IMG/VR virus record: IMGVR_UViG_3300050821_004478
From: a virus
Strand: one strand, 5' to 3'
DNA: 64,000 nucleotides
In this document: positions 1 to 64,000 of the stretch, piece by piece
Layout of the letters: every line of letters begins with the position of its first letter
How positions within the stretch are numbered: the first letter of the stretch is position 1
The notes under the pieces: generated by a model
What the model was told of the DNA's origin: nothing
Databases searched by the model: none
The model's input: the letters and a program-made list of their open reading frames with translations, nothing else
Translations under genes and position numbers: made by a program

Positions 1-2
1 AG

Positions 3-488
3 ACCGGCGACCCTCGCCCCGCCGCCACAGTAATGACGGACCTTATCCGGGAGCACAATCTGGTCTATCGCTACACGAATACGAAGGGCAACCCGATGGA
101 GAAGGACCCTATCGAAAATCTGAACGACATCGTCCGCATGGCTGGCCGCCGCAGCAAGGAGACCGGCCTGCCGCTCACCGTCCCGCAATTCCTAGATTGG
201 CTCCGCAAGATCACCTATATGCGACGCTCCAAGACGGAACCAATTCTGACGCTGTCCACGGTCCACCAAGCCAAGGGCCGGGAATGGAAGCGGGTATTCG
301 TGGTCGGCTGCAACCAGGGCACGATGCCGCACAAGGAAGGCGAGCTACTAGAAGAGCATCGTATTTTCTTCGTCGCCGCGAGCAGGGCCGCCGATGAATT
401 GCAAATCTCTTTCACGAAAAATAGGAGTCAATTTCTTAATGAGTTCGCGGAAGATGTGGAAGTATTTGGAGAAGAAGATGAGCAATGA
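3..488 (+). CDS. SF1 (UvrD/Rep-like) helicase, C-terminal part; 5' end lies outside the window
   Basis: Frame is open from the window edge. LSTVHQAKGREWKRVFVVG ... FFVAASRA resembles UvrD_C helicase motifs V-VI. Confidence 0.75.
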   Translation, partial: TGDPRPAATVMTDLIREHNLVYRYTNTKGNPMEKDPIENLNDIVRMAGRRSKETGLPLTVPQFLDWLRKITYMRRSKTEPILTLSTVHQAKGREWKRVFVVGCNQGTMPHKEGELLEEHRIFFVAASRAADELQISFTKNRSQFLNEFAEDVEVFGEEDEQ

Positions 489-672
489 AGAGCGATATCA
501 AATTTTGGCAGATGAAAGTGGTCACGAATATTTCGTTCGTGTAGGCCAAGAAAATGCGTTCGATGAGTGGGTAGCATCGTCGGAAGATGACGAAGTATTT
601 TACGAAGGTCACGATTTTAACGATAGTCGAATCGACGGTCGCTTCACCTTCACCGACCCAAGGAACGAATAA
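478..672 (+). CDS. small acidic hypothetical protein (64 aa)
   Basis: ATG 478 is preceded by GGAGAAG and overlaps the helicase 3' end. Confidence 0.5.
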   Translation: MSNEERYQILADESGHEYFVRVGQENAFDEWVASSEDDEVFYEGHDFNDSRIDGRFTFTDPRNE

Positions 673-1883
673 TGGCGTTCCTTTATATTAATAGCGCCGG
701 AAAACCGTGGCGCAAACACAGTTACAGTGCGGGCAACACTTGGGACCAATGCCCGCTGAAATACAAACTGCAGAAGATTCACGGCTGGCGCGAGAAGAAC
801 AACAAGGCCCGCTTTGAGTTAGGCAAGGCATTCGAATCGGCTATTCAGTACTACCACGAGAATCGCGGGGTGTTGGGCGATGCGATCAAGCACTTTCAAA
901 CTCAGTGGGCCTCGTTTCGAGACAACAAGGAACTGCAGTACACGCGAGTCGAAAAGGATTGGGCGCAGTGCGAACATATCGCGACCGACTGGTTGAAGTT
1001 GTACGCGATTCGCCAGCCGACTCTGCCCATTCCGCTCGGCGGCCAGATAGTGTTTCAGCGGGAGTACGTCAAGGAAGTATTTCCTGGCGACCCGAACTAC
1101 GGAGAAATCGAAGATGCAGGAAAACTTGATATTGTGGCCTTCGTCGAGCCTAATCATCCTATGCTTCCCAAGCTTAACTGGCTCCCCGAGTATGGGGCCT
1201 TCCGTCCAATCATCGTGGACATCAAGACCGCTGGGGCAGATTTTCCTGAACAATACGGAATCGCCGCATACGATACTCAACTACGACGCTACTCATGGCT
1301 CTCTGGCATTCGAGACGTGGCGCTACTTTGGTTCGTCAAGAAAGGTCTGACTATCCAGAAGGGCTACTCGGTCACGCTACTGGAAGACGAGGGATGTATG
1401 AAGGCGGGCCAGGAGGCTGTAGTCGCGATGGTAGAGGACGACGGAATATGGTTGTTGCCGAATGACTTCATGATCGAGGAAATGGAACGAGTCCAAGGCA
1501 AGAAGAATGGTAAGACAGAACAGACCAACGTCGCTAAGGAACGCCGCGCCGCTTGGCTGGATATTAACGGAACGTTCGCTGCCGAGGAGTCGGTTACCAA
1601 GCAGCGGCTGCAGTTCAACGCGGGCTTCGTGACCGTGGAATCGGCGGACGACGCGGGCAAGATCGCACAGCGGCAGATCATAAACATCGTGAACGCTTGG
1701 CACTCCGGTAACTATGAGAACACTTTCGGCGTGCGATACCCGCACGACGACCGCAGCGACCCATACTTTCAAGCGTTCGTCTTGAATAACAAAGATTACA
1801 GAGAAACGAATTTCACCAAATCCGACGAGGATATTGATATCTTCGCGGAGGAAGACAACGAGGCACCACATGAAACGAATTAA
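672..1883 (+). CDS. PD-(D/E)XK (RecB/Cas4-like) nuclease
   Basis: WDQCPLKYKL, GKLDIVAF, IVDIKT (D-x-K) and QLRRY (QxxxY) occur in canonical order. Confidence 0.8.
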   Translation: MAFLYINSAGKPWRKHSYSAGNTWDQCPLKYKLQKIHGWREKNNKARFELGKAFESAIQYYHENRGVLGDAIKHFQTQWASFRDNKELQYTRVEKDWAQCEHIATDWLKLYAIRQPTLPIPLGGQIVFQREYVKEVFPGDPNYGEIEDAGKLDIVAFVEPNHPMLPKLNWLPEYGAFRPIIVDIKTAGADFPEQYGIAAYDTQLRRYSWLSGIRDVALLWFVKKGLTIQKGYSVTLLEDEGCMKAGQEAVVAMVEDDGIWLLPNDFMIEEMERVQGKKNGKTEQTNVAKERRAAWLDINGTFAAEESVTKQRLQFNAGFVTVESADDAGKIAQRQIINIVNAWHSGNYENTFGVRYPHDDRSDPYFQAFVLNNKDYRETNFTKSDEDIDIFAEEDNEAPHETN

Positions 1884-2031
1884 CAAACCGGATATTACCC
1901 GGGAAGATCGATTGTATTGGGAAGAAGTTTTAGAATCGCACGGCCTGGGCGAGAGGCAATTGGGGCTACAGGAGGAACCAGAAATAACTGACAACGAAAC
2001 ACTGGAGGAAATAGATGGCGCGCGACATTAA
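1870..2031 (+). CDS. small acidic hypothetical protein (53 aa)
   Basis: ATG 1870 overlaps the upstream gene end. The longer track ORF from 1834 would overlap more. Confidence 0.4.
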   Translation: MKRINKPDITREDRLYWEEVLESHGLGERQLGLQEEPEITDNETLEEIDGARH

Positions 2032-2431
2032 GCTGACCCGCAACAAAGACATGATAAAATTACGCCGCCGTATGGACGTAAACGATAATTTCATGAATGC
2101 CTTTCAGATCACAAAGACAAGAACGATGGAGCGCGAGATTCCGGCTTGGACGTTAAATGATAAAGAAGTTCAGAAGGTTCTCCTTCGCGCGTTTCCCCGA
2201 CTGCGCACCGACAATAAAGCTGCTATCTGCGCTGGTCGCTGGATGCGTCTTATCCACCTCTACTATCGCGTGCAGATGCCTAACTTCCAAGTTGCCAAAG
2301 AGATGAATATGTCCCTTAATGTGGTCAAAACAACATTGAGCCATATTCGCCGCGTTGCTAAGGGCCGTCGCGCAGACAACACTGCACCACTCATACATAC
2401 TGGCAGAGGTCGCCCTCGTAAGAATAAATGA
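2015..2431 (+). CDS. DNA-binding regulator: sigma-70 region-4-like HTH plus C-terminal AT-hook
   Basis: FQVAKEMNMSLNVVKTTLSHIRRV is an HTH-like segment. The C-terminus GRGRPRK is an AT-hook core. Confidence 0.5.
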   Translation: MARDIKLTRNKDMIKLRRRMDVNDNFMNAFQITKTRTMEREIPAWTLNDKEVQKVLLRAFPRLRTDNKAAICAGRWMRLIHLYYRVQMPNFQVAKEMNMSLNVVKTTLSHIRRVAKGRRADNTAPLIHTGRGRPRKNK

Positions 2432-2470
2432 CCCCCCTCAGACACCTAGTGAGGCAGCACCGGAGACCCG

Positions 2471-3115
2471 ATGATCGTATCGAAAATTCACTCCTGCCGT
2501 GGGCAGGAGGCCGTAGTTCTAGAAGAGAAAGAACCGCCAGCGCCGAAGTGTAACTGCAGACGTAAGATAACCGTCGCGGAGGCTACAGCCATCGTGAAGC
2601 GAGGCGAAGCCAAGTGGATTGTGAAATCACGTAAGCGAGGCGTTCGCCTAGTCGCCTGCTCTCACTGCAAGGGCGGTACAGAGATCAAAATCTGCGCCAA
2701 GTGCAGCGGAACCGGGAAACAAGAAGAGACATACGTCGAAGATATTCCCGGCACCGATATCGTTTACACGAGCGCCGATTCAGTAGATGAGAGCGAGAAG
2801 AAGAAGCGCAAGTGGCTCGCTCCGAAGACGCCTAGGGTGGCAACTGTAGAATCAAAACATATTGTGAGGGCATACGTGGACAAGGTACCGGAGGCCGCGA
2901 AGAGAATAGATCAATACGGCCTATTGATTGTGAAGGAACAATTGCGCATGCTGGCAGAGGGACTTACCAACGAAGAATTTGATGCGGCCTGGGCAGAATA
3001 TGCGGGTCTTGACGATGACTGCAGAGGCCATTTGCTGGTGCAGATAAGGATGGAGCCAGACAATAATGCGGCGCGCGGTGAAGGCCGAGATTACGATTTT
3101 GGGAGGACCATATGA
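2471..3115 (+). CDS. hypothetical protein with DnaJ-type zinc-finger motifs
   Basis: CSHCKGGT and CAKCSGTG give two CxxCxGxG motifs. Confidence 0.55.
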   Translation: MIVSKIHSCRGQEAVVLEEKEPPAPKCNCRRKITVAEATAIVKRGEAKWIVKSRKRGVRLVACSHCKGGTEIKICAKCSGTGKQEETYVEDIPGTDIVYTSADSVDESEKKKRKWLAPKTPRVATVESKHIVRAYVDKVPEAAKRIDQYGLLIVKEQLRMLAEGLTNEEFDAAWAEYAGLDDDCRGHLLVQIRMEPDNNAARGEGRDYDFGRTI

Positions 3116-3651
3116 TTAAGATCAACGTTGTGGGGGACGCTCAAAAAGCCATCAACGCAGTTCTTTTCGAAATCGCAGATCGCCCGTTTTCTGGTCGCCA
3201 TCCCGAACTAGGCAAGATGGTGAACTGCCAATTTTGCGATAGTCGCCACCGCAAGAATGAGCGCCAGTGCGAACAGGTTTTCACATACACTATCGGAGAC
3301 TACGAATATTTCCGAGAAGACGACAAGGGCGAGCTAGTCCCCGATTATCGCACCGCGACGCGCCCGGATGAGAAGCCGACTCGTGGGCAGGTTATGGGCC
3401 GCGCGTCCTTCGCGAGGAAGCGATTGAAGCCGCACCCATCTAAAATGAAGTTGCTGTTCATTCAAAAGACCCGGGAGGTCTTCTCTCAGCTTGAGTTCTC
3501 GCTAGACGACAAGGCAGCGAACTTTCAAGAGAACCTCCAACGCTGCCGGGTACTGGCCGCCCGCGACATCCGTAGGGAGCGCGAGTTTAAAGATCGCGCG
3601 GTACGGCGACGCGCAGATCGGTCTCGCCGCATCAACCTGGGACTGCTATGA
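3112..3651 (+). CDS. hypothetical basic protein
   Basis: ATGA start/stop overlap with the upstream gene; Arg-rich C-terminus. Confidence 0.55.
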   Translation: MIKINVVGDAQKAINAVLFEIADRPFSGRHPELGKMVNCQFCDSRHRKNERQCEQVFTYTIGDYEYFREDDKGELVPDYRTATRPDEKPTRGQVMGRASFARKRLKPHPSKMKLLFIQKTREVFSQLEFSLDDKAANFQENLQRCRVLAARDIRREREFKDRAVRRRADRSRRINLGLL

Positions 3652-3974
3652 GCGACTCTCTTCTCATTGTACCAATTGGAGTACCTCTTGACCCGCATCA
3701 AGATATAATCGGGAAGCACACGCACCTCTTTGCAAAGCGGGAGAATTTCACGCCGCCAACTAATGACGCACGAGATTGTATTTGCGGAGGCGGCAAGATT
3801 GGTGCTACGAGCCGCTCGTTGATCGCTAACTGCCCATGCTGCGACGGTGTGCAGCTTTTAGTTGTGGATACTTGTGATTGCGATGACCCGAGTTTCATCA
3901 AATTTCGAGCGGTACTGCCGCCTGATATGAAGATGAGAATCAGGCGCATTGAGACAGCGGAGCCGATATGCTAA
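3648..3974 (+). CDS. Cys-rich hypothetical protein
   Basis: ATGA overlap; CICGGG, CPCCDG and CDCDD clusters. Confidence 0.5.
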   Translation: MSDSLLIVPIGVPLDPHQDIIGKHTHLFAKRENFTPPTNDARDCICGGGKIGATSRSLIANCPCCDGVQLLVVDTCDCDDPSFIKFRAVLPPDMKMRIRRIETAEPIC

Positions 3975-4753
3975 AAGATATTACCATTGTCATTCCGACC
4001 TTCCACCGCCGAGGCTATCTGCGGGACTGTCTCGATGGGATTCAAAAGAACTTGCCTGAGTGTCAAGTGAGAATTGCGCAAGACGATGATGGCGACTGCA
4101 CGCTGGAACAAAGCGCATACAACACGTATTATTGGGCGAAGCTGCCGTACGACAGCGGTCTCACCGCGAAGCGCAACGCGGCGGTTAGATTAGTGGATAC
4201 GCAATATACATTAATGGGCAGCGATGACTTCGACTTTTCTACGCCAGAAGTACGAGAAGGTATCATCCGGATGGTCCGGATACTGAAATCATCCGAGATC
4301 GATATAGGGCGAGAGATCGACGTGGTCGCCGGAAGGGTCAATGACCGCTCTTACGAAGGATTCCTTGAGTACGTCCCAGGTGAGTATATCAAAGAGCACG
4401 CTCTTCGCAATGAACTTCCGTTCAGGTTGAAGCCGTTCGTGCTGTGGGAGATCGATATCGCTGCGAATTACTTCCTGGCCCGCACCGAAGTTCTACGAGC
4501 TATGCCGTGGGACGAGAGCATTAAGCCAATAGGAGGGGAACATGCGGATTGGTTCCTCGACTTAAAGGAAGCGGGCATGAAGGTAGTATTCTCATCGCCG
4601 TATGCAAATATCAATCAGATACCGTACGACGCGAGCAAGCAGCACCCGGATTACAACAAACTTCGCTGCCGCGCTGTTACGACCGGCCACGCGCTGATGA
4701 TGAAGAAGCGCAACATCAAGCACTACTACGGATTTGATGAGCAAGTAAAATAG
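3968..4753 (+). CDS. glycosyltransferase, GT2-like (GT-A fold)
   Basis: ITIVIPTFHRRGYL N-terminus and a GSDDFDF DxD-like motif. Confidence 0.6.
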   Translation: MLKDITIVIPTFHRRGYLRDCLDGIQKNLPECQVRIAQDDDGDCTLEQSAYNTYYWAKLPYDSGLTAKRNAAVRLVDTQYTLMGSDDFDFSTPEVREGIIRMVRILKSSEIDIGREIDVVAGRVNDRSYEGFLEYVPGEYIKEHALRNELPFRLKPFVLWEIDIAANYFLARTEVLRAMPWDESIKPIGGEHADWFLDLKEAGMKVVFSSPYANINQIPYDASKQHPDYNKLRCRAVTTGHALMMKKRNIKHYYGFDEQVK

Positions 4754-4761
4754 GAGGCAAC

Positions 4762-4959
4762 ATGAAGATCAAGAGACAGAAGAAAGTGAAGCCGATCACG
4801 ATTGGCTCGGTAGTTCAATTGAAGAGTGGCGGGTCGCTTATGACAGTGGTCAGCGCCGTCTCAAACCCTAACCCAATTCTCACCGTAATTTGGGAAGCCG
4901 ATGACTCACGTCTCGCGAAGTCCGAGATTCCCATTCAAGCACTTCGACTGGTGCGCTAA
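4762..4959 (+). CDS. DUF2158-like small protein
   Basis: GSVVQLKSGGSLMTVV resembles the YodC/DUF2158 signature; AGGAGG RBS. Confidence 0.55.
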   Translation: MKIKRQKKVKPITIGSVVQLKSGGSLMTVVSAVSNPNPILTVIWEADDSRLAKSEIPIQALRLVR

Positions 4960-5912
4960 TGGACCTCGTCCTTTTCCACCAAAATTGTCCTGATGGTTGG
5001 GCGGCGGCCTACATCTGCAAGATGAAGTATCCGGAAGCAGAACTGTTGCCGCTGAATCACGGTCTTAACGATAACCAGCTTAATTCGCTATTCAATATCT
5101 GCGCAGGCAAAGATGTCATCATGGTTGACTACTCGCTCCGCACTCGTGAGTTGAATGACCAACTAAATTTGGTCGCGAAATCGTTCCGCATCCTCGACCA
5201 CCACAAGACAGCCCAGGCTGCGCTCAACGGCGCAGAGTACGCCACATTCGACATGAAACGCTCGGGCGCGGGACTTGCGTGGGATTATCTCTTCGGCAAA
5301 GATTGTAAAGATCGTCCCGCTCAGAGTTTGGATAAACCGGGCGGCGTGATGTATATGTTTGAATCGCGTCCGTGGTGGGTGAACTACACCGAAGATCAAG
5401 ACCTCTGGAATTGGGCGTTGCCTGATTCACAACTCATCAACGCGTGGCTGATGGTTCAACCACGTACTATGGAAACGTGGGATATTATCCAAAACAAAAT
5501 TTCCGCAAACGACGCGCGACGCAGCGGTATGGGCGTCCGCGAATACATCGAATACTATACCCGCTCCGTAGTCGCGGAGGCGCAGGAAGGTGTGTTCGAA
5601 GGCTACAAGACTGGCGTACTAAACATCCCGTACGTCGGAGTAAGCGAGGCAGGCGCGGCGCTGATCGACAAGGGCTACGATATCGGCTTACTGTGGTTCG
5701 AACGCGGCGACGGTATCACGCAGTTTTCTCTCCGCAGCTTACACAGTGGCAACGTAGACGTGAGTGCAATTGCAAAGAAGTACGGGGGCGGCGGCCACGG
5801 AACAGCCGCAGGCTTCCAGCTATCTATGCCGGAAGGCCGCATTTTAGTTGACAAAATTCTGAATCGAATCACTTACACCACATTCGTTCAGCCAGGAGGA
5901 TGTGTAAAATGA
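4959..5912 (+). CDS. DHH/DHHA1-family phosphoesterase (NrnA/RecJ-like)
   Basis: HQNCPDG, MVDYS, LDHHKT (DHH) and GGGGHGTAAGF (DHHA1 GGGH) occur in order. Confidence 0.8.
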   Translation: MDLVLFHQNCPDGWAAAYICKMKYPEAELLPLNHGLNDNQLNSLFNICAGKDVIMVDYSLRTRELNDQLNLVAKSFRILDHHKTAQAALNGAEYATFDMKRSGAGLAWDYLFGKDCKDRPAQSLDKPGGVMYMFESRPWWVNYTEDQDLWNWALPDSQLINAWLMVQPRTMETWDIIQNKISANDARRSGMGVREYIEYYTRSVVAEAQEGVFEGYKTGVLNIPYVGVSEAGAALIDKGYDIGLLWFERGDGITQFSLRSLHSGNVDVSAIAKKYGGGGHGTAAGFQLSMPEGRILVDKILNRITYTTFVQPGGCVK

Positions 5913-6622
5913 CCTTACTCGTTGCTGTTAAGTCGTGCCGCGCTGACTTAGATCGCGGCTACCACGATGTGATTCGCGCGACCTGGGGCCAAGACTTGAG
6001 GAACCGAAACGTCTTAGTCCGGTTCTTCGTAGGTCATACCGGGGCGGATTATTTTCTAGCGCACCCCAAGGCCGACGCTCGGACGTTGAAGAGCGACGAG
6101 GTTGTCGCAGATAGCGCGGATGATTACGACGCGTTGCCTTTCAAGGTCCGCTCAATCTGTCATTGGGTGACCACCAAGAATATCGACCACGTTTTTCTCT
6201 GCGACACAGATACTTATGTGAATGCAAGCAGGCTTCTGACGTGCGGATATCGGAGATTTGACTATGCTGGTAAGATCAGCAAGCCAATTGGCGAAACTTT
6301 TCCTTACGACGCGGTTGACCGTCGCGGCGTTACTACGCATATCGCTGAGTGCCACCCGTGGGCTAGCGGTGGTTACGGTTACTTCCTATCTAGGGAGGCG
6401 ATGTTCTTGATCTCAGATTCTTATCCTAAGGGGTGGGCAGAAGACTTGTGGGTTGGACAAGTATTAGGGCCAGAATTCGCTAAGGGCGACATGCTCGCGC
6501 TCGATCTACCAGCGGGCGCTTACTCGCAGCACTTCCCGCAATTGAAGTACGGGTCCGGTTATGACCCGAAGCTGAAGTGGATGGAAGCTGCGCACCTAGT
6601 GAACAAGACGGTGAACGGATGA
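5909..6622 (+). CDS. glycosyltransferase, GT31-like (beta-1,3-Gal/GlcNAc-T or Fringe-like)
   Basis: LLVAVKSCRADL..IRATWG, DDYDALPFK, FLCDTDTYV (DxD), SGGYGYFLSR and EDLWVG. The start was chosen at the ATGA overlap after AGGAGGA. Confidence 0.7.
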   Translation: MTLLVAVKSCRADLDRGYHDVIRATWGQDLRNRNVLVRFFVGHTGADYFLAHPKADARTLKSDEVVADSADDYDALPFKVRSICHWVTTKNIDHVFLCDTDTYVNASRLLTCGYRRFDYAGKISKPIGETFPYDAVDRRGVTTHIAECHPWASGGYGYFLSREAMFLISDSYPKGWAEDLWVGQVLGPEFAKGDMLALDLPAGAYSQHFPQLKYGSGYDPKLKWMEAAHLVNKTVNG

Positions 6623-7305
6623 AGACCGCGCTTTTAGTTATAGCCACAGGAGAGCGATATCACCAGTATGTTAATCCACTGCTGGAGTCTGCTAAAGAAT
6701 TTTTCGTGGAGCACGACGCGTTCTTATGGGCGGACGAACTAATTCCCAGCATCGCGAAATTTCAACTTCAAAAGTATGCCTTGGGATTTCCAAACGAGAC
6801 GCTGTACAGATACCACACCTTCTTTGAACAGTATCAATTTCTTGAGAAGTACGACTACTTGTTTTACATCGACGTAGACATGCGATTCGTTGCCCCGGTA
6901 GGGGAGGAGATATTCTCTGATGGTATAACGGCCACGCTACATCCGGGCTATGTCGGCACACCGGGTACACCGGAGCGTCGCGCTGAGTCGATGGCAGTTA
7001 TTCCACAAGGAAGCAACAACAGGTATTTCTGCGGAGGTTTCAATGGCGGGACTTCGGGGCATTTTCTGCGCATGGCACAAGCTATAAAAGGAGCAGTCGA
7101 CGAAGATGCGAGTAGAGGAATCACAGCTATATGGCACGATGAATCGCACTTAAACAGATACCTATACTTGAATGGTCCAACGAAAGTTCTCGACCCGTCT
7201 TACTGCTACCCGGAGAACGCAGGTCCATACTACACAAGCAAGTGGAAGGCCGCAGGCTTGATTGTCACTCCAAAGATTCTGGCGTTAACCAAGGCGGGCA
7301 AATGA
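6619..7305 (+). CDS. glycosyltransferase family 6 (ABO / alpha-1,3-Gal(NAc) transferase-like)
   Basis: YIDVDMRF (DxD), TLHPGY, PERR, YFCGGFNGG and IWHDESHLNRYL..PTKVLDPSY mirror the catalytic motifs of vertebrate GT6 enzymes. ATGA overlap start. Confidence 0.9.
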   Translation: MKTALLVIATGERYHQYVNPLLESAKEFFVEHDAFLWADELIPSIAKFQLQKYALGFPNETLYRYHTFFEQYQFLEKYDYLFYIDVDMRFVAPVGEEIFSDGITATLHPGYVGTPGTPERRAESMAVIPQGSNNRYFCGGFNGGTSGHFLRMAQAIKGAVDEDASRGITAIWHDESHLNRYLYLNGPTKVLDPSYCYPENAGPYYTSKWKAAGLIVTPKILALTKAGK

Positions 7306-8081
7306 TTACAGTGAAGCTGATGGGCGGGATGGGCAATCAGATGTTTCAATACGCTATGGGACTGGCGGTGGCGCGTCGCCTCGATACTCGCGTCCAGCTT
7401 GATACATCCCTCCTGGGAGTCAATCGACCTCTTGCTCTCCATCAGTGGAATATAGATGCTCTCCAATTAGCGCCCCGTCACGCTGCCACCGTTCACGAAC
7501 AAGGCATGCGGTACAATCAGGCGACAGTGGATAGCATTAAGGACGGCGACGTTCTACAAGGCTATTGGCAGAGCGAAAAGTATTTCTACGACCCGGATGC
7601 ATTGCGCGGCGAGTTCACACCGCTGACTTGGTCTATCAGATCGCGGGATTTATTGAAACAAATTTTTCAAAGCAATTCAGTCGCAGTTCATGTTCGTCGC
7701 GGCGACTATCTGAATGAACCGCACAAGAGTTTTCACGGCATACTCTCAGATAAATACTACGCCGATGCTATGACGCGCATTTGGCACGAGCGTGGACTCA
7801 GTGCTCGATTTTTCATATTCTCCGACGACATAAAATGGGTGAAGAGCAATTTTTCTTCCGAACCATTCACCTTTGTGGAACCAGGCACCGAATCAGAAGA
7901 TATTTACCTGATGTCGATCTGCAACCACGCGATCATCGCTAACAGTTCTTTCTCGTGGTGGGGCGCGTGGTTGGGCGACAAGCAAAAGAACCGCACGGTG
8001 ATTGCTCCCGCAAAGTGGTTTGCTGACGGGTCGGGAGAAGACTACTCAGATATCGTACCGGAGCGATGGATTAAAATATGA
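7302..8081 (+). CDS. alpha-1,2-fucosyltransferase, GT11
   Basis: GGMGNQMFQYA, HVRRGDY and ANSSFSWWGAWL motifs; ATGA overlap start. Confidence 0.9.
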   Translation: MITVKLMGGMGNQMFQYAMGLAVARRLDTRVQLDTSLLGVNRPLALHQWNIDALQLAPRHAATVHEQGMRYNQATVDSIKDGDVLQGYWQSEKYFYDPDALRGEFTPLTWSIRSRDLLKQIFQSNSVAVHVRRGDYLNEPHKSFHGILSDKYYADAMTRIWHERGLSARFFIFSDDIKWVKSNFSSEPFTFVEPGTESEDIYLMSICNHAIIANSSFSWWGAWLGDKQKNRTVIAPAKWFADGSGEDYSDIVPERWIKI

Positions 8082-10156
8082 AGACCGCTGTCATCCTAGT
8101 CGCGACAGGCGAACGTTACGCAGGGCACATCGCGCCGATGATCGCATCTCTGAGAGATTTCTTCCCACCGTGCGATATACTCTTGTTCACCGACAGCAAA
8201 GATTCTTTTGACGCAATCAAGTTTGATTATCTGGACCTGGGATGGCCGGACGCTACCATGATGCGCTATCACGCCATCTACGAGCAGCGGGGCTTCCTGC
8301 TGGCGTATGACCACGTTTATTACATGGACGTGGACTTACGGGTCGTCAGCAAGATAGCACTCGACGAAATTTTTGCTGGCGGAATCACCGCAGTCCTACA
8401 TCCGGGTTTCCCGGAGGCTTGGGAGCGTCGCCCGCAATCTGCCGCTTACGTCGGCAATGGCTCCACATATTATCAAGGCTGCTTCGTTGGTGGAAGCACC
8501 GGCGCATTTCTTCACATGTGCGCCAGTATAAGCAAGAGCATCGACGCAGACAATGAGAAGGGAATTACCGCAGTCTGGTTCGATGAATCGCACTTGAATC
8601 GCTATCTGCACGACAACCCGCCTGGAAAGGTCTTATCTCCCGCCTACGCTTATCCGGAAGGCTGGACCGGGCTGGTCCCCAAGATTCAGCACTTAGAGAA
8701 GCCCGACCAGTCTTGGAAGGATAGCAACAAGATCGTCAGAGGCTTTTGGTCTGGTCCAGAATTAACGAACATCCAGAAACTGTGCATCCGCTCTTACATG
8801 CGGCACGGCCATGAGTTCCACTTGTATGTAACACAGCCAACGGAAGGCATCCCGAAGGGAACGGTAGTCAAAGATGCAAACGAGATTCTACCCAAGTCTA
8901 GATTAGCGGAGTTTGACAACAGCGTGCACTTCTGCGACTACTTTCGGGTCCTCCTGATCTTGAGAGAGGGCGGCTGGTATGTAGATTTGGATACGGTGTG
9001 CCTGCGCAAACTAGACTTCCCGGAGCCTTACGCCTTCGTATCAGAAGAGAAATTGGGCGCTCGTCGATCTCCCGATACGGATGTCATCCCATCTTCCGAC
9101 AAAGTCCAAGAGTATCTCAGCGGCTGCGTCTTCAAGGCACCGAAGGACGCGGAAGTTTTGAAGTACATTGCCAACAAGATCGAGAGCATGGATAAGATGC
9201 ACCCGGAAAGTTGGATATCCTTCGGCCCCGCGCTATTCAAAGAGGCCGTCCCGAAATTCGGGCTGAGCAAATATGTCAAGGCCCCGATAGTACTCGATGC
9301 CATGCGATATGATGAGATGCTGCACTTCGTATCTCCCGGACTCAAGCGATGGAATTTCACAGACCGGTCTTACTTGATTCACTTGAGAACATCTGCCTGG
9401 ACCGACGGCGCTTTGGTGCCTAATAAAATATATCACCCGAGGTCTTTGTTTGAAGAACTGAAGGTCCGAAACAGCGTAGAGACCCGAGTATCCATAGTGA
9501 TTCCTTGCTACAACATGAAGGAGTATTTGAAAGAGACCATCGAATCGGCCTTGGCGCAGACTTACAGAAACTTCGAAGTGATCGTGGTCGACGACGGCTC
9601 GATGGACAATGTTCACACAGTGTCCCAGCAGTTCGTAGATTCAATCGTGTGGATACGACAAGAAAACCAGGGACTGAATGTGGCCCGCAATACCGGAGCC
9701 AAGGCCGCCACAGGCGATTTGCTCCTATTCTTAGACGCTGACGACTTACTCGACTCCCACTATCTTGAGAAAACCGTGCCGCTTATGAAGGCAGGCGTCG
9801 GCATAGTCTCAACGGATATGCAGTACTTCGGGTTATCCGACCTGCGAATACCGACCGCCGAGACTTTGGAGCAGCAGAAAGTATCCAATCAGATGCCGTA
9901 CTGCCGCCTCATCCTTCGAGAGGCTTTCGAGCAGGCCGGTGGATACAGCATGAATCTGGATATCTGGGCCTACGGTGATTGGAATCTTTCCTTAGACATT
10001 TTGAAGCGAACTTGGAAGTGCGCTGTCCTGCATGAACCGTTATTCAAATACCGGATGCGCCCCGGCTCGATGAGGAGCATAGCGGGCCAGACTCATGAGC
10101 AGATGTGCGCAGCGATTCGAAGAAATCATCCAGACATATTCCCGGAGGGAAAGTGA
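8078..10156 (+). CDS. three-domain glycosyltransferase: GT6-like + GT32/Caps_synth-like + GT2
   Basis: aa 1-205 are paralogous to 6619..7305 (YMDVDLRV, LHPGF, ERRPQS, YYQGCFVGG, WFDESHLNRYL). The middle has FWSGPEL ... CDYFRVLLILREGGWYVDLD. The C-terminus has VSIVIPCYN ... VVDDGS ... LDADD. Confidence 0.85.
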   Translation: MKTAVILVATGERYAGHIAPMIASLRDFFPPCDILLFTDSKDSFDAIKFDYLDLGWPDATMMRYHAIYEQRGFLLAYDHVYYMDVDLRVVSKIALDEIFAGGITAVLHPGFPEAWERRPQSAAYVGNGSTYYQGCFVGGSTGAFLHMCASISKSIDADNEKGITAVWFDESHLNRYLHDNPPGKVLSPAYAYPEGWTGLVPKIQHLEKPDQSWKDSNKIVRGFWSGPELTNIQKLCIRSYMRHGHEFHLYVTQPTEGIPKGTVVKDANEILPKSRLAEFDNSVHFCDYFRVLLILREGGWYVDLDTVCLRKLDFPEPYAFVSEEKLGARRSPDTDVIPSSDKVQEYLSGCVFKAPKDAEVLKYIANKIESMDKMHPESWISFGPALFKEAVPKFGLSKYVKAPIVLDAMRYDEMLHFVSPGLKRWNFTDRSYLIHLRTSAWTDGALVPNKIYHPRSLFEELKVRNSVETRVSIVIPCYNMKEYLKETIESALAQTYRNFEVIVVDDGSMDNVHTVSQQFVDSIVWIRQENQGLNVARNTGAKAATGDLLLFLDADDLLDSHYLEKTVPLMKAGVGIVSTDMQYFGLSDLRIPTAETLEQQKVSNQMPYCRLILREAFEQAGGYSMNLDIWAYGDWNLSLDILKRTWKCAVLHEPLFKYRMRPGSMRSIAGQTHEQMCAAIRRNHPDIFPEGK

Positions 10157-11148
10157 AAATTCTCATCACAGGTGGCGCAGGATTTATTGCCGCGCATTTT
10201 GTCGATCATGTTTTGAAAACAACTGATTGGGACGTCGTCCTTCTCGACAAGTTAACGTACGCATCGAATGGTCTCCAGCGTTTAATGGAGATCGGTGCAT
10301 GGCCTAACAATCCGCGCGTCAAGATTCACGTTGCAGATGTCGCGAAACCGCTGGGCAAGTGCCTGGAGGCAGAGATCGGCCACATCGACTACCTGCTTCA
10401 CATGGCAGCTGGGACCCATGTCGACCGCTCGATTGCGTGTCCCCGCGACTTTGTGGAGGCGAATATCTTCGGAACCTTCGAGATGCTCGAATACGCCCGC
10501 CGCATCCCAGGACTCAAAAAGTTCTTCTACTTCTCGACCGACGAGGTCTTCGGGCCAGCCAAAGTTGGAGAGGCATTCAGAGAGTGGGACCGCTACAATT
10601 CGACCAATCCGTATTCCGCAACAAAGGCCGGTGGGGAGGAATTGGCACTGGCGTGGTCTAACACGTACGGCGTCCCCGTAATCATCAGCCACACGATGAA
10701 CGTTTATGGGGAGCGCCAGCATCCGGAGAAATTCATCCCACGGGTGGTCAGCGCACTTCTCAACGGAAGGACCCTCGATATCCACGTTGACCCGGTGACC
10801 GGCAATCCCGGCACAAGAAATTACCTACACTGCCAGGACGTGTCCGAGGCCGTCATGTTTTTATTGGAGCGTGGACTGAACCGTGAGAAGTACAATATCA
10901 CAGGAATGCAAGAGTATTCGAATTTGCATGTCGCTAGAGTGATCGCGAAAGTCCTAGGAAGGGAACTAGCTTATCGCGAGATTTACCCTCAAACGATTCG
11001 CCCCGGCTTCGACGTTCGATACGGTATGGACGGCAGCAAGCTGGCCGCGATGGGATGGATGCCATCGAAAAGCCTTGACACCAATCTCAAAAATACGGTA
11101 GAGTGGATGGTGCGAGCAGAAAACAGGCATTGGCTGTATTTGAAGTGA
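10153..11148 (+). CDS. NAD-dependent sugar-nucleotide 4,6-dehydratase (RmlB / dTDP-glucose 4,6-dehydratase-like SDR)
   Basis: GTG start in a GTGA overlap after GGAGGGA. Motifs ITGGAGFIAAHF, KLTYASN, STDEVFG and YSATKAGGE. Confidence 0.8.
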   Translation: MKILITGGAGFIAAHFVDHVLKTTDWDVVLLDKLTYASNGLQRLMEIGAWPNNPRVKIHVADVAKPLGKCLEAEIGHIDYLLHMAAGTHVDRSIACPRDFVEANIFGTFEMLEYARRIPGLKKFFYFSTDEVFGPAKVGEAFREWDRYNSTNPYSATKAGGEELALAWSNTYGVPVIISHTMNVYGERQHPEKFIPRVVSALLNGRTLDIHVDPVTGNPGTRNYLHCQDVSEAVMFLLERGLNREKYNITGMQEYSNLHVARVIAKVLGRELAYREIYPQTIRPGFDVRYGMDGSKLAAMGWMPSKSLDTNLKNTVEWMVRAENRHWLYLK

Positions 11149-11160
11149 TATATTTCATCA

Positions 11161-11184
11161 AAACCCCCTCATTCGGGGGGTTTC
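11161..11184 (+). terminator. candidate rho-independent terminator after the glycosyltransferase operon
   Basis: CCCCC-tcattc-GGGGG hairpin followed by TTT. Confidence 0.5.
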
Positions 11185-11200
11185 GTGACAAGGAATAACA

Positions 11201-11356
11201 ATGACAGTGCTCAATAAAATCATGTGCTTCTTTTTTGAACACGATGATGTGCCAGAAAATATACAAACACTCTTTACCGACAACGGCGGCTGGCATGATG
11301 TTGTTTATTCCTGGCGCTGCACGGTATGTAATCGACTCAGAGAATTTGAACGATAA
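11201..11356 (+). CDS. small hypothetical ORF (51 aa)
   Basis: AAGGAA RBS and a CxxC near the C-terminus. Read directly from the sequence; it is below the track cutoff. Confidence 0.3.
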   Translation: MTVLNKIMCFFFEHDDVPENIQTLFTDNGGWHDVVYSWRCTVCNRLREFER

Positions 11357-11364
11357 GGAGGATT

Positions 11365-11874
11365 ATGGCGGACTTCAATCAGGCGGTGCAGAAGACTTTA
11401 ATCAACGAGGGCGGTTTCCAAAACATCCACGGCGACAGCGGCAACTGGACCGGGGGCGAGGTCGGCAAGGGCGAACTGAGGGGCACGAAATATGGTATCA
11501 GCGCCGCCGAATTCCCCAACCTCGACATCTTCAATCTGACCCAAGATCAGGCCATCCAGATTTACCGGGAAGGCTATTGGAAGGATGGTTACTCTCAGAT
11601 CACTGATCAATTGCTGGCTGACAAACTATTCGACCTGGGTGTTCTCTTCGGCGTCGGGGAGGCCGTGAAGCTGCTACAAATCACAATGGCCAACAAGATC
11701 AGCTTAGTCACCGATGGTGAGTTTGGTCTCGGCACGCTATCGGCGGTGAACCAGTCCGCAAATCTGCTGCCCGCTTACAAGACCACGTTCATCAATCACT
11801 GCATGAATATCATCAACCACAATCCGGCGAAGGCACAGTTCGCGAATAATTGGGTACGTAGGATTAATTCGTGA
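11365..11874 (+). CDS. endolysin: GH108 N-acetylmuramidase domain plus PG_binding_3-like domain
   Basis: LINEGGF..DSGNWTGG..GTKYGIS and C-terminal FGLGTLSAVN; AAGGAGG RBS. Confidence 0.85.
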   Translation: MADFNQAVQKTLINEGGFQNIHGDSGNWTGGEVGKGELRGTKYGISAAEFPNLDIFNLTQDQAIQIYREGYWKDGYSQITDQLLADKLFDLGVLFGVGEAVKLLQITMANKISLVTDGEFGLGTLSAVNQSANLLPAYKTTFINHCMNIINHNPAKAQFANNWVRRINS

Positions 11875-12266
11875 TAACGATGGGCCGACATTGGATGAGC
11901 GCGTTGGTCTCGTGGATTCCTGGGTTGAAGCATCCCGCTACTCCCAAGATAATCTATATGAACTGCTATGAGTACGACCGGGTCCGCCGCGCCATAACCG
12001 GACGATGCAAAATCTGCAACTTTGTTGTCACCCGGGACGAGAAGGCCGTTCGAGAGTTAGTCTTTAAATGCGGAGATACATCCTGCGACTGTCAGAGGAC
12101 GGGACTTAGCAGGCCACATCCAGTTTGTCATCTGTGTTACGACATGTTCCATGCACTGTATGCGAACTATACGATGGTGAATCGGAATTATTTCAAAGAG
12201 TTAGACGATCAGGATAAAGCAAATTCCGGCGACAACCCGGAGAAACGCAGGAGGATGGGCTTATGA
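11871..12266 (+). CDS. Cys-rich hypothetical protein
   Basis: GTGA overlap start; CKICN, CGDTSCDC and CHLC clusters. Confidence 0.5.
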   Translation: MITMGRHWMSALVSWIPGLKHPATPKIIYMNCYEYDRVRRAITGRCKICNFVVTRDEKAVRELVFKCGDTSCDCQRTGLSRPHPVCHLCYDMFHALYANYTMVNRNYFKELDDQDKANSGDNPEKRRRMGL

Positions 12267-12484
12267 GGCACTTGATATCAACGATTCAATTCGCGCAAGG
12301 TTGGCTAGGAAATGAGTTGGCGAATGCTGCTAATGATATTACAGCAAATGACGGCGACACCACAATTGCAAAGAAAGTCATGGAGCAGTGGCAGGTCATC
12401 GACGAGGGGCTGGACGACGTCCTTCGAGAGAACGCTAATCTACGTCGCAAAGTACAGCTTATGAGAGAAGCACTGGCACTGTGA
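12263..12484 (+). CDS. hypothetical protein (73 aa)
   Basis: ATGA overlap start. Confidence 0.5.
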   Translation: MRHLISTIQFAQGWLGNELANAANDITANDGDTTIAKKVMEQWQVIDEGLDDVLRENANLRRKVQLMREALAL

Positions 12485-13008
12485 ACCTTCGCTGGAATAG
12501 TTTCCTGAGACGGTTCGAAGCAGAATTCTCTGGTGATTTTGCAGGAGACCTCGCCGCCGTCAAAGAAGCAGGATTCAAGACAGACGGGGCACCGGGGTGG
12601 ATATGGCACACGTTGAAGGCTGGACCTCTTACAAAGTTACGCACCCTCCGTCCCGGGTTACTCACTATCTCCCCGGAAGCCCGGGCGCAGTATACCCCTA
12701 TGGCTGCGATGGAGGAGAAGAACGCCGAGATCAAAGCCAAGGCAGCCAGCCACAACAAGGCTTCGAAGAAAAAGTTGAAGATAGCGGAGCAGATTGCAAA
12801 CGCGGTGGTGATTCCTGAGAAAGGCTACATCGATGCCTCCGACCTGCCGCCCCGCCCTCCGTATGTTTCCCCGTTTACCCCTCCCCCGCCGCCCGCCACG
12901 CTGTGCATCGTATGCGCGGCCCCCATCTATTTCTATGAACTGCAGTCCCCTCCGACCTGTCTTTGGTGTGAAAAAATAGTGCTTGACAAAACCGAAGAAG
13001 TCTGTTAG
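12481..13008 (+). CDS. hypothetical Pro-rich protein with C-terminal CxxC pairs
   Basis: GTGA overlap start; PPRPPYVSPFTPPPPPATLCIVC ... CLWC. Confidence 0.5.
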   Translation: MNLRWNSFLRRFEAEFSGDFAGDLAAVKEAGFKTDGAPGWIWHTLKAGPLTKLRTLRPGLLTISPEARAQYTPMAAMEEKNAEIKAKAASHNKASKKKLKIAEQIANAVVIPEKGYIDASDLPPRPPYVSPFTPPPPPATLCIVCAAPIYFYELQSPPTCLWCEKIVLDKTEEVC

Positions 13009-13011
13009 CCT
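12983..13011 (+). promoter_or_regulatory. sigma-70-like promoter (TTGACA-17-TAGCCT)
   Basis: Consensus -35 with a 17-nt spacer. It lies inside the 3' end of the upstream ORF, ahead of the GGAGG RBS of 13027. Confidence 0.45.
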
Positions 13012-13026
13012 ACTTTTGGAGGTATT

Positions 13027-13248
13027 ATGACAAAACTGTTCGCATCTTTAGTTATTCTTGTTGCAATGGTCCTGGGCTTATCGATGTTGATGGCATATCC
13101 CACGATGTGGATTGTGAACTATCTGTTCACCGCCCAATTACTGACTTTCGTTTTCGGTGCCGCGAAGATCGGTTTTTGGAAGGCCCTCGTTCTCAATGTA
13201 TTCTTCGGCACCGCATTCAAAAGTTCCAATTCGAGTTCAAAAGATTGA
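13027..13248 (+). CDS. small membrane protein (holin candidate)
   Basis: Two to three hydrophobic helices, a polar C-terminus, and a location in the lysis region. Confidence 0.5.
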   Translation: MTKLFASLVILVAMVLGLSMLMAYPTMWIVNYLFTAQLLTFVFGAAKIGFWKALVLNVFFGTAFKSSNSSSKD

Positions 13249-13273
13249 TCGGCTAAGCCGGAAAGAGGTAACA

Positions 13274-14497
13274 ATGAAAAAGACCATCCTAGCATTAGTT
13301 TTTCTCGCATTTGCATCGCCCGCGTTCGCGTGGAATTGTAGCGACCCGCTTGCATCACGCGTCCCGGTAGTATCTGGCACGTCCGGTTCCTTCGGGAATG
13401 GAGACGGCCAACTGTTCCTTGGCACAGGTAGCGAAGGAACGAAAGGACAACTATACCAATGTCAAGTTCCGAAACCACCGGTAACACCGCCAACACCGCC
13501 TACGGTCAATCAATCGCAGAATCAGACGCAGAACTCCTCCGCAAACTCAAATGCGACTTCGAATTCCAGCGCGAATTCGAAATCTACCTCCAGCGTAACG
13601 GGGGGCAACTCGACAAGTACATCCACAGGTGGCTCCGCGACAGCTACGGGCGGGTCTTCGGTGGTGAAGAACAGTGGCAATTCCATATTGACCAACTCAG
13701 GGAATTCATCCAATACAAACAATACCACAGCAAACGGTGGTACGGGAGGTTCCGCGAGTTCATCAAACAATTCTGCCGGTAATGTCACCAGCTTCGTCGA
13801 CAATCAGGTCCGCCAGACGCCGATGGCATACGCTCCGGACGCGGCCTTCACCACGTCACCGTGCGTGAAAGGCTTCTCAGGTGGCGTATCTCTCCCGGGT
13901 GGCGCAGGCAGTCTAGGGGTGAGCAAGACCGACAAGGGTTGCGATTCCCGACAGACCGCAGTTGTTTTCTACGCACTCGGCAACAAGACCGCAGCGGCGA
14001 GGATACTTTGCAGCAGCGATGCTGCCAGACGCGCCAAGCTGACCTTGGATGATTGCCTAGCTATCGTGGTTCCGCCAGTCCCCCAGATCGTGGTCCCACA
14101 GCCCCCAGCAGCCCCTCAGCCGCAGGTTATCGTTGTACCAGCCCCACAACCCGTTCTGGCCCCGATAGCAGCCCAGCCGTCCCCAGACTGCAATCAGCCC
14201 AAGGCGGTTCCGGTTCACTATACCCGGGTCTGCAAGGCCAGTACCAAGATCGCGACTATCGGCTTTTGCAAACTTCACAACAGCATCCCAGACCCCGGCT
14301 GCTACGTAATTCTAGACGAAGCCGTGGGCGCAATTGGGGTAAATAATAATGCAAGAATTGTCTTGACAGGCCCGGTGGAATCTGGTAGAGTGGTCTTGTA
14401 CTTGAAACAGCACAAGATCAGTTTGAACCAGATCACCTTGAAGCTGGCAGACGATCAGAACGGGACGCTTACCGTCCAGACAGAGATCGGAGAGTAA
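13274..14497 (+). CDS. secreted Ser/Thr/Asn-rich (mucin-like) and Pro-rich protein
   Basis: MKKTILALVFLAFASPAFA signal peptide after a GAAAGAGG RBS. A ~130-aa S/T/N/G tract has many N-x-S/T triplets, followed by a P-rich tract VVPPVPQIVVPQPPAAPQPQ. Confidence 0.7.
   Translation: MKKTILALVFLAFASPAFAWNCSDPLASRVPVVSGTSGSFGNGDGQLFLGTGSEGTKGQLYQCQVPKPPVTPPTPPTVNQSQNQTQNSSANSNATSNSSANSKSTSSVTGGNSTSTSTGGSATATGGSSVVKNSGNSILTNSGNSSNTNNTTANGGTGGSASSSNNSAGNVTSFVDNQVRQTPMAYAPDAAFTTSPCVKGFSGGVSLPGGAGSLGVSKTDKGCDSRQTAVVFYALGNKTAAARILCSSDAARRAKLTLDDCLAIVVPPVPQIVVPQPPAAPQPQVIVVPAPQPVLAPIAAQPSPDCNQPKAVPVHYTRVCKASTKIATIGFCKLHNSIPDPGCYVILDEAVGAIGVNNNARIVLTGPVESGRVVLYLKQHKISLNQITLKLADDQNGTLTVQTEIGE
14363..14391 (+). 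promoter_or_regulatory. sigma-70-like promoter (TTGACA-17-TAGAGT)
   Basis: Consensus -35 with a 17-nt spacer, upstream of 14499. Confidence 0.45.
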
Positions 14498-14498
14498 C

Positions 14499-14930
14499 AT
14501 GCAAAACGCGAAGGAATACATCAAGGAATTGGAGCGAAGCGGCGCTGTATTCCATCGCGTGGAGCACGTCTCCAATAAGGCGGCAACTATGTTCAACCCA
14601 GGAGAAGATTTGCAGCATCTCGTGAAGACCGCGACGGAACAGATGACGCGTCACGATGCCAGCGACGTCGCCTTTTACGACGACGAAAAGCCGGAACTGA
14701 TTCAAATTACAGCAATCTCCGACCGCGTCGTAATCGCGCGGCAGGAAGCACCTCACTACCTAGCAGGAATTAAGCCGTCCGGTCGCGCGGTGTGGACCCA
14801 CAGCATGAAACTGGCGGTGGCATTCGATACGCCGTCGCTTAAACTAGGCGAAGTGTTGGACCGTATGGAGCACTACCAGATCGATGTGCTGGCTATGCCA
14901 GCTTGCTGGTTTAGCAATCACCAGCCGTGA
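14499..14930 (+). CDS. hypothetical protein (143 aa)
   Basis: Long ORF starting 2 nt after the upstream stop. Confidence 0.55.
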   Translation: MQNAKEYIKELERSGAVFHRVEHVSNKAATMFNPGEDLQHLVKTATEQMTRHDASDVAFYDDEKPELIQITAISDRVVIARQEAPHYLAGIKPSGRAVWTHSMKLAVAFDTPSLKLGEVLDRMEHYQIDVLAMPACWFSNHQP

Positions 14931-15109
14931 GACACGACTGCTTCGCAAAGGGTAAGGCCGGGGAGTACATATGGCTATGCTCCCGCTGCCAACTCTGTTA
15001 CGTTTGTTATCACAGAGCGGTTTTCTTTTTCGACGCAGATCAGTGGATGTGGAAAACAAAGAAGGGCAAGTTCGAGGAAGTCATCTTAGACGGGAGACTA
15101 CATGAGTGA
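14927..15109 (+). CDS. small Cys-rich hypothetical protein
   Basis: GTGA overlap start. Confidence 0.4.
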   Translation: MRHDCFAKGKAGEYIWLCSRCQLCYVCYHRAVFFFDADQWMWKTKKGKFEEVILDGRLHE

Positions 15110-15440
15110 CAAAAAGCTACACAAGAAACAGCCCCAGAAGCAGGCCGCGCCGTTAACGCAGGAAGAGTTTGCCGCATTGCAGATCGCAAAGGTGAAGGCC
15201 CAAGCGGAAGCGAAGGCGGAACGAGAGCGCGTCGAACTTTTCGCTCGCGCGTTGCCGAAATTGTCCCACGGTCAACTCGTGAAGGAATTGAAGAAGGCTG
15301 TCCATAGAGAGTACGCGGGTAAGCCGCCCCAGCCCCAGGCCGGGTTGAGCATCGCCTCGGGAGCAATTTTACTTACGGTGTTGGAGAACACCAATACCCC
15401 GGAGAATCCTTTCGGAAGACTGCACTCGTACCCGCGATGA
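15102..15440 (+). CDS. hypothetical Lys/Ala-rich protein
   Basis: ORF overlaps the upstream stop by 8 nt. Confidence 0.5.
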   Translation: MSDKKLHKKQPQKQAAPLTQEEFAALQIAKVKAQAEAKAERERVELFARALPKLSHGQLVKELKKAVHREYAGKPPQPQAGLSIASGAILLTVLENTNTPENPFGRLHSYPR

Positions 15441-15580
15441 AAAACAAACGCCTCATCGAGATTATGATAAGCATTCACAAGAAGGTAGATGTGAATGCGT
15501 TGTCCGACGATCAATGGCGCGAATATCAGAAGGAACGTCAGGAAATGGAACAAGAGTTAAAGGAATATCAACGTGTTTGA
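15437..15580 (+). CDS. small hypothetical ORF (47 aa)
   Basis: ATGA overlap start. Read from the sequence; below the track cutoff. Confidence 0.35.
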   Translation: MKNKRLIEIMISIHKKVDVNALSDDQWREYQKERQEMEQELKEYQRV

Positions 15581-15659
15581 ACTGTTATTCTGCCCTCAAC
15601 ACGGGATTCCTGCAGTCGTTATCGCGTTCCTCACCGGGAGCGACCCAGGAATTTTGTAC

Positions 15660-15688
15660 TTGACATGTCAGATGCATTATGCTAGAGT
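15660..15688 (+). promoter_or_regulatory. sigma-70-like promoter (TTGACA-17-TAGAGT)
   Basis: Lies in a true intergenic gap, 28 nt upstream of the AAGGAGG RBS of 15716. Confidence 0.55.
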
Positions 15689-15715
15689 CGTATCGTTGTT
15701 CAAAAGGAGGGCCTA

Positions 15716-15970
15716 ATGGCTCAAACATTAACGGAAATACAAAGAACCTTGCTTGGCATCATCGTCGCCGTTGAATCTGGCGTTACCACACCGGAGGAGG
15801 CTGTTGACGAATTGAACAAACTGAAAGCCAAGGCCGCGAAGGCTGGTCTCAATTTCAGAGCGGATTACTTGTTGGCCGACTTCCAAGAAATTAGAAAAAA
15901 TTCCATTTCCTCGTATGAATCAAGTACATACGTGGAGCCAGTCTATGAAAGTTCTTCTTCGAGCTACTGA
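15716..15970 (+). CDS. hypothetical protein (84 aa)
   Basis: AAGGAGG RBS and its own promoter. Confidence 0.6.
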   Translation: MAQTLTEIQRTLLGIIVAVESGVTTPEEAVDELNKLKAKAAKAGLNFRADYLLADFQEIRKNSISSYESSTYVEPVYESSSSSY

Positions 15971-16902
15971 TGATTCTGATTGGCTCACAAGCACTCAAGA
16001 TTGGATTGGAAAAGATCGGTCTGCCTCTAGGCAGAGTGCCGACCGACTTCGATTTTCTCGCACGTCCAGGCGAGCGCCAATTGGCAGACCTAGTTGGAGG
16101 AGCTAATCTAACCGTTGTAAAGGTTAGCCAAGACAAAGCACTTTTGAAGTCGCCGCACGGCAATATGATCGAAATTGATTACACGCGTCCTGGGACATCA
16201 AACGTATTGTACGATCAGTGGGCCGAGACAATGGCGAAGCTAGATACCGCCGAGTTCTTTGGGATGCAGATCGAGGTCGCGCCGCTGGAGATGCTGTACA
16301 GCTTGAAGAAGTCGCATCGCCACAGTCCCCGGATGTTCGAGAAGCATGTCAAAGACTACAATGCTCTTCGCGTGATCTTTAATGGCAAGGATGCGTTCTC
16401 CAAGATTACGGCGACGCGATACGCGGAGGTCGCGGCTAGAGAAAAGCTGCGCACCCCAAGTCTAAACAAGTCCACGGTAGACTTCTTCGATGACAAAGTC
16501 TCGAATCGCACCTTCATCCACGACCAGATTCACGAGGTGATGGCGCACGGTGATCGACCGATGTTCGAGAAGATCAAGATCGACCCGGACAAGGTCGCGT
16601 GTTCCAAGGAAAAGTTTTACGCGCTGCATTATCGGGAGCGCGCCGCCTGCGTGCAAGAGGAGGCATATGTTATCGCGCTGGAGCGGGCGATGATACCGAT
16701 GCTCTTCGAGGGCGAAAAGATCGCCAATCCCCTGGCCGCATACAAGTGGGCCGTGATGCGAATCTGCACCACGCTGTGCTCTGGCTGGTTTCGCGAGTGG
16801 GCCGTGGAGAACTACGACAATATCATTCTGCTGTACAATAAGGATTACGTGGAGAAATTTTTGAAAGCGGTCGAATCGGGTCGCATTGAAAGGATAAAAT
16901 GA
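15970..16902 (+). CDS. putative nucleotidyltransferase-fold protein
   Basis: The N-terminal IGSQALK...VPTDFDF resembles the hG[GS]-x(9-13)-DxD pattern of pol-beta-type NTases, although here the G-S to D spacing is about 20 residues, longer than that canonical range. The C-terminal domain is helical. Confidence 0.35.
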   Translation: MILIGSQALKIGLEKIGLPLGRVPTDFDFLARPGERQLADLVGGANLTVVKVSQDKALLKSPHGNMIEIDYTRPGTSNVLYDQWAETMAKLDTAEFFGMQIEVAPLEMLYSLKKSHRHSPRMFEKHVKDYNALRVIFNGKDAFSKITATRYAEVAAREKLRTPSLNKSTVDFFDDKVSNRTFIHDQIHEVMAHGDRPMFEKIKIDPDKVACSKEKFYALHYRERAACVQEEAYVIALERAMIPMLFEGEKIANPLAAYKWAVMRICTTLCSGWFREWAVENYDNIILLYNKDYVEKFLKAVESGRIERIK

Positions 16903-17054
16903 GCAACGCACCTTATCAAGTCGAGATTAAGCGTTTGACAACAATTTCAGAGCGCCAATCCAAGATGCTCGCGCAGGCGTTCTCCATCGGTTGTATGCGC
17001 TTCGTTGGCGTGAACCGCACGAAGTTGATTCGATGGGCCAAGGCGGGGAAGTGA
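16899..17054 (+). CDS. small hypothetical ORF (51 aa)
   Basis: ATGA overlap start; below the track cutoff. Confidence 0.35.
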   Translation: MSNAPYQVEIKRLTTISERQSKMLAQAFSIGCMRFVGVNRTKLIRWAKAGK

Positions 17055-17269
17055 ACGAAAAGAAACAATACCTGATCTACGGAGTTCTCGTGGAGGCCGT
17101 CAAGTCCGAGGGCAGCGGCTTCTACGATCTCACTATACCGGTGACAGGTGATAAACAGCGATACCTAGCAGACGTATTCGAAGATATCGCTATGCCCCTG
17201 GGAGCGTGCGCGACTCATCGAACGCCGCACCCGAAGAACGCTGATTGCAGGGAATGGAGCCACGTATGA
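17051..17269 (+). CDS. hypothetical protein (72 aa)
   Basis: GTGA overlap start. Confidence 0.45.
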   Translation: MNEKKQYLIYGVLVEAVKSEGSGFYDLTIPVTGDKQRYLADVFEDIAMPLGACATHRTPHPKNADCREWSHV

Positions 17270-17499
17270 GTCATCTAAGATTTGATCTAAAACCGAATCC
17301 CGGCAACAAGACCTGCCGGTGGTTGATCGTCAATCCCGCAGGTGACCCAGATACCGGCTCGGGCCAGCTTGGCTTCATCGAGTATCGCCCCACTTGGCGG
17401 CGATATGTGTGGGGCACGCTTAACAATGCAATATTCGATGTCGATTGTACCCAGGAGATCGTGGACTTCCTGCGGCTACACAAGGATGATAGACAGTGA
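17266..17499 (+). CDS. hypothetical protein (77 aa)
   Basis: ATGA overlap start. Confidence 0.5.
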   Translation: MSHLRFDLKPNPGNKTCRWLIVNPAGDPDTGSGQLGFIEYRPTWRRYVWGTLNNAIFDVDCTQEIVDFLRLHKDDRQ

Positions 17500-17795
17500 T
17501 CGTTGGATTCCAGCCGGGAGGCAGCGTGCGGGATGCGCGCGTCGTGCTGCAGCCGAACGAGACTGTCCCGAACCGCTACAACGTTCCGGAGGCCGTTATC
17601 TACAGGGAGGACCCGGAGACCTTTGAATGGATTATGGTGAAGCCGAAGTTCTCCGTCTTGCCGGTTGACTCGCCGCTTCTGTCCCAACCGACCCTCCCGG
17701 AGGTCGAATTATTTCCCTTGACAACGGGGGAAAACTCTGATACGCTGTTTGAGCATCAAGACATTATCAATTTAGAGGAAGAGGTGAAGGAATGA
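17496..17795 (+). CDS. hypothetical protein (99 aa)
   Basis: GTGA overlap start. Confidence 0.5.
   Translation: MIVGFQPGGSVRDARVVLQPNETVPNRYNVPEAVIYREDPETFEWIMVKPKFSVLPVDSPLLSQPTLPEVELFPLTTGENSDTLFEHQDIINLEEEVKE
17718..17746 (+). promoter_or_regulatory. sigma-70-like promoter (TTGACA-17-TACGCT)
   Basis: Embedded in the 3' end of 17496..17795, upstream of 17792. Confidence 0.35.
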
Positions 17796-18277
17796 CGCTC
17801 ACCACGCGGGAGAAATTTCTGCTGGTAATTTTGGCAGCCGTTCTGTGCTCCTGGCTCTTCGGATGTAAGAGGGAACACTATGTCGGTGTTCCTTCTCCCA
17901 CCAACGGCATAACTGACGTAGCGCATCTACAGCAAGCTTACGCCGTCTACAACGAGGGTTATTTTCAAAACAAGCTGACCAAGACACCGGTAATCGACAT
18001 GCTGGAGTCAGACGACGGGAATATGGCGAGCACCCTTTGTGATGTGGACCGTAGTTGCATCATTCACTTTAATCTAAAGTTCGTCTTAGCGCCCCGAGTC
18101 GGGGACCAGACCCTTCTTCACGAAATGTGCCACGTCCAGACTTGGATGCAGGATATGGACCGGAACGGCGACCAAGTCGATCACGGGCGACATTGGCGCA
18201 GTTGCATGCTGAATCTGGATGCGCAAGGCGCTTTCCGAGAGATTCTGATCGACGACTACGCGGAGACAATGCCATGA
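17792..18277 (+). CDS. SprT-like zinc-metallopeptidase-domain lipoprotein
   Basis: Lipobox LFGC at aa 22-25. LLHEMCHVQTW (HExxH) plus a downstream DHGRHW. Confidence 0.6.
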   Translation: MTLTTREKFLLVILAAVLCSWLFGCKREHYVGVPSPTNGITDVAHLQQAYAVYNEGYFQNKLTKTPVIDMLESDDGNMASTLCDVDRSCIIHFNLKFVLAPRVGDQTLLHEMCHVQTWMQDMDRNGDQVDHGRHWRSCMLNLDAQGAFREILIDDYAETMP

Positions 18278-18657
18278 AATTTAGTATTATAGTTCGTAAG
18301 CAAGGTAAAAAAGAGACGTGGCGGGAAGATTACAACCGAACAGATGTTCTCAATCTGGACGAGGCAGCCCATTGGGGCCGCAAGCTGATAGACGCATTCA
18401 ACGACTCTTTGAGGTCCTACGAAGAGCCGCGAGAATATGTAGGTGTTCAAGAATCTCCAGACAGCGTGGCCGTTGCTCCCCACGAATGGCACAAGACCAA
18501 TCTGGTCACGATTATCAAGGGTCACGAGGCTTACGATACAGCGATATGCCTGCGCTGTAATATCACAGGCAAGCGCTTTGGACTCGGTGGCGTGACGATT
18601 GACCCGAAGTTCAAGGCCAAAAAATACCAAAGCTGCAACCCGAAAGGAAAATCATGA
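18274..18657 (+). CDS. hypothetical protein (127 aa)
   Basis: ATGA overlap start. Confidence 0.5.
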   Translation: MKFSIIVRKQGKKETWREDYNRTDVLNLDEAAHWGRKLIDAFNDSLRSYEEPREYVGVQESPDSVAVAPHEWHKTNLVTIIKGHEAYDTAICLRCNITGKRFGLGGVTIDPKFKAKKYQSCNPKGKS

Positions 18658-18848
18658 CAGCCAAACAACTAGCCAATTTACCTCTCGGCTCCCGGGTCCG
18701 ACTGGAAGGCCCTGGTGGCGAGGAAGGTGTGATAATCAAAATCGGGCCAGTGGTATATATTAGTTGGCCGGATTCGGATGTCGTGAATTATGTGGACACG
18801 AATTCACCGAAGTGGCGAACGTTCATAAGCTGGCTGGAGATCGCATGA
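18654..18848 (+). CDS. hypothetical protein (64 aa)
   Basis: ATGA overlap start. Confidence 0.5.
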   Translation: MTAKQLANLPLGSRVRLEGPGGEEGVIIKIGPVVYISWPDSDVVNYVDTNSPKWRTFISWLEIA

Positions 18849-18946
18849 TAGCCGGACACGGGTTAAGCATCTCCGGTCTCATTCTGGGAATCCTCATGAT
18901 CGCGGCGCTAGAAATTTGGACTCGCTGGCTGTGGAGAAGAAAATGA
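18845..18946 (+). CDS. small single-pass membrane protein (33 aa)
   Basis: ATGA overlap start; hydrophobic core LSISGLILGILMIAAL. Confidence 0.35.
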   Translation: MIAGHGLSISGLILGILMIAALEIWTRWLWRRK

Positions 18947-19125
18947 AAAATCGCACCCTTGAGGTCTTTATTTTGATAGTGCTTTTCTCATGGATAACTC
19001 TTGTTGCATTCGACGCCCGCCGCAAAAATAATGAGTGCCACAACCAATGCGCCCACGGCAACCGGGCCTGCCAAGATCGCTGTTTCAAACAAGAATTCTG
19101 TCCCGAGGGAGACTTACCAAGATGA
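18943..19125 (+). CDS. small membrane protein with Cys-rich tail (60 aa)
   Basis: ATGA overlap start; one TM helix followed by CHNQCAHGNRACQDRC. Confidence 0.4.
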   Translation: MKNRTLEVFILIVLFSWITLVAFDARRKNNECHNQCAHGNRACQDRCFKQEFCPEGDLPR

Positions 19126-19268
19126 AACACACCCGCGCTCTGATCTTTATCGCCGCCACTTTAATCTCGATTGGAATATTCTTGACGACTGGATTGTATT
19201 GCGTCCGACTCATCAACGCGATTTATGGGACGCACCAACCCCGGTATCAAGTGATGAGACTAAAATAA
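19122..19268 (+). CDS. small membrane protein (48 aa)
   Basis: ATGA overlap start; TM helix ALIFIAATLISIGIFLTTGLY. Confidence 0.4.
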   Translation: MKHTRALIFIAATLISIGIFLTTGLYCVRLINAIYGTHQPRYQVMRLK

Positions 19269-19271
19269 TCC

Positions 19272-19300
19272 TTGACAAACTTTCCGAACTGTGAGAGACT
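19272..19300 (+). promoter_or_regulatory. weak sigma-70-like promoter (TTGACA-17-GAGACT) ahead of the integrase
   Basis: Consensus -35 but a poor -10. Confidence 0.3.
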
Positions 19301-19320
19301 TGGTGCATGGAGAAAACAAG

Positions 19321-20220
19321 ATGACGTTTCAATCACAGGCTGAGACTTTCATGTCTGAAATTGCCCTTCGCAAAAGTGACCCCGCGAAAGTGAACACTTT
19401 GCGCGTCTATCGCTCCATCATCGACTTCCGTCTCCTACCTGCCATCGGCGGGCTGGAATTGCAGGAGGTCAACAACCGAACTGTCAAGGTACTCGTTGGC
19501 CGTCTCGCAGAGGCTGATCTGAGTCCCGCCACCATAACCTTGGCAGTCAGTCTCGTGAAGCAGGTTGTCAAGTCTGCGGTAGACGACGAAGGAAATCAAC
19601 TTTATCCCAGAACGTGGAATACCCGCTTTATCGACGCCCCGAAGATCGACAAATCAGCCCAGAGGACCCCAATTGCCACATCCCTGGCGCTGGGAGGCGC
19701 TGTGGCAGCCGTAAGGGGCGAAGTGGGGGGATTAGTGGCCCTCCTGGCTGGGACCGGCCTACGGGTCGGGGAGGCCCTTGCCATGCATAAGATCGACGAC
19801 GGGGTGTCCAACTATTGGGACCCGGCAGCCGGGACCATCGCGGTACGCGCGACCCTGGTCAACGGCAAGTTGCAAGACTCCACCAAGACCAAGGCCGGGA
19901 CCCGTATCGTGGACTTAGACCCGGCACTGAATAGCCTCCTGCATTCGGTATTCGCGATTCGCGATTCAAAAATATTTGTATCCTCGGAGCGCACTCTTCG
20001 CCGCCGCATAGAAGAACTCGGGCTAGAAGGTTTTCACTCCATGCGCCGCTTCCGCATCACCCACCTGCAAGCCGCGAGCGTCCCCGCGACCCTGGTGAAG
20101 TTTTGGGCCGGTCACGCGGCGGGCGATGTTTCTGAAAGATACACAAAATTTGGGGAGCAGATTATGGTCAGAAAAACATGGGCCGATAAGGCAGGTTTGG
20201 GGTTCGATCTTCATGCGTAA
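19321..20220 (+). CDS. int: tyrosine recombinase / phage integrase
   Basis: TGLRVGEAL (Arg I), HSMRRFRITHL (HxxR) and AGHAAGDVSERY (His/Tyr). ATG 19321 follows GGAGAAAACAAG. Confidence 0.9.
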   Translation: MTFQSQAETFMSEIALRKSDPAKVNTLRVYRSIIDFRLLPAIGGLELQEVNNRTVKVLVGRLAEADLSPATITLAVSLVKQVVKSAVDDEGNQLYPRTWNTRFIDAPKIDKSAQRTPIATSLALGGAVAAVRGEVGGLVALLAGTGLRVGEALAMHKIDDGVSNYWDPAAGTIAVRATLVNGKLQDSTKTKAGTRIVDLDPALNSLLHSVFAIRDSKIFVSSERTLRRRIEELGLEGFHSMRRFRITHLQAASVPATLVKFWAGHAAGDVSERYTKFGEQIMVRKTWADKAGLGFDLHA

Positions 20221-20256
20221 ACAACGTCAAAAAGCTATACCTTTTTAGGAGGAAAC

Positions 20257-20748
20257 ATGACTGATCTTAGAGAGATGGGAATTTGTGACTTCTGGGGAGA
20301 ACCCCACGCGTTTAATGCAGGTGCCCCGAATTGTCGCAACTGGCGTCCTGTGAAGCCAATCGAATTCGACAAGACTGTCGAGGTCGTGAACCAGAAGAAC
20401 TCCTTCGGCGTCTGGATTGACGGAATCTTCCGCCCGGTCGACCTGGGCGCATTAGTCAAAATCTTCCAAGTGAAAGACGCGGCGATGGACGAGTTGAAGA
20501 GAGAGAACCTGCGGCTGCAGTCGGAGGTTCAGAAGCTGATATTCCAAGTTGACAACGAGAGGGAGATCGGAAAGCAGATTGGCCGCTGCTTGAAGGACGA
20601 GCAGGAGAAGACCATGAATGCTCAAATGTTCGGCGTCTCCTGCGTCTGCAAGTGGCAGAGCGGGAAAGTCGTATCTCTCTGCGGCGCGCATCAGATGGCG
20701 ACAAACGAAATCGCAGAAAAATTCCGCAAGTTGACGGAGAGTCTATGA
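20257..20748 (+). CDS. hypothetical protein with a central coiled coil
   Basis: AGGAGGAAAC RBS. Confidence 0.6.
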   Translation: MTDLREMGICDFWGEPHAFNAGAPNCRNWRPVKPIEFDKTVEVVNQKNSFGVWIDGIFRPVDLGALVKIFQVKDAAMDELKRENLRLQSEVQKLIFQVDNEREIGKQIGRCLKDEQEKTMNAQMFGVSCVCKWQSGKVVSLCGAHQMATNEIAEKFRKLTESL

Positions 20749-21131
20749 GGCTCCCCGGCTTCCTCCGCAGGTGGGCCGCAATGTATCTCGTGTGGAACAA
20801 GAACGAGATCGGCGGCATCCTCTACGATTACGCGAACGGAAATTGGAATGTGATCTGCCAGTGGGAGACAGACGCGGATAGGAAGGCAGCGATAGCCATA
20901 GTCGACAACATGCAAGACAGAGAGGAAGACGAGATTTACGTCAACGCGATTAAAACGAATGCCGGTGCGGGTCTCTTCATCGTGGAGGATTCCAACTTCG
21001 GGTATTTCTTCCGCGCATTTCATCCCGGCGCGTACGAGATTGAAGAGGCTTTATTGGACACGGCGGCGCGGTGCCGCAAGATCGCGACGAAGATGGGATA
21101 CAGGAAGCCGGACGACGAGGAGGCTGTATGA
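20745..21131 (+). CDS. hypothetical protein (128 aa)
   Basis: ATGA overlap start. Confidence 0.5.
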   Translation: MRLPGFLRRWAAMYLVWNKNEIGGILYDYANGNWNVICQWETDADRKAAIAIVDNMQDREEDEIYVNAIKTNAGAGLFIVEDSNFGYFFRAFHPGAYEIEEALLDTAARCRKIATKMGYRKPDDEEAV

Positions 21132-21358
21132 GCGTGAAGACTATATCTTTTCAGACAAGGACGGAGCAAGTTATCTACAACATGATGATCGCAGCGTTAA
21201 AGGACTTCAAACTGATGGAAGATCGGTTGGCCTCTGCGCAATACCGCGCAAGGCAGGTGGCGAGTTTTCCTCCTTGGCTCCAGGAAGAGCAAGAGGGCGC
21301 AGCAAAACAGGAACTGAAAGACGCCCAGGCGGCTTACGATAACCTGGGTGGAGTATGA
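21128..21358 (+). CDS. hypothetical protein (76 aa)
   Basis: ATGA overlap start. Confidence 0.5.
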   Translation: MSVKTISFQTRTEQVIYNMMIAALKDFKLMEDRLASAQYRARQVASFPPWLQEEQEGAAKQELKDAQAAYDNLGGV

Positions 21359-21483
21359 CACTCCTCCAGATTCTCGCTCTCTCAGGACTGTGCGCCTTTG
21401 TGATCTTGGGCGCCTTTGTGATCTTGGGCGTCTTCATCCTAGCCTGCATTGCCACTTTCGAGGACGATTACAACGGCTGGTGA
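21355..21483 (+). CDS. small membrane protein (42 aa)
   Basis: ATGA overlap start; hydrophobic throughout; contains an 18-bp tandem duplication. Confidence 0.4.
   Translation: MTLLQILALSGLCAFVILGAFVILGVFILACIATFEDDYNGW
21392..21427 (+). repeat. perfect 2 x 18-bp tandem duplication (gcgcctttgtgatcttgg)
   Basis: Read directly from the sequence. It encodes AFVILG twice within a TM segment. Confidence 0.95.
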
Positions 21484-21502
21484 TGACGTTTCTATATCAT
21501 CA
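21481..21502. terminator. weak hairpin at the convergence point of the two arms
   Basis: TGATGA-n10-TCATCA lies between the last plus-strand stop and the last minus-strand stop. Confidence 0.25.
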
Positions 21503-21521
21503 GTACCAATAAATGAGATTT

Positions 21522-22349
21522 TTATAGTTTCGATGAAGAAAATTGGTAAGGTTCGAAGTCTCTCGCGTACTGATCGGTAGGCTTCACCGTCGCTAGCAAG
21601 TAGCGGGCGCGCTCAATTCTCTTCCCCAGGTCCGCCTCGTTGTTCTGGTAGATGTCCAAGCTGCCGTATCCTCGAAATCCTACATGCGCGCATACCGGCG
21701 TCTCCGGATACACGCAAGACATCCCCTCCTGCTTCATCACCCGTCTAATCAGCCAATCGTCCAGCGTTGAAACCTCCCACGGCGGGAAGTGTTTGTCGCA
21801 GTATGCCTTTGTGTCTTGGAAATATTCAGAGTTGATGTGTGGGACCAGGGCATCGAGGAGAGGTCTGCGAAGACAAGAACCCGGGTTACAATAAAGGTCT
21901 CTGTATTGCCAACGGAGATCGGGATGTTTGCGGCCACAAGAAGCTGCAACCTTATTAGATTGCTCTGGCCCAATACAACCTTTAATGGCTGACCGATGCC
22001 ACGTAAAAAATGTCTGAGGATACACGAGTACATCTTCTTCAATCAGCCAGCAACGCTCGGCTCCGGTTTCGTATCCGGCTTTTAGAGACATCAAAATGTT
22101 GTAGGTACCGGAGGCGACTTTAGTGTGGGGCTTGGCGTGAAAAATCTGCGCTCTAGGAAGATACTTGTCTCGGACATATTCTACCTCGGCCACCCGCATC
22201 TCAGGAGACGTATCTAGAAAGATTCGGACGTCGTCAGGGGCATTGATAGCTTGTTCAAGTTTTTCAAGACACAGTGCTAATAACTCGGGCCGCGCAAAAG
22301 TTGGTATTACAATAATCTCGCTCAATGTGGCCTCCCGGACATCGGGCAT
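21522..22349 (-). CDS. glycosyltransferase-like protein (GT-A fold, GT2-like)
   Basis: IIVIPTFARPELLALCLEKL N-terminus; LIEEDV acidic motif. Confidence 0.5.
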   Translation of the reverse strand: MPDVREATLSEIIVIPTFARPELLALCLEKLEQAINAPDDVRIFLDTSPEMRVAEVEYVRDKYLPRAQIFHAKPHTKVASGTYNILMSLKAGYETGAERCWLIEEDVLVYPQTFFTWHRSAIKGCIGPEQSNKVAASCGRKHPDLRWQYRDLYCNPGSCLRRPLLDALVPHINSEYFQDTKAYCDKHFPPWEVSTLDDWLIRRVMKQEGMSCVYPETPVCAHVGFRGYGSLDIYQNNEADLGKRIERARYLLATVKPTDQYARDFEPYQFSSSKL

Positions 22350-22783
22350 TTTTTCTTGTTACTTTTACCACCGGGGCCATTACAGTTATTACAAAGAACT
22401 TGATACCCTTTGGGATATCTGTTTTTTCTGAGAAAATTTAAGAGAGCACAGCTAGAAATTCTTCTGCCGTTCTTTCCCAGATGTTTATAACCATTGCCTT
22501 TGATGTGATCTAGTTGTAGAAAGCCAAAATAAATTGTTCGGCACCCTAGGCACATGCATTTCAATTTACCTTTACTATAGTATGTAAGCACATCTCGACG
22601 CAATCGCGACGCAGCTTCTCGCACTGATCTATTTATAATTTTTCTGTATTGGGGATTTTTTCTGCGATCTCGCATGCGCAAACGGCCATATCTTCTGCTG
22701 CGATAAAGGACACAGTCATCACAATATTTCTTAGTGTTGTGATAACTTCTTCTGATTGATTTTCTGCATCTTAAGCATTCCAT
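22322..22783 (-). CDS. HNH endonuclease
   Basis: LQLDHIKGNG ... VLCNNCN with flanking Cys pairs. Confidence 0.75.
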   Translation of the reverse strand: MECLRCRKSIRRSYHNTKKYCDDCVLYRSRRYGRLRMRDRRKNPQYRKIINRSVREAASRLRRDVLTYYSKGKLKCMCLGCRTIYFGFLQLDHIKGNGYKHLGKNGRRISSCALLNFLRKNRYPKGYQVLCNNCNGPGGKSNKKKCPMSGRPH

Positions 22784-22796
22784 TTTCTTTCTCCTG

Positions 22797-22834
22797 AATA
22801 GAAAGAGGCCGGAAGCGATTCAGGCGCTCCCGGC
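22797..22834 (-). terminator. rho-independent terminator-like hairpin directly upstream of the HNH gene
   Basis: On the minus strand, GCCGGGAGCG-n7-CGCUUCCGGC is followed by CUCUUUCUAUU. Confidence 0.5.
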
Positions 22835-22922
22835 TCATTGCTTCATGAAACAAATTCTTCATCGAAACCAGAAAAACCTCATTTATGAACGCCGATGACA
22901 TAAAAACATCATCGACAAAGTT

Positions 22923-23111
22923 TTACCGAGATCGGCTTAATTCTTTCTGTCCGCCCTCGACCTTCGGCATCCCTTCTTTCTGAAACTTCTGTGGGTCAAA
23001 GTCGTCGAACGCTGCATCCCACTTCTTATCCGGTACGCTGATGTTCGCTGTGAACTGCGCTCGTATTGAGCCACGAGCTAAAGCATCGCCACCACCAATA
23101 TTATTCAGCAT
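22923..23111 (-). CDS. hypothetical protein (62 aa)
   Basis: ORF overlaps the upstream gene end. Confidence 0.45.
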   Translation of the reverse strand: MLNNIGGGDALARGSIRAQFTANISVPDKKWDAAFDDFDPQKFQKEGMPKVEGGQKELSRSR

Positions 23112-23692
23112 TTGATTTTCTCCTTTTCTATATATTCTCCGTGCTTAGGTGCAAACGTCTTACAAAGTTTTCCCGATTCAATCAAGCCAACTACTTGATT
23201 ACAGGCTCGACAAAGTAGGCATCGAACGCATGAGCCACAAGATTCGTCTCCATTGTTACAGCATGTATGGTCGTGGTCGACACAAAGACGCTCAATAGTT
23301 TCCGGTTTCTTACAGATGGCGCAAACAACTTCCCCGTCAGAGTTGGTTTGACGTTTTCTCATTGACAAAAGACGATCTATGGATAAGCCGAATCTTGAAA
23401 CTTGAAGAAGCAATCGCTTCCATCCCCTAGGTCCACCATTCTCTTTAACACACTGAGCGCAATTCACCGGGTGTTGACGACCATGTGTATAATGCGGAGC
23501 TATAAATTCGTGACCGTTCGCCTCGCATCTTAATACAGGAACCCAATTCTTTTGAGAGTTATCCCAGCATTTAACCGCTCGCCCCGTGTAGACCGCGTGC
23601 AAGCCTCCATTAAGCCGAATGCGCGTTCCTCGTAGTTTCCCGATGCTATCTGTGGCACGGGCTTTCATTCTTGTTATTTGACGATTATTCAT
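23105..23692 (-). CDS. endonuclease VII-type (HNH superfamily) nuclease
   Basis: CAICKKP ... CVDHDH ... CLLCRACNQVVG. The start was chosen at ATG 23692, overlapping the upstream stop; the ORF stays open to 23761. Confidence 0.7.
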   Translation of the reverse strand: MNNRQITRMKARATDSIGKLRGTRIRLNGGLHAVYTGRAVKCWDNSQKNWVPVLRCEANGHEFIAPHYTHGRQHPVNCAQCVKENGGPRGWKRLLLQVSRFGLSIDRLLSMRKRQTNSDGEVVCAICKKPETIERLCVDHDHTCCNNGDESCGSCVRCLLCRACNQVVGLIESGKLCKTFAPKHGEYIEKEKIKC

Positions 23693-23867
23693 TTTCTGCG
23701 TCTGTGCCTTTCTTCCTTGCGGCCAAAATCTTATCTGCGAATTCGGCTCTACTCTCGGCAACCGCGCCGAGTAGCTCGTGAAGCTGGGGCAGCTTGCCCG
23801 CAGCGTGCAAACGCTCTACTTCCGCTTGGAAGTCTGAGGGTCCGTATTTCTTCTCTTTCTCGCTCAT
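23685..23867 (-). CDS. hypothetical protein (60 aa)
   Basis: AGGA RBS; first gene after the promoter at 23884..23912. Confidence 0.5.
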   Translation of the reverse strand: MSEKEKKYGPSDFQAEVERLHAAGKLPQLHELLGAVAESRAEFADKILAARKKGTDAENE

Positions 23868-23883
23868 ATTAATCCTCTAAACC

Positions 23884-23912
23884 AGTGTATCACAAGGATG
23901 TGCCCTTGTCAA
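23884..23912 (-). promoter_or_regulatory. sigma-70-like promoter (TTGACA-17-TACACT)
   Basis: Sits between the stop of the 1972-aa gene and the 60-aa ORF. Confidence 0.55.
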
Positions 23913-23922
23913 GCGTTATTTC

Positions 23923-26900
23923 TTACTTTTTGAAGGCATTCAGAAACTGTGCGGCACCGACCTGTCCGGCCTTCTTCGGCGCGCCTAGATTCTCTATACC
24001 GCCCGCTGTCTTGCCCTGGTTGGCCCCGTAGTTGAATCCGGTCTGCTCCGCTTCCGGCGTCTCGCCCTCTTCCTTGGCAGCACGCGCGGCGGCGTCCTTG
24101 AATGACCAAGACTCCTTCGGGATGCCGTGAGCACGATACAAAGCCTGCTCATAATACCAAAGCACAGCCTGCAGACTAGAGGTGGTGAGACCCAGCTTAT
24201 TCGCGGTCTTCTCGAACGACTCCTTCATCAATCCGCGCTCCGCGCCATTGCGCGGCGAGTCAGAGAGAATCGCATCGTCACCAAACGAATTCTTACCGAA
24301 CTCCATCGTCCCCATCCAACGGTTCCAAGTGCGCGACACCCACATATCGGCGGTGAACGCAGACTCAACCCCGTGGAGATTCTGCATGAAAGGCCCGCGC
24401 TTCTCGCCCAAAATCATAGCGCCCGGACGCATGTCGGTCTTCTTGCCCTTCACGCCGCTGTTGTATTCCTTCAACTCCGAAACCGGGTGATCGGCCATCA
24501 GCCAATCGGCTGCGCCCTTCTCGCCCTTCCCAGCGACCAGCTTGTTAATCATCTCCAGCGCGTTGCCGTACGCAGCCACTCCGCGAGGCCCCCACGACTT
24601 TCCGGTCGCCGGGTTCATAGGAGGGAACTGACCAGTCTCGTTATACGCATCCCAAGCCTTCACAGCGGCCTTGAAGTTGCCGTAAGGCTTCTGTCCAGAT
24701 GATAGCACAGCTTCCGCAGCCTTGAAGAGCGACAACTTTACAGGATGGCCTGGAACTGAGTCGAGCGTTTCCCCGCCCACCAACTCCGGTCTCATGCCTT
24801 GCAAAGAATTGTCGTGGTCCTTCATCTCTGTGGTGTACCACTCGGTGCCGGTCTTGCCTTGCGCTAGCTGATACTTTGCCTCGTCCTCGGCTAACCTTTG
24901 GGCGCGGGCTGTCATCTTCCCGCCTTCCGTCCCAGGTTCCAACACGGGATTCTTTTCCTTGCTGTATTCATTCAAAGCTTGGGCCACGTCGATATTCGAG
25001 ATGCGTCCCTTCTCTCCGGTGCCTTCCACTTCCAACGGATTCTTCATCAGCGGAACCGAAGAACCTTTCGGAGACTTTGCGACTTGACTCTCTTGTAGAT
25101 CAGATGGAAGAAGGCCAACCTTATTCTCTGCATATGGACGCTCTGCGGGAGGAACGTATCCAGACTCGCCCTTCTTAGGAATATTTCCAACTTCATCGCG
25201 CAGATGTTTTCCGAAGTTCACCCAAGAATTCTGTCCACGAGTTTCCGATGTCAATGCGGGAATAGCTTCCGGTGGAAACATCTGACGGTGAACTAAGTAT
25301 GCATTCTCTTCGCCCTTAGGCCCAAACTCAAATCCATGCGCGGCATGCCCGAATAGATCATGAACAGCGCGGAACATATCGTTTGAAGTTAGACCTGTCT
25401 CCGGGTCTACCTTCGCCATTGGACTCTCTGGCTTAATATCACCACCTTGGAAGAAGTAAAGGTGATTGTTGTTACGGACGTCATCTGCCATCTCCGCAGA
25501 GTTAGCATACGGCTGTCCTTCCTTCGTCCACGGTTCAAACTTCATACCCATCTTCTGAGTCGCGTAATCCCACTGCTTGCGCACCTCGTCTGCCATCGAC
25601 TGGTATGCTTTTTGAACTTCCGGATTGTTCGGCTCGTGCTTCATAGCATCAAAGGCATCCGCCACACGCTTCGCAAACTCAACATTATGCGGCTTCGGTA
25701 TAGCGTCTATCGCAGGAAGGCCGCGTTCTTTGTTATACTCATCTGCGCCCTTCGCGACTTCCGGTGTCTTTTCAATCTTCGATTCCGCAATGCCCGTAGG
25801 CGTGACTTTTTCAGGAACCTTATTCCAATCATCCACGGCCCGTAGAAAATCACCGATAGAACCGTATCCTGAAAGTCCTCTTCCTTTCTCTCCACCCTTG
25901 CCCATCAAATCCCATGTCAGCGTGCCGTCGCCTACTCCACTCTTCGCGGCTGTTCTCAAATTGTGGGCGATAATGGCTCTCTGATCTTCTGTGGGAGCGG
26001 TATGCATTTCAATACCGATATTTCCGTCGCCGCCTTCTGGATAGACAATACGAGCAGCGCCTGTGTTCTTCTCAAATTTGTTTACAGCGCCCTCAATTGT
26101 TTCTCCCGTAGGCGTACGATATCCCGCAGCCTCGGCTATATCCGAGTGAGCGTTCTTCGCATTGATGATTCGTCCGTCAGGAAGAACCATTCCCGGCGCA
26201 GTCTTGTTAGAGAAGTCAGAATTGTACGAATATTTAACCGGATGAAAATCTTCATTCGGGTGCTTCTCTAGTTTCTCTACCGCTGTAACCGCGCTCTCTT
26301 CCGGCTTGCCCTTCTCAGCCGCAGCATATTCGGCGCGCTTCGCAGCGAGTCGTTCCTTCACCAACTCCGGTGTGATCGACTCTACGGGGAAGTTCAACGA
26401 TGTGCCGGTGGTCGGCTCGTGGACGTACGCGGTGTCGGGATACTGGCGGGTCTCGCCGGTCGCCTTGTCCACGTACTCGAAGCCCTTCTGCACGCCGCCC
26501 GGGATGCCCCCACCTGCGCGGATAGCCTCATCGATTTCCGGCTTGCCGGTGGTGGTTTCCTTCGGGACAGGAATCTTACCTACTTGGCTTTCAGCGACCC
26601 CACGGGCTGCTGCAGCTTCCCTAGCAGACTTTGGTGTTCCTGTGCCGCGTCTGTCTTCACCTTCTCCTGGGGTCTTCTTCCCAGCGGCTTCTCCCTTCTC
26701 AGCTTTCTCGCCGCCTTCCCCAGCCCCTGCGCCATCTGGCCCAGGCTCAGTTCCTGTGTATTCATTATGGGCATTTCTGATATCCTCTGCAAATTGAGAT
26801 ACGCGCCCATGACTTGCATGGAGCGTCTGTGACAGTCCTTCTTCTCTCACCGCAGCATTCGCACGGATGCGGTCTGCGATGTGTGGCTTGGTCAAAAATT

Positions 26901-29841
26901 CATGAGCGCGGTCGTAAGCGAGATCAACCACTTGTTCCACTTGAGACGCGGTGAAGTCTGGGTGAAGCTCTCTTATGATGGCGCGTGACTGACGGAAGTC
27001 TCCCCTTGTTGCCGGGGATGCCTTAACTTCGTCTCTCGTCATGCCCTTGAAAACTTCGTGGGATGCCGGTCCTGCCATCTTCTGGGTCAGCCACTGTACT
27101 TCCTGATTGGCTAAAGCTTCCGGGTCGATATTACCTGCAGCATCGCGGATACTAGCGCCGTTGAATACGGATGTAGCACCTGCGCCCTTCTCACTCTTCG
27201 GGTGAATGTCAGAGCGAATCTCGACAGGCTCTAAGCCATCGACGGCTCCAATTGCCATATGTGCCCACTCGTGTAGGTGAGCATCTTCCATTGATACGCC
27301 TTCCGGCAAACCTGGGATAACTGCAGCAGGCGCGTGAGCCTTCATCGCAGGTGAATGCGATACCAGCGCAGACTCGTCGCCGCGTCCTAGTGAGACGAGC
27401 GTCGGATTCAACTTAGTCGGCTCGCCTTCGTTGGCGCGCTTGTCGGCCTCCGCGAGCAATTCCTTTTCCTTGACAGGCTCGATCTTGACTTCCGCGTTTG
27501 GCTTGCCTGCAGCCTGGGCGGCAGCGCGGTCGGCTGTGTCGGCCTTCAAAATCTTCGTGAGCAGCGTCTTCTCTGCAGGGTCTAGTTCTACGCCGCTGCG
27601 GTTCTTCGCCGCAACATCATCGCGAAGGTTCTGTTCCAGTTCCTTGTATGAGGAATCTTCTAGATTTGATTCACCGTAGTGCGCCGCAAGTTCTGCGTGC
27701 AGGTCGGTGTTCTCCCTAGGTGTCAACTCAACGGAGCTAGGTCCATTCTTCACAGCCGGTGGAATTGCTTCGGTTGGAATTACTGGCGGTGTTCCAGTTC
27801 CCTTGATCTCGACTGGCTTGCGGTTAGTGCCCTTGAACTTCATCGACTTCTCGATGTGTTCGTCGCGCGTCATGTCGCGAGGTGCGATGAAGTCTTCGAT
27901 AGGCTGTCCAACGGCCTCTCCGATTGCGCCGCCCGCGATAGCGCCCGGGATTCCCCCCGCTTCCGCCCCAGCCGCGATACCCATGCCCTTGATAGCCTTC
28001 CCGGTCAATCGACCAAGTAGGCCGCGCATCGCGCTGGCATTGCCGCTACCGCGAACGGTTGTGCCGCCACGGTTCGCACGAATTTGAGCGCCGATTGCAT
28101 CGCGCACATTGATAAGAGATGCAGTCTCCCCTCTAGCTGCGCGAATTCCCTCCACTCCGTGACCTTCCAGATTGTTGTAGATCGCGTTGCGCAGTTCGTC
28201 TGCCATGAAGAAGCGAGCCGCAAAGTCTGGGTTCGTCTCGATCATGTTGTAGATATCCCAATTATTCGCGCCCTTCATGGAAGCGCGGTTGTAATTGTTC
28301 AACTTGGTGAGCGTGTCTTGGGCCTCGCTCATGGTCGGGTCGGTAAGATTAAACTCCGACAAAGCGTCCATCGCGTTCGAGAAGTTTCCATCCAGCTTCG
28401 CCATCTCTTCCAACTTCTGGGCGACCTTGATCTTCGGGCTGTCTTCCGGCTTAGTGGTGACTGGTTCGTCGGCATACTTCTCAACGTAAGGCTTGATCTT
28501 GTCTTCGATGCCCTGACGCCCGCCTTCTACGGCCTCGTACGCAGACGGGAGATCGTTGATCTTCGCGCCGCCTGCCTTCGCAGCCTCCATGTGAGCGCGG
28601 GCGATTTCTTCGTCTTCCGGAGTGTATCTGTTTGCACCGCGAGACGGCACGGCCTTCTGGAATAGATCGCTGGCCTTCTTCTGCTCCGACGCCTTCGATT
28701 CGTACTCATCGGCCTTGTTCTTATCCGCAGCCTTTGTGATCTGACGGCCTAACTTCTCCACCGCGATCTTCGCGGCGGCGCGACGCTGAGCGGCTTGATC
28801 GAATGCCTTTTGCGCATCGGCTACGTTCTTTGCGGCCTCGTTTGCTAACTGTCTCGCCGCGTCGGTAGCTGCCGGGGTGCCTTGTCCCGCAGTTTCTTTC
28901 TGGGCTGCATCCAAGGCGCGCTGCTGTACTTCCGCTGCCTGCGCTCTCGCGGTTTCCAAATTACGTGAGCGATTTGTGTACTCTTGCTCCGCAGCGGTGT
29001 GCGTATTTACTGCGACACCGAAACGGTCTAGTACTGGATTAAGTTTCTCGTGAACAAGTCCGCCAGCGACAACTCCGGTGACGTTGCCTACCAACTCAGC
29101 TACGTCCGGAGACGCGCCCATATACTCCGCAGCCTTCTGCGCGTTTGTTTGCGCAACCATCGCAGGCAGGACAACCGCAAGTGCCTCCCCGCCCGGTGCT
29201 GCTACCGCACCAACAGGCCCCGCAGATTGAAATAGACCCTCGACAATCTTGTTGGCGGCGGCTGCAGATTTATCCAAATCCATGCCGCTGTTGACGAGAC
29301 CTTCATATACCTGCTTGTGAAGGGCAACGCTGCCCTCCAAAGCCTTGGGAAGTCCCTCGGCTGGGCCTGCAAAAAACTCTCCTGCTTTTTCCGAGACTCC
29401 CGAATGGGTACCTGTCGCACCCATCTTCTTGAGCATAGCTCCGACCCAAGTGGAGGCACTCCCGTTCTTCACATCGGTCTGCACGTCCTGCAGCCAAGAT
29501 TCAAACCCGCCTTCGCGAGGACTAATAGACGTCTTGCCCGCAGGAGGAGTGAGATTGAGTACACCGGACGGTTGAACTTTGGTTTCGGCTGGCTTGAATC
29601 CCGGTGGCGGCGCGACTTGCGCTTCCACGACTGGCCGGAATCCTGGGGGAGGAGGTGGCGCAACCTGTGCGTTTACCGTTACCGGCTTAAATCCCGGAGG
29701 CGGCGGTGGCGCAGCTTGTTCATCGCCCACATTCGCAGGTCCAAGCGGTTTGCCTGCGACATCGTAGGCAATACCGTTATCTATACTCGTGGTTCCTGCT
29801 GGCTGATTTGTTGTTGATAGATCAGTTGACTGGTCGGCCAT
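23923..29841 (-). CDS. giant internal virion / ejection protein candidate (T7 gp16 position) with a zincin HExxH motif
   Basis: 1972 aa, last of a 137/243/748/1972-aa series. N-terminal APPPPPGF(K/R)PV repeats. HEWAH at aa 857-861. Confidence 0.6.
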   Translation of the reverse strand: MADQSTDLSTTNQPAGTTSIDNGIAYDVAGKPLGPANVGDEQAAPPPPPGFKPVTVNAQVAPPPPPGFRPVVEAQVAPPPGFKPAETKVQPSGVLNLTPPAGKTSISPREGGFESWLQDVQTDVKNGSASTWVGAMLKKMGATGTHSGVSEKAGEFFAGPAEGLPKALEGSVALHKQVYEGLVNSGMDLDKSAAAANKIVEGLFQSAGPVGAVAAPGGEALAVVLPAMVAQTNAQKAAEYMGASPDVAELVGNVTGVVAGGLVHEKLNPVLDRFGVAVNTHTAAEQEYTNRSRNLETARAQAAEVQQRALDAAQKETAGQGTPAATDAARQLANEAAKNVADAQKAFDQAAQRRAAAKIAVEKLGRQITKAADKNKADEYESKASEQKKASDLFQKAVPSRGANRYTPEDEEIARAHMEAAKAGGAKINDLPSAYEAVEGGRQGIEDKIKPYVEKYADEPVTTKPEDSPKIKVAQKLEEMAKLDGNFSNAMDALSEFNLTDPTMSEAQDTLTKLNNYNRASMKGANNWDIYNMIETNPDFAARFFMADELRNAIYNNLEGHGVEGIRAARGETASLINVRDAIGAQIRANRGGTTVRGSGNASAMRGLLGRLTGKAIKGMGIAAGAEAGGIPGAIAGGAIGEAVGQPIEDFIAPRDMTRDEHIEKSMKFKGTNRKPVEIKGTGTPPVIPTEAIPPAVKNGPSSVELTPRENTDLHAELAAHYGESNLEDSSYKELEQNLRDDVAAKNRSGVELDPAEKTLLTKILKADTADRAAAQAAGKPNAEVKIEPVKEKELLAEADKRANEGEPTKLNPTLVSLGRGDESALVSHSPAMKAHAPAAVIPGLPEGVSMEDAHLHEWAHMAIGAVDGLEPVEIRSDIHPKSEKGAGATSVFNGASIRDAAGNIDPEALANQEVQWLTQKMAGPASHEVFKGMTRDEVKASPATRGDFRQSRAIIRELHPDFTASQVEQVVDLAYDRAHEFLTKPHIADRIRANAAVREEGLSQTLHASHGRVSQFAEDIRNAHNEYTGTEPGPDGAGAGEGGEKAEKGEAAGKKTPGEGEDRRGTGTPKSAREAAAARGVAESQVGKIPVPKETTTGKPEIDEAIRAGGGIPGGVQKGFEYVDKATGETRQYPDTAYVHEPTTGTSLNFPVESITPELVKERLAAKRAEYAAAEKGKPEESAVTAVEKLEKHPNEDFHPVKYSYNSDFSNKTAPGMVLPDGRIINAKNAHSDIAEAAGYRTPTGETIEGAVNKFEKNTGAARIVYPEGGDGNIGIEMHTAPTEDQRAIIAHNLRTAAKSGVGDGTLTWDLMGKGGEKGRGLSGYGSIGDFLRAVDDWNKVPEKVTPTGIAESKIEKTPEVAKGADEYNKERGLPAIDAIPKPHNVEFAKRVADAFDAMKHEPNNPEVQKAYQSMADEVRKQWDYATQKMGMKFEPWTKEGQPYANSAEMADDVRNNNHLYFFQGGDIKPESPMAKVDPETGLTSNDMFRAVHDLFGHAAHGFEFGPKGEENAYLVHRQMFPPEAIPALTSETRGQNSWVNFGKHLRDEVGNIPKKGESGYVPPAERPYAENKVGLLPSDLQESQVAKSPKGSSVPLMKNPLEVEGTGEKGRISNIDVAQALNEYSKEKNPVLEPGTEGGKMTARAQRLAEDEAKYQLAQGKTGTEWYTTEMKDHDNSLQGMRPELVGGETLDSVPGHPVKLSLFKAAEAVLSSGQKPYGNFKAAVKAWDAYNETGQFPPMNPATGKSWGPRGVAAYGNALEMINKLVAGKGEKGAADWLMADHPVSELKEYNSGVKGKKTDMRPGAMILGEKRGPFMQNLHGVESAFTADMWVSRTWNRWMGTMEFGKNSFGDDAILSDSPRNGAERGLMKESFEKTANKLGLTTSSLQAVLWYYEQALYRAHGIPKESWSFKDAAARAAKEEGETPEAEQTGFNYGANQGKTAGGIENLGAPKKAGQVGAAQFLNAFKK
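29584..29715 (-). repeat. three proline-rich repeats (QVAPPPPPGF[K/R]PV) at the N-terminus of the giant protein
   Basis: Seen in the translation at aa 43-86. Confidence 0.85.
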
Positions 29842-29848
29842 GTTATCC

Positions 29849-32095
29849 TTACGGCTTGTACGGTTTCCCGTCTGCTGTTACCCACTGATTGTTAAGTAGC
29901 CAAATGTTCGTCTTACCGTCTTCCGATGTCATCGGATGTGTTCCACCCTTTGGAGCCGCTGTGGCGGCTGTTGCGGGAGTCTTACCTGCCGTGATCTGCT
30001 GCTGTACTGGATTTTCTGTTGGCGGTGAAAGCGGCGAACGAGCGAAATCGCCATACTCTCGCGCCAAGAATCTGTTGTTTCCAACGCGTCCATCAAACTG
30101 AGAGCCTACGGCACCCAGCGTCGATGCAATCGCGTATCTGCGCTGTTCTGCGGTTTGAGCCGCACCAAACAAGGCAAGTGCAGCATTGCGCGCAGTATCA
30201 GATGCGGTACCGCCGCCCATAACCTTACCGTAGTCGTCGGCCACACCAAGTACCAAGGCCGCGTATCCTGACAGTGGACCCTTACCTTCCTTCAACTTCA
30301 GCCAATCTTCTGCCGTGTTCAAAGTCGGGAAAGAGTTATCTGGAATCTGCTTTGCCATCTCTGTAAGCTGGTCCATCGTGCCGCCCTTAGACATAAGCGA
30401 ACGAGCAGAGCCGAAGAATGTGGCTGTTGTTGGTGACTTCGCGATGTGCTCGAAGTTCACTTCGTCAGCCGGGTTGTAATTCTTGTCAATCTTCTGAGCC
30501 TCGGTTGTCGCCTTCTCGATGAAGTCCGTTGTTGTTTGACGCGTGCGAAGGTCGGCCAGAGTTAAGTCACCTCTTGCAAGCATGCGACCTGCAGTTACCG
30601 GGTCACCTTGCTTTGCAACTTGGTCAGCCGTTGCCTTACGCTGCATGTCGTCGAAGTAGTTATCGCGAGCCAACTTTGCGGCGTCGATAGCTGAGGTCAA
30701 CTTTGCCTTGTTTCCCGGGTCAGTCTCGGTCTTCAATGCCTCTTGAAGTTGAGGTATAACACCGGAAGCCTTGTCGCCGGATAGCGACGTCGGGTCGTGG
30801 AGAATCTTATCGACCCACTTGATGCCCTCTTCTGAATCCTTCTTGTATGCCTCGACCTGCTTCTCGGTGATTGCTTGAGACGTGAATGTCGCGACCTTCT
30901 GCTTCTCTGCAGTCAGGTCCGCGATCTGTGAGTTAGCCGCGTCGAGTCCCTGCTGATTCTTTTGGGTCTTCGCTATATCAGCTTGTGCCTGCAAGTCTTG
31001 GATATGCAAGTCCGCATTCTGTTGATACTGCAGAAGTCCCGCGTACGCAGAACCCGGAATGTGAGAGATCGCAGCTTGAATAGTCGGGTCGGTCAAGTAA
31101 GGGCTTAGTGTCTTCAACTCTTCATCGCTGACCGGCTTCTCTCGTGAATTGTTCAAAATGCCAACCGCATTGCGGGCCAGATTCAACGCGCCATTCGACG
31201 CAGCAAATTGGTTGCTGGTTAGTTTCGTGTTTGGAGGATACTGCGCAACACCGTACTTTTGAAAGTCCGTGCTCATTTGAGCAGGTACAATCTTGTCGTC
31301 TTTTTCTCCGCTCTTGGTTGCGCGGGTGATGATGTCGTAAGTCGGAGAGGTGATTACATCTCCGTCCTTATCCTTCTTCGGCTCTCCTTGCGCATTAAGA
31401 ACCGGCTCTTCACCTGTGGCGCGAACGAAGTACTTAGTCGCAAAATCCTTGTCAGTTTGAAAGCGTCTCGCCATCTCGGCGTGATTGATACCACTTTCGA
31501 TGTCGTGATTTTCTTTATAGGCGTCAGAAAATTCCTGATTGCCCTTGTACGCGGCTTGGCGAATACCTTGATCTTGCTGATAAATGTTGCGGTGCAGAGC
31601 AACCGTTTCCGCCTGGGTTTTCGCCAAAAGTGCGTCTTCTTTCTTGGCCTCAGCGAGGCGCTTGTTGCGCGCGTTCAGCGTGTTCGTTACACCGGTCAGC
31701 CAGCCGCCCTTCGTGTCAGAGGCGTGAGACGCGTCGCCTAATGCGCCGGATAATTTATCTCCGAAACTTCCTGTCGACGGCGCAGCTTCGGGAACCGGAC
31801 GGTCGACTGCAGGTGCTGCAGCCTGGGCCTTCTTCTGACTCTCGACTGCTGCTGTCTTCACAGCCAACGGCGAGTTCTTTTGTACGTCAGTAATGTGTTT
31901 TAGATAGCCCGCGACGATGCCGTCCAATCCAGTTCCGGCTAAAATTCCGCCTATACCCGTTGGGGCCGGGGTTCCGGGAGTCGTACCTTGGGCTACCGGT
32001 CCCAAAGCCGCAAGAACTGGAGCGGCGCTTGACGCGACCTGTCCCGCAGATTGGCTGCTGTCGGGTGCTTGCTTCTGATCGTCAAATTCAGTCAT
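29849..32095 (-). CDS. internal virion protein candidate (T7 gp15-like by size and position)
   Basis: 748 aa versus 747 aa for T7 gp15. Helical and Q/A/K-rich. Located between the gp14-like and gp16-like ORFs. Confidence 0.5.
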   Translation of the reverse strand: MTEFDDQKQAPDSSQSAGQVASSAAPVLAALGPVAQGTTPGTPAPTGIGGILAGTGLDGIVAGYLKHITDVQKNSPLAVKTAAVESQKKAQAAAPAVDRPVPEAAPSTGSFGDKLSGALGDASHASDTKGGWLTGVTNTLNARNKRLAEAKKEDALLAKTQAETVALHRNIYQQDQGIRQAAYKGNQEFSDAYKENHDIESGINHAEMARRFQTDKDFATKYFVRATGEEPVLNAQGEPKKDKDGDVITSPTYDIITRATKSGEKDDKIVPAQMSTDFQKYGVAQYPPNTKLTSNQFAASNGALNLARNAVGILNNSREKPVSDEELKTLSPYLTDPTIQAAISHIPGSAYAGLLQYQQNADLHIQDLQAQADIAKTQKNQQGLDAANSQIADLTAEKQKVATFTSQAITEKQVEAYKKDSEEGIKWVDKILHDPTSLSGDKASGVIPQLQEALKTETDPGNKAKLTSAIDAAKLARDNYFDDMQRKATADQVAKQGDPVTAGRMLARGDLTLADLRTRQTTTDFIEKATTEAQKIDKNYNPADEVNFEHIAKSPTTATFFGSARSLMSKGGTMDQLTEMAKQIPDNSFPTLNTAEDWLKLKEGKGPLSGYAALVLGVADDYGKVMGGGTASDTARNAALALFGAAQTAEQRRYAIASTLGAVGSQFDGRVGNNRFLAREYGDFARSPLSPPTENPVQQQITAGKTPATAATAAPKGGTHPMTSEDGKTNIWLLNNQWVTADGKPYKP

Positions 32096-32110
32096 CTTAT
32101 TATCCTCTAC

Positions 32111-32842
32111 TTACCCTAAGCCATTAAAAAAGCCTTGTGCAAAGGCCGCTGGCTGACTTGCTCCTGCAGCCGAATTTGCTACCCCTGATATACCGCCGCC
32201 GATGCCGCCCGCTGCCATCGATGCCAAACTGGTGATGCCGCCAGCAATTGCTTGATCTTCTTGCTGCTGTTGCGCGTAAACATCTTTCGCTTGACCGAAG
32301 GCTTCTTTACCTTGCTCAATTGAACCGCTCATCGCCGCGTTCGGGCTGTAGCCTTGCGACAACTGTTCCATGCCGCCCTGCGCCTTCCAATAGTTCTGAT
32401 TGCCTTGCGCGTAATCCGCTTGGGTAATCTGATTCTCCGCACCCGCAAGTTGATTAGCCGCCGAAGATGCAATCGAGCCTTCGATCTGTCTCTGCACGCC
32501 GCTTATAATTCCGGTTCCGCCGCCACCTTGGCCTGCGCCAAAGTTAGCCGCCGCTTGCTGAGCGTTGCGGCTTGCCGCGCCCGCGTTGTTAATAGCCGCA
32601 GTGTTGAGAGCGGCTCTCTCTTCCGCAGAGAAGCCCCGCTGACTTGGACCAGCCGCCAAGATAGGCGACATAGCACGGTTAATCGCACTCAATACATCTG
32701 ACTGTTGACCAAATCGAGTGGCATAATTCGACTGCAGTGTCTTCGAAAAACTGGCGCTTGCCGCTGCCTGATCTTTTTCTGCTTTACTTGGCCCGCAGTT
32801 ACCGGTCGCCGCGCCAATTATCGGTGCAATTATCCCACCCAT
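32111..32842 (-). CDS. internal virion protein candidate (gp14 position), Gly/Ala/Gln-rich
   Basis: Assigned by position and composition; Gly-rich termini. Confidence 0.45.
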   Translation of the reverse strand: MGGIIAPIIGAATGNCGPSKAEKDQAAASASFSKTLQSNYATRFGQQSDVLSAINRAMSPILAAGPSQRGFSAEERAALNTAAINNAGAASRNAQQAAANFGAGQGGGGTGIISGVQRQIEGSIASSAANQLAGAENQITQADYAQGNQNYWKAQGGMEQLSQGYSPNAAMSGSIEQGKEAFGQAKDVYAQQQQEDQAIAGGITSLASMAAGGIGGGISGVANSAAGASQPAAFAQGFFNGLG

Positions 32843-32844
32843 AT

Positions 32845-33258
32845 TTATTCCCTCTCAAAATCCAACCGACGGTCGCTGATGCCTACCGGCTTAAACCCCA
32901 GATGCTTGTCCATGAAGGCCACCAAAGTGGGACTGATGGAACCGAAGATCAAACCTTTCTTCTCATCTGCTTTGTAAATCTCGATCAGCTTCTTCACACA
33001 CGCGATCATCCCGACCACCAATCTGCGTTTCGAAACGACTGACTCGGGAGCAAACTGCGTGTGGATGCGAACATATTCACCTTCCGCGTTCAAACGAACG
33101 TAGGCCAGGGGGCCGCGCTCATCCATCAGGCAGAAGGCGAGTAGTCCATTTCCAGTCAACCACCATTCCGGATATTCTTCAGAGTGATAAAGATCACGAG
33201 AGGTCCACTCGGTGATCTGTTTCACATCCGCTGAGGTCGACTCAGAGAAATTTATCAT
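32845..33258 (-). CDS. gp13-position small protein with a GNAT-like C-terminal pattern
   Basis: 137 aa versus 138 aa for T7 gp13. SKRRLVVGMIACVKKL ... FMDKHLGFKPVG resembles GNAT motif A/B spacing. Confidence 0.4.
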   Translation of the reverse strand: MINFSESTSADVKQITEWTSRDLYHSEEYPEWWLTGNGLLAFCLMDERGPLAYVRLNAEGEYVRIHTQFAPESVVSKRRLVVGMIACVKKLIEIYKADEKKGLIFGSISPTLVAFMDKHLGFKPVGISDRRLDFERE

Positions 33259-33268
33259 CCTAATTCCT

Positions 33269-35254
33269 TTATGTAGACAGAGTTATGATTGGCCAGAATG
33301 CTGCGGTCACGCCTGTGGTAAAGTTGCTCGTTAAGTTAGCTGCCGTTGTAGGAGCAGCCGGAACGGTAGGACCAAGACCTGTTAATGAACCTCCGGTTGA
33401 AGAGGTAACGCTCGTCCACCATGTAGGACCTGTTCCCGATTGAGCCGGGGCATTAGCAAAGTAGAAGTATTCTACCTGCTGACTTGGGGTTGCTCCACTA
33501 AAAGTTAGACCGGTGCCGTCACCGGTGAATGCTAACCAGTAATTACCTGCTTGAATAGTAATGGTACCTTGGACAAATGGCTTAGTTACTACGGCAACTG
33601 AGTTGAACACTTGCGGCCCTAGATTCCAAACTAAAACTCCGGCTGTCGTGTACATTCCCCAATCATAATGATTCGTGTCCGAAGTAGTTACGTTGAATGT
33701 GAAGTTCCCGACAGTGATAGGAGCATCTATATGCATATACAAAAACTTCACTGAATTTGCAGTAAAACTAAAACTCTGCGCATTTATAGGATTTATATTT
33801 GCGGGCGCAGAAAAGAACTTCGGAAGACTCAAAATTGACTGAGACGTACCGCCGCCGCCGCCTCCGGTAGACGCGAATCTAATCCCACCCGCGCCCAAAT
33901 CCGTGATCGTCATGTTGTTACCAGCGATCAAGTTCAAAACAGTTTGCGATGAGTTCAGCACGCTGTTTGTTTCAAATGTAACTACCGGTGCCACACCACG
34001 TTCTGTCCAGTACCCAAAGCCGTCAGAAACTATCAGAACTCCAGTGTTTGGAAGCAGCTTAATTTGCTGATTTTTGCCGTCAATATTCGCGCTCGACTGG
34101 ACAAAGAACGTTCCGGTGCCAGTGTTTTCTACATAAGTGTACCAGCCGACAGGGAAAACTGCATTCGTCACAGCTTGCAGGCGAAAGTTCGCCATTATGA
34201 ATTCGAAGGAACCTATGCCTGCTCCGGTTCCGGAACCGACGAGCGTTGCTCCCACCGCAGGATTCACCAGATATTCATCCAAGCCAACGACAAACTCATT
34301 AGCTGACGGAGGGCCAGACCATTGTATGGCAGTCCACGGAATCTGGGTATATCCTGCACCCGCAGTCGGTTGAACTCCAGTTGTGCTGAGACCGTATCTA
34401 GCTGCTACGAACGCGAAAGTATTTGTAACAGTAGGAACTATCGAGGCGCTGCCCACACCCGTGGCAAATTGATCTAGTCCCCCGGTAAGACTGATGCCGG
34501 AAAATTCATCTACAACGAGACTCTGAAAAGACCCCATTGGTCCGGGTTGAAAAGCTATAACGGCGTTGGGTCCGGCTTTACAGTTTGCTGCATACCACTG
34601 TGATGTCTTGCCAGAATTGCTGATAGTTGCGATAGGAACCCAAGTATTTCCGGCACTGTCTCCTATGGTATTGGTTGGCCCAACCGTTTGTGAACTCGAT
34701 GCTGTAGCGATCAAAAAATTACCGAGACGATTATCGCTTGAAAAAGTAGCGAGAGCGGAATTTCCTGCTCCACCACCCTTTGCTGTTTGAACATAACCAA
34801 AAGAACTAGCCGACCCGGGGAGCGTGACAAAACCGCCAGCGTTGTTGGTCATCGAGATCAGCGTATCTCGGTCGGCCAATGTAACTAGGTAAGACGTTCC
34901 TGTCTGCACATTCTCGTTGATGATAGGCGTGTCATCATCGGTGGTAGCGCTGGCCGCAGTTGACGGAGGTACCAGTTTTTGGAAACTCTGTACAGCAGCG
35001 TTTACATCCGCGATAGCAGAAGGCTGAGGCGGCTGAACCCTGAAATTGGGGACGTTTCCGCCCATCTGGCTATTCGCGATATCCGTATTCAGACCAAGTG
35101 TCATCGTAGAGATCGCGCCGGACGCGAATCGATCTGCGGCAACCGGAGGCACTTGCGCACCTCCTCCACTTTCAATCGGAGGTCTTGTGACTTCTGACCA
35201 ACCTTCCGGTATGGTGAAGTCTTTCTCGTTTGTAATGTGGTCTTTATTTGCCAT
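33269..35254 (-). CDS. tail fiber / receptor-binding protein candidate
   Basis: 661 aa, rich in G/T/S/A/V beta-type sequence, with a poly-Gly hinge. Adjacent to tail genes. Confidence 0.55.
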   Translation of the reverse strand: MANKDHITNEKDFTIPEGWSEVTRPPIESGGGAQVPPVAADRFASGAISTMTLGLNTDIANSQMGGNVPNFRVQPPQPSAIADVNAAVQSFQKLVPPSTAASATTDDDTPIINENVQTGTSYLVTLADRDTLISMTNNAGGFVTLPGSASSFGYVQTAKGGGAGNSALATFSSDNRLGNFLIATASSSQTVGPTNTIGDSAGNTWVPIATISNSGKTSQWYAANCKAGPNAVIAFQPGPMGSFQSLVVDEFSGISLTGGLDQFATGVGSASIVPTVTNTFAFVAARYGLSTTGVQPTAGAGYTQIPWTAIQWSGPPSANEFVVGLDEYLVNPAVGATLVGSGTGAGIGSFEFIMANFRLQAVTNAVFPVGWYTYVENTGTGTFFVQSSANIDGKNQQIKLLPNTGVLIVSDGFGYWTERGVAPVVTFETNSVLNSSQTVLNLIAGNNMTITDLGAGGIRFASTGGGGGGTSQSILSLPKFFSAPANINPINAQSFSFTANSVKFLYMHIDAPITVGNFTFNVTTSDTNHYDWGMYTTAGVLVWNLGPQVFNSVAVVTKPFVQGTITIQAGNYWLAFTGDGTGLTFSGATPSQQVEYFYFANAPAQSGTGPTWWTSVTSSTGGSLTGLGPTVPAAPTTAANLTSNFTTGVTAAFWPIITLST

Positions 35255-38200
35255 TATTGTCCCTTGATGATTGCACCATTCACGGACAAATTGTAAATCG
35301 TGTCGGCATTTGCTGTTGTCCCAAAGTCTACCTTCAACGTCAAGAATATGCAGCGCGCTAGAGAACCGACTCCTGCAAAGTAGTATCTGTTTGGACTGTA
35401 ACTTGTTGGAGACAGAGTCGCACCGTAAACAGTTGGCGGGTCAAACTGCGGTGCCAAGGTGAAAGGCGTGAACACGCTGGTTGAACTAAATGCCTCGTTG
35501 AGCAAATACGAGACCGTTGGGTGATACGCGACTCCGGAGAAGTCTGCCTCCAAGAATCGAAGAATCGATAGCTCCCCTCTACGAGCAAGGGCTAAGGTTC
35601 CTTGAATAAAGAACGCATCATACGGCGTTCCATTATCGGTGTAGACCGTTGTGTCGCGTTTCAAAACTTCTTGACCACCGGTTGTTGCACCCACTAGAAG
35701 CTTTTTGATGCCCGGGGACGTTTCCACGGTCACAACCATCTTGCAGCCGTTGGTGACGGCCGCGAACGGTGACCAGATCGGTTCTGTTCCGTTGATCGAG
35801 CCGTTCTGTTGACGAGGGTTGAGTCTATACCAGCCTGTTGCGCCGTCCGCAATCGCGATCATGTTATCATTGCCGCTCTGCAGAATCGCAAGATAACCTG
35901 TTGACGGATTCCATGTAGCGTCTTGAACTCCGGACACGGCGGCATTTGCTAACTCATCTTGGATTGGGAAGCCCGCGTTCGTGAGAGTCAAATTTGGCGA
36001 CAGAACTCTCAGCACACTATCTGCTCCTAAGAAAAATACTTCTCCCGCAAGCGCATCTAAGAAATTCCAACTAAGCAGACCAACGCCGCGCACCAGCGTG
36101 TAAGTGAAGAAGGAACCGGTTGCCGGACCTCCTGAGATAACTTCAATGCTTGCCGGTGTGAAGACGATCAACACCGACCCAATTTTGATAGCGCGAACTG
36201 GATTCGCTAAGAAAGTAAACTCGTCAGCCACATTGAATGCAGAATTGGGATTTCCAACTCGTGTGTCTGGACCTCCGCTGAAGACAACTTGGTTTCCGCT
36301 GATTCCCCAAATGCGGTCGAAGTTAAACTCTTGAGGGCGGAAGTTCGACGGAGGTGGGTTGTTAACCCCGTTTATCGGCGCAGGAATTAATACGTTAAGC
36401 CCCGGGTATGATACGCCCGCAATTGTTGACGGGATGTCGGGAAGAAAGTCTCTGAACGACCACGTTCCCGGCCCTCCGTTTGGAAGGTTCGGAATTTCGG
36501 TTAGCTCGAACATGTTCGAACTGCCGCCGCCGTCCGCAGAACGCCAAATAACAATTGTGTCTACAGCCGGGTCGGTAGAAACAGGACCGGAGATCGTCAG
36601 CACAGCGCCCGGGTTTGGGCCGATTGGAGTAATCGTCGCGGGAGATGCGCTCGATACATCGCCCGTCAAGCTGCCCGTGGGGAACGGAAGTGGCGCAGAT
36701 AGGCCGGGAGGAATAGGCGGCATCGATGTTCCGAAAATATTTACCGTATAAAAGTCTGTAAGAGAGCGAGACTTGTATGAATACGCGTACGAATATCCCT
36801 TCGTGAACGTCAAAGATTGGGTGCTGAATACCTCTTCATTAAACCAGATCAGACCATTCGCCGCCGCAGCAGCGTGCGTCTCATTTACCTGGGAGGTAGT
36901 GGTGACTGTGAAAGTCGTGGCATTTGCAGTCAGTGCTACCACGTATCCGTTGTTTCCCGGATTCGTGAAACCGGTGACGATAAGCTGTTGACCTGCTAGG
37001 TTGCTTAAACCGGTGCCGGTGTATGTTGTAGTTGCTCCCGAAACAGCTACTTGGCTCAATACAAAGCTGGTGCCGTTGTCGTCGGTATAGTTTCCTATCG
37101 GAGGCCACGTCGGTTGCACAGTCCCGCTTAATCCGCTGTTGACAACAAACTCAACGTCGGCTGGTACCCGATTGTCGATAATACTTGCGCCGCCGAGAGG
37201 TGTTGCGCCGCTGGGCGGGAAGAAGCCTTGCACAGGAAGATACCACTTCGTTGCGGTGGCCCACGTTACGCCGTCTCCGACGTTGGTCCAAGTCAGCCCA
37301 CTGGTTTCCTTCGTGGTCTTGCCGTATCCCGGGGTGAATACCGGCACTGAGCCGTTAGAAATTCCGCTCACGGTGCATACATAGAAAGCGTGAGTCAGCG
37401 GGTCGTAGATCGCAGAGAACGGCGTGTTGTTCGAACTCCATGCGTTGTATTGGGTTGTTGCGGCCCACGTATAAAGACCCAGGCTCATCCAAACCAAATC
37501 ATTGTCGTAAACCAACGTCCCTGCGGGCACTGCAACCGTGCCAAACGGCGTATAGCCGGAACCTGATGTTCCGCCGCCTGACGCTTGGAAGTACAAAATT
37601 TGAGGCGCAGGAGGAAGGCCGTTCTGCAGACCGGATAGCTCAACAATGGCCGTTGCCGCATCGTTGTTGGTTACCGTTCCGACTGCCGGATACACTGTAC
37701 TCGGCAACCACGGAGCCAATCCGGCATTTGCGATGCCGGGGCCAACCCAAATCCACACGCAGCTTCCGTCGTTGGTATGCTGCCCTAGTGCCTTCTTAAA
37801 AGCTGGAACAAGGCTTCCACTGGTTCCAGATGATGCAGAAGATGATTGGACGTAGCAAGCCTTAGTAACAGGGTCATAAACGATACAAGGTTGCGCGGTG
37901 GTTCCGCCGACTGTGGCGTTGTTGTAAATTGAATGTGCAGTCCACGCGACGATAGGACCCTTGTTGGTCCACGTGATAGTGCCGCCGCCTGTTGTATCAG
38001 ACGTCGTTCCTCCGGGACTCTGGTTCCACGGTGGCTGTCCGCTTCCGCTGATTCCGAATTGCGTGGTGTTCGTAGTCGATGCGTTGACCGACTGAAGTTG
38101 CCACATATCTCCGGTGCCGGAATCAAATATCAATCCCATCGTAGAAAATTCGGTCGATGCGGTCCAAGATACCGATGCGACGCCGCTTTCTGTGATTACA

Positions 38201-38979
38201 ACGGTAGGTGCTGTCGTTGGCGTTGGAATACCGAAACCAAAAACTTGGCCGTTCGCGCCCGCGTTGGTTGGATTCCAAATCCACGTATCTACGCCGTCGC
38301 CCGCATAAAGAATGCCCGCAACCGCGACGAAACTCGTTTGTCCCGCGCCCGCTGTCTTACCGAACAAGAATTGCTTGCTCCCATTCTGCTGGTCCCACCA
38401 CACTGCTCCCGAGGTTATAGCAGACGCAGCGACGGTCTCTGCGATGCCGTTCGGATTTGCTAAAGTCAATGTGGTAGTCGTGCTGGCGGTGACTGCGAAG
38501 GAACCATTATTTCCAGCGTTAGCGAAGCCTGAGATAGTGAAGACCATGCCAACATATGCGTTGCTGCCACCGAGCGGGAACGTACCGGTGTAAACTGTCG
38601 TTCTAGGCGAGCCACTTGCGTTAGCCGCAGATGATACAGCTAGCGCGCCGGAAGAACCGGTATCGATGACGTCACGAATCGTGCCATCAAGTTGAGGGAA
38701 CGCAAACGCATATAAAGGTGCGGTCGGATATGTTGTCGTTGAAAAAGGAGAGAGTCCAAAACGGCGCTGCAAAGAGAGAAGATTACTCAATTCAACGTTC
38801 TTGCCGCCTAGCAATTGCCCTGGTCTGCCGCCGTAGTACTTATTTTCTGCCTGAGTTCCGCCCGGGTGAAATTGAGCACGGTTCGTATTCAAGCCCTCGA
38901 AGTAGGTCTCGACAAAGAGAGAACCCCACGCACTTAGGCGCTTACTTTGAACACCTGCCGATTCAAATGCTCCAGCCAT
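35254..38979 (-). CDS. large tail (nozzle/fiber) structural protein
   Basis: 1241 aa. Contains two GF(T/A)NxGNNG domains and several SG..P.W....G.T.DG...W-type repeats. Confidence 0.55.
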   Translation of the reverse strand: MAGAFESAGVQSKRLSAWGSLFVETYFEGLNTNRAQFHPGGTQAENKYYGGRPGQLLGGKNVELSNLLSLQRRFGLSPFSTTTYPTAPLYAFAFPQLDGTIRDVIDTGSSGALAVSSAANASGSPRTTVYTGTFPLGGSNAYVGMVFTISGFANAGNNGSFAVTASTTTTLTLANPNGIAETVAASAITSGAVWWDQQNGSKQFLFGKTAGAGQTSFVAVAGILYAGDGVDTWIWNPTNAGANGQVFGFGIPTPTTAPTVVITESGVASVSWTASTEFSTMGLIFDSGTGDMWQLQSVNASTTNTTQFGISGSGQPPWNQSPGGTTSDTTGGGTITWTNKGPIVAWTAHSIYNNATVGGTTAQPCIVYDPVTKACYVQSSSASSGTSGSLVPAFKKALGQHTNDGSCVWIWVGPGIANAGLAPWLPSTVYPAVGTVTNNDAATAIVELSGLQNGLPPAPQILYFQASGGGTSGSGYTPFGTVAVPAGTLVYDNDLVWMSLGLYTWAATTQYNAWSSNNTPFSAIYDPLTHAFYVCTVSGISNGSVPVFTPGYGKTTKETSGLTWTNVGDGVTWATATKWYLPVQGFFPPSGATPLGGASIIDNRVPADVEFVVNSGLSGTVQPTWPPIGNYTDDNGTSFVLSQVAVSGATTTYTGTGLSNLAGQQLIVTGFTNPGNNGYVVALTANATTFTVTTTSQVNETHAAAAANGLIWFNEEVFSTQSLTFTKGYSYAYSYKSRSLTDFYTVNIFGTSMPPIPPGLSAPLPFPTGSLTGDVSSASPATITPIGPNPGAVLTISGPVSTDPAVDTIVIWRSADGGGSSNMFELTEIPNLPNGGPGTWSFRDFLPDIPSTIAGVSYPGLNVLIPAPINGVNNPPPSNFRPQEFNFDRIWGISGNQVVFSGGPDTRVGNPNSAFNVADEFTFLANPVRAIKIGSVLIVFTPASIEVISGGPATGSFFTYTLVRGVGLLSWNFLDALAGEVFFLGADSVLRVLSPNLTLTNAGFPIQDELANAAVSGVQDATWNPSTGYLAILQSGNDNMIAIADGATGWYRLNPRQQNGSINGTEPIWSPFAAVTNGCKMVVTVETSPGIKKLLVGATTGGQEVLKRDTTVYTDNGTPYDAFFIQGTLALARRGELSILRFLEADFSGVAYHPTVSYLLNEAFSSTSVFTPFTLAPQFDPPTVYGATLSPTSYSPNRYYFAGVGSLARCIFLTLKVDFGTTANADTIYNLSVNGAIIKGQ

Positions 38980-38987
38980 GTTTCTCC

Positions 38988-39016
38988 AAATAAAAATGGC
39001 GGCAAGAATCGCCGCC
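38988..39016 (-). terminator. strong rho-independent terminator after the GIY-YIG gene
   Basis: On the minus strand, GGCGGC-gauucuu-GCCGCC is followed by AUUUUUAUUU. Confidence 0.8.
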
Positions 39017-39042
39017 TTAAGAAGTTAAATTTTTAGTTCTTA

Positions 39043-39681
39043 TTATGCGTAAGCAATAATCAGATTTTGCTCACTGCACAAAGCGCAGCTAGGATTTATT
39101 TTATTGCGAAGAACGTGACGCTGTTTATGAACGCCTATTAAACTCGCCGCCTTCGCGGCTTCTACTCTCTGCTCATGAGTACCCCACTGACCTCGGTCTC
39201 CTGAGACACCGCGCCCAGCCCGCCCGCCAATCAGCCCTCCTGATCTACCAATCTCTGATCGTCTTTCAGGGGTAAGACTAAAAATTCCTCTCTTATCCGC
39301 TTTCAACTTTTTGCCTATTTGTTTTCGGTGTTCGGGCGTCAAAGAGAATATTCCGGTACCGCGCTCTAAGCTGATTTTACCCAAATTTTTATAGTCTTCG
39401 GCTCCGGGAATTTGAAGATTCATTCCACCATCGTATCCATACCAAGTATGGAATTGAAACATCCAAATCGTTTCAAGTTCGTTCAACGCCTGTTGGTCTT
39501 GAACCTCTACAAGTTCACGAACTGGTCGCGGAAGTTCTGTGTTAGGAAAATCACGCTTAAATCTGCGTCCAAACGAAGAGTTACCAGGGCGATGCCGATA
39601 ATCGCGTTTCGCCCCCTGCCCGACATAAATGAACCGGGCTGGGTCATGTGGATGAGGATATCGGTATAGGTGTCCGATCAT
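39043..39681 (-). CDS. GIY-YIG homing endonuclease with NUMOD3-like repeats
   Basis: FIYVGQG ... R..R ... ETIWM core; duplicated GIFSLTPE(H/R)R..IG motif. Confidence 0.75.
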   Translation of the reverse strand: MIGHLYRYPHPHDPARFIYVGQGAKRDYRHRPGNSSFGRRFKRDFPNTELPRPVRELVEVQDQQALNELETIWMFQFHTWYGYDGGMNLQIPGAEDYKNLGKISLERGTGIFSLTPEHRKQIGKKLKADKRGIFSLTPERRSEIGRSGGLIGGRAGRGVSGDRGQWGTHEQRVEAAKAASLIGVHKQRHVLRNKINPSCALCSEQNLIIAYA

Positions 39682-39687
39682 CTTATC

Positions 39688-39716
39688 AGTATATCACACT
39701 TTTTAGGATTTGTCAA
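39688..39716 (-). promoter_or_regulatory. near-consensus sigma-70 promoter (TTGACA-17-TATACT); predicted leaderless transcript
   Basis: The -10 ends 6 nt before the ATG at 39681. Confidence 0.65.
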
Positions 39717-39725
39717 GAGTTATTT

Positions 39726-40661
39726 TTATACCGCCCGTCCTGCGTGTCCTAGTTGCGCCATTCCAAGTGTCGCCGTCCGCTCCACGTCGCGGGCTAGCCA
39801 CTGTTGAACGAATATGTTCTTCTGCATCTCGGTCAAACCGCTGGCCTTCGATAAGAATGCAGCCACACCACGCTGACGATATTGTTGCGCGCGGGGGTCG
39901 TCCACCATTGCCATCGCTTCCGATAAGAACAAATTGTTGTAGATGTCTGAGTACTGATCTGGGATTGGGTCCCACGCGTAATTGCTGACGTACGCCGGAA
40001 TTACTTCCGCGACTCCTGCCCCATTCACGACGGTCAATGTTGTTGGCGTAACACTTACAACCGGGAATGTGCCGTTGTTGGCAACGTGCGCAACGAAGCC
40101 GGTGATAACCGCATTCGCTCCCGCAGGAAACGAAGTGATATCGAATGTCCCGTTATATGTTGTATTCGGGCCGACTGCGTTTGCTGCGCTGCTGATGAAG
40201 AAGGGTCCAAATTGGGGAGCCATCTTCTGATATACGATGGTCACCAAATAAATCTTATCCGGCACACCAAGAAACCTGAATTTGAAATTCAGCGCTCCCG
40301 ATATGATAGATGAACTCTCGACGGACATCGCACTCGGACGATGCTGGGCTGCAGATAGACTGAGAGCAGCATTATTGTATATGTCTTTTATCTCAGCGAC
40401 AACACCCTGATCGTCCGTGAGAGAAACCTTTTCAACGAATGCAAGGTCTGGAACAGGCTGTATATAATCTTGCAAGCCTATCTGGGTATTGAAGGTGGTC
40501 TCTGCGCGATTGAAGTACCAAGTGATTGGAGGATTCAACATCGAATTGCGAATCATCGAGGCAATAGAAACCGCAGGTTCTCCACCCAGGCCCGCGAACA
40601 ACGGCGAGTACTGAATGAAAGGTGAAACAAAGTTGGTGGTGTTCAGTAGATTCATCGTCAT
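39726..40661 (-). CDS. virion structural protein carrying a GFxxxxNNG insertion domain
   Basis: 311 aa. aa 165-223 are homologous to domains in the 525-aa and 1241-aa proteins. Confidence 0.5.
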   Translation of the reverse strand: MTMNLLNTTNFVSPFIQYSPLFAGLGGEPAVSIASMIRNSMLNPPITWYFNRAETTFNTQIGLQDYIQPVPDLAFVEKVSLTDDQGVVAEIKDIYNNAALSLSAAQHRPSAMSVESSSIISGALNFKFRFLGVPDKIYLVTIVYQKMAPQFGPFFISSAANAVGPNTTYNGTFDITSFPAGANAVITGFVAHVANNGTFPVVSVTPTTLTVVNGAGVAEVIPAYVSNYAWDPIPDQYSDIYNNLFLSEAMAMVDDPRAQQYRQRGVAAFLSKASGLTEMQKNIFVQQWLARDVERTATLGMAQLGHAGRAV

Positions 40662-40663
40662 GA

Positions 40664-42241
40664 TTATGGTCTCGGATAATTATAGGGCCACGCGGCTCCC
40701 TGATAATTGTTGCGGCTGCGCGCCGCGCCAAAGACTGTACGCGACGGAATAAATTTGTTCTCTTCCAACTCGCGATCTTCCTTCACACGCAGTTCATTCA
40801 ACGCGGCCTTCCACAAGGCCCACTCTTGAGGGAACTTTGCATACACGGCCTTCTCGGGAGAGCGGTGGTAAAGTTGCGCGATGAATCCGTCGCGGAAGAA
40901 CGTCTCAAACTCATCTGGCAGTGGGCCAAGTGTTTGAGCCAAGCTAACGAAACGAATTGGCTTCATCTGCGCGATCAAATTAAATTGCCACTGACTTCCC
41001 GTTGTCGTTGGCACAGGCACGAAGCGGAAGCCCCATCCGTTGGGGTCTAGAACAGTCCACTGAGTCGATGCGCCTGTTCCTGACGCGGTGACGCCGGGAA
41101 CCGCATTACGAACTGCTAGGGGCGGCGTGGTTCCTTCTATACCGTATGTGGTGAGCAATAAGAAGTTGCCGTTTGCATCTATGATCTGAGTGATAGGATT
41201 TTGCGGCTGGCTTGTTTTCTCTGAACTGTTTACGTCGCCGCCAGATTGATATGTTCCGGGATTGACTGCCATTGTGACTGTGACGGTCGGCGCAGTCAGC
41301 ACAGTATCATTGATGCTCACGATAACCCAACTACCGTTATATCCAACTGGAAATGCACTATCGATGCCGAGAGTGCTGGCAACTTTAATCGTTGGCAGAA
41401 GACTCGATATGGTAAAAGTTGCTTGACCGGCAGACCACGATGCCGCAGTTACAGCGGAACCTGTAGGTGCTAGATAAACTGAGCCGGGTCCCGGGTTATT
41501 ACCGGTCGTTGGACCACCAATATTTGCCTGCCCCCAGGTGCCGTAATACAATGTGCGATTTGGAAACCAATTGCAGCGGAAGCCTGGGTCGCCTAGTCCT
41601 GCGCCGCCCGTGTAGCTGGCGGTAATCTGAGGAAGTTGACGTCCGCACTCGATGCGAACGAATGGCTTCGGAATAGAGGTGTTGTTGATGTCGAAAGCCA
41701 CCCCGCGTTCCAGCCACGACATATTGAGAAGAGAGCCGCCCGCTGAGAGGGCATTACCTGAATGAGCCTCTACCACTCCACCCACGTTTTGTAACACGAG
41801 TGCGAAAGCAGAAGACGCGACGCACATAAAGGTTCCGTTGTTACCGGCATTTGTGAATCCGGTGATAACAAAGGGTACTCCGACGTATCCGCCGAACGCG
41901 CCGTCCGGCAGTGTCCCCGCATAAGTTGCGGTGCCTTGTGAAGGTGAGACTTGAGTGACGCCTGTCAACGTCAAGTTACCGCTTAATCCTGGCGCATTGG
42001 TTACTGCGTAATCTTGCTGAAGACTGTTCGAATAGATCGGCGGGATTATAAATTCATTCCACTTGTGGGGGAACGGTGTGGAACAAATTGCATTCATCAC
42101 CGTGTTGGCAACCGAAGTGGCAACACGCTCAGTGAAACCTCCCGCATTTAAAATTGGCTCAACATCACCGTGAGTCTCCGCAGTATCAGCAATATATTGA
42201 AGAGTGATGGTAGAAAGACTTGTAAAGAATCCGTATGCCAT
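40664..42241 (-). CDS. virion structural protein carrying a GFTNAGNNG insertion domain
   Basis: 525 aa; the domain is at aa 103-162. Confidence 0.5.
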   Translation of the reverse strand: MAYGFFTSLSTITLQYIADTAETHGDVEPILNAGGFTERVATSVANTVMNAICSTPFPHKWNEFIIPPIYSNSLQQDYAVTNAPGLSGNLTLTGVTQVSPSQGTATYAGTLPDGAFGGYVGVPFVITGFTNAGNNGTFMCVASSAFALVLQNVGGVVEAHSGNALSAGGSLLNMSWLERGVAFDINNTSIPKPFVRIECGRQLPQITASYTGGAGLGDPGFRCNWFPNRTLYYGTWGQANIGGPTTGNNPGPGSVYLAPTGSAVTAASWSAGQATFTISSLLPTIKVASTLGIDSAFPVGYNGSWVIVSINDTVLTAPTVTVTMAVNPGTYQSGGDVNSSEKTSQPQNPITQIIDANGNFLLLTTYGIEGTTPPLAVRNAVPGVTASGTGASTQWTVLDPNGWGFRFVPVPTTTGSQWQFNLIAQMKPIRFVSLAQTLGPLPDEFETFFRDGFIAQLYHRSPEKAVYAKFPQEWALWKAALNELRVKEDRELEENKFIPSRTVFGAARSRNNYQGAAWPYNYPRP

Positions 42242-42248
42242 AAGCGCC

Positions 42249-42953
42249 TTAGATCAATTTGTGATCTTTCAAAAGTTGTATCACTGCCGCTCTTGATTGC
42301 TGTACCGCTGCCTCGATAGGGCCTGCCGGGCCGCGAGGACCGGGTATGCCGGGTGAACCTGCTTCGCCCTTCTCGCCTGTTGCACCTTGAGCGCCTACAT
42401 CGCCCTTCTCGCCACGCTCGCCTGCTGCACCAGGGGGGCCGTCAAAACCTCGTTCGCCCTTCGTGCCGGGGAATCCTTGGGAACCTCGTTCGCCGCGCTC
42501 TCCGCGTTCGCCTATCGCACCAGAGGGTCCTGGGGAGCCGGGAACGAATGACGGCTCGCCCTTCTCGCCGCGCTCGCCTACATCGCCCTTCTCTCCACGC
42601 TCACCTTGGATACCGCGTTCGCCTGGAAAGCCTTGTCTGCCCTGCGCTCCCGGCTCTCCGGTCGCGCCACGCTCGCCTTGCGGCCCCGCGTTGCCTACTG
42701 GACCTGGGATATTGGAAACTCCTGGCTCGCCCTTCTCGCCGCGAGCGCCCGGGGGACCGACAATAGAATCACCCTGGAGGCCGCGCGAACCAGTCTCGCC
42801 GCGCACGCCCTGGTCGCCCTTCTTACCTCGCGCGCCTTCTACGCCGCGACGAGAGACATGAACCTTGCGGTGTTCTGCGTGCTCTGACTCAAATTGGGTG
42901 ATGCGCGCAGTGAGCGCTTCGATCTGCTGTTGAAGCTGTTCCAAAGTTGACAT
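42249..42953 (-). CDS. collagen-like (G-X-Y)n fiber protein
   Basis: N-terminal coiled coil, then about 170 aa of Gly-X-Y triplets with a few interruptions, then a short C-terminal domain. Confidence 0.85.
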   Translation of the reverse strand: MSTLEQLQQQIEALTARITQFESEHAEHRKVHVSRRGVEGARGKKGDQGVRGETGSRGLQGDSIVGPPGARGEKGEPGVSNIPGPVGNAGPQGERGATGEPGAQGRQGFPGERGIQGERGEKGDVGERGEKGEPSFVPGSPGPSGAIGERGERGERGSQGFPGTKGERGFDGPPGAAGERGEKGDVGAQGATGEKGEAGSPGIPGPRGPAGPIEAAVQQSRAAVIQLLKDHKLI

Positions 42954-42962
42954 ATGCTTCCT

Positions 42963-43232
42963 TTACATCGTGAATGTTCCGGTCGGCAACTGCGTAGGCT
43001 GAACCGGAGGCGGTGGTGAATTTATGATAGACTGAGCCAACATAACAGGAGCAACCAAATTATTGACTGCGGGTTGTCCACCAGTACTGAATGCTGCCGT
43101 TATAGCGCTCAACCAGAATGTGACCGTAACCGAAATTCCATCTACGGTTCCGACAACGGTTACTGATGGGTCCGGGAAACCTGGAAGATTCGGAGTGTAA
43201 GATGAACTGCTTACTACGTATACATGGCTCAT
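42963..43232 (-). CDS. small hypothetical structural-module protein (89 aa)
   Basis: TAATG overlap with the upstream stop. Confidence 0.45.
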   Translation of the reverse strand: MSHVYVVSSSSYTPNLPGFPDPSVTVVGTVDGISVTVTFWLSAITAAFSTGGQPAVNNLVAPVMLAQSIINSPPPPVQPTQLPTGTFTM

Positions 43233-44014
43233 TAGTATTCATATCCGATAAGACAAAAGGTTACACCCGCACCTGTGGTTGTAGAACCAACGACTGTGGA
43301 CGACGCTATATGACTTATCGCAATCTGATTGCCTCCAGCAACTTCTAGTCCGTCCGGGAAATCCAGGCACACTGGTTCTGCGGTAAAACTTTGATTATTT
43401 GCTCCCGGAGAAAGAGCATTGATAATAACAGGTGAGGCTACAGTTATTCCGGAGGCGGCTACTCGTACTCTAGCACGCGTTGCAATCTGCGTGTTATTAG
43501 CCGGAATTCCGGCAAGAGTAAGTTGCTGTATACGTAAAGTCTTGCCTGCCGTCACCGTGTAGGAAGTAGCAGTTGCCTGTGCAACATTTCCTTTAGTAAT
43601 ATTCAACGTTGCCAGTGCTTCCGTTGTAATAGCAGAAATGGAGTCAACATATAAAGTGACTTGGGTACGACCCGAATCCTTTACTTCTCGAACCGCCATT
43701 GCCTGGGCGGGGGAGGCAGATATTGATGCACCGCTGTTGTACGCGAGATCGAATTGAAAGACTCCGGAAACGCCATTTCCAAGAGCGGAAGTTAAAGTTA
43801 TGGTGATATTTCCGTTAGCGTCGACCGTCGCTGACGTAACAGGAACCGGAGGATTGTTTGCAAAAACAGATGAAGGGGGCACGCCTGCCGCAGCAAATGG
43901 ATTTGCAGGACTGCCGCCAACCTGATACAGGTTGACTAGCGCAAATGTAAAGACGGTTGCAACTCCGTCACCTTGTAAAACAACTGAAACAGGAATTACT
44001 TGCTGGATTGCCAT
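43232..44014 (-). CDS. tail fiber/spike protein sharing its N-terminal domain with 44024..45529
   Basis: MAIQQVIPVSVVLQGDGVATVFTF ... VDANGNITITLTS. Confidence 0.55.
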   Translation of the reverse strand: MAIQQVIPVSVVLQGDGVATVFTFALVNLYQVGGSPANPFAAAGVPPSSVFANNPPVPVTSATVDANGNITITLTSALGNGVSGVFQFDLAYNSGASISASPAQAMAVREVKDSGRTQVTLYVDSISAITTEALATLNITKGNVAQATATSYTVTAGKTLRIQQLTLAGIPANNTQIATRARVRVAASGITVASPVIINALSPGANNQSFTAEPVCLDFPDGLEVAGGNQIAISHIASSTVVGSTTTGAGVTFCLIGYEY

Positions 44015-44023
44015 TTTTATTCC

Positions 44024-45529
44024 TTAACGAAGTTCTTCCCAAGTAAATGCTGCGCTGGCTGAAGTGGCTCCAGACGGCACGGTTGTCACAACAACACTGA
44101 TGATATCTTGAACTGTGCCAGTGATGTCCAATGTAAACGGATATCGACAAACCGGGTTGATCTGAGCAATTTCGTCGGTGGATGCATAACCTGTTTTGTA
44201 GATTGTTCCACCCGCTATCGAGGTAGCACTGGTGTCTTTTTCTACGGCGCTGTTCGAGTCCACGGAAGAAAACGCAGACCCGGTCAAGACACCGTTGTAC
44301 ACCAACTCGTATTCCAAATCTTTCTGGTTCGACAAGATAACCAAGTCGGATAAGAAAATTCTGGTTCTGTTGGTCTGACCGGCGAATAGCAACTTCGGAC
44401 GAATACTCAAGATGGGACGACGGGTAGTTACCGAAGTAACTGTTGCTCCTGTTGACGCGCCGAAGTTTAGTAGCAAAGGTTTTTCTTGTCCACCTTCGCT
44501 AACGACTGAGATACAGATAACCTTCATCGTATCCGCAGACACAGGAACTCCGGTATTTGTTATCTCTGCACGAACCGGTAGGCAGGCCGTGTTCATGTAA
44601 GGGCCAACCAAAGAGTTTGACAACGGCATAGAGTGTATAAACGTGTACACGCCGTTTATGAAGAAACCAAATCTTACCCTTCCTGCACCAAGCCACTGAA
44701 AGTCGATGACGAATACCTGGGACTTAGAGAAGTCTACCGTAACGCCAGAAGAGCCGGTGCCATCAACCTTATCGATGTTCCAACTTGCCTGAGGCACTCT
44801 TGTTTCTACGATAGAGCCGGATGCGTTGCTACGCAGAACCAGAGCTACTCCGGTTGCACCACTCATCTCGAAGAAGATTCCATTGTTGGCGTCAAAGTAG
44901 CCTAGTCGCTGTCTCGCATTAGTTAGCGCAGAATTTAACACAGCGCTTATCAAAATCAATTGAGACTTTCCCGGCTCGTATGCGAAGTATTCCTTAGTCT
45001 GAGCGATGGCCTGCGCATTCGCTACGGTACCACCCGTGCTAAGCGTTAGAGAAGATTCATTTGTAGTCTTGACAGTGCTGCCCGTTCCAACGTTTGCAAA
45101 TTGCATAAACAACGGTTGGGTATCATACTGATACAAAAGTTGGAAGATGGTCGTAGGGTCCGCAACACGCATACGGCCAAAGGCGTCCGCGCTGCCCGCG
45201 CCTGGGGCAATGGTGGTAACTTTCAAAGCACTGTCGGATACCAAGATCGGATATGAACCGAGTAACAATCTCACTTCAAATGCTTTCGCTACGCCGGAAG
45301 CTATCGCAGAAACCGTTGTTATAGTAACATTACCGAAGGTATCCACTGATACGCTTGCCGGAACCGGAGGGCTAATCAGTTGCGCAGCTACCGGAATAAT
45401 ATTTGCGCCCAACGAAGAGGTATGGCTTAAGTTGTCCACTGGCGAACGAGTCGGTGGAAATGTGAAGGCCAGTGATACACCGTCACCAACCAGAACGATA
45501 GTCAATGGGACTGCTTGCTGTATAGACAT
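44024..45529 (-). CDS. tail fiber/spike protein (shared N-terminal anchor, distinct C-terminal domain)
   Basis: MSIQQAVPLTIVLVGDGVSLAFTF ... VDTFGNVTITTVS. Confidence 0.55.
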   Translation of the reverse strand: MSIQQAVPLTIVLVGDGVSLAFTFPPTRSPVDNLSHTSSLGANIIPVAAQLISPPVPASVSVDTFGNVTITTVSAIASGVAKAFEVRLLLGSYPILVSDSALKVTTIAPGAGSADAFGRMRVADPTTIFQLLYQYDTQPLFMQFANVGTGSTVKTTNESSLTLSTGGTVANAQAIAQTKEYFAYEPGKSQLILISAVLNSALTNARQRLGYFDANNGIFFEMSGATGVALVLRSNASGSIVETRVPQASWNIDKVDGTGSSGVTVDFSKSQVFVIDFQWLGAGRVRFGFFINGVYTFIHSMPLSNSLVGPYMNTACLPVRAEITNTGVPVSADTMKVICISVVSEGGQEKPLLLNFGASTGATVTSVTTRRPILSIRPKLLFAGQTNRTRIFLSDLVILSNQKDLEYELVYNGVLTGSAFSSVDSNSAVEKDTSATSIAGGTIYKTGYASTDEIAQINPVCRYPFTLDITGTVQDIISVVVTTVPSGATSASAAFTWEELR

Positions 45530-45530
45530 T

Positions 45531-47261
45531 TTATTCCTCGGTCCCGCAGACCGTGATTCTCACGTTTCCTGTTGCTAGGGCCGCGCTTAGATTGATGTTA
45601 AGAACGTTGTTGGCTAGAGCACTTAAGAATCCATTTCCAATGTCAATCCATCCGGACGTATATCCGCCTAAAACAGTTGTAACCGCAGTTGTTGGAACAA
45701 AGGCATCAAAGGATAGACCTAACGCTGAAGAAGCATCCTGAAAGTTAAAGGTTATTACTCCTCCGGAAACCTGAGACGAGTTACTGGTTACGTCGATGAT
45801 GAATCGCATCAAGCGAAACTTCTTACCTGATGTCGGAGTCCAGACGGCTGTGTTGCCGGATGCAGTTGCTTGAGCGGTTTTGAAAATGTTTGGAGTTCGA
45901 ATAAAAACTGTTGCTGATTGTGTTGCGCTTGTAACAGCCATTTGGGCAGTAGCAACAGCGCCTGTAGCATTAGAACCAGGGCCTGAAAAACCTCTTATAG
46001 CCGTTGCATCTCCGGGGAACCCATCCGAAGAAAGAGTAATTTGATTCGCGCCCATACCGCTGCCTAAATTGGTTAGAGCGTTAACGAGTGCCGCTGTACC
46101 TGCAACAGTCTTACCTCCTACTATTACCGGGTTGGGGGCTGTAGTTAAGTACGCGCCTGCGGGAGCGACTGTTCCTTGTACGGTTAACTGTCCACCTATG
46201 ACTTGAAGAATCGACTGAAGACGAAAAGTTGTTTGTAGCACTGCGGTATTCGTATAAACAATTCTATAGAAGGCTCCGAGAACAGGAACAGTAATCTGAA
46301 ATGCACCGCCGCCATAAGTAATTGTTTGTACAATATCCCAATTTGTACCATCTTGGGACTGCTGAATTGAAACACCACCCGCAGCAGAACCGCCACTTGC
46401 AAAAATTTGAATACAAATAGACTGATACGGAAGTACAGATTCGGATGTTCCTGTAAATACTCCGTTGCCAGCCAACGGTGTAGTGGTAGAATTTGCAGTA
46501 GATATGAAACTGTTCAACTGCATCTTCTCGCGCTGATTGCCTGCAAGATCAACAGAGAGTGCTACCTGGTCGCCTTCCGTCCATACCGGGGCCGCAGCAT
46601 TAGCTATTGCAGGAAGGGTTCCAACATTCGTAGCACCTGGGGCTGCGTTGTTGTTTGTCTTGTTACCTGCGACGGTCTGCGTGCCGCTTGGCGTAATTGT
46701 AACAGTTCCGCTAACGGGTATCGCAGTGCCGCCGCCGACACCTTGAACAGTTACAACGCCAACAGATGGAACTCCTGCTGTACCGTCGAGAATTGCACCG
46801 GCATTACCGAGAATATCTACCTTACCGATGGTATTTGCGCCAGTCGGGAGAGCATTCGTAATCGCAGTCACAGCGGTGATTGTTCCGCTATCTACTACGG
46901 TGTGAAGATTAGTTCCTGTTGGCTGAACGACCGTAACAGTAGATAATTCACCGGACACGATAGCAACGCTAAGAGGATTTCCCGCCGTTCCGAACGCATT
47001 TGTTCCATCTGAAAGTTCAACCGGAAGCGGATTACTTAGTGCGGGAGGGCTGCCGTTCACGTCTGCAATGTTGACGTTAGTAGGAGCGCCGCCACCGCCA
47101 GAGTTGACCGCAACGTTAACAAGTAGATTTCCGTGTGCGTCTGTTTGAAGGGGTGTACCCTGGCCGTCTACAAGAGTTTCTCCCGCAGCATTGTATACGC
47201 CGCCGACTATCTCGGCTGTCGTAGGCTGCGAACTGTTAGGACCACTCTTAGGAGGTGCCAT
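45531..47261 (-). CDS. tail fiber-like protein
   Basis: 576 aa; G/T/N/A/V-rich with repeated NPLPV / NPLSV-type fiber motifs. Confidence 0.55.
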   Translation of the reverse strand: MAPPKSGPNSSQPTTAEIVGGVYNAAGETLVDGQGTPLQTDAHGNLLVNVAVNSGGGGAPTNVNIADVNGSPPALSNPLPVELSDGTNAFGTAGNPLSVAIVSGELSTVTVVQPTGTNLHTVVDSGTITAVTAITNALPTGANTIGKVDILGNAGAILDGTAGVPSVGVVTVQGVGGGTAIPVSGTVTITPSGTQTVAGNKTNNNAAPGATNVGTLPAIANAAAPVWTEGDQVALSVDLAGNQREKMQLNSFISTANSTTTPLAGNGVFTGTSESVLPYQSICIQIFASGGSAAGGVSIQQSQDGTNWDIVQTITYGGGAFQITVPVLGAFYRIVYTNTAVLQTTFRLQSILQVIGGQLTVQGTVAPAGAYLTTAPNPVIVGGKTVAGTAALVNALTNLGSGMGANQITLSSDGFPGDATAIRGFSGPGSNATGAVATAQMAVTSATQSATVFIRTPNIFKTAQATASGNTAVWTPTSGKKFRLMRFIIDVTSNSSQVSGGVITFNFQDASSALGLSFDAFVPTTAVTTVLGGYTSGWIDIGNGFLSALANNVLNINLSAALATGNVRITVCGTEE

Positions 47262-47368
47262 AATTAAAATCCTCGCGCAGGAGAGGGCGCGTTAAAGTGT
47301 GGGGGGATGCAGCCGGGGGTGGATGCTTGGGAGGTTTTTGAGCTAGCTACTGTCGTCATTCTCTTCCT

Positions 47369-47399
47369 GAAAAGAAAGTGGGGCGAAATCCGTCGCCCC
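47369..47399 (-). terminator. rho-independent terminator
   Basis: On the minus strand, GGGGCGA-n6-UCGCCCC is followed by ACUUUCUUUUC. Confidence 0.7.
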
Positions 47400-47419
47400 T
47401 CGGTACACGCCTGCGAAGA

Positions 47420-47983
47420 TTAAATCTGTAGATTCGGGGTCTCGGCCAATGCCTTACCAGTCTTAGTGCTCTCTGCTGATATGTGCGCGCCACCGAAACG
47501 CTCTGATGACGATGCCTTGTTGCTGGAGTCTTCGGCCATCTCTTGCGCTCTGCGCCAGCCGATGCCGGTCCAGTTCGGAATCTTGCTTCCGTTACGGGTC
47601 AAATATTCGTCGGTGTCGCCTGGGAGCCAACGCGCGCCACATAACGTACACTTGATGACGATCTTACCATCTGTAAAGGTGTGGGGATAAACTGACGGGT
47701 CGCGTTGCTGGCCTCGCGTGCGTCCCTTACCGCCTTTCAAATGCTTGCAATTCTTTTGATTCTCGATCTTCGCGATGGTGTAGTTCTCCGACTCTACGCG
47801 ACGTTGCTTGTCGCGAGCCTGGAGCGCCACTTCCAACGCGGCTTCCTTCTCCGCGATGCGGGCTTCCTTCGCCATCATGATGCTGAGCAAGGCCATGAAC
47901 TTCGACTCGGAAAGATTCCCGGTTGCCTGGGCCTCGCGCAGAACTGCGTTTACATCAACTTCTGTTTTCTTTACGTCTGTCAT
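47420..47983 (-). CDS. hypothetical protein (187 aa)
   Basis: Start chosen at ATG 47983 after AAGGTG; the ORF stays open to 48016. Confidence 0.5.
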   Translation of the reverse strand: MTDVKKTEVDVNAVLREAQATGNLSESKFMALLSIMMAKEARIAEKEAALEVALQARDKQRRVESENYTIAKIENQKNCKHLKGGKGRTRGQQRDPSVYPHTFTDGKIVIKCTLCGARWLPGDTDEYLTRNGSKIPNWTGIGWRRAQEMAEDSSNKASSSERFGGAHISAESTKTGKALAETPNLQI

Positions 47984-48080
47984 TTTACACCTTTGAGGTT
48001 GGCAAAACATCTTCAACCGCCCTGTACAGGCCCGGGGTCAGGCAGATTGTGTCAAGTTTTATTGCTAAAAAACTTGACAT

Positions 48081-48767
48081 CTATTGTCCGAGAACTTCCT
48101 GATCTTCAAGGCTAGAGTAACATTTGCCGTTACGCTTTTCCCAAAGAGAGCGGAAATATCTTGCGGAGATTGCATTGGGTGATGGTACCCCAAAAATTTT
48201 GTGGCACTGTACTTCTGTGATGATCTCTTTCTCGACAAGTTGGATTGCTACCGTGCGCCAACCGCGCGACTCTTCCCCATCGGGAATGCCGTGGCTGTCT
48301 AGTTTCAGTACGCTCCACTCCCACATTGAGGGAACATCCATGAAACAGACTGCGCGTAATTTCTTAGATTGACCTGGGGGAGAACACCATAGTCCAACGG
48401 TCGGGATTCCGCCGCGCCCTATCCAGCCAACGTCTGTGATAACGGTCTTCAACCCGTTCGCGTGCAACTTGTCGACGAAATTTCGGGTACTGATCTTGTT
48501 GATCTGGCGGGCCGCTTTGTTAGTCAGGTCTTCCTGATCGTCCCACTTGTAGGCCGCTGCCATTCGGTTCGAGATGTCTTTCTCGGCGGCGAACGATTCC
48601 TTCACGAACGACTTGTAGTCGTTGGGCCACTTGACCCAATTCGGAGTGCCGTCCGCCAACATCTGGCGAATGGCTTGATGCGTCGCATCTACATCGTGGT
48701 GCTCATTGAATGGATTCTCAACGTCGGGGCCTTTGATGAAAGGCTGGTCCGGAGTTTGGATGGTCAT
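48081..48767 (-). CDS. hypothetical protein (228 aa)
   Basis: Long ORF immediately after the GIY-YIG gene. Confidence 0.55.
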   Translation of the reverse strand: MTIQTPDQPFIKGPDVENPFNEHHDVDATHQAIRQMLADGTPNWVKWPNDYKSFVKESFAAEKDISNRMAAAYKWDDQEDLTNKAARQINKISTRNFVDKLHANGLKTVITDVGWIGRGGIPTVGLWCSPPGQSKKLRAVCFMDVPSMWEWSVLKLDSHGIPDGEESRGWRTVAIQLVEKEIITEVQCHKIFGVPSPNAISARYFRSLWEKRNGKCYSSLEDQEVLGQ

Positions 48768-48781
48768 TGGTATTGTCCTTT

Positions 48782-49378
48782 TTATTGTGCTGCTCGACGA
48801 CGCTGCTGTGATGCTCTCATCTTCTGCTTCGTTTCTTCTGATGCCTTCTTGCCTTTGTGGGAATCGGACATTCGCTGGCGCGCTTCGTCAGTACGTTTTG
48901 CGCCGACATGAACGGCCATCAGTTTCTGAAAATTGTCTTCGGACATCTTCCTACCGAGAGCGTATTTGTTACCCATGCTACGCTGAGATAACTTCTGTCG
49001 ATGGCTCTCTGGCATCACCAGTCCGATACGAGACGCGGACATCTTGGCGCGGGTTTCTTTGCTCATCTTAACTCCCAGAGAGCCGTTCCCGCCGTGCGTA
49101 ATGTTATACCCCTTCTTGGGGTCCGTGGTGTCCCATGATTTAATCAAGCCAATTTCGTACAGGTCCATCTCTTGCTTTGTTCCGACAATAACAAGAGGCT
49201 TCACCTCAAATCCGTCAGCGCCGTACTTTCGAATCGCGCGATAGAGAAGGCGCTTACCTTGATAGCCCGTTTCGGCTAACCAAACATTCCTGCGCCAATA
49301 GGACTCCAAATCTATACCGGCGTGTTGTCCAACGTATTTCTTGCCGTTCTTCTTGTTTGTAATCAAATAGACTATCAT
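48782..49378 (-). CDS. GIY-YIG homing endonuclease (I-TevI/Seg-like) with NUMOD3-like repeats
   Basis: VYLITNKKNGKKYVGQ, RRNVW, YGADGF, EIGLI and GYNITHGG, then repeated S.E.R.KMS motifs. Confidence 0.9.
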   Translation of the reverse strand: MIVYLITNKKNGKKYVGQHAGIDLESYWRRNVWLAETGYQGKRLLYRAIRKYGADGFEVKPLVIVGTKQEMDLYEIGLIKSWDTTDPKKGYNITHGGNGSLGVKMSKETRAKMSASRIGLVMPESHRQKLSQRSMGNKYALGRKMSEDNFQKLMAVHVGAKRTDEARQRMSDSHKGKKASEETKQKMRASQQRRRAAQ

Positions 49379-49380
49379 TT

Positions 49381-49433
49381 ACTCTCCATGAAAGAGTGAT
49401 TGAGGGGTGTGTTCATGGCACACCCCATCAATC
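49381..49433 (-). promoter_or_regulatory. 5' leader with two hairpins; the second pairs with the Shine-Dalgarno sequence
   Basis: On the minus strand, a 15-bp stem GAUUGAUGGGGUGUG/CACACCCCUCAAUC, then ACUCU-uucaugg-AGAGU overlapping GGAGAG. Confidence 0.6.
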
Positions 49434-49436
49434 TTA

Positions 49437-49465
49437 ACCTTAACGCGCGTTGCAACGCTTGTCAA
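49437..49465 (-). promoter_or_regulatory. sigma-70-like promoter (TTGACA-17-TAAGGT) for the GIY-YIG gene
   Basis: Homologous to the promoter at 55504..55532. Confidence 0.55.
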
Positions 49466-49501
49466 GGGAAAAGTTTTCACTCGTTACTGAATAGCAGGCC
49501 A

Positions 49502-49699
49502 CTTGTTACCGCTTTCGCGGGGCCGGTCATTTCTGCCGACCTCTTACAGTTTTGTTTCCTGTAAGAGCAGACTATCGCATCGCCCCGAAGGGCGTTCGCT
49601 CGCTTAGTCGTTCACGGTGCCTTTCGGCTTCCGCCTTGTTAGCATTTCAGCTTCCAAGTCAATCAGAGCAAATTATCTACTAGCAGATTACGCTGCTAG
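49502..49699 (-). ncRNA. structured RNA element, copy 1 (unclassified)
   Basis: At least 7 helices. Two GAAA loops and one UUCG tetraloop appear only when read on the minus strand. Paralogous to 49802..50006 with compensatory changes. Confidence 0.6.
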
Positions 49700-49801
49700 G
49701 AGTCCATATTGAACGCTATCAATGTAACGAATACGCTGCGTGTTGACGCCAGTTGCGGGCGGCAAAGTCACGGTTTGGTGAAACTTGTAACTGCACCCAA
49801 T

Positions 49802-50006
49802 CTTGTTAACACTTTCGTGTACCGAATCATTTCTGTTCGGTTCATACGGTTTGTTTCCCGTATGTTCAGACTATTGCATCGACCTATTGTCAGAAGGTCG
49901 TTTTCTCGCTTAGTCGTTCACGGTGCCTTTCGGCTTCCGCCTCGTTGCCGTTTCAGGTTTCGAGTCAATCAGAGAAAATTTACTGTGGCCTATGCTGTTA
50001 AGCCAC
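49802..50006 (-). ncRNA. structured RNA element, copy 2 (unclassified); its first helix spans the capsid stop codon
   Basis: Same architecture as copy 1; a 37-nt core is identical between the copies. Confidence 0.6.
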
Positions 50007-50925
50007 CGATGGTAGATACGGGGTCGAAGCTCGATGCCGGTGCGTCTGTGACCACTCGACAATCGATTGTCTTCCAATCGCCGTCATCGAGGTCTGTGTC
50101 GCCCGGGACCTGAAGCCACACACCGATCATCGCGTAATTGCCGAAGACGTATGTGCGGTAGCCGATCTTGCCGGTGCCGCTGTAGTTAGCGGTGGTTGTG
50201 ACGAACGGAGTCTGCATGAAGCCGATGTTGGTGCCCGGTAGAACAATGACCTTGTTCTGGTCGCTGCCTGCCATCGCATCAAACTTCTCCATGTTCTCGT
50301 ACTTCCACAAATCCGCGATGCTGTTGTTCACAGTCGTGGCGTTGTAGATGTCGCCCAACACGTTGGGGCTGATTGCGCCTAGGAACATACCGCGCTTGCA
50401 AGGCAACACGTTCTTTGAAACAAGCTGCTGCTTCAATTCACGGATGGTGCCAAGGTCAAGCGTGAAAGGTGACGCCAGCAAGCTGCTCTGGTTAACCTGT
50501 GAGTCCACGCCGGACGCGCTGTCAGCAACTGCGCTGTACAGTTCGCTGATCGATTGCCCAGCTTGGTAGCCGAGTTCGACTGCGCTGTTGCCGACCAACT
50601 CGTCAATCGCCGCTGCAATCGCGAACGAAGAAAAGTTGGCATAGTTGTTCCACTCACCGATCTGAGCCGGTGAGCTAAGCTGGCTGATGACTTCCGGGTT
50701 GCCCACGGTGCCGTCAGAATTCTGGATGATGTCACCAGATAGCGTGTTGTACTGGAAAAACGTACGGTTCACGCCCATGTGGAGACCCTGCACGCGACGT
50801 TCAGCAGCGCCAACGAATGCGTTGGTGTTGCCCTTCAAGTTCGGGATGAGTTCCTTATCGAAGATGATCGCTTGCGCGGTTAATACGTTTGCTACGTTTG
50901 ACCCTGATGGGTTCGGACCACTCAT
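49990..50925 (-). CDS. major capsid protein candidate (HK97-fold type)
   Basis: 311 aa, immediately after the scaffold-like gene in a terminase-portal-scaffold-capsid order. Composition is typical of capsid proteins. Confidence 0.75.
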   Translation of the reverse strand: MSGPNPSGSNVANVLTAQAIIFDKELIPNLKGNTNAFVGAAERRVQGLHMGVNRTFFQYNTLSGDIIQNSDGTVGNPEVISQLSSPAQIGEWNNYANFSSFAIAAAIDELVGNSAVELGYQAGQSISELYSAVADSASGVDSQVNQSSLLASPFTLDLGTIRELKQQLVSKNVLPCKRGMFLGAISPNVLGDIYNATTVNNSIADLWKYENMEKFDAMAGSDQNKVIVLPGTNIGFMQTPFVTTTANYSGTGKIGYRTYVFGNYAMIGVWLQVPGDTDLDDGDWKTIDCRVVTDAPASSFDPVSTIGGLTA

Positions 50926-50968
50926 GGTAGTTCTCAGTCACAAGATCAGCGCGACGCGCTGGTCGACC

Positions 50969-52291
50969 TTATCGAATCTGGATACCGTAGGCTTGAAGTT
51001 GTTTGACGAATTGAGGGTCCGTCTTCAACTTAGCTCTCATTACTTTCGGGTCCATATCCTTTACGGTCTTTAGGAATTCCTTCCTCGCGAGTGCTGGGTC
51101 TGGCGTTCCCGGTCGTTGTGCGCTCAACGAACCCGGAGGCAAGCCTCCATTCACTCCCGGACGACGGGCGGGTACTGGCACATTAGGTGCCGCCGCAGAC
51201 GTCGCTACCGTTGCTTCAACCACAGGCTGACTAGGCACTGCTGGCTGGGCTGCTACTATAGGTACTGGCACTGCAATTGGCGTTTCCGCGACCGGGATTA
51301 CCGGGGGAGCGGGCGTTGCTGCAGTGGCTGCTGGGACCGGATTAGGGACCACAACAGCTTGTCTCGTTGCCACGGTTTCCACCTTGGCAAGTTTGTCACC
51401 CTGTTCCAAAAGGTCCTGAAACGCGGCCTCAAGGTTATCATGGGTAAGTTCAAGATTGTTCTCTACAAAATAATCATTCATTGCCTTCTTATTGGCATCG
51501 CACGGGTTATAGTCATGCAAGTGATGACGCATCCACTGGTTTGAAATGGCGCGGCCCGTTTCGTAGGCTTCTTTGTTCTTCAGTTCAGTTTCACGCTTCT
51601 GATAACTGCTCTCGATGGTGGCGTGAATCACATCGGTGATCTTTGATGAATCCTTTTCTTCCAAAGCAACGCGCGCTGCTTCCGCGATTGCCTCTGGGGA
51701 CAAAATTGTTTTCTCTTGCTTGAATGACAACTTCTGCTGTTTCAAGCGATGAAATGCGCGGGTCGCCTGGACGTGGACTTCTCGCTTCTTCGCTGCGAGT
51801 TCAACCAACGTGCGCGCTTCCAAGTGCGTCGGACGACCGATGTTTTTACCATCTTCTCCGGTAACTTGGTATTCTTCAATGTAACGGGTCGCTTTGCCTT
51901 GCGCGTCACGAACGATTGTTACGCCTGCGGCCAACCACTCTGCATCTTCCGCTTCGTGATTGTTGACTACCGGAACTGCTTTCGGAATATCGTCAGTTGG
52001 CATATCAGCGGGCAGTGGCGCATTCATCGCTATCGCTTCTGCTGTTGCCGCTGCCATCTTTGCGGCCTCTGCTGCGAGTTCTTCTGTTGATGGGGGAATC
52101 ACACGATTCAACTGCGCATCAACTGCCTCTTCTCGGTTCTGGGCCTCCAACATCAACTCAGATACACGAGATGCAACCACACGATCTCGAAGGAGTGACT
52201 GCATATCCTTGGACGTGGTTGGGTCTTTCACGGCTGCTAGAATGGACTTCAAATCCATCTGCAGCACAACTTCGCGAGTGATTGCACTCAT
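50969..52291 (-). CDS. scaffolding protein candidate
   Basis: Located between portal and capsid; helical, charged, with an Ala/Pro-rich tract. Confidence 0.55.
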   Translation of the reverse strand: MSAITREVVLQMDLKSILAAVKDPTTSKDMQSLLRDRVVASRVSELMLEAQNREEAVDAQLNRVIPPSTEELAAEAAKMAAATAEAIAMNAPLPADMPTDDIPKAVPVVNNHEAEDAEWLAAGVTIVRDAQGKATRYIEEYQVTGEDGKNIGRPTHLEARTLVELAAKKREVHVQATRAFHRLKQQKLSFKQEKTILSPEAIAEAARVALEEKDSSKITDVIHATIESSYQKRETELKNKEAYETGRAISNQWMRHHLHDYNPCDANKKAMNDYFVENNLELTHDNLEAAFQDLLEQGDKLAKVETVATRQAVVVPNPVPAATAATPAPPVIPVAETPIAVPVPIVAAQPAVPSQPVVEATVATSAAAPNVPVPARRPGVNGGLPPGSLSAQRPGTPDPALARKEFLKTVKDMDPKVMRAKLKTDPQFVKQLQAYGIQIR

Positions 52292-52310
52292 GTGGTATCC
52301 TTATTCGATT

Positions 52311-52679
52311 CTACTTCGTTCCCTGTTCGGGAGATTTTATCGGCATTTGGAAACGCGGTTTTGGTGTTGCCACCAATTCCGGATTTTCCCTCTGCTGTGC
52401 TTCTGCTACTGCGGTGCGTTGGTGCAACTTGACAGAGTCAAGCACTTCTGCGGAGAACTTGTTCATCGCGCGAGCCGTCGTCTGCAATCCCATTAACTGT
52501 TCTGGGTAACGTTCGATACTCGGATTCAGTTTGATGACTGCCTCAGTTGCTGTGCGACAAGATTCCGCCATCAATCGAACTAAGACTTTCCATCCCGGTT
52601 GATTCACGAGTTGTGCGAGCGAGATGCGCTCTTCGAATGTTAGGTTCTCACCCAACACCTTACGGCCTTCATCGGACAT
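52311..52679 (-). CDS. hypothetical protein (122 aa)
   Basis: ATG 52679 lies 7 nt after GGTGGAG. Confidence 0.5.
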   Translation of the reverse strand: MSDEGRKVLGENLTFEERISLAQLVNQPGWKVLVRLMAESCRTATEAVIKLNPSIERYPEQLMGLQTTARAMNKFSAEVLDSVKLHQRTAVAEAQQRENPELVATPKPRFQMPIKSPEQGTK

Positions 52680-52710
52680 TGTATACTCCACCCCTTTCAG
52701 GGATTGTGAC

Positions 52711-52730
52711 GGGGCACCTTTCGATGCCCC
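52711..52730 (-). promoter_or_regulatory. GC hairpin just after the portal stop
   Basis: GGGGCA-n8-UGCCCC with no U tract. Confidence 0.35.
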
Positions 52731-52737
52731 CTGTTAG

Positions 52738-54840
52738 TTAAAGTGCGGTGGTTGCGCCGAAGCCTTGTGTGTTATCTGGGGCACCCAAACCGGGTGCTGT
52801 TGATTTCTCGATTGAAGAACGGAAGGCTTCGTTGCCTGCCTTTCCAAGTTGCTTCTGATTCTCCATCACCTGTTCTTGTTCGAACTTCTGCTGCTGCATG
52901 TCTTGCGCGTTCTTCATCTGCGCCGCCTGCATAGCCGCTGGACTGTTCGCGTCGTGCTTCTGCTTCTCTACTTCCGTCATCTCACGTAGGAAGGCTTGGC
53001 TGAACTTCCAGCCTGCTGCATCAGTGAATGCTTGGAAGATAGCGACTGCGTCGAACTGGTACCCAGCATCGTTGGCGTTTGCCGTGAACGTTGGGTTATT
53101 GAGAAGTTGTATCATCACTGGAAGTGCTTGTGCCATTTCTTTCTTGGCCCCGAGGTTTGCTCCTGCGAGAACTTCATACTCGACCTTCGCATTGCGGTAT
53201 GCGATATGATCGACTTTGAAATCGTTACCGATCTTCTCGCCCAAGATATCCTTAATGACCGATGTCGGCAACAAATCGTTGTCGAGATCGTCCATCTGAA
53301 AGAGCCAAGGTTCAAAGACCTGACGGACGAATCGTCCGGTCGGGCCATCTAGACGAGACGCGTTCGCCGCGACAACCGCCGCCGCGCCCGTGCCTGATCT
53401 CATACCCGTCGTACTGATGCCTGCATGACCAGCGCCCTGCACTACCTGCTCGTTAGCGCCCGATGTTGCTGCGCCAGCGGACTGAGATTGCTGGATGAAC
53501 GCAAATGCCTCTTGAGGAGGGGTCGGCATTTGTAGGAACTTGAAAGCCTTCTCAACGTCTTCTTCGACGTCTATGATGCCGCCTTGCTCCCAGCGTGTGT
53601 TCTGTGTCGGTGCGTTAAAACCTCTCTTGCGTAGCGCCACAGGTTGCAAGCAGTAAGCTAGCAAGTCGAGCGCAAGGTTGGTTACACCCTGCTCCACAAT
53701 CTGCTCGCTGCCGATTAGCAGTCCGAGTCCCTGACCGTAGAAACTGTCTGGGATGTTGCGCCAGTTGGCCGAGTAGAACGGAATCTTGCTGTACGGGTTG
53801 ACTTCATTGCGAATCAAAATATTATGGCCGTTGAAGATCAAGACCACTATGACTTTCTCATCATCCCAATGCTCTAAGATTTCCAGCGGCGCTCTGTTCG
53901 GGTCCGCCGAAGTCTTGTAGCTGCGGGGCTTCGAATGCTGCAAGTAGCCCATCATCCCTTCCGGGATGGTCATAGAAATATTGTCTGGTCCCGGTGACGT
54001 TGCCTTCTCGAACATACGACGAAGGACATCTTCTTCCGGAATGTTGTAACCCTCTACGCCGCGCAGACGGTCCAAATCTTGGTACGTCGCATAGTCGCGG
54101 TAAACAACCCACTTCGCCGTACGGATATCACCGCAGCGGCAGCCTGGGTCCACAAGGACTGTGCGGATATCGCAGAACTTAAGCCACGGATGGGAAACAG
54201 TCTTCTTGTAGAACTCGATCTCGAAGTCGTCTGAGTCCGGCGTATCAATCGGTGCGGTCTCAATACCAGACGGTGCGTGAACCTTCGGCGCGTAGCGCTT
54301 GTATTTCTTTTCGGTCTTCTGGTACTCAGTATAGCCCCACTTCCAAATACCGGTGCCAAGCAGAGCCATCTGCTCAAGCCCGCGTTCTATCTCTTCCTCG
54401 AAGCGCATGGCCTTGAGTTGGAAATTGAACATCGCAGTCTTTGCCTGGATGACTTCCGGCGTGGTACCCGGACTTGGTCGTAGAAGGAAACACGGGTCTT
54501 CATAAAAGATGCCGCCCATGATCTTCGGAACGATGGAGCTAATGTGATTCGAAACCATGAACTTCGGCACTGCCGAGTTCGCTACGTCGGTGCCGCCACC
54601 AATATCATTGGTGGAAATGGGCGACTGATAAAGCAAGTCGGACATCGTCCAACCGCTGGCCCACTGATTGATGTTGATGAAATTGTCTGCCAGTTCTGTG
54701 TTGTTGAGAACGAGGTTGATCGCAGCCGTGTCGTTGAACTGTATGGTTCCGGTCTCCGAGTCGATGTACGTATTTTCTGTGGTGATCTCGGCGGCCTTCT
54801 CCGTTTCCAATCCCGCTATCTGCTGGTCGATATCGCTCAT
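52738..54840 (-). CDS. portal protein
   Basis: 700 aa, located between the terminase and the scaffold. Acidic and Gln-rich C-terminus. Confidence 0.75.
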   Translation of the reverse strand: MSDIDQQIAGLETEKAAEITTENTYIDSETGTIQFNDTAAINLVLNNTELADNFININQWASGWTMSDLLYQSPISTNDIGGGTDVANSAVPKFMVSNHISSIVPKIMGGIFYEDPCFLLRPSPGTTPEVIQAKTAMFNFQLKAMRFEEEIERGLEQMALLGTGIWKWGYTEYQKTEKKYKRYAPKVHAPSGIETAPIDTPDSDDFEIEFYKKTVSHPWLKFCDIRTVLVDPGCRCGDIRTAKWVVYRDYATYQDLDRLRGVEGYNIPEEDVLRRMFEKATSPGPDNISMTIPEGMMGYLQHSKPRSYKTSADPNRAPLEILEHWDDEKVIVVLIFNGHNILIRNEVNPYSKIPFYSANWRNIPDSFYGQGLGLLIGSEQIVEQGVTNLALDLLAYCLQPVALRKRGFNAPTQNTRWEQGGIIDVEEDVEKAFKFLQMPTPPQEAFAFIQQSQSAGAATSGANEQVVQGAGHAGISTTGMRSGTGAAAVVAANASRLDGPTGRFVRQVFEPWLFQMDDLDNDLLPTSVIKDILGEKIGNDFKVDHIAYRNAKVEYEVLAGANLGAKKEMAQALPVMIQLLNNPTFTANANDAGYQFDAVAIFQAFTDAAGWKFSQAFLREMTEVEKQKHDANSPAAMQAAQMKNAQDMQQQKFEQEQVMENQKQLGKAGNEAFRSSIEKSTAPGLGAPDNTQGFGATTAL

Positions 54841-54841
54841 T

Positions 54842-54868
54842 GCGCCTCTATGAGAGGCGCGGCCTCTC
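54842..54868 (-). promoter_or_regulatory. three-segment alternative-hairpin element overlapping the portal RBS
   Basis: On the minus strand, GAGAGGC-cgc-GCCUCUC competes with GCGCCUCU-cau-AGAGGCGC. The latter contains the SD AGAGG. Confidence 0.45.
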
Positions 54869-55440
54869 TATTGTTGCCTTCTCATCCAGTCAGCAACAAG
54901 CTGTATTTGTTCAGCCGTTGCGTTTTGTTTTATTGTATTGGCTAGATAGGAAATCACAAAACAATTTCCTTTCACATATCCAAGTTTAGGAACGAATCTG
55001 TCCAAAGACGCTGACGCGCCTGTAAGTCCTGGGAGCATTTCGAACGGTGTATTAAAAACCGGGCAGTGCCCGTCCCCGATTAATTCCAAAATATCATTCT
55101 TAGACAAATCAAAAGGTAGGTCTTTCTTTAACGCCCGCCTTCTAGCGCTCTGATACATCGAAGTAGCAAGACGAGTAAAACCACCACATCTTTTGCAATT
55201 ATTTCTTCGCTTGCCGTGGTCACATACTCCGATGCCGCCGCACTTCTCACAATAGTGGCGCGGCTTATCGTGTTCACAAATACTGCCGCCGCCGATTCCC
55301 AAAATTTTACAATCTTTACATACTGCACGAACGTGGTCGTGTTCGCAAATTGAAGAACCGCCGATACTGAGGAGTTTGCATTCCCTACAATATTGGCGAA
55401 GATGGTTATGTAAGCATCTAGCTTTTTCTTTGTCATTCAT
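54868..55440 (-). CDS. HNH endonuclease with N-terminal tandem zinc-knuckle repeats
   Basis: The C.H...R..C..C unit is repeated about 4 times. C-terminal SLDRFVPKLGYVKGNCFVISYLANTIK. Confidence 0.65.
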   Translation of the reverse strand: MNDKEKARCLHNHLRQYCRECKLLSIGGSSICEHDHVRAVCKDCKILGIGGGSICEHDKPRHYCEKCGGIGVCDHGKRRNNCKRCGGFTRLATSMYQSARRRALKKDLPFDLSKNDILELIGDGHCPVFNTPFEMLPGLTGASASLDRFVPKLGYVKGNCFVISYLANTIKQNATAEQIQLVADWMRRQQ

Positions 55441-55443
55441 AAA

Positions 55444-55499
55444 ACTCTCCAGTAAAGAGCGATCAGGAGAACTGTGTTACTGGCACAATCCTCCCAATC
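55444..55499 (-). promoter_or_regulatory. 5' leader hairpins homologous to 49381..49433
   Basis: Long stem GAUUGGGAGGAUUGUG/CACAGUUCUCCUGAUC, then GCUCU-uuacugg-AGAGU over the SD. Confidence 0.55.
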
Positions 55500-55503
55500 T
55501 TAA

Positions 55504-55532
55504 ATCTTAACACAAGTTGCAACTCATGTCAA
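55504..55532 (-). promoter_or_regulatory. sigma-70-like promoter (TTGACA-17-TAAGAT) for the HNH gene
   Basis: Shares CTTGACAnnnGTTGCAACnnnnnnTAAGnT with 49437..49465. Confidence 0.6.
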
Positions 55533-55602
55533 GAAGTTTGTTTGGCCGCTACTTCGCTAAAGATACTACCCTGCTAAGAAACTATCCTGCCTTGCGAAAG
55601 AG

Positions 55603-57903
55603 CTAAAGACGCCAGGGACCCTTATTACCAAATATGCGCATGCGTGGGTCGAGAGGGCGCGGTGGTTCTGGCTCCGGTTCGGGTGGTTTCACTTCACCCG
55701 TTTCTCCACGCACCCACTGCTTCCACGTCGGTGCTTGCACGCTTGGTTGACCGGGATTCATTAGGGTCCCGCCATATCGTTGACCGAAATACGCTTCGTA
55801 GTGACGCGCCTTGCGATAATATTTGTCTTGTTCTTCCGCGAGTCTTTTCTCTTCTTCCGGGTCAACAGTATCGATTGCCGGTCGTGCATCTTGGGGGAGG
55901 ATGTACAGGAGATACGCGATAGCGTCGGGGATATCGTCCTTACGCCCCTTGTTCTTCTTCTCGCCTGTGTACTGAATGAACTGTTTGAACGTCTCATCAA
56001 TCCAGGGTCCGAGCACGAAGTGAAGACGGTGCGCCGACAGCAAGATTTCTATGCTCTTGATTCGATTGCGCTTTGCGTTCTCTTCTCGCGACGGCTGCTT
56101 CCAGTAAATGTACGGTTGGAAACTTTGACGTGCGCCCACGCGCTCAATCTCGTCTCGTAGTTGGTCGTACGCGTTGGACGCTTCGATCATCGTGACTTTC
56201 GGGCCGTAACGCTTTGACAGCGCTACGATCTGATAAGCCAATTCCGTGTACTTCCACTTGTCGTAGACGATCTCAAGGATGACGAAAGCCCACTCATTAG
56301 CATCGTTCTTGTAGAGACGCGCGACGACGCCGACTGAATAGTCTGACGTCTTTTTATCTGACAGCGCCCAATCCCAGACGACGTAGATGTCGCCCACTTT
56401 CGGTGCGGCTTCGCGCTGGTACATATGAGAGCGAAGGTCGGCCTCAGTAAAACTGATCTTGAAGCCGCTATCTTCGGCGGCATCGGTCGGCTGATTAAGT
56501 TGCTGATTTCTAAACTCACGCTCGCCCTTCTTTAAGAGCAAGCGATGAAGTTTGTTGAACGTCCACTTCTGGGGAAAGTTCAGCGTTACCATATCTTCGG
56601 TAAGCTGCATGATCGGAACTTCTACGTATTCCGGTTTTACATCCCATGCACCACGACAGTGATACCTGATAGGTGCTATCTCTTTCTCGCCCTCTGGCGG
56701 CGTAAGACGCGTACCGTACCAATCATCGGTAAAGTAGCGGGTTCCAATATGATCGCTAAACCCATACGGGTCGAGCAAATCATCGGTGCCATCGTAATCT
56801 TTCTTTATCTTGGCTCTTGTCTCTTCTGTGTTTGAATTCGCATTGGTGACAACGTCATCACCCTTCTTGAAATCGCAATGCCAACCCGATATGTTTGCAA
56901 CAATCGAATTGACCCAGATCGAACCCTGGCGCTGCGGTAGCATGCGCGCTGGAGAGATCAGTGGTTCCTTCGATGTTCCGTCGACACCGATTAAGACGTA
57001 CTCAGGAAACAGCAAGTGAAACGCTGTTGGGTCCTGACCTTCCGCGAGAGAAAAATAGCCTTTGATTTCTAGCAAGAATGAAAGTGCCAGCTTGTACTCA
57101 CCAGTGACAATGAGAATGCGGGCATCAGGACAGTTAAGCAAAATCTGTACTGAATCTGCGCCGTCAATCGTCGACTTGTAATAGCCGCGACTGTCAAGCA
57201 ACATCATTTCTTTTGTGGGACGACCCTGTGAGTCATAACGCTCTTGGTCATCTATCATGTCATGAAAGTCGTCCAGCGTGTAACCTTCGAAATACATTGA
57301 AGGAACAGTCGGGCGGCTTTCGTCCACGGTGCCATCAGACTTCAACCACGGGCCACCGAAATTCTTTTGTAGGAACTGATCGCATGTGACTTGATGCACC
57401 GTGCGATACACACCCATGCCGAGTAGACGGCAAAGCCAGAACAAGTCCTTTCGTGCGCGGTCTCTCAGTTCGAGCCAGCGCCAGAAGCCGACGATATCAT
57501 CGACCTCGTATGTTATGTCTTCGATGCTTCTGCGACGCTGACCCTTCACTCGTTGCGTTGGGTCGCCCTCGGAATTTCGAATCTGAATCTTGGTCTCGGA
57601 CGGATTGGGGCGCGTCGGACCCTTTGATTTCTTCTTGCTGCCCTCGTCATCTGCGTCGCCGTTTTCGGGCTGACCAAAATACAGACGCACCAACTTGGTG
57701 TAGCTGCGAGCCTCGCTCTTAAATCTTACACCATCTCTGTCGAGATGGGCAACTTCGTCGAGGAGTCTTTGAACTGCCGATTCCCTCTCAGCCTTATCTT
57801 GCTCTGAGACCTTCGCAGCCTTCTCGCGGGCGCGAAGCGCTCTCATGCGTTCGGTGCTGGTGGACTTCGACTTCTTCTCTACCGGTTCAAGTTCCTCGGA
57901 CAT
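55603..57903 (-). CDS. terL: terminase large subunit
   Basis: 766 aa, upstream of the portal. DSRGYYKST is a Walker-A-like motif. C-terminal acidic nuclease-type motifs (VVWDWALSD). GGAG RBS. Confidence 0.75.
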   Translation of the reverse strand: MSEELEPVEKKSKSTSTERMRALRAREKAAKVSEQDKAERESAVQRLLDEVAHLDRDGVRFKSEARSYTKLVRLYFGQPENGDADDEGSKKKSKGPTRPNPSETKIQIRNSEGDPTQRVKGQRRRSIEDITYEVDDIVGFWRWLELRDRARKDLFWLCRLLGMGVYRTVHQVTCDQFLQKNFGGPWLKSDGTVDESRPTVPSMYFEGYTLDDFHDMIDDQERYDSQGRPTKEMMLLDSRGYYKSTIDGADSVQILLNCPDARILIVTGEYKLALSFLLEIKGYFSLAEGQDPTAFHLLFPEYVLIGVDGTSKEPLISPARMLPQRQGSIWVNSIVANISGWHCDFKKGDDVVTNANSNTEETRAKIKKDYDGTDDLLDPYGFSDHIGTRYFTDDWYGTRLTPPEGEKEIAPIRYHCRGAWDVKPEYVEVPIMQLTEDMVTLNFPQKWTFNKLHRLLLKKGEREFRNQQLNQPTDAAEDSGFKISFTEADLRSHMYQREAAPKVGDIYVVWDWALSDKKTSDYSVGVVARLYKNDANEWAFVILEIVYDKWKYTELAYQIVALSKRYGPKVTMIEASNAYDQLRDEIERVGARQSFQPYIYWKQPSREENAKRNRIKSIEILLSAHRLHFVLGPWIDETFKQFIQYTGEKKNKGRKDDIPDAIAYLLYILPQDARPAIDTVDPEEEKRLAEEQDKYYRKARHYEAYFGQRYGGTLMNPGQPSVQAPTWKQWVRGETGEVKPPEPEPEPPRPLDPRMRIFGNKGPWRL

Positions 57904-57931
57904 TGGGTGACTCCGTAATTCTTATACTGCT

Positions 57932-58201
57932 TTATTGGTTCAATACTTTTTTGGCGGCTTCTCGATTTGCTTCGGCACCTTTTAATTCTGCGCCCTGGTC
58001 TGCCTTCACGCCCATGAAACTATCGCCTTCTGATCGTGCGGCGCGTGCGTGAGAGTAATCTGATGACGCTGCCGCTGGCTTTCCGGCTGGCTTCGGTCCA
58101 AAATTGGTATGACCTGACTTCGTACCGATGCTTGATTTGCCGACGTCGTCGAGAGTCTTGTGTGCGCTCGCGAGCGCGTTTGTTATGAAGTCTGAACCCA
58201 T
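57932..58201 (-). CDS. hypothetical protein (89 aa)
   Basis: ATG 58201 lies 1 nt after the upstream stop. Confidence 0.45.
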   Translation of the reverse strand: MGSDFITNALASAHKTLDDVGKSSIGTKSGHTNFGPKPAGKPAAASSDYSHARAARSEGDSFMGVKADQGAELKGAEANREAAKKVLNQ

Positions 58202-58202
58202 G

Positions 58203-58685
58203 TTATGTCCTTGAGACGCCATCAAGTGGGTCTATATTCGATTCTGGCTTCTCTACCTTCGAGCGAATATCCTTGCAAGTCTCGTATTCTGCTTTCGCAT
58301 TATCCGAAAGTTTGCTACCGTCGCCTGGGACGCCAAAGACTACGGCGACCGTCTTGCCGTCGTCCACAATTTTTCCGACAATGGCTTTATCATCTTGCTT
58401 TATGATAACTAGTTCCAGCCCGTTCTCTTGGACGTAGTGTTTCCCGTCTTTGTCGGCGCTAACAAATTTATAGACGATTGGCTCTTCCAACTTCACAACG
58501 CGTTCGGGACCCGGTGCCACCGAAATGACAGCGACGTCCTTACCGATCTCGACGTGGGCACCCACGAATTCTTCTGGAGAACAAGCGCCAATGTCATAGC
58601 CAACTGTCTTGTCTTGAGCAAGCGCGCATCCGGCGAATGCGAGAACTAGTGCGGCGATTCCTACGCGAACGAATTTGAGACTCAT
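58203..58685 (-). CDS. lipoprotein
   Basis: Signal peptide with lipobox LAFAGC (Cys20). Confidence 0.6.
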   Translation of the reverse strand: MSLKFVRVGIAALVLAFAGCALAQDKTVGYDIGACSPEEFVGAHVEIGKDVAVISVAPGPERVVKLEEPIVYKFVSADKDGKHYVQENGLELVIIKQDDKAIVGKIVDDGKTVAVVFGVPGDGSKLSDNAKAEYETCKDIRSKVEKPESNIDPLDGVSRT

Positions 58686-58695
58686 GGTAACTTCC

Positions 58696-58914
58696 TTAAA
58701 CCTTTGGAGGGTCTACACTTGGTGCTGCAGATGAATCTTTTGATGCCGGACTAAAAGCGTGTCCTGTGATTGCGCCCAACACTGTCCCCGTAAATGCAAC
58801 GAAGGTTGAATCCATGTGATGAAGATATTGGAGGATAGTGCCGATGCCAAACACCCCGATACACACAGGAAGATGATAGTCTTTAATATTTGTAAGTATT
58901 TTATCGAGGTTCAC
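58696..58914 (-). CDS. small membrane protein
   Basis: GTG start after AAGGT; two hydrophobic segments. Confidence 0.4.
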   Translation of the reverse strand: MNLDKILTNIKDYHLPVCIGVFGIGTILQYLHHMDSTFVAFTGTVLGAITGHAFSPASKDSSAAPSVDPPKV

Positions 58915-58923
58915 GGGACCTTC

Positions 58924-59112
58924 TTAATGTTTGAACTTGCCCATCGTATGAGCAAAGTTTGCCATGTGGCGAACATGCTCATTCTTTGAGTTCTTCGCGG
59001 CTTCCATTTTCTCAGCCGGGATGTTCTCATCCTCAGGAACACCTAGAGCGCGATGAAGACCACCTTTGCGAAGGTGGTGCATTGCGCGATATAGCGAGGG
59101 ATTCTTCGCCAT
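58924..59112 (-). CDS. hypothetical protein (62 aa)
   Basis: Compact ORF abutting its neighbours. Confidence 0.45.
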   Translation of the reverse strand: MAKNPSLYRAMHHLRKGGLHRALGVPEDENIPAEKMEAAKNSKNEHVRHMANFAHTMGKFKH

Positions 59113-59113
59113 G

Positions 59114-59695
59114 TTAAGCCGCCGCTGGCGGTGCGCCCGCCGCGCCCGGAGGTGGTACCGCTGCCGCGCCAGCCATCGGCTGGTTGGCTACATCGTTGCC
59201 CTCGCCTGGATTCATCTGTGATGTGTGGTCCATCATATGGTCCATGAGTTCGTCGTGCGAACCTACTGCACCCTTCACATCCTTATGTGGACCGTCTTCA
59301 TGCACATGGTGTACGGTGTGGCTGCCATCTTTGTGGTGCTCCACATGCGTGTGAGAAAACTTGTGCTTCTTCATATTTGCTCCGTATTTCTTCAAATATC
59401 GTATGGCGCTTTCTAAGGTGGAGATGTTATCTTTTGCATTTCCCAGCATGTGATTGCAAGGTCTGCATAACAATCCCCGAAACTTGTTTGTGACGTGGTC
59501 GTGGTCTATGTGCGGGGTCTTCTTAAAGACCTCCGAACAGATAGCACATCTGTTGTCTTGCTCGATAAGACGTGCATCGACTACCACTTTGGTCGTTCCA
59601 CGTCGAGGGGCTTGTATAAAACGCCGTTTCTCGGGATGCCTCTTTCGATACTTCTGAGCCGCTTCGTTGTTGCGTTCACGCAAACTTTTAATCAT
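59114..59695 (-). CDS. endonuclease VII-type HNH nuclease continuing in frame into a His-rich segment
   Basis: CAICSEVF...HIDHDHVTNKFRGLLCRPCNHMLGN. There is an internal GGAG-n6-ATG at 59374 ahead of MKKHKFSHTHVEHHKDGSHTVHHVHEDGPH. Confidence 0.8.
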   Translation of the reverse strand: MIKSLRERNNEAAQKYRKRHPEKRRFIQAPRRGTTKVVVDARLIEQDNRCAICSEVFKKTPHIDHDHVTNKFRGLLCRPCNHMLGNAKDNISTLESAIRYLKKYGANMKKHKFSHTHVEHHKDGSHTVHHVHEDGPHKDVKGAVGSHDELMDHMMDHTSQMNPGEGNDVANQPMAGAAAVPPPGAAGAPPAAA

Positions 59696-59708
59696 AGTAT
59701 CCTCTGCA

Positions 59709-59742
59709 AAGGAAAAATGGGACGGCGTTGCAGCGCCGCCCC
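59709..59742 (-). terminator. rho-independent terminator
   Basis: On the minus strand, GGGGCGGCG-n6-CGCCGUCCC is followed by AUUUUUCCUUU. Confidence 0.7.
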
Positions 59743-59757
59743 TTGTAGCTACAAATT

Positions 59758-60672
59758 TTAACTCATCATATGCTTGTCAGCCTGATTGCTGCTCTCGTGG
59801 AGAAGCGCCTTCGCGTAAAGACTTCCGCTGGGACGCTTGAATACCCCGACGACGCCGCCCGGTGTAACCTTAACTAAGTTGTGGTCTCCGTGAAGCAGGT
59901 GACTAACTTGATGAATTGTAGAGCTATGAACGAATGAGATTGTGGGACGGCCAGTCTTCTCGCCCTCTGAGATCACCATCTTGATCTCGGGGTTCGTTCT
60001 GGCTCTAAAATCGTTGATGCGCTCACCGCCCGGAATCTTTTCATCCGGGTTCTTCTGATAGTGCATAATTGCTTTCATGTTCTCAGGCGTCTTGTGCTGC
60101 CCTGCGTAGTTGCCGACATTTAAGGCATCGAAATTTTTGATGACCTTCGTCTTGCCGGGTCCGATAGTTATATCGGCCATCTCGCCAGTGCGATTCTTCG
60201 AACTTCTGTAAGAAGCACCGAGGGGTTTGTCACCCAAATAGCCTGCAAGAAATCGGCGGACGTCCAAACCTTGTTGACGGCCAACGCTATCCAAAGGAAA
60301 ATTCATAGGCCCACGGAAGAGTTTTTCTTTATTTGCTTCCGTCTGGCCGTGGCGCACAAAGAGCGCGAGCAATTTATCGCCTTGCGGTTCGATCTGTGTT
60401 AGCTTCTTCAATGGCTCTACGAACTCACAGCACTGATGCGGTGCGTCGGTGATGATCGCGAGGCCCTTCTCGTCGTGCTGGACTTCTGGGTCCGCCATCA
60501 TGACTTCCTGATTACAGCGGTTACCGGTCTGATTCAGATACTCACAATTGGCGCAGGAGTATGGACCGTTAGAGGCAAACCCCGCTAGTTTAGTGCTGTC
60601 CGGCCACATCGGGCCGACCTTAGCAATCAAAGCCCGGAGTCCGTCTATGATCGACGGCCAGTCCTTACTCAT
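59758..60672 (-). CDS. histidine phosphatase (PGAM-like) family protein with an N-terminal Cys-containing domain
   Basis: LFVRHGQTEANKEKLFRG is the RHG motif. The start was chosen at ATG 60672, overlapping the upstream stop. Confidence 0.7.
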   Translation of the reverse strand: MSKDWPSIIDGLRALIAKVGPMWPDSTKLAGFASNGPYSCANCEYLNQTGNRCNQEVMMADPEVQHDEKGLAIITDAPHQCCEFVEPLKKLTQIEPQGDKLLALFVRHGQTEANKEKLFRGPMNFPLDSVGRQQGLDVRRFLAGYLGDKPLGASYRSSKNRTGEMADITIGPGKTKVIKNFDALNVGNYAGQHKTPENMKAIMHYQKNPDEKIPGGERINDFRARTNPEIKMVISEGEKTGRPTISFVHSSTIHQVSHLLHGDHNLVKVTPGGVVGVFKRPSGSLYAKALLHESSNQADKHMMS

Positions 60673-60868
60673 TCTTTCTCGCCTCGCGAGCGTGCGTATA
60701 TGATGACTTTTTAACATGCTCCGGTAAACCCTTCTCGGGAGTCGAAGCAAAATCGTGGAGTTGTTTGTGCGTCATGTCCGCGAGGCCCTTGTTCTTCTCG
60801 TTCAGGTCTTCGGGATGGTGCTCCGCAATTGCCATCGCGATACGCTGTGCTTTTGATTCGGCTGGCAT
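60665..60868 (-). CDS. DUF3008-like small protein
   Basis: SKAQRIAMAIAEHHPE ... MTHKQLHDFASTPEKGLP. Confidence 0.55.
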   Translation of the reverse strand: MPAESKAQRIAMAIAEHHPEDLNEKNKGLADMTHKQLHDFASTPEKGLPEHVKKSSYTHAREARKNE

Positions 60869-61140
60869 TATTTAATCCAGTGAAAATACTGCGCGACCTG
60901 ATGAATGCCACCTACAACCGGAAGGACGCAGATGGCTTGAATCTTCTGCCAAAGGCGAGTACTCTTCGCGTCATCTTCCAAGGATTTAACCTTGGTTTTT
61001 ATCACGCCGCGAAACTCTCGAAAATCACCGTGGTATGTTTCCACAACCTTGGTCAGTTCTGTGATCGCTCTCAATACTTCTGCGTTATCATCAGTCATAA
61101 AATTTGTCGGGACTATGACTCGACGTGTTGGGGATTTCAC
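60868..61140 (-). CDS. hypothetical protein (90 aa)
   Basis: TAATG junction with the downstream gene. Confidence 0.45.
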   Translation of the reverse strand: MKSPTRRVIVPTNFMTDDNAEVLRAITELTKVVETYHGDFREFRGVIKTKVKSLEDDAKSTRLWQKIQAICVLPVVGGIHQVAQYFHWIK

Positions 61141-61186
61141 CCGGGTGCCCGTGGTGGTCGCGTTTGTGTTTGCGTCCCAGCCAAGC

Positions 61187-61218
61187 GGGGAAAAGAAGGG
61201 GGCGATTTCATCACCCCC
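61187..61218 (-). terminator. rho-independent terminator
   Basis: On the minus strand, GGGGGUGA-ugaaa-UCGCCCCC is followed by UUCUUUUCC. Confidence 0.75.
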
Positions 61219-61225
61219 TAAGTTT

Positions 61226-61834
61226 TTACGACTCGATGGTGAACTCGTTCAACTGCGCCTTGTTCGTTGCGTCCGTGGTTCCGAACGTTACGCCAACGAC
61301 GAAGCCGAGAACCGCGCCCTGTTGAAGCAAGGGGTTGCCCGCGTTGAAGTCCAAACCAGATGTGATGGCACTCAATACGGCTGGGGTAGAGTTAAGTCCA
61401 ATACGAGTCTGTGACTTGTAAGAACCAACCAACAATCCATTTGCGCCAGCGATTGAAGCACCTACTAGATCAACTTCAAGCGACCAAGGCTCGACTGTGA
61501 AGAACGGAACAATCGCCGGGGTGGTTGCAATCGAGGTGTAGACCGGACTGGTCAAAGAGCCAGTCACAGCATACACTTGAACTGTTATGGTACCTGACGG
61601 GTCGCCGCTGTCGCTGCCTAGAGAACCAGCCGCGATAATGGTAAAGTCCTGACCGTTGAATACGTTCTGCGCCGGAAGAAACAGAGCGCCAACCGCGCTA
61701 GTTGCAGACGGTGTTGACGGTGCTACTCCGATGGACGGACCAAGTGGGCGGGGGAAATACTTGACAGTTGTGCCAAGACCTCCTACCTTAGACCCGAATT
61801 GCCCGTTTACTCCAAAATCCAATACGTTGCTCAT
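61226..61834 (-). CDS. beta-rich hypothetical protein (possibly virion-associated)
   Basis: 202 aa, G/S/T/V/A-rich, followed by a strong terminator. Confidence 0.5.
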   Translation of the reverse strand: MSNVLDFGVNGQFGSKVGGLGTTVKYFPRPLGPSIGVAPSTPSATSAVGALFLPAQNVFNGQDFTIIAAGSLGSDSGDPSGTITVQVYAVTGSLTSPVYTSIATTPAIVPFFTVEPWSLEVDLVGASIAGANGLLVGSYKSQTRIGLNSTPAVLSAITSGLDFNAGNPLLQQGAVLGFVVGVTFGTTDATNKAQLNEFTIES

Positions 61835-61930
61835 TGTGTTTTCCTTTTAGTGTACGCCAACGCGACGGGAGCACCGCCATGAAGACGCTGTTATGGGAAC
61901 CGCCCTTACTGAGACGGATTGCCAAAATTT

Positions 61931-62314
61931 TTAAACGAAGTTGATTGTAACCACGGTTGAACTCGACGGTGCTGTTACGCCCGCTGTTCCACCTGTGGTA
62001 ACTGCGGCTGCGCTAAGCGCGGTGCCGAAAGTCTTACCCAAGCCTGCTCCGGTATAAAGAACGTGCGTCACAACAACGCCTGCCGGAACATAGATGACCT
62101 CATCTGGCACTGTGGTGCCAAGCACAACTGAGCCGGAAGCCAAGTTGAACAACTTGACATAGGTCGCTGCGCCGCCGTTCGCTGAGTTATCGATGATGAT
62201 GGAAAAAACTTTTGCAGATGAAGCCTTGATGCCCTCTACAGTGGACCCCATCGCGGTAGACGTATATACGATCTCATTTGCTGGAGACGGTATATTTACT
62301 ATTGAAATCGCCAT
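61931..62314 (-). CDS. beta-rich hypothetical protein
   Basis: 127 aa, A/G/T/V-rich. Confidence 0.5.
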   Translation of the reverse strand: MAISIVNIPSPANEIVYTSTAMGSTVEGIKASSAKVFSIIIDNSANGGAATYVKLFNLASGSVVLGTTVPDEVIYVPAGVVVTHVLYTGAGLGKTFGTALSAAAVTTGGTAGVTAPSSSTVVTINFV

Positions 62315-62607
62315 TAGAAGTTACCTGCCTGAGGAACGACATTCGATGCGTTCAGCGCTGTTGGATTCAGATTAATATTTGCATATGTGGAAGAGCCGTC
62401 TGCGATGACTTGAACCAGATGATAATAAACGGAGGCAGAAATCGTTGCTCTTATGATGTAGGTACCTGCCACAAGACTCGCGAACGAGTAATTGCCGGAA
62501 CCATCGACCGTAGCAAAGATGATTACGTTGGTGAGAACATTCAGACACTGTACTTGTGCAGCGGAGAAAGCTGCGCCGCCGACGTTACCAGTAATCGTAC
62601 TTGCCAT
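62314..62607 (-). CDS. carboxypeptidase-regulatory-like (CarboxypepD_reg) domain protein
   Basis: ITGNVGG..AQVQ...TVDGSGNYSFASLVAGTYIIRA pattern. ATG 62607 lies 7 nt after GGAG. Confidence 0.45.
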   Translation of the reverse strand: MASTITGNVGGAAFSAAQVQCLNVLTNVIIFATVDGSGNYSFASLVAGTYIIRATISASVYYHLVQVIADGSSTYANINLNPTALNASNVVPQAGNF

Positions 62608-62724
62608 TCTTATCTCCACACCCAGCCACATGCTGGACAAACTTTTATCTCTCCCGAATTCTTTCGAAGTAGGAGTTTACAAACAGCACAAAGACGCGTC
62701 CACACGAAACCTCCGTGCAGCTAA

Positions 62725-63108
62725 TTAACTGCCGTGAGCTACTCCCAAAAAGTCTAGCCAGTAGGAAGCGTTGCCACCGAGGTTGATAACTTGGAGAATG
62801 TCAAGACTGGAGGGATTCGCGAATGCGTCAGCGAAGTAATGCGCTGTGGTATCACCTGAGGAAAGATGTGTCTCATATTGAGCGATTCTTGTAGCACCTG
62901 CGCCGCCGTCAAACGTTGTAGCATTAACGGCTGGATTATGAACTGCGCCCGCGCTATCGACGTTGAGTACAATTAAACCATCCGACACAATCTGAATCAA
63001 ATCAAGATTCTGGCTAGCAACGCCATTAGGCGTAACTTGAGGGAACGCGGTAGCAACCGATGCTCCGGGCTGCGCTGCGATCAATGCTGTGGTTGTTGCT
63101 GCGGCCAT
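62725..63108 (-). CDS. beta-rich hypothetical protein
   Basis: 127 aa; GGAGA RBS; first CDS after the tRNA array. Confidence 0.5.
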   Translation of the reverse strand: MAAATTTALIAAQPGASVATAFPQVTPNGVASQNLDLIQIVSDGLIVLNVDSAGAVHNPAVNATTFDGGAGATRIAQYETHLSSGDTTAHYFADAFANPSSLDILQVINLGGNASYWLDFLGVAHGS

Positions 63109-63129
63109 GTTGTCTCCATATTACTAAAA

Positions 63130-63204
63130 TGGTTGCCTGATTTGGATTCGGACCAAAACTTCCGCTTTCAGAGAGCGGCGTGCTACCGGTTGCACTATCT
63201 GGCA
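63130..63204 (-). tRNA. tRNA-Gln(CUG)
   Basis: Manual cloverleaf of 7/4/5/5 bp with anticodon loop CUCUGAA and an encoded CCA. There is one A:A mismatch at 5:68, and the T-loop is UCCGAAU. Confidence 0.7.
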
Positions 63205-63302
63205 ATTGAAATAAAAGTCGTCCCTACTAAGGCGATGGGGTCCTTTTCCTCCGAGGTCACATCGCGCTGCTTCCTCAAAGTACCAGACCGACGACCCGAG
63301 AT

Positions 63303-63377
63303 TGGTTGCTCATGAAGGACTCGAACCTTCATCTTCGGATTCAAAGTCCGAGGTCCTCCCAATTAGACGAGAGAGCA
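63303..63377 (-). tRNA. tRNA-Gln(UUG)
   Basis: Anticodon loop CUUUGAA, T arm GAAGG-UUCGAGU-CCUUC, CCA encoded. Acceptor pairs 6:67 and 7:66 are mismatched. Confidence 0.6.
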
Positions 63378-63385
63378 ATAGAAAC

Positions 63386-63459
63386 TGGTCCCGAGCCACC
63401 GAGTCGAGCGGTGTCTTCTCCGTCTTCAGCGGAGGGTGCAACCCTTACACCTGCAGGGG
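63386..63459 (-). tRNA. tRNA-Phe(GAA)-like
   Basis: The D, anticodon (CUGAAGA) and T arms fold, and CCA is encoded. Acceptor pairs 4:69 and 5:68 are mismatched, and the T-loop is CUCGACU. Confidence 0.5.
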
Positions 63460-63460
63460 A

Positions 63461-63646
63461 TTAAATAAGTTCAATAGTAAATGCGTGTGGGTTTGAGAAC
63501 TCACCATACTTACAGGTGACTTTCAGTTTTCCCAAATCAAACTGTGTGAACGTAAACTCATGAGGCAGCAAGTTATGAGAAATGAATTGTTGTTTCAGTT
63601 CTCGAATCAATGAGACGTCGATTTTATCTGCCTGCTCTTGAGTCAT
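63461..63646 (-). CDS. hypothetical protein (61 aa) embedded in the tRNA array
   Basis: ATG 63646 follows GAAGGAA. The longer track ORF would run through tRNA-Ser. Confidence 0.4.
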   Translation of the reverse strand: MTQEQADKIDVSLIRELKQQFISHNLLPHEFTFTQFDLGKLKVTCKYGEFSNPHAFTIELI

Positions 63647-63661
63647 TGTTGTTCCTTCAAA

Positions 63662-63748
63662 TGGCGGAGAGCCAAGGAGTCGAACCCTGTCACGCGTGAG
63701 CGTGTCTCTGTTTTCAAGACAGTTAAGCACCGTTGCTAGCTGCCCTCC
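63662..63748 (-). tRNA. tRNA-Ser(UGA)
   Basis: Type II tRNA with a 17-nt variable arm (CACGC-ucac-GCGUG), anticodon loop CUUGAAA, G73 and CCA. Confidence 0.8.
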
Positions 63749-63891
63749 GTAAAATTTGCCCGTTACAGATGAGTCCTCCTCGTGAAGGTCATCACCCTAA
63801 GCTCCCACGGGTCCGAGGCATGATCGCGTCGCCCGGGTAACGTCCTTCTAGTCCGGCAGCACCACGCGATGGAACAACATCAAGATTAAAT

Positions 63892-63977
63892 TGGCGGAAC
63901 GAGAAGGAGTCGAACCTTCACGACCTCTCGGTCGCAAGTTTAGCAAACTTGTCCGGCTACCGTTTCGGCACCGTTCC
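63892..63977 (-). tRNA. tRNA-Ser(GCU)
   Basis: Type II tRNA with variable arm CGACC-gaga-GGUCG, anticodon loop UUGCUAA, T arm GAAGG-UUCGACU-CCUUC, G73 and CCA. Confidence 0.85.
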
Positions 63978-64000
63978 ATGTCAACTTATAGATTGACAAA

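Follow-up and report, generated by a model that had tools for sequence, protein, structure and literature searches.

A glycosyltransferase operon in a soil podophage

In a viral DNA stretch of 64,000 nucleotides (IMG/VR record IMGVR_UViG_3300050821_004478; hereafter the window), we found an operon of overlapping genes for an NDP-hexose 4,6-dehydratase and for proteins with seven glycosyltransferase domains in all. It forms an accessory, fast-changing island in soil podophages of an abundant clade, and we tentatively read it as a cytoplasmic, soluble glycan assembly line whose product may be placed on a host lipid-linked precursor and alter the surface of the infected cell. Positions 3968-11148 form part of a single operon whose start lies further upstream, at 3112. 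Neighbouring genes overlap by 4 nt (ATGA or GTGA) or are separated by gaps of at most 8 nt throughout 3112-11148, in agreement with the translational coupling proposed in the initial annotation. All genes listed in that annotation were found where it had placed them, and profile searches confirmed their families, except that the first gene was reassigned. Longer GTG-initiated ORFs were rejected as gene starts, the true starts being 5909, 6619, 7302 and 10153. The genes and domains are:

3112..3651, + strand, p179: conserved clade gene, bordering the island insertion site on the left, first in the overlapping gene string
3648..3974, + strand, p108: Cys-rich protein of 108 aa, translationally coupled to the first transferase
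3968..4753, + strand, B4GALNT1-related GT-A glycosyltransferase (GT12-like), from profile and predicted structure
4762..4959, + strand, DUF2158 small protein (Pfam PF09926, 32 bits), not a glycosylation enzyme
4959..5912, + strand, DHH/DHHA1 phosphoesterase of NrnA-like size (Pfam DHHA1, 30.8 bits)
5909..6622, + strand, GT31-like transferase of the beta-1,3-Gal/GlcNAc-transferase type (Pfam Galactosyl_T, profile search)
6619..7305, + strand, GT6a: minimal metal-dependent (DXD) GT6 with a C-G-G donor-site motif (PF03414, 117 bits)
7302..8081, + strand, GT11 alpha-1,2-fucosyltransferase-type enzyme (PF01531, 118.6 bits, profile positions 30-295 of 298)
8078..8707, + strand, GT6b: N-terminal domain of a 692-aa fusion, with a Q-G-C donor-site motif (PF03414, 84 bits)
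8708..9475, + strand, GT32-type (Gly_transf_sug) middle domain of the fusion (PF04488, 31.3 bits vs 23)
9476..10156, + strand, GT2 C-terminal domain of the fusion (PF00535, 118 bits)
10153..11148, + strand, RmlB-like NDP-hexose 4,6-dehydratase (SDR), last gene of the island (TIGR01181, 268 bits)
11365..11874, + strand, GH108 endolysin (PHROG_315 endolysin, 7.8e-28; Pfam Glyco_hydro_108), bordering the island insertion site on the right

The gene cluster is kept across dozens of related contigs, indicating that this arrangement is not due to chance. The p179 gene, whose stop codon shares an ATGA with the start codon of the following gene, was found in 33 of 37 clade loci, and its product had no match in Pfam or PHROG. 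p108 is 62-74% identical in relatives, a conservation exceeding that of the transferases, and in some of them its gene adjoins the DHH gene rather than a glycosyltransferase gene. The genes for the DUF2158 protein and the phosphoesterase, absent from the initial list, have no tie to the transferases. The former occurs in just 6/37 clade loci; the latter (motifs DHH at 80-82 and GGGH at 276-279) is also present in seven clade members without transferases at this site, and is an operon passenger outside the glycan pathway. The presence of a GH108 endolysin points to a diderm, outer-membrane-bearing host.

Family assignment of the encoded enzymes

The first transferase had been described as GT2-like, a description that did not hold (Pfam GT2, 17.7 bits vs 23.3). 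Its nearest relative is B4GALNT1: a profile of 10 orthologues matched the human enzyme (E 4.7e-18), which was also the best Foldseek match (E 5.5e-17, TMq 0.73; second-best match, 1.4e-10) of the AlphaFold model (pLDDT 93.9). No residue of the S-D-D segment (85-87) varies among the orthologues, and the D at 89 hardly does. The GT31-like assignment was confirmed by a Galactosyl_T match of 39.6 bits (gathering score, 23) that spans just the first half of the Pfam profile. Searched against the PDB, a profile of 14 orthologues matched GT31 structures only, with B3GALT5 first (2.5e-10), followed by B3GNT2, C1GALT1 and B3GLCT; D99 and D101 of its DTD segment are invariant.

Both GT6 domains have an intact DVD metal site (85-87 in GT6a, 84-86 in GT6b) and an intact catalytic Glu in W(H/F)DES (WHDES and WFDES, respectively). 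GT6a had been placed near the ABO transferases and, besides BoGT6a (5e-33), human GTA/GTB (~1e-28) were indeed among its PDB matches; it is 37% identical to the GT6 of cyanophage P-SSM2. GT6b matched BoGT6a in Foldseek (TMt 0.74-0.81), and its Q-G-C subtype is also seen in unrelated phages. The donor-site triplets C-G-G (GT6a, YFCGGFNGG) and Q-G-C (GT6b, YYQGCFVGG) differ from L-G-G of GTA, M-G-A of GTB and A-G-G of BoGT6a, and match no characterised enzyme. In NCBIfam, the nearest family to both domains is NF041524, "family 6 glucosyltransferase" (149.6 and 125.3 bits).

The GT11 assignment is borne out by a match across nearly the whole PF01531 profile. HxRRGDY is kept as HVRRGDY at 140-146, and 225 relatives of this enzyme were found in IMG/VR. 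As annotated initially, the second GT6 is fused to GT32-like and GT2 domains, Pfam locating GT6 at aa 56-206, Gly_transf_sug/GT32-type at aa 279-313 and GT2 at aa 472-597. All 15 aligned homologues of the GT32-type domain match PF04488, and two match Gb3_synth too; the domain profile matched SetA (9e-5), Och1 (1e-3) and YeGT (1.3e-3) in the PDB, and D94 and D96 of the alignment (DLD, fusion residues 303-305) are invariant. The GT2 domain, a separate gene in most relatives, matched chondroitin synthase (4e-23) and GalT1 (3e-20) in the PDB, its overall fold being nearest to the Leptospira glycosyltransferase 6p61 (TMt 0.85) and the GT2-family fucosyltransferase WrtF (TMt ~0.7). For the last gene, an RmlB-like identity was upheld with the dTDP-glucose 4,6-dehydratase family TIGR01181 as the best NCBIfam match, under the equivalog cut-off of 365 bits; GalE and Gmd scored 92 and 28 bits, respectively. 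The enzyme carries STDEVFG and YSATK motifs, and in four relatives a copy (72% identical) adjoins a GT2 gene like the C-terminal domain of the fusion.

Linkage of GT6, GT11 and GT31

In 67/80 viral GT6 loci a GT11 gene is found no more than 10 kb away from GT6, as it is in 31/80 cellular ones (the best 80 from 185,579 species genomes). In the phage clade the content is nested, GT11 being present in 10/10 GT6 loci and GT31 in 18/18 GT11 loci. Natural fusions join the same families (GT31+GT6+GT32+GT2, GT6+GT32, GT6+GT2, GT6+GT31 and GT32+GT2), with up to four domains in a single soluble transferase. Furthermore, bacterial Wzx-GT6 fusion proteins exist, tying GT6 to the export of undecaprenyl-PP-linked glycans.

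The initial annotation had seen in this operon the logic of ABH blood-group synthesis, GT31 followed by GT11 and GT6. On genomic evidence this reading is partly supported: the families, motifs, GT6-GT11 linkage, nesting and fusions are consistent with it. So is the C-terminal tail of the phage GT6, in which the position equivalent to Trp356 of alpha3GalT, a residue that bars 2'-fucosylated acceptors (PMC3516806), appeared to be Val or Leu when the tail alignment was read against that study. The missing GDP-fucose pathway and the NCBIfam "glucosyltransferase" match do not fit it. Neither Gmd nor Fcl was found in the phage, and fucosylation would thus depend on the host. Two relatives (L008 and L015) encode a true Gmd (430 bits) where the dehydratase sits here, consistent with GT11 using a GDP-6-deoxyhexose as its donor. 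The analogy drawn with the E. coli O86 cluster fails on Wzx, Wzy and the GDP-Fuc genes.

A possible host-envelope glycan and alternative acceptors

We infer the sugars, linkages, order of action and carrier of the putative pathway as follows. The GT31-like enzyme would add a beta-1,3-linked Gal to a HexNAc-bearing primer, GT11 would alpha-1,2-fucosylate this Gal with host GDP-fucose, and both GT6 enzymes would cap the fucosylated Gal alpha-1,3, GT6a with its C-G-G motif probably adding a HexNAc and GT6b with its Q-G-C motif an unsubstituted hexose. Further branches would come from the B4GALNT1-like, GT32-like and GT2 domains, the last of which may use a 6-deoxyhexose produced via the dehydratase. 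The resulting oligosaccharide would be branched, fucosylated and H/A/B-like, and most likely carried by a host-supplied undecaprenyl-PP-HexNAc precursor; flipping and ligation to the cell envelope would be left to host machinery, and the changed surface of the infected cell may lead to receptor masking or superinfection exclusion. Such use of a host carrier and host machinery would explain why the phage has no priming transferase, flippase or polymerase of its own, an absence noted initially and borne out here. No cluster protein has a membrane segment, as judged from hydrophobic 19-mers (none above a Kyte-Doolittle mean of 1.5).

Several observations count against this explanation. There are no signs of lysogeny, and the gain from a surface change during a lytic cycle is unclear. 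Seven transferase domains, together with the rare-sugar pathways of relatives, far exceed known seroconversion modules; in scale they recall giant viruses and mycobacteriophages, whose virion glycosylation is self-contained. The phage GT6 enzymes fall in a clade without the membrane-binding BHB tail of Bacteroides-type enzymes (PMC3516806), and their nearest NCBIfam family is a glucosyltransferase.

Nearly as probable is an alternative in which the same assembly line acts in the cytoplasm on a protein, either a virion protein (capsid, decoration or fibre) or an exported phage protein, and yields a glycan-coated particle; the initial annotation, too, had raised the decoration of a phage or host protein. 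Mycobacteriophages and giant viruses glycosylate their own virion proteins, and the multi-domain soluble transferases resemble the capsid-glycosylating enzymes of chloroviruses. All seven transferase domains are soluble, the GT6 enzymes are tailless, whole rare-sugar pathways are added in relatives, and the island can span some 7-14 kb in a genome of 100 kb. It lies immediately upstream of the lysis genes and co-directional with them; 2 kb downstream, an exported 407-aa protein (13274-14497) has a mucin-like S/T/N-rich stretch, and the GT32-type domain is distantly like the protein-glycosylating effectors SetA and YeGT. A precedent for virion glycosylation by phage transferases is attributed to Freeman et al. 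2023, as cited in PMC12619734 and PMC12801897. Against a protein acceptor, no protein-priming transferase is identifiable, close relatives with a 76-97% identical capsid protein lack the island or have a reduced form of it, no head-module protein co-varies with island status, and nothing equivalent to the S/T-rich protein was seen in the fetched loci of relatives. Moreover, all characterised bacterial GT6 and GT11 enzymes, to our knowledge, act on lipid-linked glycans.

It is also conceivable, at rather low probability, that the families are right and the product is not ABH-like, the blood-group likeness being one of family level only: GT11 would transfer another GDP-6-deoxyhexose, GT6 glucose, and the GT31-like enzyme would form another linkage. 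The NF041524 match, the unusual donor-site triplets and the half-profile GT31 match all suit such a product, as does an RmlB-like dehydratase in place of GDP-fucose genes; in L015, Gmd is accompanied by a DegT aminotransferase and a 3,5-epimerase, pointing to GDP- or dTDP-linked rare sugars. However, an H-dependent GT6 predicts just such a close linkage of GT6 to GT11 and such nesting of GT31, GT11 and GT6, and the GDP-fucose-binding HxRRGDY motif is intact. PaGT6, the sole DXD-type minimal GT6 assayed so far, transfers GalNAc only to H-type acceptors (PMC3516806).

That the glycan is instead built on a hydroxymethylated base of phage DNA, as an anti-restriction hypermodification, is highly improbable. 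Phage transferases do place mono- to trisaccharides on 5hmC (bioRxiv 10.1101/2023.12.21.572611), replication and recombination genes (PrimPol, UvrD, PD-(D/E)XK) precede the island on the same strand, and several C5 DNA methyltransferases are encoded close to a GT11-GT6/GT31 cluster in an unrelated phage. However, precomputed Pfam tables and a ThyA probe, covering 81 of 102 kb, revealed no thymidylate-synthase-like hydroxymethylase, TET/5mYOX or C5-methyltransferase; GT6, GT11 and GT31 act sugar-to-sugar, and the island is missing in close relatives. We know of no precedent for a DNA-borne glycan of seven or more sugars.

Equally improbable is classical lysogenic seroconversion, in which a temperate phage would express the island from a prophage and alter the O-antigen serotype of its host. 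Known seroconversion modules comprise 1-3 genes, membrane proteins among them, and the island encodes no membrane protein. The initial annotation had invoked an integrase; the 309-aa ORF in question (19291-20220) is weakly like tyrosine recombinases in its N-terminal and catalytic parts, with matches below threshold (Pfam 21.1 bits vs 27.1; PDB E 0.059), and an integrase has been annotated in Tunturi_3, a distant relative (PMC11924767). The genome of ~100 kb carries its own primase, helicase and tRNAs. Among the best 80 GT6 loci of 185,579 species genomes, a GT6-anchored scan that clade members lacking GT6 would escape, the clade was represented only by two contigs, both free, of phage size and wrongly binned in an archaeal MAG, and no host genes flanked clade members in the stretches fetched; seroconversion is thus not supported.

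Turnover of the island in the phage clade

The phage (genome of about 100 kb, contig of 102 kb) is lytic-looking, and its clade is distantly related to Tunturiibacter phage Tunturi_3. The island occupies the site between p179 and the lysin gene in 21 of 37 clade loci and has moved elsewhere in at least three contigs; in relatives without it, p179 and the lysin gene are 0.5-2 kb apart. In the closest backbone relative (97% MCP identity) it is down to one GT31-like gene, and other relatives add Gmd, an aminotransferase, a C-methyltransferase and a 3,5-epimerase of rare-sugar pathways. Phage clusters with GT6 and GT11 have already been annotated in cyanophage P-SSM2 and reported from soil viromes. 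Gene sets like this one are therefore already on record in phages, and the island is a further variant of them.

A coupled glycosyltransferase operon

Gene calls and junction sequences revealed a string of overlapping plus-strand genes from 3112 to 11148, in which successive genes are joined by ATGA or GTGA overlaps or by gaps of at most 8 nt, and which is separated from the downstream lysis genes by a 52-nt gap. The coupled operon proposed in the initial annotation was thus seen at the junctions themselves; of its supposed extent (3968-11148), the end held but the start did not, as the string begins upstream at 3112 and has two non-glycosylation genes inside. Promoter and terminator scans gave counts not above shuffled expectation and are therefore uninformative on the operon limits.

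Genes of the operon (window coordinates, strand, product, basis of assignment)
3112-3651, plus, p179, without family match
3648-3974, plus, Cys-rich p108, from sequence
3968-4753, plus, B4GALNT1-like GT-A transferase, from profile and predicted structure
4762-4959, plus, DUF2158 protein, from Pfam
4959-5912, plus, DHH/DHHA1 phosphoesterase, from Pfam (DHH at 80-82, GGGH at 276-279)
5909-6622, plus, GT31-like transferase, from Pfam and profile
6619-7305, plus, GT6a, from Pfam and motifs
7302-8081, plus, GT11, from Pfam and HVRRGDY
8078-10156, plus, fusion of GT6b, GT32-type and GT2 domains, from Pfam, profiles and structural model
10153-11148, plus, RmlB-like dehydratase, from NCBIfam and motifs

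The product of 3648-3974, p108, is translationally coupled to the first transferase and without family match. It is 62-74% identical in relatives, a higher conservation than that of the transferases, and is possibly a zinc-binding protein.

Family assignments of the encoded enzymes

Pfam gathering scores were exceeded by GT31, both GT6 domains, GT11, Gly_transf_sug and GT2, and the families named in the initial annotation were borne out by profile searches, with the first enzyme as the exception (see below).

The stand-alone GT6a and GT6b, the N-terminal domain of the 692-aa fusion, matched PF03414 with 117.3 and 84.2 bits, respectively (gathering score, 25). Aligned to BoGT6a and GTB, GT6a carries DVD and WHDES and GT6b carries DVD and WFDES, with the catalytic Glu (E303 of GTA, E192 of BoGT6a) kept in both, which supports the claimed closeness to the motifs of ABO transferases. 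The structural model of the fusion comprises three GT-A domains; although it is of medium confidence (pLDDT 71.8), its GT6b domain resembles BoGT6a (TMt 0.74-0.81, E ~1e-15). Because the DVD metal motif and the catalytic Glu are kept, both domains were placed in the minimal, metal-dependent prokaryote/phage clade, which is typified by cyanophage P-SSM2 and Parachlamydia PaGT6, the Bacteroides type being NXN and membrane-tailed (PMC3516806). PaGT6 is metal-dependent and transfers GalNAc to H-type acceptors only (PMC3516806). The island GT6 domains share with PaGT6 and BoGT6a the catalytic core, the catalytic Glu and an apparently small residue at the position admitting 2'-fucose; unlike them, BoGT6a has NXN instead of DXD and a membrane-binding tail. 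The C-terminal tail alignment places an apparent Val (GT6a) or Leu (GT6b) at the position of alpha3GalT Trp356, which excludes fucosylated acceptors (PMC3516806). At the two positions governing donor choice in the human enzymes, the triplets are C-G-G in GT6a and Q-G-C in GT6b, compared to L-G-G in GTA, M-G-A in GTB and A-G-G in BoGT6a; neither phage triplet matches a characterised enzyme. Two GT6 subtypes, C/A-G-G and Q-G-C, recur across the phage loci. By analogy, HexNAc is a possible donor sugar for GT6a, and an unsubstituted hexose for GT6b.

The GT11 protein matched PF01531 with 118.6 bits (gathering score, 23.9) over profile positions 30-295 of 298 and carries HVRRGDY at 140-146, a form of the HxRRGDY motif that we take as diagnostic of CAZy GT11 alpha-1,2-fucosyltransferases, so that its earlier placement in this family stands. 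The putative GT31 assignment was the weakest of all and was then strengthened by a profile. The protein scored 39.6 bits against PF01762 (gathering score, 23), covering only profile positions 4-105 of 195, and as a single sequence had no match in the PDB. When a 14-sequence profile was searched against the PDB, the sole significant matches were B3GALT5 (2.5e-10), B3GNT2, C1GALT1 and B3GLCT, all of them GT31 enzymes, in keeping with the beta-1,3 type first suggested; D99 and D101 of the DTD segment are invariant.

For the product of 3968-4753, which had been read as GT2-like, the GT2 match is below threshold. A profile of its orthologues matched human B4GALNT1 at 4.7e-18, and B4GALNT1 was also the best Foldseek match of its predicted structure (pLDDT 93.9; E 5.5e-17, TMq 0.73), leading the next family (1.4e-10) by six orders of magnitude. 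This protein is better described as GT12-like (CAZy GT12: B4GALNT1/2 and CgtA), a name taken from its nearest relatives rather than a formal CAZy/dbCAN assignment.

The fusion of a second GT6 to GT32-like and GT2 domains was confirmed by Pfam matches above the gathering scores. The GT32-type domain scored 31.3 bits against PF04488 (gathering score, 23), a family matched by 15 of its 15 homologues, and its DLD (D94 and D96 of the domain alignment) is invariant; its likeness to solved members is weak (E 9e-5 to 1e-3). By overall fold, the nearest matches of the GT2 domain are a transferase from Leptospira and WrtF, an alpha-1,4-fucosyltransferase (GT2 family) of a rhizobial O-polysaccharide.

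The dehydratase scored 268 bits against TIGR01181 (dTDP-glucose 4,6-dehydratase), compared to 92 bits for GalE and 28 bits for Gmd, and contains STDEVFG (128-134) and YSATK (154-158), which we read as the catalytic T-D-E and YxxxK motifs of 4,6-dehydratases. Its likeness to RmlB was thus upheld, but the equivalog cut-off of 365 was not reached, and we therefore name it only an RmlB-like NDP-hexose 4,6-dehydratase.

The source phage and its relatives

The window lies in a 101,738-bp metagenome contig (ENA ERZ27253726 k141_2126788), and the same phage occurs in at least three other samples. Its minus strand encodes virion genes, including an SU10-type portal, the large terminase and the major capsid protein (49990-50925), and its plus strand encodes PrimPol/DUF3987, UvrD, a PD-(D/E)XK exonuclease and a GH108 endolysin. 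Other minus-strand features are:

63130-63977, 23105-23761 and 59114-59695, minus, three tRNA genes (Gln-CTG, Gln-TTG, Ser-GCT) and two separate Endonuclease VII-domain ORFs

The virus is a podophage of ~100 kb from metagenomes, with relatives reported from soils. A search of INPHARED for near-identical DNA gave no DNA-level match. Tunturiibacter phage Tunturi_3, a 97.6-kb podovirus of 51% GC from tundra soil with an Acidobacteriota host (PMC11924767), is distantly related in its structural module, with identities of 35% (portal), 37% (capsid) and 27% (terminase). The idea that it is close to the present phage and has an island of like kind was rejected: only the structural genes are related, and its annotation includes no transferase cluster. 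For the capsid protein, IMG/VR contains 148 relatives, of which 80 were kept (76-97% identity); the clade is thus abundant.

Gene linkage in viral and cellular genomes

Relatives were reached via GT11, GT6, PD-(D/E)XK, capsid and GT31 anchors, the GT31- and capsid-anchored scans serving for cross-referencing; the 692-aa fusion as a direct query against IMG/VR gave no relatives by pattern. The GT11-anchored IMG/VR scan retrieved 225 relatives, with GT6 and GT31-like genes also present in many of the best 80, and revealed a synteny common to a set of ~100-kb contigs: PD-(D/E)XK, p214, p179, island, lysin. Of the best 80 of 431 relatives in the GT6-anchored IMG/VR scan, 67 have GT11 and 24 a GT31-like gene within 10 kb (the latter 14/70 outside the clade).

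The GT6-anchored scan of 185,579 species genomes yielded 248 relatives with identity up to 46%, mostly in MAGs of Dependentiae, Chlamydiota, Verrucomicrobiota, Planctomycetota and Pseudomonadota, the first three phyla holding the closest homologues. In the best 80 of these 248 cellular loci, GT11 was nearby in 31 and a GT31-like gene in three, two of which are clade phage contigs binned into an "uncultured archaeon" MAG.

In the MAG "uncultured archaeon isolate LFW-28", these two contigs, L094 (GenBank CABMCB010000059.1, 99.9 kb) and L100 (GenBank CABMCB010000010.1, 57.7 kb), are clade phage genomes that appear to be mis-binned. Each has the PD-(D/E)XK exonuclease (56-71% identity), both encode GT31, GT6 and GT11, and L100 additionally encodes GT12-like, DHH and lysin genes.

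Nested gene content and turnover of the island

The PD-(D/E)XK-anchored IMG/VR scan recovered 39 clade contigs, 37 of which extend at least 9 kb downstream. In these 37, GT31 was counted 21 times, GT12-like 19, GT11 18, GT6 10 and DHH 21. Gene content in the clade is nested: all loci with GT6 have GT11 and all with GT11 have GT31, while GT31 can occur alone. Such nesting is the order that would follow if GT31 made the acceptor, GT11 fucosylated it and GT6 required the fucosylation. For the island-bearing loci, which are phylogenetically related, a simple hypergeometric count gives ~0.12 for GT6 nested in GT11, a statistically weak result when taken alone, and the pattern is consistent with a GT31-GT11-GT6 order rather than proving it.

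The island is accessory and turns over fast. The distance from p179 to the lysin, the two edges of the insertion site, is 0.5-2 kb in several relatives, and the relative with the most similar backbone (97% in the capsid, 83% in the exonuclease) has a single divergent GT31-like gene left. A simple presence or absence of the island at this site was rejected, as three seemingly island-less contigs have GT31 and GT11 clusters elsewhere; for six contigs of 82-119 kb, no GT31-type gene was found in any scan. In two homologous loci (L008 and L015), the islands gain a true Gmd (430 bits), RmlD-like and Polysacc_synt_2 enzymes, a C-methyltransferase, a DegT aminotransferase, a 3,5-epimerase and split E1/transketolase genes. 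The locus is a hypervariable sugar island.

The DHH, p108 and DUF2158 genes vary independently of the transferases. We considered the DHH protein (4959-5912) as a pathway member, e.g. a nucleotide by-product hydrolase, and rejected this, since seven related contigs have DHH without any transferase. Its resemblance to PDB entries is marginal, and the enzyme is probably a phosphoesterase of nucleotides or oligonucleotides with no part in glycosylation.

Domain fusions and a putative 6-deoxyhexose submodule

The 692-aa architecture was found again in four metagenome proteins (72-78% identity), and other natural fusions combine GT31+GT6+GT32+GT2, GT6+GT32, GT6+GT2, GT6+GT31, GT32+GT2 and GT32 with an O-methyltransferase. 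These fused domains provide Rosetta-stone evidence of one shared pathway. In bacteria, we found fusions of ~669 aa joining a Wzx-type flippase (Polysacc_synt) to GT6 (P0072-P0108), one cluster of which has 380 members and whose architecture is not mentioned in the GT6 literature examined; GT6 therefore acts on flippase substrates in bacteria. In unrelated viral contigs, a 72%-identical copy of the dehydratase adjoins a stand-alone GT2 of the fusion's type. This adjacency suggests that the dehydratase and GT2 form a submodule transferring a 6-deoxyhexose, which serves as a lead rather than a test.

Comparison with known systems

The E. coli O86 O-antigen cluster (WbnH/J/K/I), a blood-group-B mimic, combines a beta-1,3-Gal transferase, which is a GT2 enzyme, with a GT11 alpha-1,2-fucosyltransferase and a GT6 alpha-1,3-Gal transferase, and includes Wzx, Wzy and GDP-fucose genes. 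The likeness to O86 noted earlier extends to the enzymatic logic, which is common to both, but not to the Wzx, Wzy and GDP-fucose (Gmd/Fcl) genes, none of which is present in the cluster or in 81 kb of the contig; moreover, the island has a GT31-type enzyme and four extra transferase domains.

Cyanophage P-SSM2 has a cluster of overlapping genes encoding Gmd, epimerases, GT2, GT1, GT11, GT6 and GT25, annotated "LPS/cell-surface". Its GT6 and GT11 are 37% and 31% identical to those of the island and lie a few genes apart, SDR sugar-nucleotide enzymes occur in both clusters, and its GT6 is likewise of the minimal DXD type, and in both cases the function is predicted from the genes. P-SSM2 differs in having Gmd, in lacking GT31-like, B4GALNT1-like and GT32-like genes and any domain fusion, and in being a 252-kb marine T4-like cyanomyophage, whereas the window belongs to a ~100-kb podophage. 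In PMC3516806, the P-SSM2 GT6 is treated as a model for the ancestor of vertebrate GT6.

The virion glycosylation systems of mycobacteriophages (Che8 type) and the autonomous glycosylation of giant viruses (chloroviruses, mimiviruses) share with the island virus-encoded soluble, partly multi-domain transferases, sugar-nucleotide enzymes and a lineage-specific, variable gene content (PMC4691112; Freeman 2023 as cited in PMC12801897). Their transferase families differ from those of the island, and no structural protein was found to co-vary with the island here.

GT6 and GT11 in phages are not new, given the P-SSM2 annotation, a 2025 soil-virome study reporting both as phage AMGs with phages contributing 50-100% of their coverage (PMC12016548), and a 2025 study showing in vitro synthesis of 2'-fucosyllactose by a prophage GT11 (PMC12748750). 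The soil study concerns the same two families in soil phages; it reads gene counts as glycosphingolipid synthesis via pathway maps and does not describe operons, partners, fusions or island dynamics. In the literature, we found no earlier description of GT31-, B4GALNT1- and GT32-type enzymes added to phage GT6 and GT11, of two GT6 subtypes with a triple-domain fusion, of the nested gene-content pattern, of such a locus behaving as a mobile and hypervariable island in soil podophages of an abundant clade, or of the viral bias of the GT31-GT6-GT11 combination.

Predicted product and its carrier

Judged from sequence, the island would most likely work as a soluble assembly line yielding a branched, fucosylated oligosaccharide that ends in an H/A/B-like determinant. 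Since 81 kb of the 102-kb contig contain no Gmd- or RmlD-like gene, fucosylation must draw on host GDP-fucose. No membrane segment was detected in any of the cluster proteins, and neither Polysacc_synt nor a Wzy family appears in the Pfam tables, which cover 81 kb of the contig, in agreement with the initial reading that the cluster has no flippase or polymerase.

We tentatively propose that the oligosaccharide would be built on a host undecaprenyl-PP-linked envelope precursor, because the phage would then need no priming enzyme, flippase or polymerase, and because every bacterial GT6 or GT11 enzyme characterised so far, like the Wzx-GT6 fusions, argues for such a carrier. A phage virion or an exported protein is a possible, if doubtful, carrier. 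As in giant viruses and mycobacteriophages, the machinery is soluble, multi-domain and self-sufficient; the GT6 clade of the phages has no membrane tail, and the island lies just upstream of the lysis genes. However, no head-module protein co-varying with island status was found, and the S/T/N-rich product of 13274-14497 was not supported as a conserved acceptor, for want of a counterpart in the relatives' fetched loci. The fuller version, in which the island is a self-contained phage protein-glycosylation system placing a mucin-/ABH-like fucosylated O-glycan on the virion or on an exported S/T-rich protein, seems rather unlikely to us.

Whatever the carrier, the sugars might depart from the ABH scheme although the families are right. 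The best NCBIfam match for both GT6 domains is NF041524, labelled "family 6 glucosyltransferase", with both below its cut-off and no experimental basis or origin of the name found in a literature search; we consider such a departure improbable. Phage DNA is a most improbable carrier, as no ThyA-like, TET/5mYOX or C5 methyltransferase gene occurs in 81 of the 102 kb. Classical lysogenic seroconversion, suggested earlier from a supposed integrase, is equally hard to credit: the sole candidate for that gene, ORF 19291-20220 (plus strand, 309 aa), shows only a weak, sub-threshold likeness to the N-terminal and catalytic parts of tyrosine recombinases, no integrated relative occurs among the 80 GT6-anchored loci kept from the 185,579 species genomes, and the sole clade matches there are mis-binned free contigs.

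Implications for animal-type glycosyltransferase families

If the product is as predicted, ordinary soil bacteria have phages that make fucosylated H/A/B-like glycans far from vertebrates, using homologues of the human ABO, FUT, B3GALT and B4GALNT families. Given the viral bias of the GT6-GT11/GT31 linkage and the soil coverage, phages may be both a major reservoir of, and a major vector for, these families, which bears on the long-standing proposal that vertebrate GT6 was transferred from a prokaryote or phage. Should the protein-glycosylation reading be true, environmental phages, not bacteria, would be the main reservoir and shuttle of GT6, GT11, GT31, GT12 and GT32 in the prokaryotic world, which would be relevant to the proposal that the vertebrate ABO family originated horizontally. 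Interest would rise sharply if the glycan is on virions or if phages are a conduit for animal-type families. The purpose of large glycan islands in lytic phages is a question dating from the 2005 cyanophage genomes, and near-identical backbones with a full, reduced, relocated or absent island constitute a natural experiment on it. The compact, soluble, metal-dependent GT6, GT11, GT31 and GT12-like enzymes and the multi-domain fusions are also an enzyme resource for glycan synthesis.

Other features of the window and of an unrelated phage

Two kb downstream of the island, past the lysis genes, 13274-14497 (plus strand) encodes a 407-aa exported protein with a Sec signal peptide (MKKTILALVFLAFASPAFA followed by W), a Pro-rich hinge, a mucin-like stretch of ~110 aa that is rich in S/T/N/G and has many NxS/T sequons, and a Cys-containing C-terminal domain. 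This protein could serve either as a glycan acceptor or as a surface moron. At 22000-24000, where the plus (early/lysis) and minus (virion) blocks meet, GC falls to 0.456 and GC skew flips; the region may have a regulatory or replication-related role. An unrelated 52-kb phage (loci L088-L090; IMGVR_UViG_3300025446_000011 and relatives), found in 124 blocks of the collection, encodes GT2, GT11, two unknown proteins, a GT6/GT31 fusion and a polysaccharide pyruvyl transferase, with several C5 DNA methyltransferases and a Vsr endonuclease just upstream.

Follow-up and report, generated by a model that had tools for sequence, protein, structure and literature searches.

Two predicted group I introns at the 3' end of a phage capsid gene

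The 3' end of the capsid (major head) gene in a 64,000-nt stretch of viral DNA (the window; IMG/VR virus record IMGVR_UViG_3300050821_004478) very probably carries two ORF-less group I self-splicing introns of one family, 86 nt apart (probability roughly 0.93, judged from sequence comparison). The original prediction for this region was of two tandem RNA elements of an unrecognized class, lying between the capsid gene and a GIY-YIG gene. The two paralogous minus-strand copies are confirmed (approximately 49495-49710 and 49800-50010, alignable over about 205 nt), as is the 611-bp gap from the stop of the capsid ORF (49990) to the start of the GIY-YIG ORF (49378). The intergenic location, however, does not hold, as the elements sit inside the capsid gene, whose true stop is at 49486-49484, and the shared core that could not be matched to any RNA class, GGCACCGUGAACGACUAAGCGAG, corresponds to P6'-J6/7-P7-J7/3-P3' of a group I intron. 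Group I introns in phage genes are already known; both elements are additional cases and represent no new RNA class. The transcript would run in the order exon 1, intron 1, exon 2 (86 nt), intron 2, exon 3 (15 nt), and the corrected annotation has a head gene of 341 codons in three exons where a 311-codon ORF and 611 bp of "intergenic" sequence had been given (Table 1).

Table 1. Coordinates of the capsid exons, predicted introns, their helices and the neighbouring genes, in the order of transcription (^, splice site; slashes separate paired arms)
Feature	Position	Strand	Description
Portal protein gene, SU10-type, 700 aa	52738-54840	-	Pfam PF23899, 3e-15; upstream of capsid gene
440-aa ORF	50969-52291	-	without family match; upstream of capsid gene
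Capsid exon 1	50001..50925	-	codons 1-308 and first base (U) of Trp309
Predicted group I intron 1, 203 nt	49798..50000	-	UAACAGC ... UAACAAGAUUG; terminal G 49798
Intron 1 P1	49985..50006	-	GUGGCU^UA / UAGGCCAC; U(50001)·G wobble at 5' splice site; predicted fold
Intron 1 P3 pseudoknot	49901..49978	-	UUUUCUC (49978-49972) / GAGAAAA (49907-49901)
Intron 1 P4	49964-61/49944-41	-	
Intron 1 P6	49940-37/49923-20	-	
Intron 1 P7	49868..49917	-	A[C]GACUA (49917-49911) / UAGUCU (49873-49868); putative guanosine-binding helix
Intron 1 P8	49900-49896/49884-49880	-	enclosed by P7
Intron 1 P9, P9.1 and P9.2 together	49809..49864	-	peripheral hairpins
Intron 1 P9	49864-58/49849-43	-	
Intron 1 P9.1	49840-34/49829-22	-	GAAA loop
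Intron 1 P9.2	49820-17/49812-09	-	GAAA loop
Capsid exon 2, 86 nt	49712..49797	-	GG of Trp309 and CSYKFHQTVTLPPATGVNTQRIRYIDSV
Predicted group I intron 2, 213 nt	49499..49711	-	CAAUAUGG ... UAACAAGUGG; terminal G 49499
Intron 2 P1	49702..49714	-	GUU^CA-AUA-UGGAC, 5 bp; U(49712)·G wobble; minimum-free-energy fold
Intron 2 P2	49680..49699	-	CUAGCAG-CGUAAU-CUGCUAG; P2 in intron 2 only
Intron 2 core	49509..49672	-	P3, P4, P5, P6, P6a, P7, P8, P9, P9.1, P9.2
Intron 2 P3	49672-66/49601-595	-	UUUGCUC / GAGCGAA
Intron 2 P7	49611-05/49574-69	-	
Intron 2 P8	49594-81	-	CGCCC-UUCG-GGGCG
Capsid exon 3, 15 nt	49484..49498	-	CCU GCU AUU CAG UAA = PAIQ and stop
Free-standing GIY-YIG/NUMOD3 homing-endonuclease gene, 198 aa	48782..49378	-	
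Conserved next gene	48081-48767		after GIY-YIG ORF

Exons and reading frame of the capsid gene

The capsid ORF as called (50925..49990, minus strand, 311 aa) is, by comparison with its homologs, a truncated version of a 341-codon gene. A protein search with this ORF found 277 relatives, and among the 120 matches listed most are 341 aa long; these longer homologs terminate ...STIGGWCSYKFHQTVTLPPATGVNTQRIRYIDSVPAIQ. Excising 50000..49798 (203 nt) and 49711..49499 (213 nt) yields a 1026-nt CDS from three exons that is colinear, free of gaps, with the 1026-nt intronless genes of related loci L022-L032. The product of exon 2 is identical to the C-terminal region of the 341-aa homologs, and exon 3 matches their C-terminus, with variants in L017, L001 and L013 that are synonymous, so that PAIQ and the stop are kept throughout. 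The introns split the last 33 codons of the head gene across the three exons. Intronless forms of the gene are common, 42 of 66 de-duplicated related loci being counted as such (with a few loci miscounted).

The exon junctions can be placed at the level of the codon. Trp309 is rebuilt solely by the junction GGCU^..UUG^GGUGC, and because this residue is available only as the U that ends exon 1 plus the GG that starts exon 2, the limits of intron 1 are fixed exactly. For intron 2, the junction GUU^..UGG^CCU restores ..DSV-PAIQ-stop; two registers are equivalent here, and the one written GUU^CAAU...GUGG^CCU gives a U·G wobble at the splice site. The predicted ligated-exon sequences are GGUGGCU^GGUGCAG and GAUAGCGUU^CCUGCUAU. 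Both introns contain early in-frame stops, UAG at 49992-49990 in intron 1 and UAA at 49690-49688 in intron 2. The first of these is the stop that the original prediction had placed within the first helix of the copy at the higher coordinates; it does lie there, in the P1 loop of intron 1, but is an in-frame UAG and not the genuine stop of the capsid gene.

Comparison with intronless alleles shows purifying selection on exons 2 and 3. Over the 99 nt for residues 309-341 (the end of exon 1, exon 2 and exon 3) there are 11-28 differences from the intronless alleles, most of them in third codon positions, and only 0-3 amino acid changes, and the C-terminal 33 residues are nearly invariant across the capsid family. 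Since exons 2 and 3 are translatable only once both elements have been removed, they are selected as coding sequence.

The identity of the host gene as a capsid gene rests on annotation at 36% identity, that of its nearest isolate protein, the major head protein of Tunturiibacter phage Tunturi_3, and on a similar portal-to-head gene order in that phage. The protein belongs to no family in Pfam or PHROGs, PDB sequence and profile searches returned spurious kinesin matches only, and AlphaFold2 did not confirm the capsid fold (pLDDT 30, from a shallow alignment).

Group I fold, covariation and intron anatomy

Both elements fold far better than their shuffled versions (z = -4.8 and -4.2; none of 200 shuffles did as well in either case). 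Their longest shared run is 38 nt (49599-49636 and 49905-49942; originally given as 37 nt), and they contain a direct repeat of 88 nt at 88% identity with a spacing of 306 nt. Every helix originally listed is present in the predicted folds, with compensatory changes between the copies, and the structure is specific to the minus strand because of its G·U pairs, as in the conserved first pair of P6. That list was nonetheless incomplete, missing P3, P5, P6 and P7, the helices by which the fold is identified. Its first entry matched two helices that both exist but are not functionally equivalent: GUGGCU/GGCCAC in one copy is P1 of intron 1, with the 5' splice site, whereas CUAGCAG/CUGCUAG in the other is P2 of intron 2, whose real P1 is a short hairpin upstream (GUU^CA-AUA-UGGAC).

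The elements follow the same order in both copies: P1, (P2), the P3 5' arm, P4, P5, P6/P6a with a GAAA loop, J6/7 and the P7 5' arm. From this arm, A[C]GACUA, the sequence continues through J7/3 (AGC), the P3 3' arm, P8, J8/7 (AUGC(A/G)A) and the P7 3' arm (UAGUCU), after which come P9, P9.1, P9.2 and a tail, UAACAAG plus 3-4 nt, that leads to the final G. All helices of the P4-P5-P6 and P3-P8 domains, with the P3/P7 pseudoknot, are present in both copies; in intron 1, the P3 arms enclose P4, P5, P6, P6a (GAAA loop) and the 5' arm of P7.

A covariance model was made from only the two window copies, using nested helices with P3 left out, and was used to scan 21 loci retrieved by the conserved core and 80 retrieved by the capsid protein. 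It gave 71 matches across those loci, of which 54 are distinct. The helices are preserved among these 54 relatives, with 97.2% of cells pairing (26-40% when partners are slid by 1-3 columns) and double changes in 38 of 43 pairs. P3, absent from the model, pairs in 98.9% of cells and covaries at 7 of 7 pairs; a column-by-column pairing scan rejected the register UUUUCU/AGCGAG for this helix and gave UUUUCUC/GAGAAAA as the correct one. An independent MAFFT alignment of 20 diverse members, analysed with RNAalifold, recovered P3, P4, P5, P6, P6a, P8, P9 and P9.1, with 29 of 39 pairs compensated. A bulged base precedes the P7 core GACU/AGUC (G-C, A-U, C-G, U-A), and 52 of 52 distinct relatives keep this core unchanged; the outermost P7 pair covaries between AU and GC. 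The joining regions, like P7, are conserved among the 54 relatives, and compensatory changes keep every helix intact.

The intron boundaries in relatives are of the same kind. Each confidently placed junction allows a solution in which the intron follows a U and ends in G; the window introns end ..AUUG^ and ..GUGG^, and the terminal G of relatives usually lies 3-4 nt past UAACAA(G/A). The P1 guide covaries with the exon at the intron 1 site (GGCU/GGCC in the window vs GGAU/GUCC in L043, L003 and L009), while exon UUCCAU pairs with GUGGAA at codon 316 and exon ACCU with GGGU at codon 30. All sites examined retain the U·G wobble in P1.

Model R1 scores intron 1 at 222 bits. Same-site orthologs of this intron occur in L009 (91% identity), L043, L051 and L003. 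A candidate P10 would pair its loop GCAU with GUGC of exon 2 (4 bp), and by eye the L043 ortholog could form 7 bp. The terminator-like call that a scan made for 50006-49985 was dismissed, since this span holds the P1 hairpin and the U-rich P3 5' arm comes after it.

Intron 2 scores 215 bits with model R1, and its same-site orthologs are in L003/L017 (98-100% core identity), L001 and L013. Its P1 is very short, with 3 of the 5 bp formed with the exon. L001 and L013 share this hairpin, and the GGAC guide recurs in L016, L018 and L019, always after exon GUU, which describes a sub-lineage with a very short P1 (GUU^CA-NNN-UGGAC) and then P2. No convincing P10 with the 3' exon was found for intron 2 by sequence comparison that included the orthologs. 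The likeness between exon 3 (CCUGCUAU) and the P2 3' arm (UCUGCUAG) was considered as a P10 and is treated as chance because the orthologs do not keep it. A recent local duplication was likewise rejected as the source of the tandem pair, because the two cores are only 78% identical and each is nearer to same-site introns in other contigs.

From this anatomy we infer catalysis and splicing in vivo. Each intron would fold to a group I core made of the P4-P6 domain, the P3-P8 domain and the P3/P7 pseudoknot. Exogenous guanosine, bound at the conserved G-C pair of P7, would attack the phosphate after the U of the P1 U·G wobble, the freed exon end would then attack past the terminal G of the intron, and two such splicing events would produce an mRNA for the full 341-aa protein. 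It might be supposed instead that the elements are decayed relics that no longer splice, leaving a head protein truncated at 311 aa or ending in intron-encoded residues; the early in-frame stops in both introns, and the minimal P1 of intron 2 with no clear P10, would fit this reading. This is very unlikely, given the conserved joining regions and P7, helices kept by compensatory changes in 54 relatives, a nearly invariant stretch of 33 C-terminal residues, and purifying selection that persists on exons 2 and 3, which can be translated only after splicing.

Rfam detection, insertion sites and hosts

A whole-window Rfam cmscan at gathering scores gave no group I match, and a search of 49300-50100 (801-nt query) at E<=10 gave none either, returning only sR16, mir-567 and DUF805b at chance level. 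RF00028 had zero matches in 15 related loci, and blastn against isolate phages gave a single short match, to an unannotated metagenomic phage. The Rfam comparison proposed with the original prediction does lack a confident match, but this comes from a blind spot in RF00028 and does not mark a new class. In L120 (a Clostridia MAG), RF00028 finds two introns (5357-5667 and 1651-2008) and misses an adjacent member of the present family (5065-5249), and so the miss is a sensitivity gap and not a difference in kind. RF00028 is a detection aid of limited sensitivity, not a defining property of group I introns. Because this compact family goes undetected by the standard Rfam model in the loci tested, phage genes split in this way will be annotated as truncated in metagenomes.

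The want of an Rfam match, together with the position upstream of the GIY-YIG ORF, would also suit a novel class of cis-regulatory or small RNA in the capsid 3' UTR, acting on expression of the capsid or GIY-YIG gene. Such a class is highly improbable here: the elements interrupt coding sequence at exact codon-level positions, their fold is the group I core, and their relatives are inserted at about a dozen or more places along this gene, including N-terminal ones, often with no GIY-YIG gene nearby.

The sites at which group I introns of this family interrupt the capsid gene lie near codons 21, 30, 273, 288, 306, 308/309, 312, 314, 316, 320, 334 and 337. One contig (L003/L017/L101) has both of the window's sites occupied and the GIY-YIG gene present. 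Introns with the GGAC guide are found only after GUU^CC, at codons 273, 314 and 337 (L013; L016/L018/L019; window 49712/49498), and the intronless alleles L024-L057 have GTTCC at exactly these codons; GTTCC is also present at codons ~181 and ~236, which are unoccupied in the loci retrieved. A second sub-lineage, with a GGGU guide, is inserted after CCU^A at codons 30 and 312. This pattern suggests that the guide sequence constrains or directs the choice of insertion site. A tentative extension, which we regard as possible and rather doubtful, is that introns move between sites by guide-directed ectopic (reverse-splicing-like) insertion and are spread by the adjacent free-standing GIY-YIG endonuclease. 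If this is true, intron transposition and collaborative homing would have left a natural record at the capsid 3' end in these soil phages.

Scanning bacterial genomes for the motif finds the same intron family in many MAG contigs. The best matches are a Bryobacterales MAG (L107:5650-7323, on a 209-kb contig), with the same capsid at 78% amino acid identity and three family introns, and a Terriglobia MAG (L135:2860-3318) with two family copies. An Acidobacteriota host is likely on the basis of these Bryobacterales and Terriglobia contigs and of the Tunturiibacter phage homolog.

Two further arrangements were noted among the relatives. In a Deltaproteobacteria MAG (MGRR01000113; L117:3885-4400), a full-length Rfam tmRNA match (4072-4400, minus strand) is followed 35 nt downstream by a family intron on the same strand (3885-4037, R1 81 bits), which may be in or beside the tmRNA gene. 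At capsid codons ~21-30, several loci (L045:1955-3001, L047, L077, L088 and L019) carry N-terminal insertions of 0.8-1 kb in which two model matches flank an ORF with an HNH-like motif (..VISWRANKLKSDA..); these could be single introns that carry an endonuclease, or endonuclease genes with an intron on either side.

The GIY-YIG gene and known intron systems

The GIY-YIG ORF matches Pfam NUMOD3 (1.2e-8), Pfam GIY-YIG (2.6e-4, at 21.6 bits vs a cutoff of 22.6) and PHROG 314 "homing endonuclease" (1e-34). Only some related loci have this gene, an optional insertion that separates the capsid gene from the conserved gene that follows; it is found beside some intronless capsid alleles and is missing at many intron-bearing ones. 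Introns occur in 10 of 15 loci with the gene vs 14 of 51 without it (Fisher p = 0.012, uncorrected for phylogeny and with a few loci miscounted). A role for the neighbouring free-standing endonuclease in intron spread, through cleavage of capsid alleles that lack introns, is a tentative possibility.

Twin-ribozyme introns combine tandem ribozymes with a homing-endonuclease gene, an arrangement superficially similar to the one in the window. By that resemblance, two ribozymes followed by a homing-endonuclease gene might be group I-like ribozymes with a role other than splicing, such as GIR1-type branching that processes or caps the endonuclease mRNA. We give this almost no credence: the window has no Rfam GIR1 match, both P1 helices place their U·G wobble at an exon junction, each element ends in a terminal G, and the ORF is rebuilt by their removal. 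Moreover, ~105 nt and a separate hairpin separate intron 2 from the endonuclease start, and most family members have no downstream endonuclease gene.

As self-splicing introns, the two elements resemble cases already described. Splicing has been shown for group I introns in the capsid gene of mycobacteriophage LittleE and a tail gene of BAKA (PMC3706429), and a group I intron in the capsid gene of lactococcal phage Tuc2009 is cited in the same paper. Shared with LittleE and BAKA are the location in a highly expressed virion gene, an exon 1 that ends in U and an intron that ends in G, intronless alleles in close relatives and the existence of ORF-less forms (BAKA, 265 nt). Unlike those cases, the window has two ORF-less introns of the same family 86 nt apart with a 15-nt terminal exon, its relatives carry the family at about a dozen or more sites of one gene, and its splicing is predicted from sequence.

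The Jug jumbo phages have abundant group I introns of ~206 nt and stand-alone endonuclease genes, with splicing backed by metatranscriptomes (PMC12880540), and Staphylococcus phage Twort is cited as having a three-intron gene (in PMC6669764). The present family is like these in its compact, ORF-less introns of ~200 nt, in having several of them per gene, and in the stand-alone HNH or GIY-YIG genes that go with them. The window phage differs from Jug in being of another lineage (from soil, and probably infecting Acidobacteriota), and the Jug introns were found by subtype-specific models (PMC12880540).

Collaborative or trans homing of ORF-less introns by free-standing endonucleases has been reviewed (PMC3984707) and is represented by mobE of phage T4 (PMC2790892). 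The window shares with it an ORF-less intron in a conserved gene and a free-standing homing-endonuclease gene close by, yet here the GIY-YIG gene also adjoins intronless alleles and many intron-bearing alleles are without it. The association of GIY-YIG gene and introns is compatible with collaborative homing (PMC3984707) and is not evidence for it.

The points of note in the family are its density of insertion sites in one gene, the relation of guide to target motif, the 15-nt terminal exon and its invisibility to Rfam. The family has a single conserved core, is inserted at about a dozen or more places in one gene, and has intronless alleles to match; its many natural variants could be used to ask how a ribozyme guide is retargeted to new sites, and how free-standing endonucleases cooperate with ORF-less introns.

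Several further features were seen on the minus strand of the window. After the capsid stop, at 49460-49465, is a CTTGACA(C/A) motif that recurs likewise in L017, L001, L013, L107 and L071; it may be a -35 element for the downstream gene or genes, and a simple sigma-70 scan called no promoter at this motif. Between the capsid stop and the GIY-YIG start, at 49409-49437, lies a GC-rich hairpin, GGGGUGUG-CCAUGAA-CACACCCC, which no U-tract follows and which might reduce read-through or influence endonuclease translation. Rfam identifies three tRNA genes close to the window's end, at 63133-63977.
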